In this document: one piece after another, positions 1-64,000 of the stretch
Position numbering within the stretch: position 1 is the first letter of the stretch
Layout: every line of letters begins with the position of its first letter
NCBI GenBank assembly: GCA_002269645.1
Contig: NIVC01000019.1
Coordinates: forward strand, 620,001 to 684,000
Origin: Macrostomum lignano
Lineage: Eukaryota
Direction: 5' to 3'
Length of the DNA: 64,000 nucleotides
Position numbers and translations under genes: made by a program
The notes under the pieces: model-generated
The model's database searches: none
Seen by the model: the letters and a program-made list of their open reading frames with translations, nothing else
Told to the model about the DNA's origin: nothing

Positions 1-3000
1 TGTACAGCGGCCGGTACACGGCTAAGTCAACGCCATCGTCCTGGCGGTACACCTCGCTGTCCGTGCTGCTGCTCACTTCAACGGCAGCTTCATCTTCAAA
101 GTCCTCCAAGTCGACGCCGCTGGCGCTGCTGTTGCTTCGGCGACGGCGATGCTGCTGCTGATGAAGAGTTGCTGCCTCGGACGATGGAGGCACCGGCTGC
201 TGCTGCTGAGGCCGCCGCACGGTCGCCGCTGCGGCCCGAGTTGCCTCATCAGGGTCGAACTGGTCAGAATTATTCTGCTGCTGCTCCTCGTTGGGTATAC
301 TGATGGCCTGCTGGCACATGGGGCAGGTGTCCCGCACGTGCAGCCACCTGAGCGAAGGTGGAGGTTATAGGTGAGGAAGGCTAAGAGATGAAACATTATC
401 CTCCCAATTTGAGGATCTTTGAATTTCTCATCCCGATTTGAAAATCTATAGAGTTTCTCATCCCGATTCGAGGATTTGTGTAGTTTCTCATCCCAATTTG
501 AGGATCTGTGTAGTTTCTCATCCCAATTTGAGGATCTGTGTAGTTTCTCATCCCAATTTGAGGATCTGTGTAGTTTCTCATCCCAATTTGAGGATCTGTG
601 TAGTTTCTCATCCCAATTTGAGGATCTGTGTAGTTTCTCATCCCAATTTGAGGATCTGTGAATTTCTCATCCCGATTTGAGGATCTGTGTAGTTTCTCAT
701 CCCGATTCGAGGATTTGTGAATTTCTCATCCCAATTTGAGAATTTATGAGCTTCTCATCCCAATTTGAGGATCTGTGAATTTCTCATCCCAATTTGAGGA
801 TCTGTGAACTTCTCATCCCAATTTGAGGATCTGTGAACTTCTGAACCCAATTTGAGGATCCGTGAACTTCTGAACCCAATTTGAGGATCCGTGAACTTCT
901 GAACCCAATTTGAGGATCTATAAACTTCTGAACCCAATTTGAGGATCTGTGAACTTCTGAACCCAATTTGAGGATCCGTGAACTTCTGAACCCAATTTGA
1001 GGATCTATAAACTTCTGAACCCAATTTGAGGATCATTTTTGTTCATGCAAACAAATTCCGCACACCTTCGCAAGCACAGCGGATGAAAATAATGCTGGCA
1101 GAGAGTCCGCTTAGCCCCGCTGAGCATGTCGCCGAAGCAGATGGCGCAGACATCGTTATGCTGACGCAGCTCCTCAGGTGTAGCATTGGGCAGCGAGCTC
1201 AGCCGCTTGGCCGCCAGGCGTCTCAGCAGGAACTTCCGCCAGCCGCTCTGCACTCGCTGCACAACGTTGAACCAGAAGTGCACAAGCAGGATGGCCAGGC
1301 TCAGGAAGCTCCAGTCGCGAGTGAAGAATTCCCTGACACCGAAGCAGACAATGACCAGGGCCACTAGCAGCTCCACTATTCGAACGCTCGACTTCACGTA
1401 GAACACCAAGTCTTCGAAGCTCTCCTCGGTGGGACCGGACCGGAAGTGGTCGTACAGAAAGAGGCAGTACAGCACCAGACTGCCTGCCGCCTGAGAAGGA
1501 CGGGATTGCAACTGTAGAATTGGGGATTTTCTGTTGGGATTTGGATTGGGATCGAAAGGCAGCCGGATGAAAATGGAACCCAGGCCAAGAAGCATCCCAA
1601 AGTCGTTTCAGAGTCGATGCAGGTAACACAGGTAAAACAGGAAAGAAGTGACTCTATGATGACTCTAAAACAACGAGATGTCGCGGTACAAGTCGCCAAA
1701 AAGTCGCTTAAGAATAAACTTGAGCCGTTTTATTGTCCGCAACTCTGAAACGACTCTGAGGCCGTTTCGGCTCTACAAACTCACTTGACACTTTAGCATT
1801 CTTGTCACGTCACGGTAACGTTTTCAACGGGGAATCGACAGAGTCCTATGCAGGTGAGCAAAAAGGAAGGAAGAGAATCATCTCTACATGAGGTGGGAGA
1901 CGTGTGAATGAGGCAAAAGTAATTGAGCTTCACCTGCAGAGCGGTCAGCAGGCAGCTAAGCGCAATTATCAGCAGCCAGAAGTCCGGCCTGAACAGGCGC
2001 AGCAGCCAGACGGTGAGGTAGACAGGCGCGCACAGCAGCACTGCGATGACAGCCAGGGCCCGTGCGTGGCCACCATACGGCGCCGACTGTACAGCGGCGC
2101 CGAGGTGCAGCAGCCTCGGGCCGGCGATCTCGTGCACCGAGTCAAGCAGCGAGGACACCAGAATGAAGGCTACAACGGTGACTAGGCTGGCCCATTGCGG
2201 AGTTCGCATTGTATGCGGCAGGTTGGTTTGCACCGCCACCAACAGGAAGGTGAAGCCCTCCGCCCAGCCGCGCTGAAGGCCTCCGGCAGCGTCGCCAGCG
2301 GCAGCCGCTGCCGCTTGATTGGCTAAGCCTCCGCCGCCACCGCCGCCATTGAGGAAAAGTTTAGTGCATAAAAGTACAAACCATGAGGCGTGAGACACGG
2401 TCACGCACAGGCCGAGAATGCACAGCGGGCTGGAGCAGCTGTCGGACAGGGCGCCCAGCAGTACGATGTCCAAGCCTGTCGCGGACGCCGATGCCGCCAT
2501 CCAGTGCTGAATGAGGCGAAGACTGAAGTTGGACAGCCAGAAGAGTAGCAGCTGTCGGGTCATGTTGTAGTCCTGGAGTGGCATAAGGCTCGGTTCAATG
2601 CCTGCGATGGGGTCTGGGATTCTTCAATGTTTGGATCTGGGATTCTTCAGTGTTGGGATCTGGGATTCTTCAGTGTTGGGATCTGGGATTCTTTAGTGTT
2701 GGGATCTGGGATTCTTCAGTGTTTGGATCTGGGATTCTTCAGTGTTGGGATCTGGGATTCTTCAGTGTTTGGATCTGGGGATTCTTCAGTGTTGGGATCT
2801 GGGATTCTTCAGTGTTGGGATCTGGGATTCTTCAGTGTTTGGATCTGGGGATTCTTCAGTGTTGGGATCTGGGATTCTTCAGTGTTTGGATCTGGGGATT
2901 CTTCAGTGTTGGGATCTGGGATTCTTTAGTGTTGGGATCTGGGATTCTTTAGTGTTGGGATTTGGGATTCTTTAGTGTTGGGATCTGGGATTCTTCAGTG

Positions 3001-6000
3001 TTGGGATCTGGGATTCTTTAGTGTTGGGATCTGGGATTCTTCAGTGTTGGGATCTGGGATTCTTTAGTGTTGGGATCTGGGAATTTTAATGTTGGGATTT
3101 TGGGATTTTTAGTGTTGGGATCTGGTATTCTTTGGTGTTAAGATCTGGGATTCTGAGTGTTGGGATCTCGGACTCTTATTGGTGGGATCTGGGATTTTAA
3201 ATATTGGGATTTTTGGATTCTTAGTGTTGGGAGCTTTGGAAATAGGATTAACATGCACCTTACAATAAGTCTCTATGGAGTCCTCACCTGCCACAAATGC
3301 AGCGGCACAGCCACCCAGCCGTCAGCCCAGATCATGCGGCCCAGTCTGTTAAACAGAATTCGAAGATCGGCCACAGCGCCAGGCAGCAGGCGAAGGGCCA
3401 GCATGGCGGCCAGGGCTCGGGTCAGGGCGGCGGCGGCGTTGTGCCACTGCCACGGCTCGCCGATAGCGGCGTCATCGGAGCCGAGCAGCCAGAGCTGGCC
3501 GAGTTGGCCGAGTGCCGGCAGGCAGAAGGCTGCCAAACCCATGCGGCCGAGGCCGCTCAGGCCCAGCAGGCGGCCAGCCAGAGCCGCCAGGGACAGCTGG
3601 CAGGTCACGTGACCGGCTGCGCCAGTAACCACCTGATTTGCGAAGTGATGCGATCATGAGAAATAGGATGAGAGAAGAGATGAAAACAGATGAGAGGGGT
3701 GAAGAGAGGGAGAGAAGATAAGAGAAAAGAGTAAAACCATTTGCAACTCAGTTGAAATTCATTTAAAATTCATTTAAAACTCATTCGAAACTCATTTGAA
3801 ACTAATCCGAAACTAATTTGAAACTAATTTGAAACTAATTTGAAACTCATTTGAAACCCATTTAAAACTCATTTGAAACTCATTTGAAACTCATTTGAAA
3901 CTCATTTGAAACTCATTTAAAACCCATTTAAAACTCATTTAAAACTCATTTGAAACTCACTTGAAACTCATTTGAAACTCATTTGAAATTCATTTGAAAC
4001 ACATTTGAAACTCATTTAAAACTCATTTGAAACTCACTTGAAACTCATTTGAAACTCATTTGAAATTCATTTGAAACACATTTGCAATTCACACCTACGA
4101 GGGCCAGCCCCCAAGGAGGAGAGAGTGTACATGACTGACGATTAGACAGTCAAGGCCACTGTAAACCCTGTGTGAGCGTGTGAATGAGTGTATGCCTGTG
4201 TACAGCATGTACTCGGGAGTCAAAGGGATTGACATGATTGGTTACCCCTCCTCTCCATCAGGCTGCTCACCTTTATTTCAGCCATTATTAATGAATTAAG
4301 TAGGGATGAAAAGCATTGCTCACCTGCCAATAGTGATCTGGATCGGCGATGGCCAAACTGGGGCAGCAGTGAATGACATAAAGCTGCGACAGGCGAGCCT
4401 GGGCGCACACAATGGCAGCTGCGGCCATGCAATTGTAAATGCCCAGCAGCTTATCAAATGGCATAAAGGCAATGCCAAAGAACACAAAGAAGCCTGTAGT
4501 GTTGGAATAATAAATGAGTACTAATTAGTATTTAAGTATAAAGAAATTGCTTCAATTGGTTTTGAAAACATGTTTGGGTTAATCAAATAAAGCAATTTAA
4601 TAGCCTATTAGTTTTATATACGAGGGCTGCTTAATAAGTTCGCGGAAAATCCCATTTCTGCTCATCGACATCGGATTTGCGTTTTTCAGCTCTTGACGGC
4701 AACCAAATAGCTTTCCTTTCAAGTTCTTCTTGATCCTGGGAAAGAGGAAAAAGTCAGAGGGTGCAAGGTCTGGTGAGTAAGCCGGATGTGGCAGCAGCGT
4801 CAGCTGAGTCGACTGGAGAACCTGCTGGGTCACCCTGGCGCGGTGAGCAGGTGCATTGTCGTGATGCAGCAGAATCCCGCGTTCTCTCGTCTTTGGACGC
4901 TGCTGAACGAGACTTTCGAGCACTTGCGTCAGACAGACGGTTGAGTACCATTCACCGGTCACTGTGGCGCCATCCTCGAGCAGCACGGGTGGCAGGATGC
5001 CGCATCGTCTGAAGAAAACCGCCGCCATGACTTTCCCGACGCTTCGCTCGCGACGAAACTTGACGGACGCGTCCTCTTCTCTTGCGATCCACTGCCGGCT
5101 CTGCTCTTTGGTTTCTGGGTAGTAAAAGTAGACCCAGGTTTCGTCACCAGTGATGATGTTATCCACCAGTTTTGAAGCTCCTGCGTCGAACTTTTAGAGC
5201 ATGAAGCTCGAGAACTCGACCCGAGCCTGCATCTGGTTCGGGTCCAGGTGGTGGGGGACCCAGCGCGCGGACACCTTCCTCATGCCGAGGTGATCGTGCA
5301 AGATGGAAATGATGCTTGAATCCGAAATCCTCACACTTTTCTCGAGCTCTCAAACTGTTACGCGTCTGTCCTCGTCCACCAGCCTCCGGACAGCGGTCAC
5401 AGTCGTGTCAGTAATGGCCACATTTGGACGACCTTCCCAGCCATCATTGTCCAGAGACACGGAGCTGCAGCAAAACCAAGCAAACCACCATTGTCAGAGA
5501 TGGGGCTTCATCGCCAAGGGCCGCTTGAAGCATCTGCTTGCACTCAGAAGCAGACTGGCCAAGACAATTGGACAAGAATTGTGACTCATCTATCTCAATC
5601 AATGAGACTCAGTGCAATCTGCGGAGTTTCACTGCTTCTTCGGCCACTGCATCGCAGCATTTTAGCCAATCAAGCTGAAATTTTGCACAGCTATTATGAA
5701 CATGTGGGGGAAGTATTGTGTCAAATTTTGTGAGAATTGGGCAAAAGAAAATGGGATTTTCCGCGAACTTATTAAGCTTATTAACTTATTAACCTCGTAC
5801 ATAGGCTATAAATGCATGGGGTAATCAATTAGAGCAATCTAATAGCCTATTAGTTTTATACATAGGCTACATGCATGGGTTGATCAATTAGAGCAATCTA
5901 ATAGCCTATTAGTTTTATACATAGGCTATATGCATGGGTTGATCAATTAGAGAAATCTAATAGCCTATTAGTTTTATACATAGGCTACATGCATGGGTTG

Positions 6001-7676
6001 ATCAATTAGAGCAATCTAATAGCCTATTAGTTTTATACATAGGCTATATGCATGGGTTGATCAATTAGAGAAATCTAATAGCCTATTAGTTTTATACGAG
6101 TACATAGGCTATATGTCCTTATTTGTGTCACTATGATTAATTAGACATTTTTTAACATATAAGCTGTCAAAACTATTGGCTTTAATATTTTGATTTAAAT
6201 GATATCATATCACAAAATGCTAATGAATTATTTATAAGGTATTTTTTAAGTTATTGTATAAATAACATAGGTAATATAATATCTACATGGTACTATGAAA
6301 ATAATGACTGCCAAAAATTATATGCTTTATATACTAAGGACTTTAAGGTTAGTTTATACCATATATATATATAATGCTAAGTATGTCTATATCAGGAAAC
6401 CTTTCTGTACATCAAAACTTCTATGGCAAAGGTCATCTTCCTAACTATAGATTCTATTAGTTTCTTACAATGGGTACCAGTCGTTTCGGTGACAAGTCAT
6501 TTTGGTGACAGACATTTCAGTGACAAATAGTCGTTTTGGTGACAAGTTGCTTTTGTGATGGACACATACTTTTGATAAAAAATTAAATATTTCATGAGTA
6601 TTGACATTTCAATGATAAGAGGCGCTTCATAATATTAGCTTGTAGATATTTTGTTAAGATTGATGTTTTATATTATATTTTAAATTTTTGTCAAAAGATT
6701 GATAAAATTGAAGAAAAGAAATCAAAATAATTATAATTGTTTTTTTTCCTATGCAGATCATTTTAAACTGTCCCAGAGTATTCAGATACATAGACCACCA
6801 TAAACCTAATTAAAGAATCCTCTTGAATTATTGACCATAAGAAAAGCAAGGATGTTCACAGGATGCTAGGCATGTTTGGATTGGAAAACAATTCAAAGGA
6901 CTGCAACTCTCTGTAATTGTAAATAAACAAAATTAAATAAAGCTACTTAACCATTTAAAAAAATTATAAAATTTTGGGTTCAATATCCCTTAATTAAGAT
7001 TTGCAAGTTAATTATCTGTTTAAAAACAGAATGGCTATCACTAAAAAGGTATTTTTCTAGTCACTGAAACGCCTTGTCACCGAAACGACTGTAATCCCTT
7101 ACAATTTGCCTATATCATAATTACAGAATCATTAGGCCCTATATTGTTTTAATCCTTCTAAATATTATTATTCAAAACTTATTATAGAATTATTTAATTA
7201 TGCAACCTTTTTTGACTACTGCCAGTGCACAGCAATCGAAAGCATGTAAGATATGTCAGAAATTTATCACGTGGAAATCATTACAAAAAGAAAAAATTAT
7301 AATATAATGAACTTACTAACATACCTGCAAATGAAACAATTAAAAAAAGAATTTTGGAAGCGATATCATCTGATATTTGATCTAATGTATCTGGGACAAT
7401 TGGTGGTAACATTGGACCAAGTGCATCGGCTTTGCTGGAAAATAAAAAGCTTTGAAATAAGTTGCAAAGAAAGATAGCCATCTGAGCGTGCGCAGGTAAC
7501 GTTCGTACCTCATTCTCATTGGTGATATTATTAGAATCTGTGACAAAAAAATTGAAAATCCGCGGGGGAAATTGAAAAGCATTTAAATAATACAGAGAAG
7601 GAACTCTCAGCAAAGAATCCAACATCTTACAGTTTTTTGTTAACAGCCAGCTAAAATACAAATTATGAAACAACAT
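1..7676 (-). CDS. RNF145: RNF145/TRC8-family multi-pass ER membrane RING-H2 E3 ubiquitin ligase, 6 coding exons, 3' end runs off the window
   Basis: Exons 7676-7325, 4493-4324, 3632-3288, 2572-1934, 1490-1066, 347-<1, all GT-AG with matching phases (1,0,0,0,2). Recognisable blocks: [52 protein letters not shown], and RING-H2 HNDVCAIC...[23 protein letters not shown]. The start codon is the least certain part. Confidence 0.9.
396..1032. repeat. 30/29-bp minisatellite (RNF145 intron 5)
   Basis: GAGGATCTGTGTAGTTTCTCATCCCAATTT grading to GAGGATCTGTGAACTTCTGAACCCAATTT. Confidence 0.95.
2612..3240. repeat. 23-bp minisatellite (RNF145 intron 3)
   Basis: GGGATCTGGGATTCTTCAGTGTT tandem copies. Confidence 0.95.
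3740..4085. repeat. 11-bp minisatellite (RNF145 intron 2)
   Basis: CTCATTTGAAA tandem copies. Confidence 0.93.
4621..5797 (-). mobile_element. Mariner (Tc1/mariner DD34D) transposon, 1177 bp, in RNF145 intron 1
   Basis: TIR CGAGGGCTGCTTAATAAGTTCGCGGAAAATCCCATTT at 4621; its reverse complement AAATGGGATTTTCCGCGAACTTATTAAGC...CCTCG ends at 5797. TA flanks at 4619-20 and 5798-99. Transposase motifs [25 protein letters not shown] with D-34-D spacing. Confidence 0.93.
4660..5560 (-). pseudogene. Disrupted mariner transposase
   Basis: In-frame stops at 5352-5350 (TGA in V*E) and 5196-5194 (TAA). Frameshift near 5495 between [10 protein letters not shown] and QWWFAWF. N- and C-termini look shortened relative to typical mariner transposases. 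Confidence 0.85.
5798..6115. repeat. 59-bp tandem repeat interrupted by the mariner
   Basis: CATAGGCTATATGCATGGGTTGATCAATTAGAGCAATCTAATAGCCTATTAGTTTTATA x about 5, plus a degenerate copy at about 4570-4620. Confidence 0.92.
6472..7098. mobile_element. Non-autonomous TIR element (MITE-like, 627 bp) with subterminal repeats
   Basis: Left end GGGTACCAGTCGTTTCGGTGACAAG, right end CTTGTCACCGAAACGACTGTAATCCC. Flanking direct repeat TTACAAT at 6465-6471 and 7099-7105. About 4 subterminal gtcgtttcggtgaca-like copies. Superfamily undetermined. Confidence 0.8.
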
Positions 7677-8050
7677 TTGCAGCGACACATTTTACACTAA
7701 TTTTTATAGACGCATGCTTCATAGAAAATCAGAAGTCAAAAGTCTGCTAGTCAAATATAACAGATTTATTCTTAGTACTTACACAAATTTAAGGTTATTA
7801 AAGTTTTTGAATGATAATAACAAAATATAGTCAGTAAGACTAAAAATTACCTAAAAAATATTTGTAAGGTATACTCTTTTTGAAATTTTACGCGATATTG
7901 TTGTTGCACGACCTGCATCTAGCCAGCTGCTACTTTTTTCACTTAATTTTTTTCTAAAGGGTGTTTGAATATCATCATTCAGAGGCCATCTTAAGTGGAT
8001 TGAAATCACTTCAGTAGTAAGCACACCACAGTATATACATACTGTAAATT
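7677..8050. promoter_or_regulatory. Putative bidirectional promoter/5' UTR region between RNF145 and DNAJA3
   Basis: Inferred from divergent start codons about 375 bp apart. The region retains CpGs, unlike the flanking first introns. Depends on the tentative DNAJA3 exon 1. Confidence 0.45.
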
Positions 8051-11000
8051 ATGCGTTGGAATGTACTTCTTCAGTTTAAATTCTCAATTAGTAAGTAAAC
8101 TGCATTTGATTGCTGTTTGTATTGTATCTGCATGGGATCAGTTTTTTTTTATTTATCTAAATATCTCATTCTATGATATTTGCTTATGTATTTATGTATT
8201 TTCCACTTTAGTTAAATGATTTGATTTTCTTACAAAGCTCATTGACCTAGTCTTAATGTTCTTATAATTGTGTATGAAATTAGGGCCTATGCTATGACCT
8301 ATGTAGGCATTTTTAGACTGTTGTTATTGTCATAACTTCTAGTAATCATATAAATAGTAAAAGTCGTTTTTTACAGTCAACACTTGTAACAAATACCCAA
8401 ATATATAAATTGAATAATAACTTGCTATATTGCCATAAAGACTCTTAAACTATGTAAAATACAAATTTAAATTATTATAGGCCTAGTTATTTTGCTAAGC
8501 CCCTTGGTGCTAAAGCCCCAACAACCATTTTTAGGACAGTCATTTTGGTAAGTAGCCAGTCATTTTGGTAATTAGCCAAAGTCATTTTGGCAAAGATAGG
8601 ATCTTTAGATCAATATTTTAGATCAAAAAGCTGTGCACAAATTTTGGCACATTTTAAAATTTAAAATTTTCAAAAAAATTTCAAAAGTTTTTTTGCACTT
8701 GAATTTTTAAACAATTTTTTATTGTTTTTTCCATATGCAAGTTGTGCAAGTTTGCCAGAGATATGACATTTTATAATAAAAGATCCTTTAATATCTTTAT
8801 ATTTATATATTTGAGTATTTTGAGTTAAGTTCAAAATAAACAATAATAAAACAAAGTATTAGTTTGAATTTCTTTCTTAATAATATATAAATATTTTGAT
8901 AGATTTTTGAAATAGGCCTATACAAATATCCCTATTAGGAAAAGTGACATTTTCATAAATAGTATCTAGTATGCTTTGAAAAATATTAACACACTTAGCA
9001 TATGCACTTCTAATGCAACAAGGCATGCCAAAGGTCTAAGGGACAGTGCACAAGAGCCACACTCTGGATCATGTAGTATACACCCAAAAATTCAGGCATG
9101 CACAGTTGGCATGTATCATTCCTAAGAAAATAGTATATGTGCATACCTAGCATTCACTTTATTGAATAACATGTAAAAGTTATTGTGAGGTAGATAAAAA
9201 TGAAAAAAGTTAATTTTTAAGAGTAAATTTCAAGCTTTCTGGTTTTGTCAAGCTTATAAAAAAGTATTTAAACAAATATTTTTGTGTATTGATTTTCCAC
9301 TATAAATAATATCACCAAAAAGCATAAAAATCAACCAAATTGTATGGTAATAAGGGTCTATTGTGCAATTTAAAAAAGGTCATTTATTGTTGCAACACTG
9401 GCATATTTTTGAAAATGGGTATGCACTACATTTTTTTGGTATATATTTGTAATTATTTAATTTTTGTCCAGGCATGCACCTAGCATGATCCTGCACCCAG
9501 CATGATCCTGAGACTATGGCACTAGAAGGGCTGAGGTATGGCTTGCCAGAAGGGCTAAGAGGCCATAATTTATAAGGTGACATGTATGTTAGGATTTCTT
9601 GGTGTACAACAAGGGTCCTACCATTTTTTAGCATATATTAGGGTGTACATAATATAATAAATACATTGTGTCAAATAACAATTTTTTTATATTTGCATAT
9701 AAACCCTACATACAAACAAGGTCTTGTCATATTTCTGGCATTAAACCTGGTATATACTAATACACAATCCAAACTATGGCTAAGAGGTAGCATGCCAATG
9801 GGATAGCATACAAAAGGGGTAGTACATACTTAAAAGATGGCACATAGAAGTGGAGCTTACTTGTGCTATTCCTCTGGCTATACCAAATTGCCAAAGGCTT
9901 TTAATACCTATATGGCATTAAGAAGATTGCCAATATATCACAACAGTTTTAGTTCAAGAAACATTTTTATAATAGCTAGTCTATAAATCCCTAGGCCAAT
10001 ATGAGAAGGCATGCAAAGTTATGCATTTTCAGCAAATTTTTGCTTAATGAAAAATATAAAACTGCTTATTAGCTGAATAATAAAAACTTATAAGACAATA
10101 AGGTAGACAGCTTTGGCAAGTTGGTCAAAGTTAATTCTATCATTTATTTAATATAATTTGCCTATTTGTCCCCTAGATTGGCATTTCTTGGTAATCATAG
10201 ATGCAGAATAAAGTATGTTATTCTTGGCATGCATCTGTGGACTTTGAGAATTTATTCCAATAAGGCAAAATAAAAATGTTAATAAAATAGACCTAACTAC
10301 AAAGTGATATTATGAAAACTATTACTTAAATGACAATTTACTAAATATTCCATTTTTTGACCTATATCCAAGGCTAAAAGGCTAATAATTTAGTAATAAA
10401 AAATAAATAAACTTTTTTAATATGTTGATACAAGCATATAATGATAACTTATTGTGGTCCTTATCAATCAACCTTGAAAAGTAAAATTGTCTTATGCTCA
10501 CTTAAGTGACAATGTGGTAATAGTCTTTTGGGGTCTTAAGGATAATTTTTGAATTGAGTGTATACTTAATATCATTATTCAATAGGGCATTCATTTTGCT
10601 TATGGCCAATGTATAGATATGTGTAATTTTATAATGTCTATACCTCAGCCACAAGCAACATAAAAACATGACTTTACTTTACAATCAATGAACTAGATAA
10701 TAAAGTGATATAACAATAAACATTAAAACATTATTAATTACCTTAACAAAGCATAAGTAAAATTTTATAAATAGACACTTAATGCCCTATATACAATACA
10801 CATTTGGTACCAAAAAGACCAAAATGGAAGACCCCTAAGTGACTATCAATGAAATAACTAGTCCCCCTTAAAGCATAAGATTATAGATTGTCTAAAAGTC
10901 ACTTGCTGGACCTCTTGGCTGCTATACCTCTATATTCTCCCTTGCTTCCATAGTCCTCTATGGAACCTAAAAACCTTAATATCTATAACTTCCCATAGTC

Positions 11001-14000
11001 ATATCTATAGCTATAGTGAAACTCCAATAGTGTTATGATTACATTTTTGTGTATACTACTGTACCAACAAACCATTTTTAGTATATTGGATTCTTTATTT
11101 CAATCAAAACATATATAAATGATATCTTACCCAAAATCAATAACAAATGTTAGTAAGTAAATTAGTGAGTAAACAGCAGTTTCCATGTCAGCATATTTTT
11201 TACTTGTTAGTTTCTGATTATAGACCTAATAAATTATAGGAAATTATAAGAATTATAAGAATAAATGAATCACTCCATACTCCATACAGGCCAAGCAACA
11301 TCGCTGGTATCAGTGGCAGCGGCAGGATCAACAGCCGCCATGCCAGTCAGCTGCCTGGCCCGCAGGCGGCTGCACAGCTCGCGGCAGCTGTTGAAACGGG
11401 ACTACTACGAAGTGTTGGGAGTCGGCCGGCAGGCCAACCAGAAGGACATCAAGAAGGCCTACTATGATTTGGCTAAGAAGCACCACCCGGATGTCAATAA
11501 GAATGATCCAACTGCCGCTAAGAGGTTCCAAGAGGTATCCGAGGCCTATGAGGTCTTGTCTGACGAGTCCAAGCGTAAACAGTACGACACCTTCGGCATG
11601 CACGGCCCCCAGGGACAGCAGCACCCTGGAGGTGGCGGCGGCGGCGGTGGTGGCTTCTCTGGCTTTGAGAACTACCAGGGTTCCATTGATCCCGAGGAAC
11701 TGTTCCGCCGCATATTCAGGTTTAATTAAAATCTATATTCGAATTGTTCTTCAGGTGTGGCTGTCCCTATACATCAGATTTTTCAGGTGTAGCTGTCCTT
11801 ATCCATCAGATTCTTCAGGTTTGGCTGTCCCTCTCCCTCAGATTCTTCAGGTGTGGCTGTCCCTATACATCAGATTCTTCAGGTGTGGCTGTCCCTATCC
11901 ATCAGATTTTTCAGGTGTGGCTGTCCCTATCCATCAGATTTTTCAGGTGTGGCTGTCCCTATTCATCAGATTCTTCAGGTGTGGCTGTCCCTATCCATCA
12001 GATTCTTCAGGTGTGGCTGTCCTCCTCCATCAGATTCTTCAGGTGTGACTATCCCTATACATCAGATTCTTCAGGTGTGGCTGTCCCTATCCATCTGATT
12101 CTTCAGGTGTGGCTGTCCCTATCCATCTGATTCTTCAGGTGTGGCAATCCCTATCCCTCAGATTCTTCAGGTGTGGCTATCCCTATCCATCTGATTCTTC
12201 AGGTGTGGCAGTCCCTATCCCTCAGATTCTTCAGGTGTGGCAGTCCCTATCCATCAGAATCTTTAACTAACATTATCTCAGAATTGTCAGTCTTCTTATA
12301 GCCTTATCCTTTATCCCGAATCCACTCTGCAGAGACGCTGGCTTCGACTTCGGTCGAGGCGGTGGCGGCGGCCGCGGCGGCGCCGGAGGGCCGGGAGCGG
12401 CGGAAAACATCTTCGGCTTTGCACCGGCAAGGTAAAATTCACTCCTTGTTTGGCTTTCGAAGATGCAATCTGAATGACCTGAACCTGAACTAACCCGGCC
12501 AATTATTCAGGGAGGTGACGCTGAATCTCACCTTCGAGGAGGCGGCTCGCGGCGTCAACAAAGAGGTGACAGTTGGGGTCAAGGACACCTGCGTCAGGTG
12601 CTCGGGCAGCGGCAGCGAGCCGGGATCGAAGCCAATGGTCTGCCCGCAGTGCAACGGCACCGGCATGGAGTCGCTAACCACTGGCGCTTATTTTATGCGA
12701 ACAACCTGCCGCAGATGCGGCGGCGCCAGGCAGATTGTTAAAAATCCCTGCGTAGATTGTCGGGGCGCCGGACAGACTACTCAGCGAAAGCGACTCGTCA
12801 TACCTGTACCTGCTGGGGTCGAGGCTGGGCAGACACTGCGAGTTCCCGTTGGGCGGCAAGAGATCTGGGTCAATATCCAGGTGAGTCAGGGTTTTCTGGG
12901 TCTGGGTCACTATCCAGGTGAGTCAGGGTTTTCTGGGTCTGGGTCACTATCCAGGTGAGTCAGGGTTTTCTGGGTCTGAGTCATTATCCAGATAAGTTTT
13001 GCTGGGTCTGGGTAAAGGTTGTTGTCTATCTGGGTCAGGGTTGGTGCTTTTTTGGGTTAGGGTTGGTTCTTATCTGGGTCAAGATTGTTGTCTACCTGGG
13101 TCAGGGTTGGTGCCGATCTGGGTCAGGGTTGGTGCCTACCTGGGTCAGTTATTCCGATTCACTATGCGACTTTCGTCCGCCCGCAGGTGGAGCGGAGCCG
13201 GAACTTCCGCCGTGAAGGCGCGGACATCCACTCGGACGTGGACGTGTCAATCAGCCAGGCGGTGCTTGGTGGTAAAGTGCGGGTACCGGGACTCTACGAG
13301 GACCTGACCATCGCTATCCCGCCGGGCACCGGGTCGCATGAGCGAATCCGCCTGCCGGGCAAGGGCATCGCCAGGTTCAACTCCTTCGGCTACGGCGATC
13401 ACTACATTCACGTGCGGGTCCGCGCCCCGCGCCGCCTCACGGAGGCTCAGCGCGCCCTCATGCTTGGATTCGCCGAATTCGAGGGTCCTGCAGACCGGAC
13501 AAGGGGCAGCGTTGACGGGGTGACTCAGGCGCCCGAGTCTGGTAGGTGAAGGGGGAGTTGAAAGTCTTTGTTCCCATTGTAGAAATCCCATATCAGTCTT
13601 TGTTCCCAGTGTAGAAATCCCATATCAGTCTTTGTTCCCAGTGTAGAAATCCCATATCAGTCTTTGTTCCCAGTGTAGAAATCCCATATCAGTTTTTGTT
13701 CCCAGTGTAGAAATCCCATATCAGTCTTTGTTCCCAGTGTAGAAATCCCATATCAGTCTTTGTTCCCAGTGTAGAAATCCCATATCAGTCTTTGTTCCCA
13801 GTGTAGAAATCCCATATCAGTCTTTGTTCCCAGTGTAGAAATCCCATATCAGTCTTTGTTCCCAGTGTAGAAATCCCATATCACTCTTTGTTCCCATTGT
13901 AGAAATCCCATATCAGTCTTTGTTCCCAGTGTAAAAATCCAATATCAGTCTTTGTTCCCATTCTGGAAATCCGGTGCCAGTCTTTGTTTGTTTCCAGTGT

Positions 14001-14722
14001 AGAAATCCGGTGCCAGTCTTTGTTTGTTTCCAATGTAGAAATCCGTTGCCAGTCTTTGTTCCCGATATAAGAGTCCCATATCAGTCTTTGTTCCCATTGT
14101 AGAAATCCCATATCAGTCTTTGTTCCCATTGTAGAAATCCCATATCAGTCTTTGTTCCCAGTGTAGAAATCCAATATCAGTCTTTGTTCCCATTCTGGAA
14201 ATCCGGTGCCAGTCTTTGTTTGTTTCCAGTGTAGAAATCCGGTGCCAATCTTTGTTCCTGATATAAGAATCCCGTATTAGTCTTTGTTCCCAGGTAGAAA
14301 TCCGGTGCCAGTCTTTGTTCCTAATTTTTATAATCCTCTTCAGTCTGTTCCGACGGTATTCTGTACTCTTAAATTCCATATTATAAGTTAAGCTCTGATT
14401 CGCAGATCCCTTTATTTGTTTGTTTTTAATTCTCAAAGCCTGTTTAAATTTGACAACCCCGCAAGTATTACTTGCAGTAGCGCATTGGCTACCCCAATAA
14501 TCCGGTTGTTCCGGCATTCCAGACGCCTTCCAAGCGATTGACACAACCGAGAGCTTTCTGTTATCGCAACTGAAGGCTGTCATTGTCCAGAACAACTTGG
14601 CGACTGCCGCGGTCAAGAAGGACAAGGGCGGCAAAGGAGAGGACAGACGGAAACCCGACAGCAGCGAGCCGGACTCCACCAGCAATTCTACTGAGAAGGC
14701 CAGCGCTTCGAAGAAGGGTTAA
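8051..14722 (+). CDS. DNAJA3: DNAJA3/Tid1 mitochondrial class-A J-domain co-chaperone
   Basis: Exons 8051-8090 (tentative, phase-compatible), 11290-11719, 12333-12431, 12511-12880, 13187-13541, 14523-14722. Targeting-like RRRLHSS, J domain DYYEVLGV...HPD, G/F region, four CxxCxGxG-type repeats, C-terminal GDHYIHV, and last exon [11 protein letters not shown] resembling the Tid1 tail. Confidence 0.92.
11745..12262. repeat. 32-bp minisatellite (DNAJA3 intron)
   Basis: TTCTTCAGGTGTGGCTGTCCCTATCCATCAGA tandem copies. Confidence 0.95.
12874..13150. repeat. 37-bp repeat containing the 5' splice site, then a degenerate GGGTCA-rich repeat
   Basis: TATCCAGGTGAGTCAGGGTTTTCTGGGTCTGGGTCAC at 12874, 12911, 12948 and (degenerate) 12985. 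Confidence 0.9.
13562..14320. repeat. 32-bp minisatellite (DNAJA3 last intron)
   Basis: CAGTCTTTGTTCCCAGTGTAGAAATCCCATAT tandem copies. Confidence 0.95.
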
Positions 14723-14769
14723 AATAACATTTTAGCCATCAATTTTATCATCATATTATTGTCTGTGCC

Positions 14770-15349
14770 CAGGGGTCGGCAGACTCCGGCCCGCGAAGCC
14801 TCTCTATCCGGCCCTCGGGTCCTTTGAGACTGCATGCACAAAAGCAATCCGGCCCGCTCAAGGCTTGTGTCTCTTCTCAGCTCTCTTCTCATTTTTTCTC
14901 TTTTCCTCTCTTCTCATTCCTCCTCTCCTCTCTTGTCCACTCTCTCCTCTTCTCTCTCTTCTCCTTTTCTCTCTCTCCTCTCCTCTCTCCTCTCTCCTCT
15001 TCTCTCTCTCTCCTCTCCTCTCCTCTCTCCTGTTCTCTTCTCCCCTCTCCTCTTCTCTCCTCTCTCCTCTTATCTCCTCCTCTCCTCTCTCCTGTTTTCC
15101 TCTCTCCTCTCCCCTCTCCTCTCTCCTCTTCTCTCCTCTCTCCTCTCCCCTCTCCTCTCCTCTCTCCTGTTCTCATCTCTCCTCTCCTCTCTCCTATTCT
15201 CTCCTCTCTCCTCTCTCCTGTTTTCCTCTCTCCTCTCCCCTCTCCTCTCTCCTCTTCTCTCCTCTCTCCTCTCCCCTCTCCTCTCCTCTCTCCTATTCTC
15301 TCCTCTCTCCTCTCCCCCTCCTTAAGGCAAGAAAGTTTTCCGGCCCCTG
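14770..15349. mobile_element. hAT/Charlie-like non-autonomous element filled with a CT-rich tract
   Basis: Begins CAGGGGTCGGCAGACTCCGGCCCGCG, a typical Charlie-type end, and ends TTTTCCGGCCCCTG. Flanks gtctgtgc(c) and gtctacgc are compatible with a decayed 8-bp TSD. Confidence 0.6.
14870..15320. repeat. CT-rich polypyrimidine tract
   Basis: Almost exclusively C/T on the + strand. Confidence 0.93.
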
Positions 15350-15679
15350 GTCTACGCTATTAATTCTGTTTGTTAGTCGAATTCAGTTGCAAGTTATATT
15401 TGAAACATCTGCTCCTCAACTGGCAGTTCTGCAGACCCATTTAGATCTGTTTGTGTTTTTTAATCATAGCTGAACAAAATAAACAAATAATAGAGCGGGT
15501 CGCCACATCAGTTTGTGTTGACACTGTAGAAGCTTTATTGTTGTTTGGCAAATAATTGATTGCATCTTCCTTATTTTTGTGATGATTAATAACTGCAGTT
15601 TGACGTGTTCTGCGTTTCTTATTTGCTTATTTGAGGTCTTAACAATCTGTCATTGTCAATAAGATGTCACAGTCAGCTG

Positions 15680-16030
15680 TGGCTCAGAATCTGTCACTGC
15701 TGTCAACTAGAGACTGTCAGCTGTGGCTCAAAATCTGTCACTGCTGTCAACTAGAGAATGTCAGCTGTGGCTCAGAATCTGTCAATACTGTCAACTAGAG
15801 TCTGTCAGCTGCTGCTCAGAATCTGTCAACTAGAGACTGTCAGCTGCTGCTCAGAATCTGTCAACTAGAGTCTGTCAGCTGCTGCTCAGAATCTGTCAAC
15901 TAGAGACTGTCAGCTGTTGCTCAGAGTCTGTCAACTAGAGGCTGTCAGAAGCTGTCAATACTGTAAACTAGAGGCTGTTAGCTGTGGCTCAGAATCTGCC
16001 AATGCTGTCAACTAGAGACTGTCAGCTGTA
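15680..16030. repeat. 35-bp minisatellite
   Basis: CTGTCAACTAGAGACTGTCAGCTGCTGCTCAGAAT and variants. Confidence 0.9.
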
Positions 16031-16123
16031 CATTTACATGGCTGATCATCGGTGATGTACATTTACATGCTCTCAATGACTGCACCGTACATGCAAGGTG
16101 CAATTATAAAATCAAAAGTCTGA

Positions 16124-16765
16124 TCAGAAGCTGTCAAAGCCGGCCCGCAATTCGTCCAGCGCCCAGTCGATGTCGGCTTCGAACAGGCGCCGAACCTCCG
16201 GAGTCCAGCAGCCGCTCTGGCCAAGGACTGCAGCCAGGGCCTCCAGGAATGGCCGCCGGATCAGGCCGAAGTGCTCCGGCTCGAAGCCGCAGAACAACCG
16301 GTGCGTCTTGCCGACGCTGCGAAGTCGCTCGGACGCGCTCGAATCGCAGCGGCGGTCTCCTTCGGCCGAGCCGCCGATTGCCAAGTCCAGCAGCTCCATC
16401 ACGGCCGCGGCGTGTCGGCGAAGCTGCGGATTCCCAGCGTCGATTTTGTCCTCGGTGGCGTAGAAGCTGCTGAACAAGCCCAGCAGGTCGGGGCGCCGCT
16501 GGAACAGGCGCAGGAACATGTCCACCCCGGTGTCGGTGAGGCGGCTCCGCACCACCGACCAGGCCGACCGCTGCTGGCTGCCGTCGTCATCGTCGATTTC
16601 GTCGTAGCCGTCGTCGTTCGTCTCCTCCGACGGCTCCAACGCTTCAACTTGGTGACTGTCGACGGAGTCGTCTTTGACCTGCCGGCGTTGCTGCTGTGCA
16701 TACAGAGGCCGATCGTGACAACTGACCGCTGCCGATGAGGCGGCAGAGGAGGCTGCGCAGCCCAT
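16124..16765 (-). CDS. Globin with N-terminal acylation motif (globin X-like membrane-anchored globin), intronless, 213 aa
   Basis: MGCAAS start (Gly2/Cys3/Ser6), acidic extension, then globin fold: MFLRLFQRRPDLLGLF (CD1 Phe), LRRHAAAVM (E7 His), VGKTH (F8 His), FEPEHF. Confidence 0.9.
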   Translation of the reverse strand: MGCAASSAASSAAVSCHDRPLYAQQQRRQVKDDSVDSHQVEALEPSEETNDDGYDEIDDDDGSQQRSAWSVVRSRLTDTGVDMFLRLFQRRPDLLGLFSSFYATEDKIDAGNPQLRRHAAAVMELLDLAIGGSAEGDRRCDSSASERLRSVGKTHRLFCGFEPEHFGLIRRPFLEALAAVLGQSGCWTPEVRRLFEADIDWALDELRAGFDSF

Positions 16766-17369
16766 TGTTCTTCTTTCAACTAAAAACTAGAAGGAAAAGC
16801 GCCGCCAAGAAGCCGCGTTGCTATGCAAATTCTCCATCGCTAAAAACGTTGTTTGGTCGAGAGAAAAAATTCTATTGCAAAAGCAAGCTTACAGTATGGG
16901 TATTGCTTGTGGAAGATTCCGTGCTCTGCTGTGTAGCTCAGCGATCGAGGATCCGAGAGCTGCGAATGCGGTGAGATGGTCCGTCTGCATTAATCCCAGA
17001 TTTCAGCAAGGGAGAAGCTGCCGTGAAACGGGAGATTTGAGGGGAGAGCCGGAGAGAAGGTCCCAATTTGTTAGAGCAGCAGAGCGAATTGAAGAAGCGC
17101 AGGTGGAGTGTTGGAGTATTGCACAGTACGTGATGAGGAAAACAGCAAATATCCGTGTTAATTATTTCTGAGGCTCTGTAGGGCAGGCAGGCATCGAGTG
17201 AAAAATATTTCGTGGCAACTGTGTGTCTTTCAGATTTTACCGGTGAAAATACATCCCAATTTCATTATAATTATCTTGTGTTTTTAGAGTCCTTTCTAGT
17301 TAGTCTGCTTTTTATTTAAATTCGCTTCTGATTTACTTTCATTTCAATCCTCATTACATCTTCATTCTG

Positions 17370-18070
17370 ATTCTCTCCCACTATCTGTCTTTATTCCCTT
17401 CTCAATCCCCCCGATTCTCTCCCACGATCTGTCTTAATTCCCCTCTCAATTACCCCCCCCCCCGATTCTCTCTCACTATCTGTCCTGATTCCCCTCTCAA
17501 TTCCCCCCCCGATTCTCTCCCACGATCTGTCCTAATTTCCCTCTGATTCTCTCCCACTATCTGTCCTAAAAGCCTCTGATTCTCTCCCACTATCTGTCCT
17601 AAAAGCCTGATTCTCTCCCACTATCTGTCCTAAAAGCCTCTGATTCTCTCCCACTATCTGTCCTAATTCCCCTCTGATTCTCTCCCACTATCTGTCCTAA
17701 TTCCCCTCTGATTCTCTCCCACTATCTGTCCTAAAAGCCTCTGATTCTCTCCCACTATCTGTCCTAAAAGCCTCTGATTCTCTCCCACTATCTGTCCTAA
17801 TTCCCCTCTGATTCTCTCCCACTATCTGTCCTAAAAGCCTCTGATTCTCTCCCACTATCTGTCCTAATTCCCCTCTGATTCTCTCCCACTATCTGTCCTA
17901 AAAGCCTCTGATTCTCTCCCACTATCTGTCCTAATTCCCCTCTGATTCTCTCCCACTATCTGTCCTAAAAGCCTCTGATTCTCTTCCACTATCTGTCCTA
18001 AAAGCCTCTGATTCTCTCCCACTATCTGTCCTAATTCCCCTCTGATTCTCTCCCACTATCTGTCCTAATT
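17370..18070. repeat. 33/34-bp minisatellite
   Basis: CTGATTCTCTCCCACTATCTGTCCTAA followed by AAGCCT or TTCCCCT. Confidence 0.93.
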
Positions 18071-18473
18071 CTTGTCCTAATTCTGCTTGTGAGTTTTTGT
18101 TAGAATAATTTCAGCTGTCGACCTTTATTTGCACCAAGCTCTCTATGAAACGTTAAGAGGATATTTTTAGCTTAGTAAAATAATTCACAGCTGATTTCAA
18201 CTGGTTGTTTCTCACGGGATGATTTCATTTTCCAAGAGGGACAAGACAAGGGTTAATCAAAGCTGAGCTCCCAGACAGACTTGGGCAGCCCGGGTGTTCT
18301 TTGCTGCATTGATTCTGGCTAGTTGCAGTGTTATGAGAAGATCAGGTAGGCCAATGTGTAACTGATACTTCAGCTAAATCAATAATTCCCGATGGCGAAC
18401 GGTTTCAGCTTCAGTTTTTTTCTGTGTGCTCAAATTGATTCGGACACCCAGCGGCTGAAAGTCAATGCAAGCG

Positions 18474-20432
18474 GAGAGTCACAACTGTAAAACTGAGAGA
18501 CTGAGAGTCACAACTGTAACACTGAGAGACTGAGAGTCACAACTGTAAAACTGAGAGACTGAGAGTCACAACTGTAACACTGAGAGACTGAGAGTCACAA
18601 CTGTAAAACTGAGAGACTGAGAGTCACAACTGTAACACTGAGAGACTGAGAGTCACAACTGTAAAACTGAGAGACTGAGAGTCACAACTGTAAAACTGGG
18701 AGACTGAGAGTCACAACTGTAAAACTGGGAGACTGAGAGTCACAACTGTAAAACTGAGGAGACTGAGAGTCACAACTGTAAAACTGAGAGACTGAGAGTC
18801 ACAACTGTAACACTGAGAGACTGAGAGTCACAACTGTAATACTGAGAGACTGAGAGTCACAACTGTAAAACTGAGAGACGGAGAGTCACAACTGTAAAAC
18901 TGAGAGACTGAGAGTCACAACTGTAATACTGAGAGACTGAGAGTCACAACTGCAAAACTGAGGAGACTGAGAGTCACAACTGCAAAACTGAGAGAAGACG
19001 GAGAGTCACAACTGTAAAATTGAGAGACTGAGAGTCACAACTGTAATACTGAGAGACTGAGAGTCACAACTGTAAAACTGAGAGACTGAGAGTCACAACT
19101 GTAAAACTGAGAGACTGAGAGTCACAACTGTAAAACTGAGGAGACTGAGAGTCACAACTGTAAAACTGAGAGGAGACTGAGAGTCACAACTGTAAAACTG
19201 GGAGGAGACTGAGAGTCACAACTGTAAAACTGAGAGGAGACTGAGAGTCACAACTGTAAAACTGGGAGGAGACTGAGAGTCACAACTGTAAAACTGGGAG
19301 ATGACGGAGAGTCACAACTGTAAAACTGAGAGACTGAGAGTCACAACTGTAAAACTGAGAGAAGACTGAGAGTCACAACTGTAAAACTGGGAGATGACGG
19401 AGAGTCACAACTGTAAAACTGGGAGGAGACTGAGAGTCACAACTGTAAAACTGGGAGATGACGGAGAGTCACAACTGTAACTGGGAGAAGACTGAGAGTC
19501 ACAACTGTAACTGGGAGAAGACGGAGAGTCACAACTGTAAAACTGGGAGATGACGGAGAGTCACAACTGTAAAACTGGGAGATGACGGAGAGTCACAACT
19601 GTAAAACTGAGAGAAGACTGAGAGTCACAACTGTAAAACTGGGAGATGACGGAGAGTCACAACTGTAAAACTGGGAGATGACAGAGAGTCACAACTGTAA
19701 CTGGGAGAAGACTGAGAGTCACAACTGTAAAACTGGGAGAAGACGGAGAGTCACAACTGTAACTGGGAGAAGACGGAGAGTCACAACTGTAAAACTGGGA
19801 GAAGACGGAGAGTCACAACTGTAAAACTGGGAGATGACGGAGAGTCACAACTGTAACTGGGAGAAGACGGAGAGTCACAACTGTAAAACTGGGAGAAGAC
19901 GGAGAGTCACAACTGTAAAACTGGGAGATGACGGAGAGTCACAACTGTAAAACTGGGAGATGACGGAGAGTCACAACTGTAAAACTGGGAGATGACGGAG
20001 AGTCACAACTGTAAAACTGGGAGAAGACTGAGAGTCACAACTGTAACTGGGAGAAGACGGAGAGTCACAACTGTAAAACTGGGAGAAGACGGAGAGTCAC
20101 AACTGTAACTGGGAGAAGACGGAGAGTCACAACTGTAAAACTGGGAGAAGACGGAGAGTCACAACTGTAAAACTGGGAGATGACGGAGAGTCACAACTGT
20201 AACTGGGAGAAGACGGAGAGTCACAACTGTAAAACTGGGAGAAGACGGAGAGTCACAACTGTAAAACTGGGAGAAGACGGAGAGTCACAACTGTAAAACT
20301 GGGAGATGACGGAGAGTCACAACTGTAAAACTGAGAGAAGACTGAGAGTCACAACTGTAAAACTGAGAGAAGACTGAGAGTCACAACTGTAACTGGGAGA
20401 AGACTGAGAGTCACAACTGTAACTGGGAGAAG
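18474..20432. repeat. About 2-kb 29-32-bp minisatellite
   Basis: GAGAGTCACAACTGTAAAACTGAGAGACT grading to GGAGAGTCACAACTGTAAAACTGGGAGATGAC. Confidence 0.96.
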
Positions 20433-21293
20433 AGTTGGCTCGTACAGTTTAAACTCGCGCCAGATTGTAGCAAACCCGGCAGACTGCAGCATTTTAAAAG
20501 CCATTCAATTGCCACACCAATTCAAATCGAACAAGCTGCTGCTGGCGTTCCTCTTCAGCGCTTTCATGGGGGGGGGGCTGCTGATTTTGCAACAAAACTG
20601 TTCCACCCTTGCCTCTGCTCGCCTCACTGCCACATGGGCGCGCAATTTTTAAAAAGGCCACAAAAACCACCCCGCCCTCTACAGCAGCACGCTGTCTTCT
20701 TCATCCGTTTTTAAGGGAATTTTTGAATCCGCGCACGGATCCCGCGGTTGGGGATAAGTTTGCTGCTACGGAAAACTTCACCGCGTCTTCTCTACCCGCG
20801 AATTGAACGAGCTCGGGGCCGGCAGCAGCGGCTTCAAAGACTTGGGTGGGCCGAGAGACGGAGGGGTTCGATTATAGGAAAAAATGTGGCGGAGAGGGCA
20901 GCAGAGAAGGTCCTGCCCCGCTGCCCGGGAACTGCTGGGGCCCCCCGGCCCGGCAACGATTCAATCCGGCGGGGGGCGGACGAGGCCGTTCGGGTTTCTG
21001 CGCACCGGGCTGGCGAGCGCGGACAAAGGAGAATAGTTTTACAACCGCGGTGGCTGGGACGAGAAAAAATAGGAGAATGGAGAGGGGGCGGGGTGGCGAA
21101 GATCCGGGAACTAAATTTAAGTCCCGACTGCGTCTGGACGAACGGCTGGTGACTTTTTCAGTGTTTTTCTTGCTGGCCTGGGGGGATTCCAGAGAACTCC
21201 GATGGTCGAGTTTGAGTACGGCTCTCTGCACGGCTGCGGCTGACCACTGCGCTGAGGTAGGCGGCTGCGATTCTTGGAATTCGGATCCAGGAC

Positions 21294-21648
<355 letters not shown>

Positions 21649-21851
21649 GCTACACACGGAGGGCAGAATTCTCTCATCAAAACTGCCAATAGAATTTCAC
21701 AGGAATTTTCTCCATAATTCTCTCTCTATCGGTAAGGAAACCGAAAAAGCAGTCACTCGCACTGCCGTTTCAGTTTGGAAAAAAAGAAATCGAACTTCGA
21801 AATTTGGCGCGTGCACTCCCGGTCCCGAGCTCTGCACAGCCCGCGCTCGCA

Positions 21852-23398
21852 ATGTCGGACAGGGCGGAGTCGCCTCAGCCGACACCCCTGCCAGACTTCT
21901 CTTGCCTGTTCTGCGCGTCTCGGTGCAGCTCGGCGGCGGGCCTGGACTATCACTACCAGACTGTGCACCGCGTCTTCCACACTGATGTGGCGCGTGTTGT
22001 CCGAAGCAGTGACGGCGGCGGCAGCGGCGGAGGTGCCCGTGAATCAGCCGCGACAGCTGCTGTAGCGGCTGCAATGCTGGCCGCTCGTCAACTGCCATCT
22101 GTTGTGAGTAATGATTAATACGGCTCTTGTATGCTGCAAGCTGTCTAATGTGTGCATGCACTGTGCGTTTGAATCGAGTGCAGGGTGGTGGAGTGTAGCA
22201 GTGCTTATCCAACAGTAGTGTGTAGTGTAGCAGTGCTTATCCAACAGTAGTGTGTAGTGTAGCAGTGCTTATCCAACAGTAGTGTGTAGTGTAGCAGTGC
22301 TTATCCCACAGTAGTGTGTAGTGTAGCAGTGCTTATCCCACAGTAGTGTGTAGTGTAGCAGTGCTTATCCCACAGTAGTGTGGAGTGTAGCAGTGCTTAT
22401 CCAACAGTAGTGTGTAGTGTAGCAGTGCTTATCCCACAGTAGTGTGTAGTGTAGCAGTGCTTATCCCACAGTAGTGTGTAGTGTAGCAGTGCTTATCCCA
22501 CAGTAGTGTGTAGTGTAGCAGTGCTTATCCCACAGTAGTGTGGAGTGTAGCAGTGCTTATCCCACAGTAGTGTGTAGTGTAGCAGTGCTTATCCCACAGT
22601 ATAGTGTGGAGTGTAGCAGTGCTTATCCCACAGTAGTGTGTAGTGTAGCAGTGCTTATCCCACAGTAGTGTGGAGTGTAGCAGTGCTTATCCCACAGTAG
22701 TGTGGAGTGTAGCAGTGCTTATCCCACAGTAGTGTGGAGTGTAGCAGTGCTTATCCCACAGTAGTGTGGAGTGTAGCAAGACAGCATGTCACTCACAGCA
22801 GGCTACCAATTCTGCAATGGCTCTGAGCCTGGCCTGGCTTCAGCTGCTGTATCGGCAGTCTCTGCAGCCTCACAGTCTACCGCAGCAGCATCAGCAGCAG
22901 GCTCCGCATCAGCTGATGACCTTGCAGTGTCCACACCAGCCCAGTATGTCGCCCGATATCAGACAGCCATCACTGCCACTGTCTCCGCCAGGCCCTGAGA
23001 CGCCGCCACCTCCGCCGCCACCTCCGCCGCCACCTCCGCCGCCACGTCCGCCGCCACCTCCACCGCCACCTCCGCGACCGCCGCCGCCACCGCCACCGCC
23101 TCGTCCACAGTCGTCCGCGGCATCGTCTGGAACGCAGGCGCGACGCCTGTCCTCTTCGGCCGGCGCCTCCGGACGAAACGTGGAGAGCCTGGCCAGGAAG
23201 GTGTGGGCGCTCGGAGGCAGCCTGAACTGCCTGCCGTTGGCTCACTATTCTGCCACTTGTCGGCGCTGCGGCCGGGAGGTGAAACTGACGGAACGGAAAG
23301 TGCAAAAGTTTAAGCTGCACATTCAGTCATGCTATCGAAAGCTGCTCAGAGCGTCAGTGGCCAGAGCAACCTCGTCGGGTAGTGCTGCGGAAGATTAG
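21852..23398 (+). CDS. Two-exon zinc-finger protein: C2H2 finger, Gln/Pro-rich linker with polyproline, C-terminal BED-like C2HC finger
   Basis: Exon 21852-22103 (FSCLFCASRCSSAAGLDYHYQTVH) splices in phase 0 via GTGAGT...CAG to 22799-23398 (polyPro; KVW...CRRC-x16-HIQSC). Confidence 0.7.
22190..22778. repeat. 32-bp minisatellite (zinc-finger gene intron)
   Basis: GTAGTGTGTAGTGTAGCAGTGCTTATCCCACA tandem copies. Confidence 0.95.
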
Positions 23399-25420
23399 AT
23401 TTTGCATATTTCATCTTACAACAATAACAGAATGTAGATTTACTGTTTATGTGAATGCGTGCGTTATAGCTACACTGGCGACAAAAAACGTACATGTATT
23501 TTCAGTGTCATGTTTATCAGCTGCAGAGTGCATGCTTCTAAAAAATTACATGTATTGTATATCTACATGTACAGAATACAGAAAAGTATATATAGGTAAA
23601 TAAATCTTTATGCACGAAGGTAAATGCAAAGAACCTAGCTAGCTAGTTCTGTGTATTTCGGCCCTTTTTTCCAACAATGAAAATTACAGGCATACAATAT
23701 GATACAAAAACATGACCTTGAAGTGGAATTCATTTATTTGTATTTTTCATGTATACATGCAGAACAGCTTTTGAAATTTAAAAGGACAGTAAAGCACGCT
23801 TACATTACATATGTGTACCATATGATAGTAACAGAATTTCATCAAAATTTAACCGCAATCAGATGTTTCACTATTATCATTCTGTCAGAATATTTAATTA
23901 TTAACTCATTTTTTATTCGAGTACAGACTGGCTAATATAAGTGCATTAATGAAAATCGTGCTTAACACTGCATTTAATGTACATGTAGAATAGAAAGAGA
24001 TATAGTGATATAGAATTCAGGACCAACAGTACAGAACAGTAAAACAGTAATGAGGCAAACAAATGAAATAGCAAACAAATGAATTTTTCCGATGCTCGTA
24101 TATATACTACTTTTAATACTTTAACAAACAATGCGACACAATGCCTATACTGTGCATAGTATTGGTGACAATCAGTAAGGAAGTGTGTTTTTAAAACTTT
24201 TGCTAAAATTAAATAGACTCTAAGGTGGCCGTGAGTGGTGTTGTTTTATTGTTTCTATTTTCGGGTGTGGTTAGGTCGTATAACAGTACAATTTTAAATT
24301 ATTCGTCAGTCATAGCTGAATCAAACTCGAAGTATGACTCGAAATGAATGACTACTGACTACTGTAGGCTATTCGCGGTAATATTGAAACTAATCATTAT
24401 ATTTATTTACCACTTAAGCTTTTACTGATTTTACTGCTATTAATATTGATTGATAATAAAAATTGCGTACAATATAATAGTATAGATAATTTAGCTTTAG
24501 CTGTTAAGTTATTTTTAACCAATCTTTTAAATTTAAATTTAAAGCTTTAAAGCCTAAATTTGTACGCCAACTTTGAAAGGGGCATTTGTACGCCGGAATT
24601 TTATGGCATATATGTAACCCTCCAGAATCTGGTATTCAAGTAAGGATAAGATGATATCATATTTTTAGATTTTTCAGACAGATATATTCTTTCAATCTTT
24701 CAAGATAATCAAGATTCAATTGTGATTTGAGACTAAGTCTAATTAGCATCTAGTAAACCTATTTATACTATTCTATCTATTAATATTGATGCTAACATTT
24801 TTATTTGTTAAATGTATATAATGACAATAATAAAACTAAAACTAAAAGGAAAAACAATGATTATTTAATATTTTGCTTGTTAATAACTTGATTTTTATCA
24901 AATATCAAAATGATAATATTAGTCACAAACAGTCACATGGTCACAAATCTTGACTTTTTGAGATCTCAAAACTAAGATTGAGAAAAGTGCCAAAGTTTAA
25001 ATCATTGAGATCAAGATTAAGATCTTGTCCAACTCTTACTTTTATCAATTCTTTTTGTCTATGGCCCATTATCAGATGCTATACCTTGAATTTTGTTAGC
25101 CAAGTAATATACATTTACATAAAATTTTAAAGATAGGCCTTTCAAAACTAATATGACTATATAGACTTCTATAAGATATTATAAATAGACATTTTATGAC
25201 TTATTATAAATATAGTTGCCAATAAATTAAAAATTCAATAGTCTGGGTATTGCCATAAATTGCCAAAAATTTATGATGCCAAAAATGCCAAAGTGGTAGT
25301 GGTATAATAAATATATATAATGATTGCATTTTTTGATTATTTTGAGATAAAAAATTAAATTTTAATCTAAACCATAAATTACAGATGGTTGCACATAGAG
25401 ATTCTATAATATAAGACAGA

Positions 25421-28400
25421 ATGATTAATATGGAGAATGCAGAAGAGAACCTTGAGCCTGCAACAGTAACACTAATTGGTAAATGCCCTTTTTCACAATA
25501 CCATTTTTACCAAGTTAATAAAAATAATATAAATTTAATGCTTTCTCTTTTAACCAATAAAGCTTATAGAGGCATTGGATTGCAACCACCAAGAAGCAAG
25601 AAAAAATGTGAGGCTTTGTAACTTTCTATCTAATATTATCTTTCTGGTTCTAAGAGTCAACTGTTTTTTATCCACTAAATTTAACATTGACAGCGGAAAG
25701 CAAAAAAGCCAAATGGAAGGTGCTATTCTGCCATGGACAGGACAAGAAAATGTCTACAATGGAAATTATCAGCCAAGATGGCAATCCTGTATGGGATACT
25801 ACGGCTACTATGTAAGTAGCATTTGATGTACATATATATATGGATTCTTGGAACTCAAATTGTCTAATACATTCGCAATCAAGCTCAAGGTATTTGATAA
25901 CTATAGCGTAGTAAAGAGTTTAGAGGAGTTTAGATGGCATGTGTTGCCATGCAAACTTTTGGACTTGTGCATATTGTGCATGAAAATTCACCCCAAGGCT
26001 TGTCGTGCTATGCAATTATTGATGCTTTTCTAAATGGCTGAGCTTTAAGGCACATGGTATGCAACCTGTTTGAGCACCCTGTATGAGCACCCTGTGTGAG
26101 CACCCTGTGTGAGCACCCTGTGTGAGCACCCTGTGTGAGCACCCTGTTTGAGCGCCCTGTGTGAGCACCATGTGTGAACACCCTGTGTGAGCACTATGTG
26201 TGAACACCCTGTGTGAGCACTATGTGTGAACACCCTGTGTGAACACCATGTGTGAACACCTTGTGTGAGCGCCCTGTGTGAGCGCCATATCTGAGCACCC
26301 TGTGTAAGCGCCCTGCTGAAATCTCAATTCAACAAATAATCATCTTCCACCACCCGCCCCAGTCCCGTTGGCAACTCCTACGAGCCGCTGGTGCTCCTGC
26401 TGCACTACCGGGATGCCCCAGTCGGACAGGTGATCATCCCATGGACTCAGGTGCCGGACAAAGCCACGGCTGTCGGCCAGCCGGAGCGACTCGGCGAGCT
26501 GGAGGCCGTCCGGAAGAATCCGGAGCCGTCAGGTGGCCTCTATTACAACTGCTGGATTGAGACCTACCGGCCTGTCAGTCAGCAGCCCCGGAAACCGCCT
26601 GGCTTGCTCAAACGGTTAGCAATGCTTAACAATAATTTTACAATCCATTTTGAGCAATGAAAGTAGCGCTAGGCTCTGGTCTCTGGAGTGTGAAAGTGGC
26701 ACAGTTATGGAATTTGGGGAAGATGGAATTTTGGGAATATGGATTTTGGGGAATATGGAATTTGGAGAAGATGGAATTTGGGGAACATGAATTTTGGGGA
26801 ATATGGATTTTGGGGAATATGGATATTGGGGAATATGGATTTTGGGAAATGTGGTCAAGTGGGATATAATTGGAGAATAGGAAATCCTGGGAAATGTAAA
26901 CCGAGACTCCTTCTGGTATTCAATTCTCATAATTTATAATTTGACGCATTCTCACACGCCCAGGCTCAGTCTGTCGCGCAGCAAGCTATCAGCTAGCAGT
27001 GCCAGCATCGCCGAGGACAGCCGGCGTCAGGACGGCACCCTGGAGCAGCAGCCGGAGCAACAGCAGGCCGCTTCGAGCCGCAAGGCCACGGTGCCAACTG
27101 TCAAGAAGTTGAAGCGCCGGTTGTTCAACCGCGGCGGCAAATCCAGCGGCAAAGACGCCGTTGACTCGAACGGCCCCGTCTCCAAGGCCGTCTCCATGGG
27201 CAACCTGTCGGGCTCCTCGTCCTTAAGCGCCGCGCCGCTGCAGACGCAGCAGCAACAGCAGCAGCCGTCATCGTCAGCCGCATATTCGCCGTCGCCCTCG
27301 CCGTCGGCGTCGCCGGCCTCGCTGCAGCGCCACCCGATGGCGCGGCCGCACTCGCTGCACAACCTGGCCCTCGACCAGCCGATGGAGCGGCCAGCCGAGC
27401 GGCTGCAGAAATCCCAGCAGCAGCAGCAGCAGCTCGACCTCCTGGCAACTTCGCCAAATTCCCAGCTGAGCCGGAGCCGCAGCGCCGCCTGCCTGTTCAC
27501 CGGGCCGACCTATCCGTCGGTTGACACGGACCGGCCGCTGCCGGAGGTGCTCCAGCTCGAGCCCGGCCAGGCTCCCGCACTCGGCGGCCAGCGCGTCACC
27601 GTCCGCGGTGTCGCCCTCGCCTTGTCGGCCTCGGATTTGATCGGCGCCTCGCTGGCCGGCGTGCCCTGCCGGGCGGTGGCCTTCGTCAGCCCGCAGGAGG
27701 TTCTGCTGACCGCGGGCACGGCGCCTTCGGCTGGTGCCGCAGGACCGGTCGAGCTGGTCACCGTCAGCGCCGGTTGCGTCCGGTCTGAGCAAACTTTCAC
27801 GTACCTGGCCGCCAGCGCTAAGGGTGAGGTTTGGGATTATCCGATCAGCCTTCCCCTAATCCATCAGTCACCTTCCCCTAATCCATCAGTCACCTTCCCC
27901 TAATCCATCAGTCACCTTCCCCTGATCCATCAGTCACCTTCCCCTAATCCATCAGTCACCTTCCCCTAATCCATCAGTCACCTTCCCCTGATCCATTAGT
28001 CACTTTTCTCGTCCCGCAGCCTCACTACCTCCCCCTGCCAGCGGCATCGCTCGCAGCCCGTCGCTCAACCAGCTGCCGTTCGGCGGGGCTTCGGCCGGCG
28101 CCTCAGGCGGCTCCTCCGTCATGCCGGAGGTTCACCACGCCCGGTCCAGCAGCCTGGAGGCTGCCGCGGCTATTCAGCCAACATCATCGGCGCAGCTGAT
28201 GCCCGCGCCTGCGCCCGCCCTGGCAGCTGCTTCCGCGTCGAAATCGCCGGCTTCGAATATTAAAAAGAGCCGCAGCGTGTGGGACCTGCGGCTGGGCCGG
28301 TGAGCTGGGATCTCAGCGGATCTTAAGGCATTTGGTGCTGAATGGTCACAGATTAGAATTGAACCTCTCCCAGATATCCAGGTGCTCGGCCAGCCTCTCA

Positions 28401-30397
28401 GATCCTCAGTTGCTGGGCCATCCTCTCAGATCCTCAGTTGCTGGTCCAGCCTCCCAGATCCTCAGTTGCTGGGCCAGCCTTCCAGATCCTCAGTTGCTGG
28501 GCCAGCCTTCCAGATCCTCAGTTGCTGGGCCAGCCTCCCAGTTGCTGGGCCAGCCTCCCAGTTGCTGGGCCAGCCTTTTAGTTGCTGGGCCAGCCTTCCA
28601 GTTGCTGGGGCAGCCTCCCAGTTCCTGGGCCAGCCTCCCAGATCCCCAGTTGCTGGGCCAGCCTCCCAGATCCCCAGTTGCTGGGCCAGCCTCCCAGATC
28701 CCCAGTTGCTGGGCAGCCTCCCAGATCCTCAGTTGCTGGGCCAGCCTCCCAGATCCTCAGTTGCTGGGCAGCCTCCCAGATCCTCAGTTGCTGGGCCAGC
28801 CTCCCAGATCCTCAGTTGCTGGGCCAGCCTCCCAGATCCCCAGTTGCTGGGCCAGCCTCCCAGATCCCCAGTTGCTGGGCCAGCCTCCCAGATCCCCAGT
28901 TGCTGGGCAGCCTCTCAGATCCTCAGTTGCTGGGCCAGCCTCCCAGATCCTCAGTTGCTGGGCAGCCTCCCAGATCCTCAGTTGCTGGGCCAGCCTCCCA
29001 GATCTTCAGTTGCTGGGCCAGCCTCCCAGATCCTCAGTTGCTGGGCCAGCCTCCCAGATCCTCAGTTGCTGGGCCAGCCTCCCAGATCCCTGTTGCTGGG
29101 CCAGCCTCCCAGATCCTCAGTTGCTGGGCCAGCCTCCCAGATCCTCAGTTGCTGGGCCAGCCTCCCAGATCCTCAGTTGCTGGGCCAGCCTCCCGGATCC
29201 TCAGTTGCTGGGCAGCCTCCCAGTTGCTGGGCAGCCTCCCAGATCCTCAGTTGCTGGGCCAGCCTCCCAGATCCTCAGTTGCTGGGCAGCCTCCCAGATC
29301 CTCAGTTGCTGGGCCAGCCTCCCAGATCCTCAGTTGCTGGGCCAGCCTCCCAGATCCTCAGTTGCTGGGCCAGCCTCCCGGATCCTCAGTTGCTGGGCAG
29401 CCTCCCAGTTGCTGGGCCAGCCTCCCAGATCCCCAGTTGCTGGGCAGCCTCCCAGATCCTCAGTTGCTGGGCAGCCTCCCAGATCCTCAGTTGCTGGGCA
29501 GCCTCCCAGTTGCTGGGCCAGCCTCCCAGATCCCCAGTTGCTGGGCAGCCTCCCAGATCCCCAGTTGCTCGGCCAGCCTCGCAGATCCTCAGTTGCTAAG
29601 CCACCAGCCCCTCAGTCCTCAGTTGCTGGGCCAGCCTCCCAGAGCCTCAGTTGGGTCTGATCTTATTTATGAAGCAAGGAACTACACAGACTGATACTTT
29701 TAAGGAGTGCTTTTTAATGCATTTTATTTTTTAAGAAATTTTACTGCCCTTAACCAAGCTGCGCAGTACATTTTATGCATATTATTGATTAGCGGTATTT
29801 GGCCCCCCTAGGCTACTTACCCTGTTGTTGTGCAGAATTTCAATTTTATTACCCCTATAAAGTTTCTAAAGTTTCAATAGCTACTTTCTGTGTACGTAAC
29901 TCAAATTTGGCTACTTATTTTAAAAACATTAATAAAATGTTCATATTTCTACTTATTTTACCCCAGCTAGTAAGTAGTCTGTACGCAATTTTATTGTATA
30001 TATTTGTTCCAGACGCGGCTCGGACGCCTCCGACACTCCAACTGGCCAGCCGGGCGCCTCTTCCTCCGGCGTGAAACTGCGCAAGCGGGACTCGGGCAAG
30101 GGCACGCTTTCTAAGAAACAGCTGCTGCAGGAGACCGAGCTGCTCCGAGCTCATTTAGAAGCGGCCCACAATGAGCGTCAGCAACTCATGGAAGCTCTAG
30201 TGGAAGCTGAGAAGCTTGCGCTGGAAGCTGAACAGCGCGCATTGGAAGCTGAGGCGCGCGCCCGTCTGGAAGCTGAAGCGCACGAGGACAAATTGTTAGA
30301 GCTGACCAACTTCATCGACAGCATGCAGGCTCGCATTATCGAGAGCGGACACGTTGAACTGCTTGAAAAATCGCCGCCAAGGCCACCGAAGTGCTGA
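25421..30397 (+). CDS. Class I Rab11-FIP-like protein (C2 domain + internal Sec5-like IPT/TIG domain + coiled coil + FIP-RBD), 7 coding exons
   Basis: Exons 25421-25478, 25563-25607, 25694-25811, 26363-26614, 26964-27823, 28020-28299, 30013-30397, all GT-AG in consistent phase. C2-like: TVTLIAYRGIGL...DGNPVWD...VGQVIIP. RBD-like: ELTNFIDSMQARIIE. Confidence 0.82.
26065..26315. repeat. 13-bp minisatellite (Rab11-FIP-like intron 3)
   Basis: CACCCTGTGTGAG tandem copies. Confidence 0.92.
26705..26855. repeat. 16-bp minisatellite (Rab11-FIP-like intron 4)
   Basis: ATGGATTTTGGGGAAT-type copies. Confidence 0.85.
27855..28005. repeat. 22-bp minisatellite (Rab11-FIP-like intron 5)
   Basis: ATCCATCAGTCACCTTCCCCTA tandem copies. 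Confidence 0.9.
28385..29655. repeat. 28/27-bp minisatellite (Rab11-FIP-like intron 6)
   Basis: CTGGGCCAGCCTCCCAGATCCTCAGTTG with shorter variants. Confidence 0.95.
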
Positions 30398-30439
30398 GGC
30401 CTTTGCTTGATGCTGCTGGCTGAGATGCTCTAGCAATCC

Positions 30440-31715
30440 TGCTGGGAAGGATGAAGGTTGTAGGGATGCTGGGAAGGATGATGATTGTAGGGATGCTGGG
30501 AAGGATGAAGGTTGTAGGGATGCTGGGAAAGATGCAGACTGTAGGGATGCTGGGAAGGATGATGATTGTAGAGATGCTGGGAAGGATGCAGATTGTAGGG
30601 ATGCTGGGAAGGATGAAGGTTGTAGGGATGCTGGGAAGGATGATGATTGTAGGGATGCTGGGAAGGATGAAGGTTGTAGGGATGCTGGGAAAGATGCAGA
30701 CTGTAGGGATGCTGGGAAGGATGATGATTGTAGGGATGCTGGGAAGGATGAAGGTTGTAGGGATGCTGGGAAGGATGATGATTGTAGGGATGCTGGGAAG
30801 GATGAAGGTTGTAGGGATGCTGGGAAGGATGATGATTGTAGGGATGCTGGGAAGGATGAAGGTTGTAGGGATGCTGGGAAAGATGCAGACTGTAGGGATG
30901 CTGGGAAGGATGCAGACTGTAGAGATGCTGGGAAGGATGCAGATTGTAGGGATGCTGGGAAGGATGCAGATTGTAGGGATGCTGGGAAGGATGAAGGTTG
31001 TAGGGATGCTGGGAAGGATGATGATTGTAGGGATGCTGGGAAGGATGAAGGTTGTAGGGATGCTGGGAAGGATGATGATTGTAGGGATGCTGGGAAGGAT
31101 GAAGGTTGTAGGGATGCTGGGAAGGATGATGATTGTAGGGATGCTGGGAAGGATGAAGGTTGTAGGGATGCTGGGAAGGATGATGATTGTAGGGATGCTG
31201 GGAAGGATGAAGGTTGTAGGGATGCTGGGAAGGATGATGATTGTAGGGATGCTGGGAAGGATGAAGGTTGTAGGGATGCTGGGAAGGATGATGATTGTAG
31301 GGATGCTGGGAAGGATGAAGGTTGTAGGGATGCTGGGAAGGATGATGATTGTAGGGATGCTGGGAAGGATGAAGGTTGTAGGGATGCTGGGAAAGATGCA
31401 GACTGTAGGGATGCTGGGAAGGATGATGATTGTAGAGATGCTGGGAAGGATGCAGATTGTAGGGATGCTGGGAAGGATGCAGATTGTAGGGATGCTGGGA
31501 AGGATGATTGTAGGGATGCTGGGAAGGATAATGATTGTAGGGATGCTGGGAAGGATTGATTGTAGGGATGCTGGGAAGGATTGATTGTAGGGATGCTGGG
31601 AAGGATGCAGATTGTAGGGATGCTGGGAAGGATGCAGACTGTAGGGATGCTGGTAAAGATGAGGACTGTGGGGATGTTGGAAAGAATGCAGATTGTAGGG
31701 ATGCTGGCAAGGATG
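30440..31715. repeat. 27-bp minisatellite with variant units
   Basis: ATGCTGGGAAGGATG followed by AAGGTT, ATGATT, CAGATT or CAGACT, then GTAGGG. Confidence 0.96.
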
Positions 31716-32684
31716 AGAACTGCTATACAATACTACTTCATCGGTTTAATTACCAAAATTTGCTAAGCTGTGTATATCGCATTATCTCCCGTATAATCTC
31801 AACTATTAATTGTTTTACCTGTGCTCCATCAGTCAGAGATAACTAGAGTAGATGCTAGTCTTTTCCTCATTATTCCGCTTGTCTATCTGGTTTCATTGGA
31901 TTGATGGTTATAAGCATTGCTTTTATTGTATACCTTTTTGGTTGGTTTTTCATTATTTTCAACTTGTTCACAAGCTGCCATTCCAAATTCAAAAGTCAAG
32001 TTGGAACTTCAGGCTGTGTCGTTATTTCGATTTTGTAACTTTCTTTAACTGTGTTTTTTCTAAGCCTTATGTTGGTTTCCTGACATTCCATGTTTTTTTT
32101 GCTTTTTAAAATCGGCTTTTCCTTTCGCTGCTACTGCTAGTAGGCAGTCTGGCATCAGCTTCGCAGCTTGTGACGACACGCCAACAAGTTCAGAGCGTTT
32201 CTCGCTTCTGCAATAATATTTTATCTGACATTAAACGGTTGCACCTTGTGAATATGCTGGCCAACTGTAAACATATATTTTTGACGCTTTAAACCACAGC
32301 TATTTTTTTACTTTGCCTAATAATTAAATTCTGCTAATTATCATATAACTGGCTAAGCAAAATGAATGACATTCTGTGTGTAGGAATTCTGTTTCACTTT
32401 GCCCTGCTTGGCCAGCTGATTGTTTCGGCAGGTCTTTGTTTTAATTATGTTTTTATTTTTTATAAAAAGCTATCTCCAAAATCACAAGGGACCACTGGTG
32501 TTAACTATTTCTTTCATATATAATTGCACATTTTTTAATCAGAATTGATGCTTCAATATGTGCCCAACATTATCTCGTGTCCTTATATGAACCATTATTT
32601 ACATATTTTCAACACTTCCGTTGAGTCTGCGTGGACTACAAAAAGCTTCTAGACATTTGCAATCTTGAATTTGATTGGACAATT

Positions 32685-33686
32685 GTTCTGAAGTTCAATA
32701 AGACAGGGTCCTGAAGTTCATAGAGACAGGGTCCTGAAGTTCATAGAGACAGGGTGCTGAAGTTCATATAGACAGGGTCCTGAAGTTCATAGAGACAGGG
32801 TGCTGAAGTTCATATAGACAGGGTCCTGAAGTTCATAGAGACAGGGTCCTGAAGTTCATAGAGACAGGGTGCTGAAGTTCATAGAGACAGTGTCCTGAAG
32901 TTCATAGAGACAGGGTCCTGAAGCTCATAGAGACAGGGTCCAGAAGCTCATAGAGACAGGGTCCTGAAGTTCAATAAGACAGGGTCCTGAAGCTCATAGA
33001 GACAGGGTCCTGAAGTTCATAGAGACAGGGTCCTGAAGTTCATAGAGACAGGGTCCTGAAGTTCATAGAGACAGGGTCCTGAAGTTCATAGAGACAGGGT
33101 CCTGAAGCTCATAGAGACAGGGTCCTGAAGCTCATAGAGACAGGGTCCTGAAGTTCATAGAGACAGGGTCCTGAAGTTCATAGAGACAGGGTCCTGAAGT
33201 TCATAGAGACAGGGTCCTGAAGCTCATAGAGACAGTGTCCTGAAGTTCATAGAGACAGTGTCCTGAAGTTCATAGAGACAGGGTCCTGGAGCTCATAGAG
33301 ACAGGGTCCTGGAGTTCATAAAGACAGGGTCCTGAAGTTCATAGAGACAGGGTCCAGAAGTTCAGAGAGACAGGGTCCAGAAGTTCATAGAGACAGGGTC
33401 CTGAAGTTCATATAGACAGTATCCTGAAGTTCATAGAGACAGGGTCCTGAAGTTCAATAAGACAGGGTCCTGAAGTTCATAGAGACACGGTCCTGAAGTT
33501 CATAGAGACAGTGTCCTGAAGTTCATAGATACAGTGTCCTGAAGTTCATAGAGACAGGGTCCTGAAGCTCATAGAGACAGTGTCCTGAAGCTCATAGAGA
33601 CAGTGTCCTGAAGTTCATAGAGACAGGGTCCTGAAGTTTATAGAGTCAGGGTCCTGAAGTTTATAGAGTCAGGGTCCTGAAGTTCA
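32685..33686. repeat. 23-bp minisatellite
   Basis: GACAGGGTCCTGAAGTTCATAGA tandem copies. Confidence 0.95.
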
Positions 33687-34099
33687 GTTAACGCCACGCG
33701 GCTTCGAACGCGGAAGAATCCATCAAAAACTATGATTTGCTCATCTTTGAACTTCAGATAAAAGAATTGTTATGCAAGCTTTATTTTATGATGCGTATTT
33801 TATTAATCATCCTACAGAATGCCGAAATGTAAACAAAAAAGTTCAGCTATATTTTCTTAAATTATTTTTAACAATCTTACGCCCTAGGTAACTGAGTTGC
33901 CCCATTCGAAAATATTAAATATAAATCCCTAATTTGTATTTTTGTCTTCGTTTGAACAAAGGCCAACCTCATTTTTCCCAATCGAACTCGAGTCGTTGAA
34001 ATTATGAAACATTATTTATGATTTGAGGCGTGTTGTGAGTAGCTCGTATGTGATATCGCTTGCACTGACCTATCTGTATTGTAGTACAGTATATTTGCT

Positions 34100-34220
<121 letters not shown>

Positions 34221-34469
34221 CGCGGCACATGCATGTGGAACTGCTCACTAATGTGAGCTATTGAGCTCAGCTCGGCTTCCGCTGCACCCGCCTCTGTGCG
34301 CCAATTATTCGGGTGCATTCCGAACTGTATGCCCAGCTACTCTTGAGAGAGATGAGCTGATGGTAATGCAAATAGATGAGATCGATAGAGATAGTACAGA
34401 CTGGGGAGATTTGTAAAAACTGAGAAGGCACATTTGCGAGTAGTTTGGCGAGAACACAGAATTAGCGAA

Positions 34470-36455
34470 GAGAGAGGGGGAGAATGAGAGAAGTGAGGGG
34501 GAGAGAGAAGTTCATAGAGTGAGAGAGTAGGGAAGAATGAGAGGACGGGTGAATGAGAGAAGAGAGTGAAAGAGAGAAGAGGGGGGAGAATGAGAGAGGA
34601 GAAGGGGAGAATGAGAGAAGAAGTTAAGAATGAGAGAAGAGAGGGGGAGAATGAGAGAAGAGAAGGGGAAAATGAGAGAAGAGAGGGGGAGAATGAGAGA
34701 AGAAGTTAAGAATGAGAGAAGAGAGGGGGAGAATGAGAGAAGAAATGGGAGAATGAGAGAAGAAGTTAAGAATGAGAGAAGAGAGGGGAGAATGAGAGAA
34801 GAGAGGAGGAGAATGAGAGAAGAGAAGGGGAGAATGAGAGAAGAAAGGGGGAGAATGAGAGAAGAAAGGGGGAGAATGAGAGAAGAAAGGGGGAGAATGA
34901 GAGAAAGAGGGGAGAAGGAGAGAAGAGAGGGGGGAGAATGAGAGAAGAAAGGGGGAGAATGAGAGAAGAGAAGGGGAAAATGAGAGAAGAGAGGGGGAGA
35001 ATGAGAGAAGAAGTTAAGAATGAGAGGAGAGGGGGAGAATGAGAGAAGAAAGGGGAGAATGAGAGAAGAGAGGGGGAGAATGAGAGAAGAGAAGGGGAGA
35101 ATGAGAGAAGAAAGGGGGAGAATGAGAGAAGAAAGGGGGAGAATGAGAGAAGAAAGGGGGAGAATGAGAGAAGAAAGGGGGAGAATGAGAGAAAGAGGGG
35201 AGAAGGAGAGAAGAGAGGGGGGAGAATGAGAGAAGAAAGGGGGAGAATGAGAGAAGAGCAGGGGAAAATGAGAGAAGAGAGGGGGAGAATGAGAGAAGAA
35301 GTTAAGAATGAGAGAAGAAAGGGGAGAATGAGAGAAGAGAGGGGGAGAATGAGAGAAGAAATGGGGAATGAGAGAAGAGAAGGGGAGAATGAGAGAAGAA
35401 GTTAAGAATGAGAGAAGAGAGGGGGAGAATGAGAGAAGAGAGGGGGAGAATGAGAGAAGAGAAGGGGAGAATGAGAGAAGAGAAGGGGAAAATGAGAGAA
35501 AAGAGGGGGAGAATGAGAGAAGAAGTTAAGAATGAGAGAAGAGAGGGGGAGAATGAGAGAAGAAAGGGGAGAATGAGAGAAGAAGTTAAGAATGAGAGAA
35601 GAGAGGGGGAGAATGAGAGAAGAAATGGGGAATGAGAGAAGAGAAGGGGAGAATGAGAGAAGAAGTTAAGAATGAGAGAAGAGAGGGGGAGAATGAGAGA
35701 AGAGAGGAGGAGAATGAGAGAAGAGAAGGGGAGAATGAGAGAAGAAAGGGGGAGAATGAGAGAAGAAAGGGGGAGAATGAGAGAAGAAAGGGGGAGAATG
35801 AGAGAAAGAGGGGAGAAGGAGAGAAGAGAGGGGGGAGAATGAGAGAAGAAAGGGGGAGAATGAGAGAAGAGAAGGGGAAAATGAGAGAAGAGAGGGGGAG
35901 AATGAGAGAAGAAGTTAAGAATGAGAGAAGAGAGGGGGAGAATGAGAGAAGAAAGGGGAGAATGAGAGAAGAAGTTAAGAATGAGAGAAGAGAGGGGGAG
36001 AATGAGAGAAGAAATGGGGAATGAGAGAAGAGAAGGGGAGAATGAGAGAAGAAGTTAAGAATGAGAGAAGAGAGGGGGAGAATGAGAGAAGAGAGGGGGA
36101 GAATGAGAGAAGAGAAGGGGAGAATGAGAGAAGAAAGGGGGAGAATGAGAGAAGAAAGGGGGAGAATGAGAGAATAAAGGGGGAGAAGGAGAGAAGAGAA
36201 GGGGAAAATGAGAGAGAGAAGAAAGGGGGAGAATGAGAAACGAAAGGGGGAGAATGAGAGAAGAAAAGGTGAGAATGAGAGAAGAGAGAGAAGAATGAGA
36301 GAAGAAAGGGGGGAGAATGAAAGAAGAGAAGGGGAGAATGGGAGAAAAGAGGGGAGGAATGAGAGAAGAGAGGGGAGTAGGAGAAAAGAGGGGAGGAATG
36401 AGAGAAGAGGGGGATAATGAGAGAAGAGAGGGGAGAAGGAGAAAAGAGGGAGAGA
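34470..36455. repeat. About 2-kb GA-rich polypurine minisatellite
   Basis: GAATGAGAGAAGA-type units with G runs and AGTTAAG variants. Confidence 0.95.
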
Positions 36456-37459
36456 GAAGGCAGTAAATAACAGAAAGCCGAGAGGGGAGGCTCCAGTAAG
36501 AACGCAAAGGCAGTCGCAGATGGCGCTGGTAAACAAGAAGACGGACAAGATAAAGCAGTCGAAAATTGAGTCGGAAGCCAGAGTGAGCAGCCCAAGTCTG
36601 TTTTCTGTTTTTATCGACTCGCTAATTGGTGTTTTGTGATGGCGAGTTTCTTAGCAAATTGCTAATAGATAAATTGCTCAATTGCTTGGTGATTGTGTGG
36701 GCGGACATTTCTCTGCACGAGCACCTGATATAAACACGAGCAAGTAAAGAGAAGAGATATACTGCTCAAGCATATGGACACATATCTCCCTTGTCGTCTT
36801 GCTGGACTCTGGGCGTGTTGCATGGTAAACGCATGCTGGGAGAGAAGGCAAACTCTGCTTTGAGAGCGCGTGCGTGTTGCCTGTGAGTCAGCTGAGACCC
36901 TATGCTGGTAGTGTATATTCAAAGCGTACATGCCCACCAGCCTCAATGGCATTCATTTGCCCGCTTTGCGCATAAACAGCTGACCAATTCTTTCCTTTTT
37001 TGAATTTCGCGGCAGGCAAAAGAAACGAAAAGCAATTCAAGCAACGGTCACCGTATGGAGCCGCGGCAGGCTTGGCATAACTGCATGTGGGGGCTGGGGG
37101 CTGTTTGGCTTTAGTGCAGGCCTCGAGTACGCGTGCTCTGAGCCTCCCTGCCCTCTCCTCTACAGGCTGGGGTGGGAAGTGGGGAGCTCTGCATGCAGTT
37201 GCCGATGCGATGACTCATCGTGCGCTAGCGAGTATGCGGCGCTATGAAGAGAAGGGGGTTTCGCGCTGCTCATGACTGGAGCACTCAAATAATTGTTATT
37301 ATAATTCGCAAATACCATTAGTGTATTTATGGATATGAATTAAAGGCAGATTGTTCCCAGAAAGGATGAAACTCTCACTGTGGGCGGCTTTCGGCGCATT
37401 TTTAACGCTAATAGGTTTATTCGGTGTTGTACTATTGCGTGAAATCGACTTAGTGCAGC

Positions 37460-37650
37460 TGAACAATGACCGTTTTAGTGCCCGAACAATGACCGTTTTA
37501 GTGCCTGCCCGAACAATGACCGTTTTAGTGCCCGAACAATGACCGTTTTAGTGCCTGCCCGAACAATGACCGTTTTAGTGCCCGAACAATGACCGCTTTA
37601 GTGCCCGAACAATGACCGTTTTAGTGCCCGAACAATGACCGTTTTAGCAG
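37460..37650. repeat. 23-bp minisatellite
   Basis: GAACAATGACCGTTTTAGTGCCC x about 7. Confidence 0.9.
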
Positions 37651-40600
37651 CAAAAACAATGAACAATTTAGCAGCGACATAGGAACAAATGAGGTTGATA
37701 GTAACCAAGTACGGTGACCGAGTTGTTATACCAAAGATAGCTGGGAATATAGTTATAAAGGCCTGAGGCGCTCCATGGCATAAGCCTCACCCCTGTAGTG
37801 ATGCACAGCTGAGGTAGAAACTAAAAAGGTAGTATTTAGGTTCATAAATAATAGCTACTGTTTAGCTTAGCGATGAGTCAGCTCGCGCTGCAGTCCCCTG
37901 CACCTTAGCAGCTCCCAGCGTATTGTATAGCAAGCAGTCCATAAATGCTATGCGCCGTTTGCATTGCATTTGCCCTCTGCACCCGCGACTCCGGTCAAAT
38001 CTCTTTTCTTAATGTGTTGTGTGCGGCGCAGTTCCCATGCACTGTTTCATGGCTCAGTCTCTCTGCACTCGCGCCCAAAATCCTGCTCTCCTTCGCCTCA
38101 ATCCTTCTCTAAGTCTATCCTTTTGTTCCCACGGGCTAACTCCAATGAGGGTGTGGGATTTGGGAACTGCTGGATGAGTCATCCAACTTCCTGAACTCAT
38201 CCGGGACTCGTGCCTACAGTTCTATTTGAAAAATCCATAGTACATTTACAAACTGAAACACCTGAAACCGAGTCAGTGCGCAATTTAAGTGGCGGTGCTT
38301 TGCTCTAGAATCTAAATAAACATTTTAGACAAATTAGAGGCTCTAACGTTAAGTCTGTATCAACTTATTGTTGCAGTACAGAAATAAAGTGTCTGTTTTA
38401 AATTTCATAACATTTATATTGTAAGGTTTTTGTAACTATGAGCAAGAGATTTGAAGCAAGAACAGCTTGTCCTTTTTGACATTTTGATCAAATGTCTGTA
38501 AAAAGACCGCCAGCAGGGATAAGGAAGAGTCAGAGATGAAAGCCGGGAAGGATTGGAGGTGACCCGATTTGACCTCTCCAGTCTCAGCTGACGAGGGGGG
38601 GGGGCTAGCCTCAGCTTTCGCGCTCTTTTCCTCCCCTCACAGTCCACACCCCAGCCCCTGTCCTAGGTCGACCCCCCTGTCCTTACACAGTGCGTTCAAC
38701 ATACCAAACGTTGGGGGGTTGGTGTCCTCAAGAAAGGAAATGGGGAGGGTTGATAAACTATTTGCGTAGCAGCGCTGGAGCCGTGCCGTGGGAATGGCGG
38801 GCAGGGGTGACAGCTTGAGGTTGGGGAGGGGGGGTTGGGTGTTTAGCCAAGGAGAAACAAATCTAAATATATGCGGTGTGTGTACATGCCCGGAATTTCG
38901 TAGAAGGGTAGGCGCGAGAAACCCCAAGAGTGCGCGTACACTCAGTTGATTATCTATCACTCTACCCCCCCCCCTCCCTGTGCTGCAATCCGCCTGACCC
39001 GTAGAGGTCAGGCTGGGACAAGCGACCGGTTCAGCCCAGGACGGGAGGGCCCTCACTCAGCTGATTGGGGGGGGGGGTGGCAGCGTTTCAGCCCCAACCC
39101 CCCCCCCCTCTATTGAATTTGTGTTGCTGGTGCAGAGAAGGGGGTGTGGGTGCCCAACGGGAGGCCATGCGGGGTTTGGGGGTCTGGGGGGGGAGGGAGA
39201 GGCAATGAGGTTGGGGGAGGAGGTTTGAACTCTGCGCATCCAGATAAAAGGCGCAACCCCCGGCGCAATTGCCACCGCCAGTTCTCCGCTCTCCGCTGCT
39301 AGTCAGCTCTCTTAGGCGAGAAATTGGCTAAGCTTTATATTTGAGTTATTTGATTTTTTATATTGCGAGCAGTAAGACATCTTCCTGTAACCACGGACGT
39401 GTTGTCCTTGCAGCCAAACAGGATACAGAACTCAACTGTTGCCCCCGGTCGTCGAGATCATTCAAGCGGCTTATAGATTTAACTCTGCATTATAATTTGA
39501 CGTGGGTTGGTGGTCATTCGGTGTCACTGTGCTAATTTATTAATTAATAATTGCGCCTGTCACCGGGTGGTCATTCATCCGCAGAAAGCAGACTAATCTA
39601 CAGTTTATGTCCCACCCCGCCGTCCACACAATATTTGACTTAATTGTCATGGCCGTGGATTTCATTTGATTAGCCTCGTACTTCAGGTTGTTAATAAAAC
39701 TGCAAAACACTAATAATGTGTTGTTTAATCTCTTGACTGCTTCAAAGCTGAAGTTGGGATCTGTTTGTACTGTTATTAACTATCATATATGCCCCGGAAT
39801 GTGGGTAGGCCTGGACCGTACCATCATTCAAGGCCTCGAGGTCATGACCCCCCGAATAAAGTACATGTACGAGTGGCCCAGTAGTCAGCATCCATACCTA
39901 AATCTGTCTTGTGAGGCCGATTGAGATCGAAGGGACTCCAGCAGAGCAGCTGCCAAAGTGTCCGAGATTTATCGATCTGACCTGGGATAGTCAATTCCTC
40001 CCCTTCCCAACCCTAAATCCCATCACTTTGAAACTAACTAAAATGCGCCCCACACTGTAATCTCTTAAATACGAAGATAGTGTATAAGATGGAATCAACT
40101 TCTCGTTCTTTATTTTTTTTTCAAAGAAGTCTTAAGTTTCCTTGTGCATATCGTGACCTTTAAAATTCACCTTCATTTTGTTTACACTGAGCAACAGCTG
40201 CACTTGCTGCACTACTAACAGTAGCAAAACTTGCGCTTCTTGATTAAATTGTGTTTTCAAACGTCAAAACGCTATTTAAGAGAATTGCGAATGTGTTACC
40301 ACCTGTCTCACTGCCTGTCTTCAGCACTTTCATGATCAGGATCTGCCTGTAACGTGCAGCATCCAGTCTGTACGTAGCCCTGGTCGAAACACACTGGTGG
40401 CATCTTAGCGCCATTTGAAGCAACAATGCCGAGCATCATGACTGATCATCGTACTCACAAACATTTTCTAACATTACATTTTTCACGACCTTGTAAATTT
40501 AGTCATAATTATGCGGTCACACAGTGTAGTTTATCCACTTTTCAATATCATCAGCTGTTTTCAATTTATTTGAGTAGCAAAACATAATTAAACAACACAA

Positions 40601-40770
40601 AAAGCCGCCTGCACCTCTAGTACGGCACCTAGATTAGACGGAAACTTCTCAATGTTTTGTGACTAAAATTGACTACAAGCTGAGCATCGATACATATCAA
40701 GTAAACCATGTCAGGGTATTTGATTGCAGTTAAACTATCAGCATCCGGTTAGCAACCGGCTGTGTCCGAA

Positions 40771-40971
40771 TCAAAGAAGCAGACAGCCTCCCTTCTCCTG
40801 GAACGGATTGTCTTTCTTGGATGCGAAGCCGGACACCAGGAAGTCCTTGTCCTTGTTGCTGTTCATGAAGCCGATCATGTCCTTGACGCACTCGGACACA
40901 GGTTTTCGGGCCATGCTGGCTTCGGAGCGGAGCTGCTCAACAATCTTCTTCTGCTGGGCGATGGAGGACAT
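40771..40971 (-). CDS. Heterotrimeric G-protein gamma subunit, 66 aa
   Basis: MSSIAQQKKIVEQLRSEASMARKPVSECVKDM...DFLV...NPFQEKGGCLLL: GGL pattern, NPF motif and CAAX box. An acceptor-like CCTCCAG lies about 15 nt upstream of the ATG. Confidence 0.93.
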   Translation of the reverse strand: MSSIAQQKKIVEQLRSEASMARKPVSECVKDMIGFMNSNKDKDFLVSGFASKKDNPFQEKGGCLLL

Positions 40972-41049
40972 TGCTTGCAGATTTCCTGGAGGAGAGTCGT
41001 TTGGAAAATGAGAGCGCATAAAATAGCAGCGTGTACTTTTGTTCTCTAG

Positions 41050-41575
41050 ACTCCCGTCTGTCTTAGTAGTTTCTCCCGTCTGTCTTAGTAGTATCTCCCG
41101 TCTGTCTTAGTAGGTGTCTCCCATCTGTCTTAGTAGTGTCTCCCGTCTGTCTTAGTAGTGTCTCCCGTCTGTCTTAGTAGTGTTTCCCGTCTGTCTTAGT
41201 AGTGTCTCCTGTCTGTCTTAGTAGTGTCTCCCGTCTGTCTTAGTAGTGTCTCCCGTCTGTCTGAGTAGTGTCTCCCGTCTGTCTGAGTAGTGTCTCCTGT
41301 CTGTCTTAGTAGTGTCTCCCGTCTGTCTTAGTAGTGTCTCCCATCTGTCTGAGTAGTGTCTCCCGTCTGTCTTAGTAGTGTCTCCCATCTGTCTTAGTAG
41401 TGTCTCCCGTCTGTCTTAGTAGTGTCTCCTGTCTGTCTTAGTAGTGTCTCCCGTCTGTCTTAGTAGTGTCTCCCATCTGTCTGAGTAGTGTCTCCCGTCT
41501 GTCTTAGTAGTGTCTCCCGTCTGTCTTAGTAGGTGTCTCCCATCTGCTGAGTAGTGTCTCCCGTCGGTCTCAGTA
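41050..41575. repeat. 22-bp minisatellite upstream of the G-gamma CDS
   Basis: CTCCCGTCTGTCTTAGTAGTGT tandem copies. Confidence 0.93.
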
Positions 41576-42279
41576 GTCTTTTGCAAAGTCTTATCCCAAC
41601 ATTGTCTTCGTTAAAGCCAGTGTTGTCTGCCCGTCTTTAGTGTCTGTCTGTCTGTCTGTTTCTGCGCCTCTGTAGCCAAATAAACTGTTGTTTGAAAGCA
41701 GCAGATGCCATTGTCCCACTCACCCTTTTAGTAGACTTTTGATTTGTCGTCCTGCGAAAATGTAGAGAATTTGCCGCAATCCGATGTTTTCCGTTTCAGC
41801 TGGGAATCCTCAAGAAGGAAGTTTTGTTCCAAGCGTCGAAGGTCTCTAGCGCCGGCTGTGGACCCATCTGCTTTTTCTTTCTTCTTCCTCTCTTGTCTTC
41901 CCAACCCCTATGTGCTTCAGGCTTCTCTGATCCCAGCTTGGGATGCGGGACCGGACTCAGCCCCGTCCCCTGCTGAGTACTCTGAGGGATTGAGAGTCCT
42001 GCGAGTCGGGAGAAAAGACGAAATGCAGAGATAGAAAGAGATGGGCGGCACCAACTGCTCCTGTACGAGCGTACAGACTCATAAGCTGCATCGATCGAAT
42101 CTCAAAAAAACTCTCACCACCAGGGTGCACTCGTGGCGACGAGTTTATGTGTTTACAGCTCTTCTTGAGACCGCATACATCTCATGACCCATGAAAAGAG
42201 TTCCAAATGTACTTTCTTTTAACCTTGTTTGTTAGTCTCTTTTCTCTGTGCTACTGTAGGAGATGAAAGTCTTTTAAAC

Positions 42280-43310
42280 TCTGTCATCGCCTGTCTCACC
42301 GCCTGTCTCATTAACTGTCTCACCGCCTGTCACATTAACTGTCTCACCGCCTGTCACATTAACTGTCTCACCGCCTGTCACATTAACTGTCTCACCGCCT
42401 GTCACATTAACTGTCTCACCGCCTGTCACATTAACTGTCTCACCGCCTGTCTCATTAACTGTCTCACCGCCTGTCACATTAACTGTCTCACCGCCTGTCA
42501 CATTAACTGTCTCACCGCCTGTCTCACCGCCTGTCTCATCACACACTTAGCTGTTTCACCGCCCGTATCATCACACACTTTGCTGTTTTACCGCCTGTCT
42601 CACCGCTTGTCTCACCGCCCCTCTCATCACACACTTAGCTGTTTCACCGCCCGTCTCATCACACACTTAGCTGTCTCACCGCCCGTCTCATCACACACTT
42701 AGCTGTCTCACCGCCTGTCTCACCGCCTGTCTCACCGCCTGTATCACCGCCTGTCTCACCGCCTGTCTCACCGCCTGTCTCATCACACACTCAGCTGTCT
42801 CACCGCCTGTCTCACCGCCTGTCTCACTGCCTGTCTCACCGCCTGTCTCACTGCCTGTCTCATCACCTGTCTCACCGCCTGTCTCACCGCCTGTCTCACT
42901 GCCTGTCTCACCACCTGTCTCACTGCCTGTCTCACCGCCTGTCTCACCACCTGTCTCACTGCCTGTCTCACCACCTGTCTCACCACCTGTCTCACCGCCT
43001 GTCTCACCACCTGTCTCACTGCCTGTCTCACCACCTGTCTCACCACCTGTCTCACTGCCTGTCTCACCACCTGTCTCACCACCTGTCTCACCACCTGTCT
43101 CACCGCCTGTCTCACTGCCTGTCTCACCACCTGTCTCACTGCCTGTCTCACTGCCTGTCTCACCACCTGTCTCACTGCCTGTCTCACCACCTGTCTCACC
43201 ACCTGTCTCACCGCCTGTCTCACCACCTGTCTCACTGCCTGTCTCACCACCTGTGTCACCGCCCGTCTCACCGCCCGTCTCATCACACACTTAGGTCTTT
43301 CCCGCCCGTC
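42280..43310. repeat. Compound 24-bp then 12-bp minisatellite
   Basis: CTGTCTCACCGCCTGTCACATTAA, then CTGTCTCACCGC/ACCAC/ACTGC. Confidence 0.94.
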
Positions 43311-44013
43311 TCACCACTTATAAAAGAGAACTTATGAAAAGGAGTATGTAAAAGAGAGTTTGTTCAATTTTTTTAATGAAAGGTGCACTTTTCAAAGTCA
43401 ATCTGTCAATCAGCTCTTATTGCTGCACTTCTTGAAGAGCGACCTTCATGTCCAACTCTCGTTCTCGCGCAGACGTCATCGCAACGACTGCAGTAACAAC
43501 GCTTTTAGCTCAAGTTTTTTAGGCGTTTACCAACTTTCTCCTAAAACTTTAGCCGGCTGTCTCACGGTTAGAAAAAGTGAATTGTCTCTCCCAGGCTCCT
43601 AAACAGAAGGATTGTTAAACTATTTTGGTCGCAAACCCGCCTCATCCCCCTGTGCAGCAGCGCCCAGGCAGCATTCATAAATAATTCAGCAGCTGGGACT
43701 GCCTCACTGATCCGTCGGGGAGGAGGACGCGGACGAGAGAGCAGTGTGCGCATCGGTGCTGCTCAGCGTACCTGAAAAAAGCCCATTGGAACTCCGACAA
43801 AGGCGACACAGCTCTCAGCAACACACTTAGAGACAGAGAGCTAAAGTGATGGGGTGGGGGTCGGGAATTGGGAAGAGCTGTCGGGAAAGAAAATAGGAAC
43901 CGCATTGGAGGGAAAAGAATGCCATCGGACGGGCTTAGGGGATAAAACACTCCGCTTCTCCATCCTTCTCTACAGTTGAGTCCAGCATCCTTCCCAAGGC
44001 TGATGCGGCAGTC

Positions 44014-44922
44014 ATGACTCCCGCAGCAGTTGCCAGGCAGATTCAGTCCACGGATTACGATCAGTGGTCCAGGAGACGGCCTGCTCTGCAGGAGCAGCCG
44101 CAGCAGCAGCAATCGCGAAAGCAACAACACCGGAGGCGCAGGCAGCACCGGCGGGGGAGCTGCGAAGTCGGCGATGACGCGGCTGCAGCGGAGCGGCGGG
44201 AGCGGGACGAGCTGCGCCGAGAGCAGCGCCGGCAGAAGCGCGACGCAGCCGCTGCCAAACGATCGTGGCTGCCCAGCGTGCAGAACATCTCGCTCTTGGG
44301 GCCGCCGCCCTCGATGCCGCCACCGTCGCAGCTGTCCAAAAAGACGCTGAAGACACCGCCGCTGCTGCTGCCGCCAGCTTGCAAGGCGTCGCCAGGCAGC
44401 ACCGGCAGCTGTTCGGTGTCCAGCGGCCGCGGCGGCGACGGTAACGACGCTGACGGCAGCAGCAGCAGCAGCGAGACACCGACTGAGGCCTCGAACGATT
44501 CTGAATCCGAGCCGCTCGCGAACGCTAAGCTTGCGGGGGCGATCCGGAACGAGGAGGATGAGGAGGAGCTGGCTGAGCGGCAGTTCCTCCTGTCGCTGGG
44601 CATCAACTACAGTCCCGGCCGGTTCCGCTGTCGGCGTCGCGACGGCGACCGCGGCGGAGGCGGACGGCGTCAGCAGCGCCGGTGCTACGTTGCGGACGCG
44701 ACGGCGGTTCCCGCTGCCTCGGCCGCTTCCCCGACGGCGCCTCGCTCGGTGTCGCTGAGTCGAGCTGTCCACGTTACCCGCCTGAACCGAGTAGACGACG
44801 TTGAAAGCGAAGACGGAGAGGGCGACAATAGCCTTCTGGAAAATCCAAGGCGACGGAAGCTGCGGCTGGACGAGTTGGAGAGACGGCATCGGGCGGCGAA
44901 AGCGGCCGCGGCGGCCTCTTGA
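44014..44922 (+). CDS. Hypothetical low-complexity protein or terminal exon (302 aa), family unrecognised
   Basis: GC-rich 909-nt ORF with the same codon style as neighbouring real exons. Non-repetitive motifs: KRSWLPSV, ERQFLLSLGINYSP, basic RRRKLRL. Possible acceptors near 44038 and 44048. Confidence 0.55.
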   Translation: MTPAAVARQIQSTDYDQWSRRRPALQEQPQQQQSRKQQHRRRRQHRRGSCEVGDDAAAAERRERDELRREQRRQKRDAAAAKRSWLPSVQNISLLGPPPSMPPPSQLSKKTLKTPPLLLPPACKASPGSTGSCSVSSGRGGDGNDADGSSSSSETPTEASNDSESEPLANAKLAGAIRNEEDEEELAERQFLLSLGINYSPGRFRCRRRDGDRGGGGRRQQRRCYVADATAVPAASAASPTAPRSVSLSRAVHVTRLNRVDDVESEDGEGDNSLLENPRRRKLRLDELERRHRAAKAAAAAS

Positions 44923-44989
44923 CTTTGAGCTGGATTTGAGATCTAGGGGTGAGATTTAGGAGATCAAATCTTGGAAGGATTAGAAATCT

Positions 44990-45315
44990 TAAGATAGAAG
45001 GGTGAGATTTTAGTCATCACAGTGTGAAATTGGATTACGTAAGATGAGAGATTATAGGATGGATTGGAGTACACAGCGTGAGATTAGAGATCATAGATTG
45101 ATATATATTATAGATCACATAGTGAGATTAGAGATTACATGGTGAGATTGGAGATCACAGGGTGATATTGGTTTACACAGGGTAAGATTAGAGATTAAAG
45201 GGTGAGTTTGGAGTACACAATGTGAGATTAAAGATCACAGAGTGAGATCATAGATCAAAGGGTGAGATTAGAGATTACAGGATAAGATTAGAGATTGCAG
45301 GGTGAGATTATAGAT
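44990..45315. repeat. Degenerate about 21-23-bp repeat
   Basis: GGGTGAGATTAGAGATCACA-like copies. Confidence 0.7.
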
Positions 45316-45734
45316 CTTAAGCTGATCCGGTTGTTCAACTTTGCTTCATCTGCAGAAATGATTTTCCCCGTGTTAAAATGCGCTTCTCATGTCATTCGGA
45401 ACTTCACTTCAATTCATAAAATTGTTTGTTTTATTTCATAAAGTCAAACTTCTTGCCTCAAAACTTTGGAGCTTATATAATAATTTTGTGTGTACCACCT
45501 GTTCGCTTAGTAATTCTCAGAATATCTATAAATAGATTTAACTGTTAGCACAATATGCATCGCCGGTTGTGCAATCTCGAATTCATACTCGACGAGCTCT
45601 CTGATGAGTGAAACTGATCATTCTTGTTTGGTTCTCTACTGCAGACATTGCTGGATTTTCATGCTGGAGACTCACGACTGCCCGACACTTCCATTTAACG
45701 AATGCATCTTCTTTTCCTTCTTCTCCTACCCCAC

Positions 45735-46555
45735 TCTCCTCTCCCCCTCTCCCCCTCTCTCACTCTCCCCACTCTCCTCACTCTCCTCACTCTCCTCACT
45801 CTCCCACTCTCCTCACTCTCCCCACTCTCCCCACTCTCCTCACTCTCCCACTCTCCCCACTCTCCCCACTCTCCCCACTCTCCCCACTCTCCCCACTCTC
45901 CCACTCTCCCCACTCTCCCCACTCTCCCCACTCTCCCACTCTCCTCACTCTCCCACTCTCCCACTCTCCCCACTCTCCCCACTCTCCCCACTCTCCCACT
46001 CTCCTCACTCTCCCACTCTCCCCACTCTCCTCACTCTCCCACTCTCCTCACTCTCCCACTCTCCCCACTCTCCCACTCTCCCCACTCTCCCACTCTCCCC
46101 ACTCTCCCCACTCTCCCACTATCCTCACTCTCCCACTCTCCTCACTCTCCCACTCTCCCCACTCTCCCACTCTCCCCACTCTCCCACTCTCCCACTCTCC
46201 CACTCTCCCACTCTCCCACTCTCCCCACTCTCCCACTCTCCCCACTCTCCCACTCTCCCACTCTCCCACTCTCCCACTCTCCCACTCTCCCCACTCTCCC
46301 ACTCTCCCCACTCTCCCACTCTCCCACTCTCCCACTCTCCCACTCTCCCCACTCTCCCCACTCTCCTCACTCTCCCACTCTCCCCACTCTCCTCACTCTC
46401 CCCACTCTCCCCACTCTCCCCACTCTCCCACTCTCCCACTCTCCCACTCTCCCCACTCTCCCCACTCTCCCACTCTCCCCACTCTCCCCACTCTCCCCAC
46501 TCTCCCACTCTCCCCACTCTCCCACTCTCCTCACTCTCCCCACTCTCCTCACTTT
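45735..46555. repeat. (CCCACTCT)-type 8/9-bp G-free tract
   Basis: Direct observation. Confidence 0.94.
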
Positions 46556-47041
46556 TCCCACTTTCCTCACTCTCTCTCTTCCCCTTCTCCTTTTTTCCAC
46601 TTTCCTTTTTCCCCACTGTCCTCTCCCCCAGTCTCCTATCTCCCTATCTCTCCCACTAAACTCCTTGTCTACATCAAACAGACATCCAGACTTAAAATTT
46701 CACAAGGCAGGCCTACTGCAACTACTAAAAGTGGTATGTTTAGTTTGTAGAATCAGCTGCAACAAATGATGCTAATTTCATCATTGAGTAAAAAACGAAC
46801 TTTTTCTTCCGCAACAAAATCCTGCAAAACAATTTTTCATGAGTTATTCTCATTAAGTAGTACTCGTAAAAAACACCAAGAGCAGGTTGAAGTCACGGAC
46901 ATGAATCGCATGAATTCGAAATATCGTGATGGTTTCAAAAAGTATTTTGCGTTTGATGATGAACTCCCAGTTCTCAGATTGAGCAAAGATTTCTACGAGA
47001 ATGCTGCAGAAAACATGTTTCATTCAATTTACTCTATTTAA

Positions 47042-47487
<446 letters not shown>

Positions 47488-48107
47488 TCCCACCCACTAA
47501 TGACTTTAGCATCAGCACATCTGCACTTTTCCGGCCGATTCGATTTCCAGCTTCCACCTGACCTTCCGCCTCCTCCCGGAGCGCACCTGGGATGGCGGAT
47601 GACAAAATCTCGGCACCTCAGCTTCCCCAAGACGGAGGCTGAGCGCATCAAGGAAGGATGAAAAGCTAAAGAGAATTTTGGGACAGCGCCTTCATCAACC
47701 ACCCCAAGGAGCCTGGGACTGGAAAAGCGGACTGCGCGGGTCCTGACCCTCTAGCGAGTCCTGTCTCCCCAGGCCCCTCGTTTTGTCTCCGTGTCCAGCC
47801 AAGGGTATCTGTAGCAGCAAACTGGACTGGCAGTACAGTATCTGAGGCCAAACAGAGGCAGATTGGCTGGATTTTGTCAATTGCAATTTTCATACCAGCG
47901 ACATCAAGCGGCACGCAATGCTTTGACCTTGCTGCCCCCCCCCCTTTGTGGCTCATAAAGATAGACTGACAATGCCGTCATGCGATTTGGCCAATTTCCT
48001 TAGCCGTGTGTACCTGTGCCTATTAGTTTCTCTAATAGGCACAGATACTCCACGTTTCTCTCTCCACGAAGTATTGTGTTTTACACAACATATCGGAGAA
48101 TGTCGGC

Positions 48108-48547
48108 CAGGGGCGCCAGCACCAGGGGCGCCAGCACCAAGGGCGCCAGCACCAGGGGCGCCAGCACCAGGGGCGCCAGCACCAGGGGCGCCAGCACCAG
48201 GGGCGCCAGCACCAGGGGCGCCAGCACCAGGGGCGCCAGCACCAGGGGCGCCAGCACCAGGGGCGCCAGCACCAGGGCGCCAGCACCAGGGGCGCCAGCA
48301 CCAGGGGCGCCAGCACCAGGGGCGCCAGCACCAGGGGCGCCAGCACCAGGGGCGCCAGCACCAGGGGCGCCAGCACCAGGGGCGCCAGCACCAGGGGCGC
48401 CAGCACCAGGGGCGCCAGCACCAGGGGCGCCAGCACCAGGGGCGCCAGCACCAGGGGCGCCAGCACCAGGGGCGCCAGCACCAGGGGCGCCAGCACAAGG
48501 GGCGCCAGCACCAGGGGCGCCAGCACCAGAGGCGCCAGCACCAGGGG
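48108..48547. repeat. 15-bp GC-rich minisatellite
   Basis: CAGGGGCGCCAGCAC tandem copies. Confidence 0.96.
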
Positions 48548-48804
48548 CTCCAAAGCTACTTCAGGGGGCGCCATGTACTTTTGCTGGCCGCGGACTCGAA
48601 TCCGGGAATCTTCATGCGAGAGTCGGAGGCGTTACCGCTCCACCACTTCGAGCTAGCTAATCAATGCAGAACCTTATTCTTTTAGTTTTCATAAACCATA
48701 GAGTGTGTTAACCTTAGCTTTTCCAATTCAATTGTAATATTTTCGCTAAACTAAGCAAGCACCAAGGGCAGTGCTTGAGAATTTTAATGCCACGAAGACG
48801 GACA

Positions 48805-49397
48805 GGGGCGACAGACAGACAGACAAACAGGGCAGACAGACAGGGGCAGACAGACAGGGGCAGACAGACAGGGGCAGACAGACAGGGGCAGACAGACAGG
48901 GGTAGACAGACAGGGGCAGACAGACAGGGGCAGACAGACAGGGGCAGACAGACAGGGGTAGACAGACAGGGGCAGACAGACAGGGGCAGACAGACAGGGG
49001 CAGACAGACAGGGGCAGACAGACAGGGGCAGACAGACAGGGGCAGACAGACAGGGGCAGACAGACAGGGGCAGACAGGCAGGGGCAGACAGGCAGGGGCA
49101 GACAGGCAGGGGCAGACAGGCAGGGGTAGACAGACAGGGGCAGACAGACAGGGGCAGACAGACAGGGGCAGACAGGCAGGGGCAGACAGACAGGGGCAGA
49201 CAGGCAGGGGCAGATAGGCAGGGGCAGACAGACAGGGGCAGACAGACAGGGGCAGACAGGCAGGGGCAGATAGGCAGGGGCAGACAGGCAGGGGCAGACA
49301 GACAGGGGCAGACAGGCAGGGGCAGATAGGCAGGGGCAGACAGGCAGGGGCAGACAGACAGGGGCAGACAGACAGGGGCAGACAGACAGGGGCAGAC
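48805..49397. repeat. 14-bp minisatellite
   Basis: GGGGCAGACAGACA tandem copies. Confidence 0.95.
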
Positions 49398-50156
49398 ATG
49401 TAAATACAGATGCCCACCGCTCCGAGAGGCAGGTAGCCCACGCGGGAGCAGCGAGGCGGCCTGGTGTCTGATGGCCGCTGGAGGGGGGGGGGTTGGCAGG
49501 TCGGCGGAGGGCGGATCCGGCCCTGCCCAGCAGCCGGGTGGATGGCAGGCGGAGGCTGGGGGGAGTTGATGGCGAGCGCACGCAAGGCGAGTCCAGCCGC
49601 CTCCTCCCTAAAAAAGGGGAAGCCCCGAAAAATGTCTGCATTCACTGCACTCTTCACTCTTCCACGCGGCCTGGGCGGGGACACTTCCCCTTCTCCTTCT
49701 TCTCGCCTCTCGCTCTCTTTCTACCTCTTTTCCTTCTCTTCTTTTTAATATCCCACACGCCCGCACAGCCAGTCCATTGCCCCCCCTGCCCTCTGCTGCA
49801 TTGGCGAGAGCCGGGCAAGAGCGGAGCAGAAGAAACGACTGGAGGCCAGAGTGGAGGAGGAGAGCCCGCGGGGGAGCTGCCAGCCGCAGCCACGGCAGGG
49901 AGAGTGGAAATCAGCGCATCGAACCCGCCTTCACTTCGTCCCCCCAACTCTCAGCTCTCTTATTTAGCGATCGCAGCAACACCCTCCGCCACCAACCCCG
50001 CCACCAGGCATCCCAGCGACAGGGAGGGACCGGACACGCCAAGATTCGATTCAGTGCGCACTCAGCAGTAGCCGCGCAGGCCTGAAGATCAAGAAGCCTG
50101 CCTAGGGAGAACTTGTTCGCCGCTTTTTCACCGAATCCCACTCGAACTCCTCCAAG

Positions 50157-51287
50157 ATGATGCTCCAGGCAGCCAGTCGTCAGCAGTCGGGCTCGTTGCA
50201 GCATCACCAGCACCAGCACTACGGGGGCTCCGGCTCCAGGCATCATCAGCAGCAACAGCTGCAGCCGCCTCACCGCCACCAACGGCTGCCGCAGCTGCAG
50301 CCGGAGGCTCCGGGTGCGAAGTCGCCAGCGATCTCCATGGAGGCGGCCAGCCAGAGCTCCGGACGCCTGGCCAGCGCCCTGCTGTTCCTGGCAGTTCTCG
50401 TCCTCATGGTCGACGCCTCCCGAATCATCCTGTACAGCTGGTACACCGACGGCAGCTACCTGAAGTACCTGTACGGAGCCGATTCCGACATCCGCTGGAC
50501 GAAATGCGACCCGGACGCTGAGGCGGCGGCGGCTGGGTCGACCGATTTCGGTTGGACCACCCCGGCGCCTGGAGGCGGCGGCTTCGCCATCACCGCAATC
50601 TCTCTGAAGCAGACGTGGCAGAAGCGCCAGAAGCAGCGGCAGCAGCCGGAGAACCTCGACCAGTTCAAGGCCAGCCTTGTCGACGGCCTGCTGGTGGCCG
50701 GCACTCTCGCCAACTCGGCGGTCGCCTCGGCGGATTCGCCGGCAGCCCAACGAAGGATCCGCCGGCTGGCGAAGCCGCTGGTGCGGGCGCTGTTCCACGC
50801 CAGCACCGTGGCCTGCCTGTTCCTCCTGGCCGTGGCCATCTTCCCGGCGGCGCTGCGCTCCCACCGAGGCGGCTGCCTGCTGACCTGCAGCCTGCTGTTC
50901 AGCCTGGCCACCCTGCTGGCGGCCGGGGCTGCCATCGCCGCCTCCCTGCTGACGCTGTTCTTCTTCAGCGCCAGCGAGCTGCAGCCGCGGGTCCGGCCGC
51001 TGTACAGCTTTGTGCCCCAGTGCGACGCCCTCCGGCGGGCCTTCCTGGGCGCCGAGTGCTTCAGCCTGATCGTGGTGTGCTCGGCCGTGTGCATCCTGCT
51101 CCGCCTGAAGGTGTTCTTCTGCCGCGTCCTGTGCAGCCGCTGCTGCCCACCTGGGGAAGGCGACGGGGACGGCGGAGGCAACGGCGACATAGTCGGCGGC
51201 TACAGGAACGACGAGCGGGAGTTCGCCATGGCAAGGCGGTCTCTGGGCGGCGGCTACGCCTACGATGATGAGGAATTCTTGGCTTGA
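50157..51287 (+). CDS. Intronless four-transmembrane protein (376 aa), large first loop, Cys-rich post-TM4 segment
   Basis: Four hydrophobic segments (ASALLFLAVLVLMV; ALFHASTVACLFLLAVAIF; CLLTCSLLFSLATLLAAGAAIAASLLTLFFF; FSLIVVCSAVCILL), followed by FFCRVLCSRCC. An AG lies immediately before the ATG. Confidence 0.78.
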   Translation: MMLQAASRQQSGSLQHHQHQHYGGSGSRHHQQQQLQPPHRHQRLPQLQPEAPGAKSPAISMEAASQSSGRLASALLFLAVLVLMVDASRIILYSWYTDGSYLKYLYGADSDIRWTKCDPDAEAAAAGSTDFGWTTPAPGGGGFAITAISLKQTWQKRQKQRQQPENLDQFKASLVDGLLVAGTLANSAVASADSPAAQRRIRRLAKPLVRALFHASTVACLFLLAVAIFPAALRSHRGGCLLTCSLLFSLATLLAAGAAIAASLLTLFFFSASELQPRVRPLYSFVPQCDALRRAFLGAECFSLIVVCSAVCILLRLKVFFCRVLCSRCCPPGEGDGDGGGNGDIVGGYRNDEREFAMARRSLGGGYAYDDEEFLA

Positions 51288-52384
51288 GCAATTGTGCACA
51301 AGCATCAGGCCCACTCTCACTCACTGAATCACTCTAATGAGCACCCATGAAGCTTGTAAAATACACCGAGATCAGCTTGAACTTTAATTGCTCTGCTTTA
51401 TCAGTGTCATAAAAGCTTGTGGGGTTGTAAAACTATTGCAGTGTTGGCCCGGAGCCAGCAGAGAGTCTGGTCGTAAAAACTTCGACATAATTATGGAATG
51501 GGGAATGGATAGCCATGCGTTCTCTGAATAATTGATGCATCGACGCGCATGCATCTAACCGAATTTCGAGGAATTCGCGGGTACGGATGGAGACCAATGT
51601 TTTAAGAACTTGTGCGATTCACAGCCGGGAGTGTACATGCCTGCGATTAGAAAGTCAGGGCCGCTGTAGACCCTGTGTGAGCGTGTGCAATGTGTATGTA
51701 ATGCTCATGTACATGAACCAGTGAGGTATGCGACCTGCTCTCGACTGTCTGGAACAAGTCCCGATGTCTGGAGACGCGGTCAAGCAACAAATCTCATCCT
51801 TGATTTGGATTCCTACCTCCCCAAATCGAATTCGCAACGAATTTGCACAGAAATTGGTCCAGATTGGCTTGCGAAATCTGTGAGCCAAACCATGGGGACT
51901 TCGAGGCCAATTTGGGGAATTCAGAGCGCGGCGGCCACTTCAACTCGGCCAGCTGAATGGGAACTAGGCGAACTGCACGCTGAGCTGTTTGTCTCGCCTA
52001 TTAGAATTGAGCACACCAAATGAGAGGCTGCTCATAAGATGAAGAGGGCGGAGTCTGAAATGGAGAGTGGAAGAGAAGGCAGAGATCTGCGCAAAGAGAA
52101 AAGCTCGAATTTGGCTGATGCGGGACGGTTTTTCTCTAAATGAGTTTTTGCCTCTGGCCGGTTGCGGGGCCTCCGGACTGCTCAGAAATTTGCTCAGCAA
52201 ATCGGGTGCCCCCCACCCCTCAGCTTCCGCGTCCAGCCTCCCGGGTCTTCTGATCTCCCTATTTGGGCTAAAAGTCCCGATTTTTGTGGGATAGCGTTTA
52301 AGGATGTTGTCAGGGGAAGGAATATAATGGGGATGGGAGGGGAGAGGACAGGAGGAGAGGGAGATATAGAGAAGATAGGTTAGA

Positions 52385-52965
52385 CAGGGATGGAAAAGTA
52401 GATAAGAGAGGGTAGGCAGAGATGGAGTAGTAGAAAAGAGAAGATAGACAAGGGGTGAAGAAGTAGATAAGAGGGTAGGCAGAGATAGAGAAGTAGATAA
52501 GAGGGTAGGCAGAGATAGAGAAGTAGATAAGAGAGGGTAGGCAGAGATAGAGAAGTAGATAAGAGAGGGTAGACAGGGGTGGAGAAGTAGATAATAGGGT
52601 AGGCAGAGATGGAAAAGTAGATAAGAGAGAGTAGGCAGAGATGGAAAAGTAGATAAGAGAGAGTAGGCAGAGATGGAAAAGTAGATAAGAGAGAGTAGGC
52701 AGAGATGGAAAAGTAGATAAGAGGGTAGGCAGAGATGGAAAAGTAGATAAGAGGGTAGGCAGAGATGGATAAGTAGATAAGAGAGAGTAGGCAGAGATGG
52801 AAAAGTAGATAAGAGAGAGTAGGCAGAGATGGAAAAGTAGATAAGAGAGAGTAGGCAGAGATGGAAAAGTAGATAAGAGAGAGTAGGCAGAGATGGAAAA
52901 GTAGATAAGAGAGAGTAGGCAGAGATGGAAAAGTAGATAAGAGAGAGTAGGCAGAGATGGAGAAG
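52385..52965. repeat. 32-bp purine-rich minisatellite
   Basis: GTAGGCAGAGATGGAAAAGTAGATAAGAGAGA tandem copies. Confidence 0.93.
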
Positions 52966-53569
52966 CAGCTAAGAAGTTCTCCCAAGCCTTGCTTCGAGCT
53001 ACAATTTATCCCTAGCCTGATCCCAACTCCCAGATTTCCAGCCACTCGCAACTCATGACAGTCAGCTCGTTAAGGAACCTGTTTAAGGAACCTAACGAGA
53101 GCCGAGGCACTACTGCCGGTCGCTCTTGGAGAGGTCAGCCAGCGCAAGGTCAAACTGTCCTATGAATTTGTGAAAGCTACATCCCAGCATTTAGTAAAAT
53201 CCCCGAAACTAATATGGAACACTATATTGAAGTCTGATGCCACTAGAGAATTCCGAAGTTTAGTATAAACATACAGCTATCTAGTAGCTATCTAGCTTTT
53301 GTCTGACCCATCTGTGCGACACTGGAGGCAATAAATTATGGGATCGAAAAACAGGATTTTTATAGCCAGAAAGTTTCCAATAATGGAAGTTGAACAGTTG
53401 CACTTTTGGAGTCTGAAGGAATTCGTTATAAAACGAACACTAACCAACGTGTAGTATGGGTCTTGGCTGGAACTACTGAACTGGAATGTATTAGATATAG
53501 CCGTTTGATCTGAGGATGCGGCAGTTTGATCTGAGGATGCGGCAGTTTGATTTGTGGATGCGGCAGTTT

Positions 53570-53795
53570 GATCTCAGTTGGAGAATGTGTCAGTTAAATA
53601 ATGTGTCAGTGGAATGATGTATCAGTTGGATGATGTGTCAGTTGGCGAATGTGTCAGTTGGAGAATGTGTCAGCTGGAGAATGTGTCAGTTGAAAAATGT
53701 GTCAGTTGGAGAAAGTGTCAGTTGGATAATGTGTCAGTTGGAGAAAGTGTCAGTTGGATAATGTGTCATTTGGATAATTTGTCACTTGGAGAATG
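53570..53795. repeat. 16-bp degenerate minisatellite
   Basis: GTGTCAGTTGGAGAAT-type copies. Confidence 0.85.
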
Positions 53796-54271
53796 TAAAA
53801 CTTCCCTGTAAAAGTGACAAAGGAAATTCAAAGAAACAATAAAAATTTATATTCGCCAATGACACAACAATGTAATTTTTCAAACGAATGCAGTTGCTGA
53901 CCGTGTGTTCAATGTGCTCATCTGATCCAAAGAAATGTATTTTCTAATTCGGCCTACTAACAGTAGACTTGTCGGTTTTGATGATTAAAATATCACGGAG
54001 GTAGCGAAATAGATGATGGATTTAACAATTTCTGCATCAGATCGTTGGATATTTTTGCGAAAGCAATGGTACAACATCACAAGCAAGAATGAATACGGAG
54101 TATTAGCTAAGGTAGGGAGGATCTAATTAGGGCAAAGTACAATTCGTGCTATTGATAGAAAATTAAGCATTCAAATTTCATTGCTATGTAATCATTGATT
54201 GGCAGGAAATCTAATTTATTTCAGAAATACAAATGTGAGGGTTCAGCTCAGCTGCGGACATAGATAAATGG

Positions 54272-54273
54272 TT

Positions 54274-54344
<71 letters not shown>

Positions 54345-54370
54345 TAATCAATCAGTCAATCAATCAATCG

Positions 54371-54408
<38 letters not shown>

Positions 54409-54431
54409 TAATAAATCAATTAATCAATCAG

Positions 54432-54466
<35 letters not shown>

Positions 54467-54478
54467 ATCGATCGATCG

Positions 54479-54560
<82 letters not shown>

Positions 54561-54595
54561 TAATCAATCAATTAATAAATCAATTAATCAATCAG

Positions 54596-54636
<41 letters not shown>

Positions 54637-54724
54637 TAATAAATCAATTAATCAATCAGTCAATCAATCAATCAATAAATCAATCAATCGATCGATCGAT
54701 CGATCGATCAATCAATCAATAAAT

Positions 54725-54771
<47 letters not shown>

Positions 54772-54787
54772 CCAATCAAACAATCAA
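54272..54787. repeat. (ATCA)n microsatellite with GATC/TAAA interruptions
   Basis: Direct observation. Confidence 0.95.
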
Positions 54788-54803
54788 TCCTAGAGTAAAT
54801 TGA

Positions 54804-63540
<8,737 letters not shown>

Positions 63541-63561
63541 CTGTTGGGGGGTTGGTCCACA

Positions 63562-63958
63562 CAGTCTGTCTTAGTGTCTGGCATAGTGTCTGGAATAGTG
63601 TCTAGAATAGTGTCTGTCTTAGTGTCTGGCATATTGTCTGGCATAGTGTCTGGCATAGTGTCTGTCTTAGTGTCTGGCATAGTGTCTGGCATAGTGTCTG
63701 GCATAGTGTCTGTCTTAGTGTCTGGCATAGTGTCTGGCATAGTGTCTGGCATAGTGTCTGGAATAGTGTCTGGAATAGTGTCTGGCATAGTGTCTGTCTT
63801 AGTGTCTGGCATAGTGTCTGGCATAGTGTCTGGCATAGTGTCTGGCATAGTGTCTGGAATAGTGTCTGGCATAGTGTCTGGAATAGTGTCTGGCATAGTG
63901 TCTGTCTTAGTGTCTGGCATAGTGTCTGGCATAGTGTCTGGCATAGTGTCTGGAATAG

Positions 63959-63999
<41 letters not shown>

Positions 64000-64000
64000 G
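63562..64000. repeat. 12-bp minisatellite grading into (TGTC)n
   Basis: TAGTGTCTGGCA tandem copies. Confidence 0.94.

Follow-up and report, generated by a model that had tools for sequence, protein, structure and literature searches.

A near-complete CpG desert beside a candidate divergent promoter in Macrostomum lignano: a possible scar of localised germline methylation

We analysed a 64-kb window of Macrostomum lignano DNA (assembly Mlig_3_7, contig NIVC01000019.1, 620001-684000; all positions below are those of this whole stretch) and found a sharply bounded AT-rich region that is almost devoid of CpG. The region 8056-11301 (3246 nt, 29.2% GC) contains a single CG, at 8365, against 69.1 expected from its C and G frequencies (o/e 0.014), in agreement with the preliminary description, which had counted one CG where several dozen were expected; the interval from 8365 to 11302 (2937 nt) is the longest CG-free run of the whole window. 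At the GC-rich exon beyond it, CGs return at 11302 as abruptly as had been described, with 12 within the next 100 nt. This desert consists of M. lignano DNA that is AT-rich, non-coding, apparently single-copy and otherwise ordinary in appearance, and we suggest, with somewhat less than even confidence, that it is a scar left where AT-rich DNA beside a promoter has long been methylated in the germline, within narrow limits, and deaminated. The features of the locus are as follows:

8056..11289, no strand: CpG desert; unique AT-rich DNA (29% GC) with no coding signal, flanked on one side by the divergent promoter region of TRC8-like and DNAJA3 and on the other by the DNAJA3 first coding exon
11290..11719, plus strand: DNAJA3/Tid1 first coding exon; ATG 11340, 20-aa presequence, then J domain; GC 59%, CpG o/e 0.70
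7626..8054, no strand: CpG-keeping AT-rich patch, candidate divergent promoter, upstream of the TRC8-like start codon; 5 CG, o/e 0.53
7325..7625, minus strand: AT-rich coding exon 1 (8 CG, o/e 0.87) of a gene for a TRC8/RNF139-like RING membrane protein
6098..7324, no strand: promoter-proximal part of TRC8-like intron 1; AT-rich, CpG-free except for two exon-adjacent CGs and those in the ends of a MITE insertion
4321-4497, 3288-3635, 1811-2575, 1064-1493 and 2-346, minus strand: further TRC8-like exons, mapped by tblastn

The desert takes up most of the 3.7 kb separating the start codons of two divergently arranged genes, the TRC8-like RING gene on the minus strand, with its exon 1 at 7325-7625, and DNAJA3 on the plus strand, with its ATG at 11340. 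The gene at the right edge had already been named as DNAJA3, and this was borne out: Pfam detects a DnaJ domain (8e-28), and metazoan DNAJA3 proteins are 57-60% identical to the product. The DNAJA3 paralogues of M. lignano likewise have a presequence of just ~24 aa, which makes it probable that translation truly begins at ATG 11340; the desert could thus represent a plain intergenic spacer, an SL trans-splicing outron or an intron in the 5' UTR. It is bounded on the 3' side by an AG (11288-11289) that follows a pyrimidine-rich tract, and this AG, together with the switch in composition at 11288-11290, looks like a candidate cis- or trans-splice acceptor. A HMMER search of 1.84 billion proteins gave a single match for the TRC8-like gene, P0243 (753 aa, E = 3e-53); Pfam TRC8_N matched the TRC8-like protein from residue 2 (3e-63), and the donor of exon 1 is CAG/GT. 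The putative promoter at 7680-8055 keeps its CpGs, as had been noted (6 CG, o/e 0.70). The CpG-keeping patch 7626-8054 directly adjoins the divergent TRC8-like exon 1 on its upstream side, the place where one would look for a promoter. The patch 7237-8054 (CpG o/e 0.53-0.87) was rejected as a vertebrate-type CpG island, since its GC content is 30-36% and the criterion requires GC above 50%, CpG o/e above 0.6 and at least 200 bp.

The equally AT-rich segments 23400-24590 (23 CG, o/e 0.83) and 31750-32700 (18 CG, o/e 0.62) are not depleted. At the control rate (o/e 0.79, pooled from AT-rich and intermediate unique control DNA within the window) the probability of at most one CG in the desert is 1.8e-22, and ~54 CG would be expected if the desert matched other AT-rich unique DNA in its CpG rate; AT content alone is therefore insufficient, as the preliminary description had argued from the same two segments. 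Non-tandem DNA in the whole window has a CpG o/e of 0.87, and unique 200-nt windows below 40% GC show a two-state distribution, with CG at about its expected count or at zero. The remaining long CG-free gaps in the window are tandem arrays with a CG-less unit, and a cryptic tandem repeat, chance, low complexity, an organellar insert or a contaminant might thus be invoked for the desert too. However, chance is set against a P of about 2e-22, the repeats that TRF detected within the desert span just 54 nt and 36 nt, no hidden periodicity or autocorrelation was found in it, and it bears no relation to the adjacent 59-mer array. Signs of a decayed tandem array (residual periodicity, likeness to neighbouring arrays) were not found either. 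No ORF in the desert exceeds 85 aa in the standard code, none rises above shuffled sequences under 12 genetic codes, and none was found under the mitochondrial, Mollicutes or ciliate codes. A six-frame Pfam scan of 7100-11300 yielded no family at E <= 1, Rfam and tRNA searches of the desert gave no match, and the block runs on without a break into a genuine flatworm exon. The tests of probability, repeats, ORFs and exon contiguity effectively refute this whole group of explanations.

Two other unique stretches are similarly depleted. In TRC8-like intron 1, the segments 6098-6472, 6561-7049 and 7098-7236 together contain 1 CG against 16.3 expected (P = 4e-5). The other stretch lies elsewhere in the window:

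24595-25693, no strand: second unique-sequence CpG desert; 26% GC, 0 CG against 18.9 expected, P = 3e-7

It directly follows the CpG-keeping AT-rich kilobase 23400-24594 and lies ahead of exons (26941-27903 among them) of a gene on the plus strand, the homeologue of which is annotated as a 612-aa product. This second desert was overlooked in the preliminary description; it begins immediately past the control segment used there.

The three CpG-free unique stretches sit in two AT-rich blocks, each near gene 5' ends, with a single divergent promoter lying between two of them. Purifying selection acting on CpGs beside promoters, which might for example stop methylation from spreading into the shared promoter or avoid binding of CpG-reading factors, would fit this adjacency on both sides. 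Nevertheless, we consider it very improbable, because the effect per site would be minute and the complete removal of about 60 sites from neutral-looking AT-rich DNA is implausible, and because CpGs are retained at most of the window's other gene 5' flanks, including the region upstream of the globin ORF (o/e 0.93). No CpG-free unique stretch was found upstream of the globin ORF or of other ORFs, nor in 31 kb of homeologous DNA. Since only these two AT-rich blocks are affected within about 95 kb of M. lignano DNA, a general TSS-anchored rule would be conjectural.

It had been proposed that the desert reflects 5'-restricted gene-body methylation, and the 5' restriction is the part of this proposal that finds some agreement: CpG-free DNA lies on both sides of the shared promoter, the third desert lies upstream of plus-strand gene exons, and GC-rich exons up to about 4.5 kb from the promoter show an o/e of 0.69 (63 CG against 91 expected) versus 0.95 for distal GC-rich exons (215 against 227), a small effect with figures from two genes. 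A 5'-proximal pattern of CpG loss is thus hinted at. The gene-body part does not hold in its ordinary form, since the exons directly downstream of the desert keep dense CpGs, CpG-rich as previously described (o/e 0.7-1.3; 1.28 in one glycine-rich exon), and the unique intron 1494-1810 has an o/e of 0.99.

The loss in the desert is specific to CpG, GpC being unaffected and abundant (110 occurrences, o/e 1.59), and this corresponds to the prediction for deamination of 5-methylcytosine. Compared with the CpG-keeping AT-rich DNA nearby, the desert is ~1.5 points lower in GC; converting ~70 CpGs would cost nearly the same (~2 points), and we count this for deamination. The abundance of TG and CA reported earlier was also found (TG 198, o/e 1.21; CA 217, o/e 1.26), but it is not a reciprocal excess, since the strand-averaged o/e of 1.24 does not rise above the 1.20-1.28 of CpG-keeping AT-rich controls, whereas ~1.4 would be expected had ~60 CpGs been converted recently. 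This weakens the deamination claim without excluding it, because age could have erased the excess; the lack of a TpG/CpA footprint would also be compatible with selection against CpG. Furthermore, the CC/GG o/e is 1.2-1.4 in the deserts and 0.7-0.9 in the controls, which is not predicted by CpG decay and hints at a different sequence class.

In the tandem arrays (CpG o/e 0.24), 19% of units have a transition at consensus CpG sites, the figure for other C/G sites being 3.5%; between homeologous contigs the corresponding array values are 28.7% and 10.3%. The expected excess of CpG transitions was thus present in the arrays (2.8-5.5x) but not in bulk unique DNA compared with the homeologous contig (4.4% against 3.6%, 1.2x). 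The CG/(TG+CA) ratio is 0.0024 in the desert and 0.43 in unique DNA, and an equilibrium at 0.0024 requires CpG loss ~40-180x faster than in unmethylated DNA, which exceeds the ~3-6x seen in the arrays of M. lignano; mammalian-type CpG decay is also slower than this. Depletion so near to total, far past the equilibrium from array- or homeologue-derived rates, together with sharp boundaries and an all-or-none state, would suit an active CpG-directed hypermutation (methyltransferase-catalysed deamination or a RIP-like genome defence) better than slow spontaneous decay of standing methylation. We nevertheless regard such hypermutation as improbable: no duplicated partner sequence is visible as a RIP-like trigger, TpA is not raised (o/e 0.98), no strand asymmetry was seen in the desert, and the TpG/CpA excess is absent here too. 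To our knowledge, active CpG-directed hypermutation of this sort has no known example in animals. Since the homeologue split, ~3.9 new CpGs would be expected by transition if none were removed and only one CpG is present in total, which is weak evidence (P about 0.1) for continuing CpG removal in the desert.

The main rival to local methylation is transposon-derived DNA that was depleted before it arrived. The mobile elements and motif relics that bear on it are the following:

6472..7097, no strand: hAT-like MITE; imperfect terminal inverted repeats (GGGTACCAGTCGTTTCGGTGACAAG...), 8-bp TSD CTTACAAT at 6464-6471 and 7098-7105
8365..8366, no strand: sole CG of the desert, within AAGTCGTTTT; resembles, in a motif scan, the subterminal motif (AGTCGTTTYGG) of the nearby MITE
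8537..8593, plus strand: AGTCATTTTGGYAA three times in tandem; matches the MITE subterminal motif AGTCGTTTCGGTGA, except that CpA and TpG stand in place of its two CpGs
4629..5777, minus strand: mariner-type element in TRC8-like intron 1; inverted ends 4629-4657 and 5749-5777, CpG o/e 0.87

Old non-autonomous transposons or other mobile AT-rich DNA, of families stripped of CpG elsewhere by methylation or mutation, could have brought the desert in, in which case its nearness to the promoter would reflect a MITE-like insertion preference and not a TSS-anchored epigenetic compartment. The sole recognisable MITE (6472-7097) is AT-rich, with a CpG-poor interior and 6 of its 7 CGs in terminal motif copies, and relics of its motif occur within the desert at 8365 and 8537-8593. 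GCATGC and related short motifs are also repeated within the desert, at 6 sites where about 0.7 would be expected, and both the CC/GG contrast with neighbouring AT-rich DNA and the absent TpG/CpA excess agree with prior depletion. The 8537-8593 repeats are consistent with a relic of the MITE motif that underwent CpG transition decay, the three tandem copies counting as only about one independent event.

Against this origin, neither TIR/TSD nor LTR structure was found around the desert, a weak negative for TIR/TSD since that scan missed the known MITE (its ends differ by indels), which a separate inverted-repeat search caught. The six-frame scan found no transposase or RT remnant, no second copy of the desert exists in the 64-kb window and the 31 kb of homeologous DNA, and similarity to the MITE is limited to the short motif. 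The AT-rich TRC8-like exon 1 indicates that AT-richness is native to the block. An unmethylated CpG-free insert would moreover regain about 4 CpGs per homeologue-split time, so that it must be recent, yet without intact ends, or have been kept CpG-free by methylation, which merges with the local methylation that we favour. We therefore regard arrival in a depleted state as unlikely, though less so than the other alternatives. The mariner-type element, the transposase ORF of which (4597-5166) matches Pfam Transposase_1 and DDE_3, is presumably a young insertion and served as a comparator; it keeps its CpGs in the same intron, as expected if CpG loss takes time.

A bimodal CpG o/e has served as evidence of methylation in molluscs, annelids, insects and tunicates. 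Canonical mosaic genomes are methylated in the transcribed bodies of housekeeping genes, exons included, where the o/e is typically about 0.3-0.6. M. lignano resembles these systems in having two sharply distinct CpG states in one genome, a CpG-specific depletion, and both DNMT1 and DNMT3 retained (PMC11292947, PMC9246332), but the exons and the unique intron of this locus keep their CpGs (o/e 0.7-1.3) and the depletion affects 1-3 kb of AT-rich non-coding DNA and is essentially complete (0.014). In arthropods (Daphnia, Apis, Nasonia), 5'-biased gene-body methylation is highest at exons 2-4 and exons account for about 77% of the highly methylated sites (PMC6097596). The affected DNA of M. lignano likewise lies in the first few kilobases of genes, with the promoter/first-exon patch spared and exon o/e weakly rising from 5' to 3' (0.69 to 0.95); however, its signal is overwhelmingly non-coding and its gene-body status is putative. 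The ~0.8-kb CpG-keeping promoter/exon-1 patch with CpG-depleted DNA on both sides recalls vertebrate CpG-island architecture, but this patch is no CpG island by any standard definition, and the depleted 'sea' is a few kilobases wide in otherwise CpG-replete DNA (o/e 0.87), the inverse of vertebrates. Finally, the CpG-poor tandem arrays with their excess of CpG transitions are reminiscent of repeat- or transposon-directed methylation, and the near-total CpG loss of the desert resembles hypermutated fungal repeats, whereas the desert is not detectably repetitive and lacks TE hallmarks, TpA excess and a duplicated partner.

According to reviews, both DNMT1 and DNMT3 are retained in M. lignano, whose 5mC level is low (PMC11292947, PMC9246332, PMC10658182). 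We infer a methylated state, present or past, of these particular stretches, and a targeting that is promoter-proximal rather than repeat-directed. The desert, its mirror-image counterpart in TRC8-like intron 1 and the 24.6-25.7 kb stretch would long have been constitutively CpG-methylated in the germline, with nearly all other unique DNA unmethylated, and deamination of 5-methylcytosine would have turned the CpGs of the methylated stretches into TpG/CpA until virtually none were left, the promoter/exon-1 patch and the downstream GC-rich exons being largely spared. Such decay would have been unusually efficient, possibly via near-complete methylation or weak T:G mismatch repair. The CpG-free stretches may thus record germline methylation in M. 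lignano, an animal whose methylation map is hardly known.

Between positions 8056 and 11301 (3246 nt, 29.2% GC), a direct count revealed a single CG dinucleotide, at 8365, where 69.1 were expected (observed/expected, o/e, 0.014), as the preliminary description had claimed by eye. The interval from 8365 to 11302 (2937 nt) is the longest CG-free run of the window, and GpC occurred 110 times in this desert (o/e 1.59). When tandem repeats, which account for 38% of the window, were masked with TRF, the CpG o/e was 0.87 in non-tandem DNA and 0.24 in the tandem arrays. Unique 200-nt windows with less than 40% GC displayed a two-state CpG count, either close to expectation or zero. The pooled AT-rich and intermediate unique controls had a CpG o/e of 0.79, and at this rate the probability of one CG or fewer in the desert is 1.8e-22. 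The depletion is therefore real and, as previously argued, AT content does not account for it; chance and artefact are excluded as causes. The segments put forward as undepleted did retain their CpGs, at 23400–24590 (23 CG, o/e 0.83) and 31750–32700 (18 CG, o/e 0.62), as did the putative promoter at 7680–8055 (6 CG, o/e 0.70).

On its right, the desert is bounded, as described, by a GC-rich exon of DNAJA3, which encodes the DnaJ domain (8e-28), and the zinc-finger and C-terminal exons of this gene have 57–60% identity to metazoan DNAJA3. On the minus strand, ORF 7284–7688 had a sole match among 1.84 billion representative proteins, P0243 (753 aa, E = 3e-53), a TRC8/RNF139-like protein with a TRC8_N domain from residue 2. 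Mapping of P0243 yielded six exons, with 94% protein identity in exon 1 and 96–99% in most of the others; the value of 84% for the exon 4 HSP was probably lowered by extension past the exon. This exon corresponds to ORF 1808–2584, for which a homology search gave no match. The exon mapping thus places the TRC8-like RING gene and DNAJA3 head to head, with their ATGs 3.7 kb apart. A patch keeping its CpGs (7237–8054) comprises TRC8 exon 1 and about 430 nt upstream, and the desert occupies the rest up to DNAJA3. TRC8 intron 1 (4498–7324) holds a mariner, a 59-mer array, a MITE and CpG-free AT-rich unique DNA.

Features of the TRC8-like and DNAJA3 region
7625–7325, 4497–4321, 3635–3288, 2575–1811, 1493–1064 and 346–2, minus strand: exons of the TRC8-like gene, from the mapping of P0243
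4629–5777: mariner-type element, with inverted ends at 4629–4657 and 5749–5777, and Transposase_1 and DDE_3 domains
6472–7097: hAT-like MITE; target-site duplication of 8 bp, CTTACAAT; subterminal repeats, AGTCGTTTCGGTGACA
11290–11719, plus strand: first coding exon of DNAJA3/Tid1, ATG at 11340, Pfam DnaJ 8e-28

The GC content switches from 29% to 59% exactly at the AG at 11288–11289, which is preceded by a pyrimidine-rich tract and looks like a splice acceptor. Since about 39% of M. lignano genes are SL trans-spliced (PMC5730564), this AG could instead be a trans-splice site and the desert an outron. In three DNAJA3 paralogues of M. lignano, only about 24 residues precede the J domain, against 20 here, which makes ATG 11340 the probable true start. 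An upstream coding mini-exon sharing the frame of the acceptor can be drawn at about 8052–8091; it was rejected as unneeded, the paralogue presequences being equally short. The desert could be a 5′-UTR intron, an outron or an intergenic spacer, the sequence alone being compatible with each. Further along DNAJA3, a 37-mer tandem duplication (12864–12991) spans an exon end and its donor (TATCCAG/GTGAGT), giving at least three equivalent candidate donors. On the minus strand, 16124–16765 is an intronless globin ORF of 213 aa (Pfam Globin 1e-10), the exact sequence of which is absent from the protein collection and which is apparently unannotated; its start, MGCAAS, may be an N-terminal acylation motif like that of globin X.

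In the desert, no ORF exceeded those of shuffled sequences, and the same held for the longest frames free of stops when 12 genetic codes were applied; a Pfam scan of all six frames gave no match. The ORF listing, the 12-code frames and the Pfam scan together rule out a NUMT, bacterial DNA (Mollicutes code), a ciliate-code contaminant and a decayed TE gene. Rfam, at gathering thresholds, and ARAGORN identified no structured RNA or tRNA in the whole window. A cryptic repeat was rejected by TRF, self-BLAST and autocorrelation, and kinship of the desert with the adjacent 59-mer array by nhmmer. An inverted-repeat search and a TIR+TSD scan revealed no TIR/TSD or LTR structure in the desert above shuffles, and neither the window nor 31 kb of homeologous DNA contained a second copy of it. 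One 16-nt inverted pair (7229–7244 and 8101–8116) was judged compatible with chance. The desert thus lacks the tested hallmarks of a TE insertion and of a decayed array, and the CpG-keeping patch beside it lacks those of a CpG island. The mariner in TRC8 intron 1 has kept its full CpG content (o/e 0.87) and carries a truncated transposase ORF (4597–5166), and the 59-mer array (5798–6097) has a 50-nt segment in common with 4568–4618.

Two other unique stretches were similarly devoid of CpGs. The first, 24595–25693, begins one base past the segment previously used as an undepleted control and contains no CG against 18.9 expected (26% GC, P = 3e-7). It lies upstream of plus-strand gene exons; the homeologue of this gene is annotated as a 612-aa product, and NCBI annotates no gene from 20.4 to 30.4 kb of the window. 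The second, left of the patch that keeps its CpGs, is in TRC8 intron 1 (6098–6472, 6561–7049 and 7098–7236), with one CG against 16.3 expected (P = 4e-5). All the remaining long CG-free gaps of the window are tandem arrays with a CG-less unit, and the consensus unit lacks CpG in 32 of the 42 arrays. Tandem minisatellites, with periods of 9–71 nt, occupy most introns of the window. Strand-pure arrays of kilobase scale are also present, of purine at 34471–36455 (AGAGAGGGGGAGAATGAGAGA, GC skew near +1) and of pyrimidine at 45739–46574 (CTCTCCCCA, GC skew near −1), where triplex or H-DNA could potentially form. The 377-aa protein annotated by NCBI at 30451–31584 (plus strand) is an open frame across a 27-mer tandem array (MKVVGMLGRMMIVGML...); this gene model is probably spurious, with the surrounding real gene unannotated on the contig. 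The single-exon ORF 50157–51284 has an exact match among NCBI proteins, which clusters at 90% identity with PAA91410.1 of Macrostomum lignano; the contig that encodes it is NIVC01000019.1 of Mlig_3_7 (GCA_002269645.1), with the window at 620001–684000.

Mutation at CpG sites was assessed within the arrays and against the collinear contig NIVC01000089.1 (983481–1012997, compared with 29–58 kb of the window), which is about 91% identical to the window (about 90–93% along the collinear copy), with arrays differing in length, and is consistent with the partial genome duplication described for the DV1 line. Comparison of array units with their consensus revealed transitions at 19.0% of CpG-site instances and 3.5% of other C/G sites (5.5-fold). 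Between homeologues, the corresponding values were 28.7% and 10.3% in arrays (2.8-fold), and 4.4% and 3.6% in unique DNA (1.2-fold). Repeats display CpG hypermutability and bulk unique DNA does not, the latter fitting the reported low overall methylation of M. lignano. With the same alignment as calibration, CG/(TG+CA) was 0.0024 in the desert, compared with 0.43 for unique DNA, and an equilibrium at the desert's ratio would require CpG loss some 40–180 times that of unmethylated DNA. Without removal, the time elapsed since the homeologues split would have given the desert about 3.9 new CpGs. The main rival to methylation holds that the three stretches derive from old mobile AT-rich DNA, no longer recognisable by structure and already poor in CpG when it inserted, a possibility that we consider rather unlikely. 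The neighbouring MITE likewise has a CpG-poor interior, its CpGs being nearly confined to the terminal motifs. The CpG-regain estimate argues that DNA of this kind would still need ongoing removal of CpGs or a recent origin. Within the desert, the subterminal motif of the MITE survives as a relic in three tandem copies, with both CpGs replaced (AGTCGTTTCGG to AGTCATTTTGG), and the desert's single CpG sits in another copy; Smith-Waterman alignment with the MITE found no similarity past this short motif. When metagenomes were scanned for the terminal motif of the MITE, 34 matches were obtained, approximately the number expected by chance; they lay on contigs that are GC-rich and prokaryote-like and showed no other similarity.

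The preliminary description interpreted the desert as a 5′-restricted gene-body methylation or hypermutation domain, and this interpretation was only partly supported. The depletion is specific to CpG, as in methylation decay. However, the footprint of CpG conversion to TpG/CpA was not observed, the TpG/CpA o/e of the desert (1.24) being equal to that of CpG-keeping AT-rich controls (1.20–1.28). RIP-like or enzyme-driven hypermutation, as the process that made the desert, appears very unlikely. The DNAJA3 exons adjoining the desert (CpG o/e 0.70, 1.28, 1.00 and 1.10) and the unique TRC8 intron (0.99) retain their CpGs, excluding canonical gene-body methylation; the exon gradient is mild (proximal 0.69, distal 0.95). 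The CC/GG o/e was 1.22–1.40 in the CpG-free segments 8056–11301, 24595–25693 and 6098–6472, against 0.71–0.90 in three of four CpG-keeping AT-rich segments, the MITE being intermediate (1.15), and such an increase is not predicted by CpG decay. GCATGC occurs six times in the desert (9024–10232), often as AGGCATGC, against about 0.7 expected, and TGGCA/TGCCA is also enriched; the GCATGC sites may be intronic elements of the (U)GCAUG type or copies of a dispersed short repeat. Selection against CpG, a further explanation for the desert, seems highly improbable.

Flatworms are commonly viewed as methylation-poor or methylation-free. M. lignano is reported to retain DNMT1 and DNMT3, with low-level 5mC (PMC11292947, PMC9246332, PMC10658182), and, according to a 2022 review, the genome-wide methylation pattern is not known for any flatworm that is free-living (PMC9246332). 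The most economical reading, which we advance tentatively and at somewhat less than even confidence, is that AT-rich non-coding DNA next to certain promoters, over a few kilobases, is or long was methylated in the germline and has fully decayed. Constitutive germline methylation on the AT-rich flanks of certain promoters would drive CpG decay to completion, with the promoter/exon 1 patch and almost all other unique DNA remaining unmethylated; the extreme loss would demand near-complete methylation or poor T:G mismatch repair. The broader proposal that M. lignano, with a genome otherwise nearly devoid of CpG hypermutability, keeps small, sharply bounded germline-methylated compartments on the non-coding flanks of some promoters, with CpG decay tens to more than 100 times faster than in the rest of the genome, is more doubtful.

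The layout resembles the vertebrate CpG-island landscape in miniature, but set in a CpG-replete genome, and is reminiscent of the 5′-biased gene-body methylation of arthropods (PMC6097596). In contrast to both systems, the spared patch is AT-rich, the exons are barely affected, and the depleted compartment is small and its depletion almost absolute. The initial observation is thus confirmed and extended, its interpretation is partly supported, and a mundane repeat origin is possible; CpG-less mobile DNA would be an ordinary result, still of use to repeat annotation in a genome that, judging from the window, consists of tandem arrays to 38%. The broader proposal would amount to an 'inverse CpG island' architecture at promoter flanks which, to our knowledge, has not been described for any animal.

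The CpG depletion of the desert is striking and of a type that methylation would leave. This sharp sequence scar provides exact coordinates, NIVC01000019.1:628056–631289 and the two further stretches, for the study of methylation targets in flatworms. If our reading is correct, methylated promoter flanks would represent a new layout of animal methylation and a natural gauge of how mutable 5mC is in a lineage whose toolkits for DNA repair and methylation are reduced, and they may offer a window on the use of DNMT1 and DNMT3 in a free-living flatworm.
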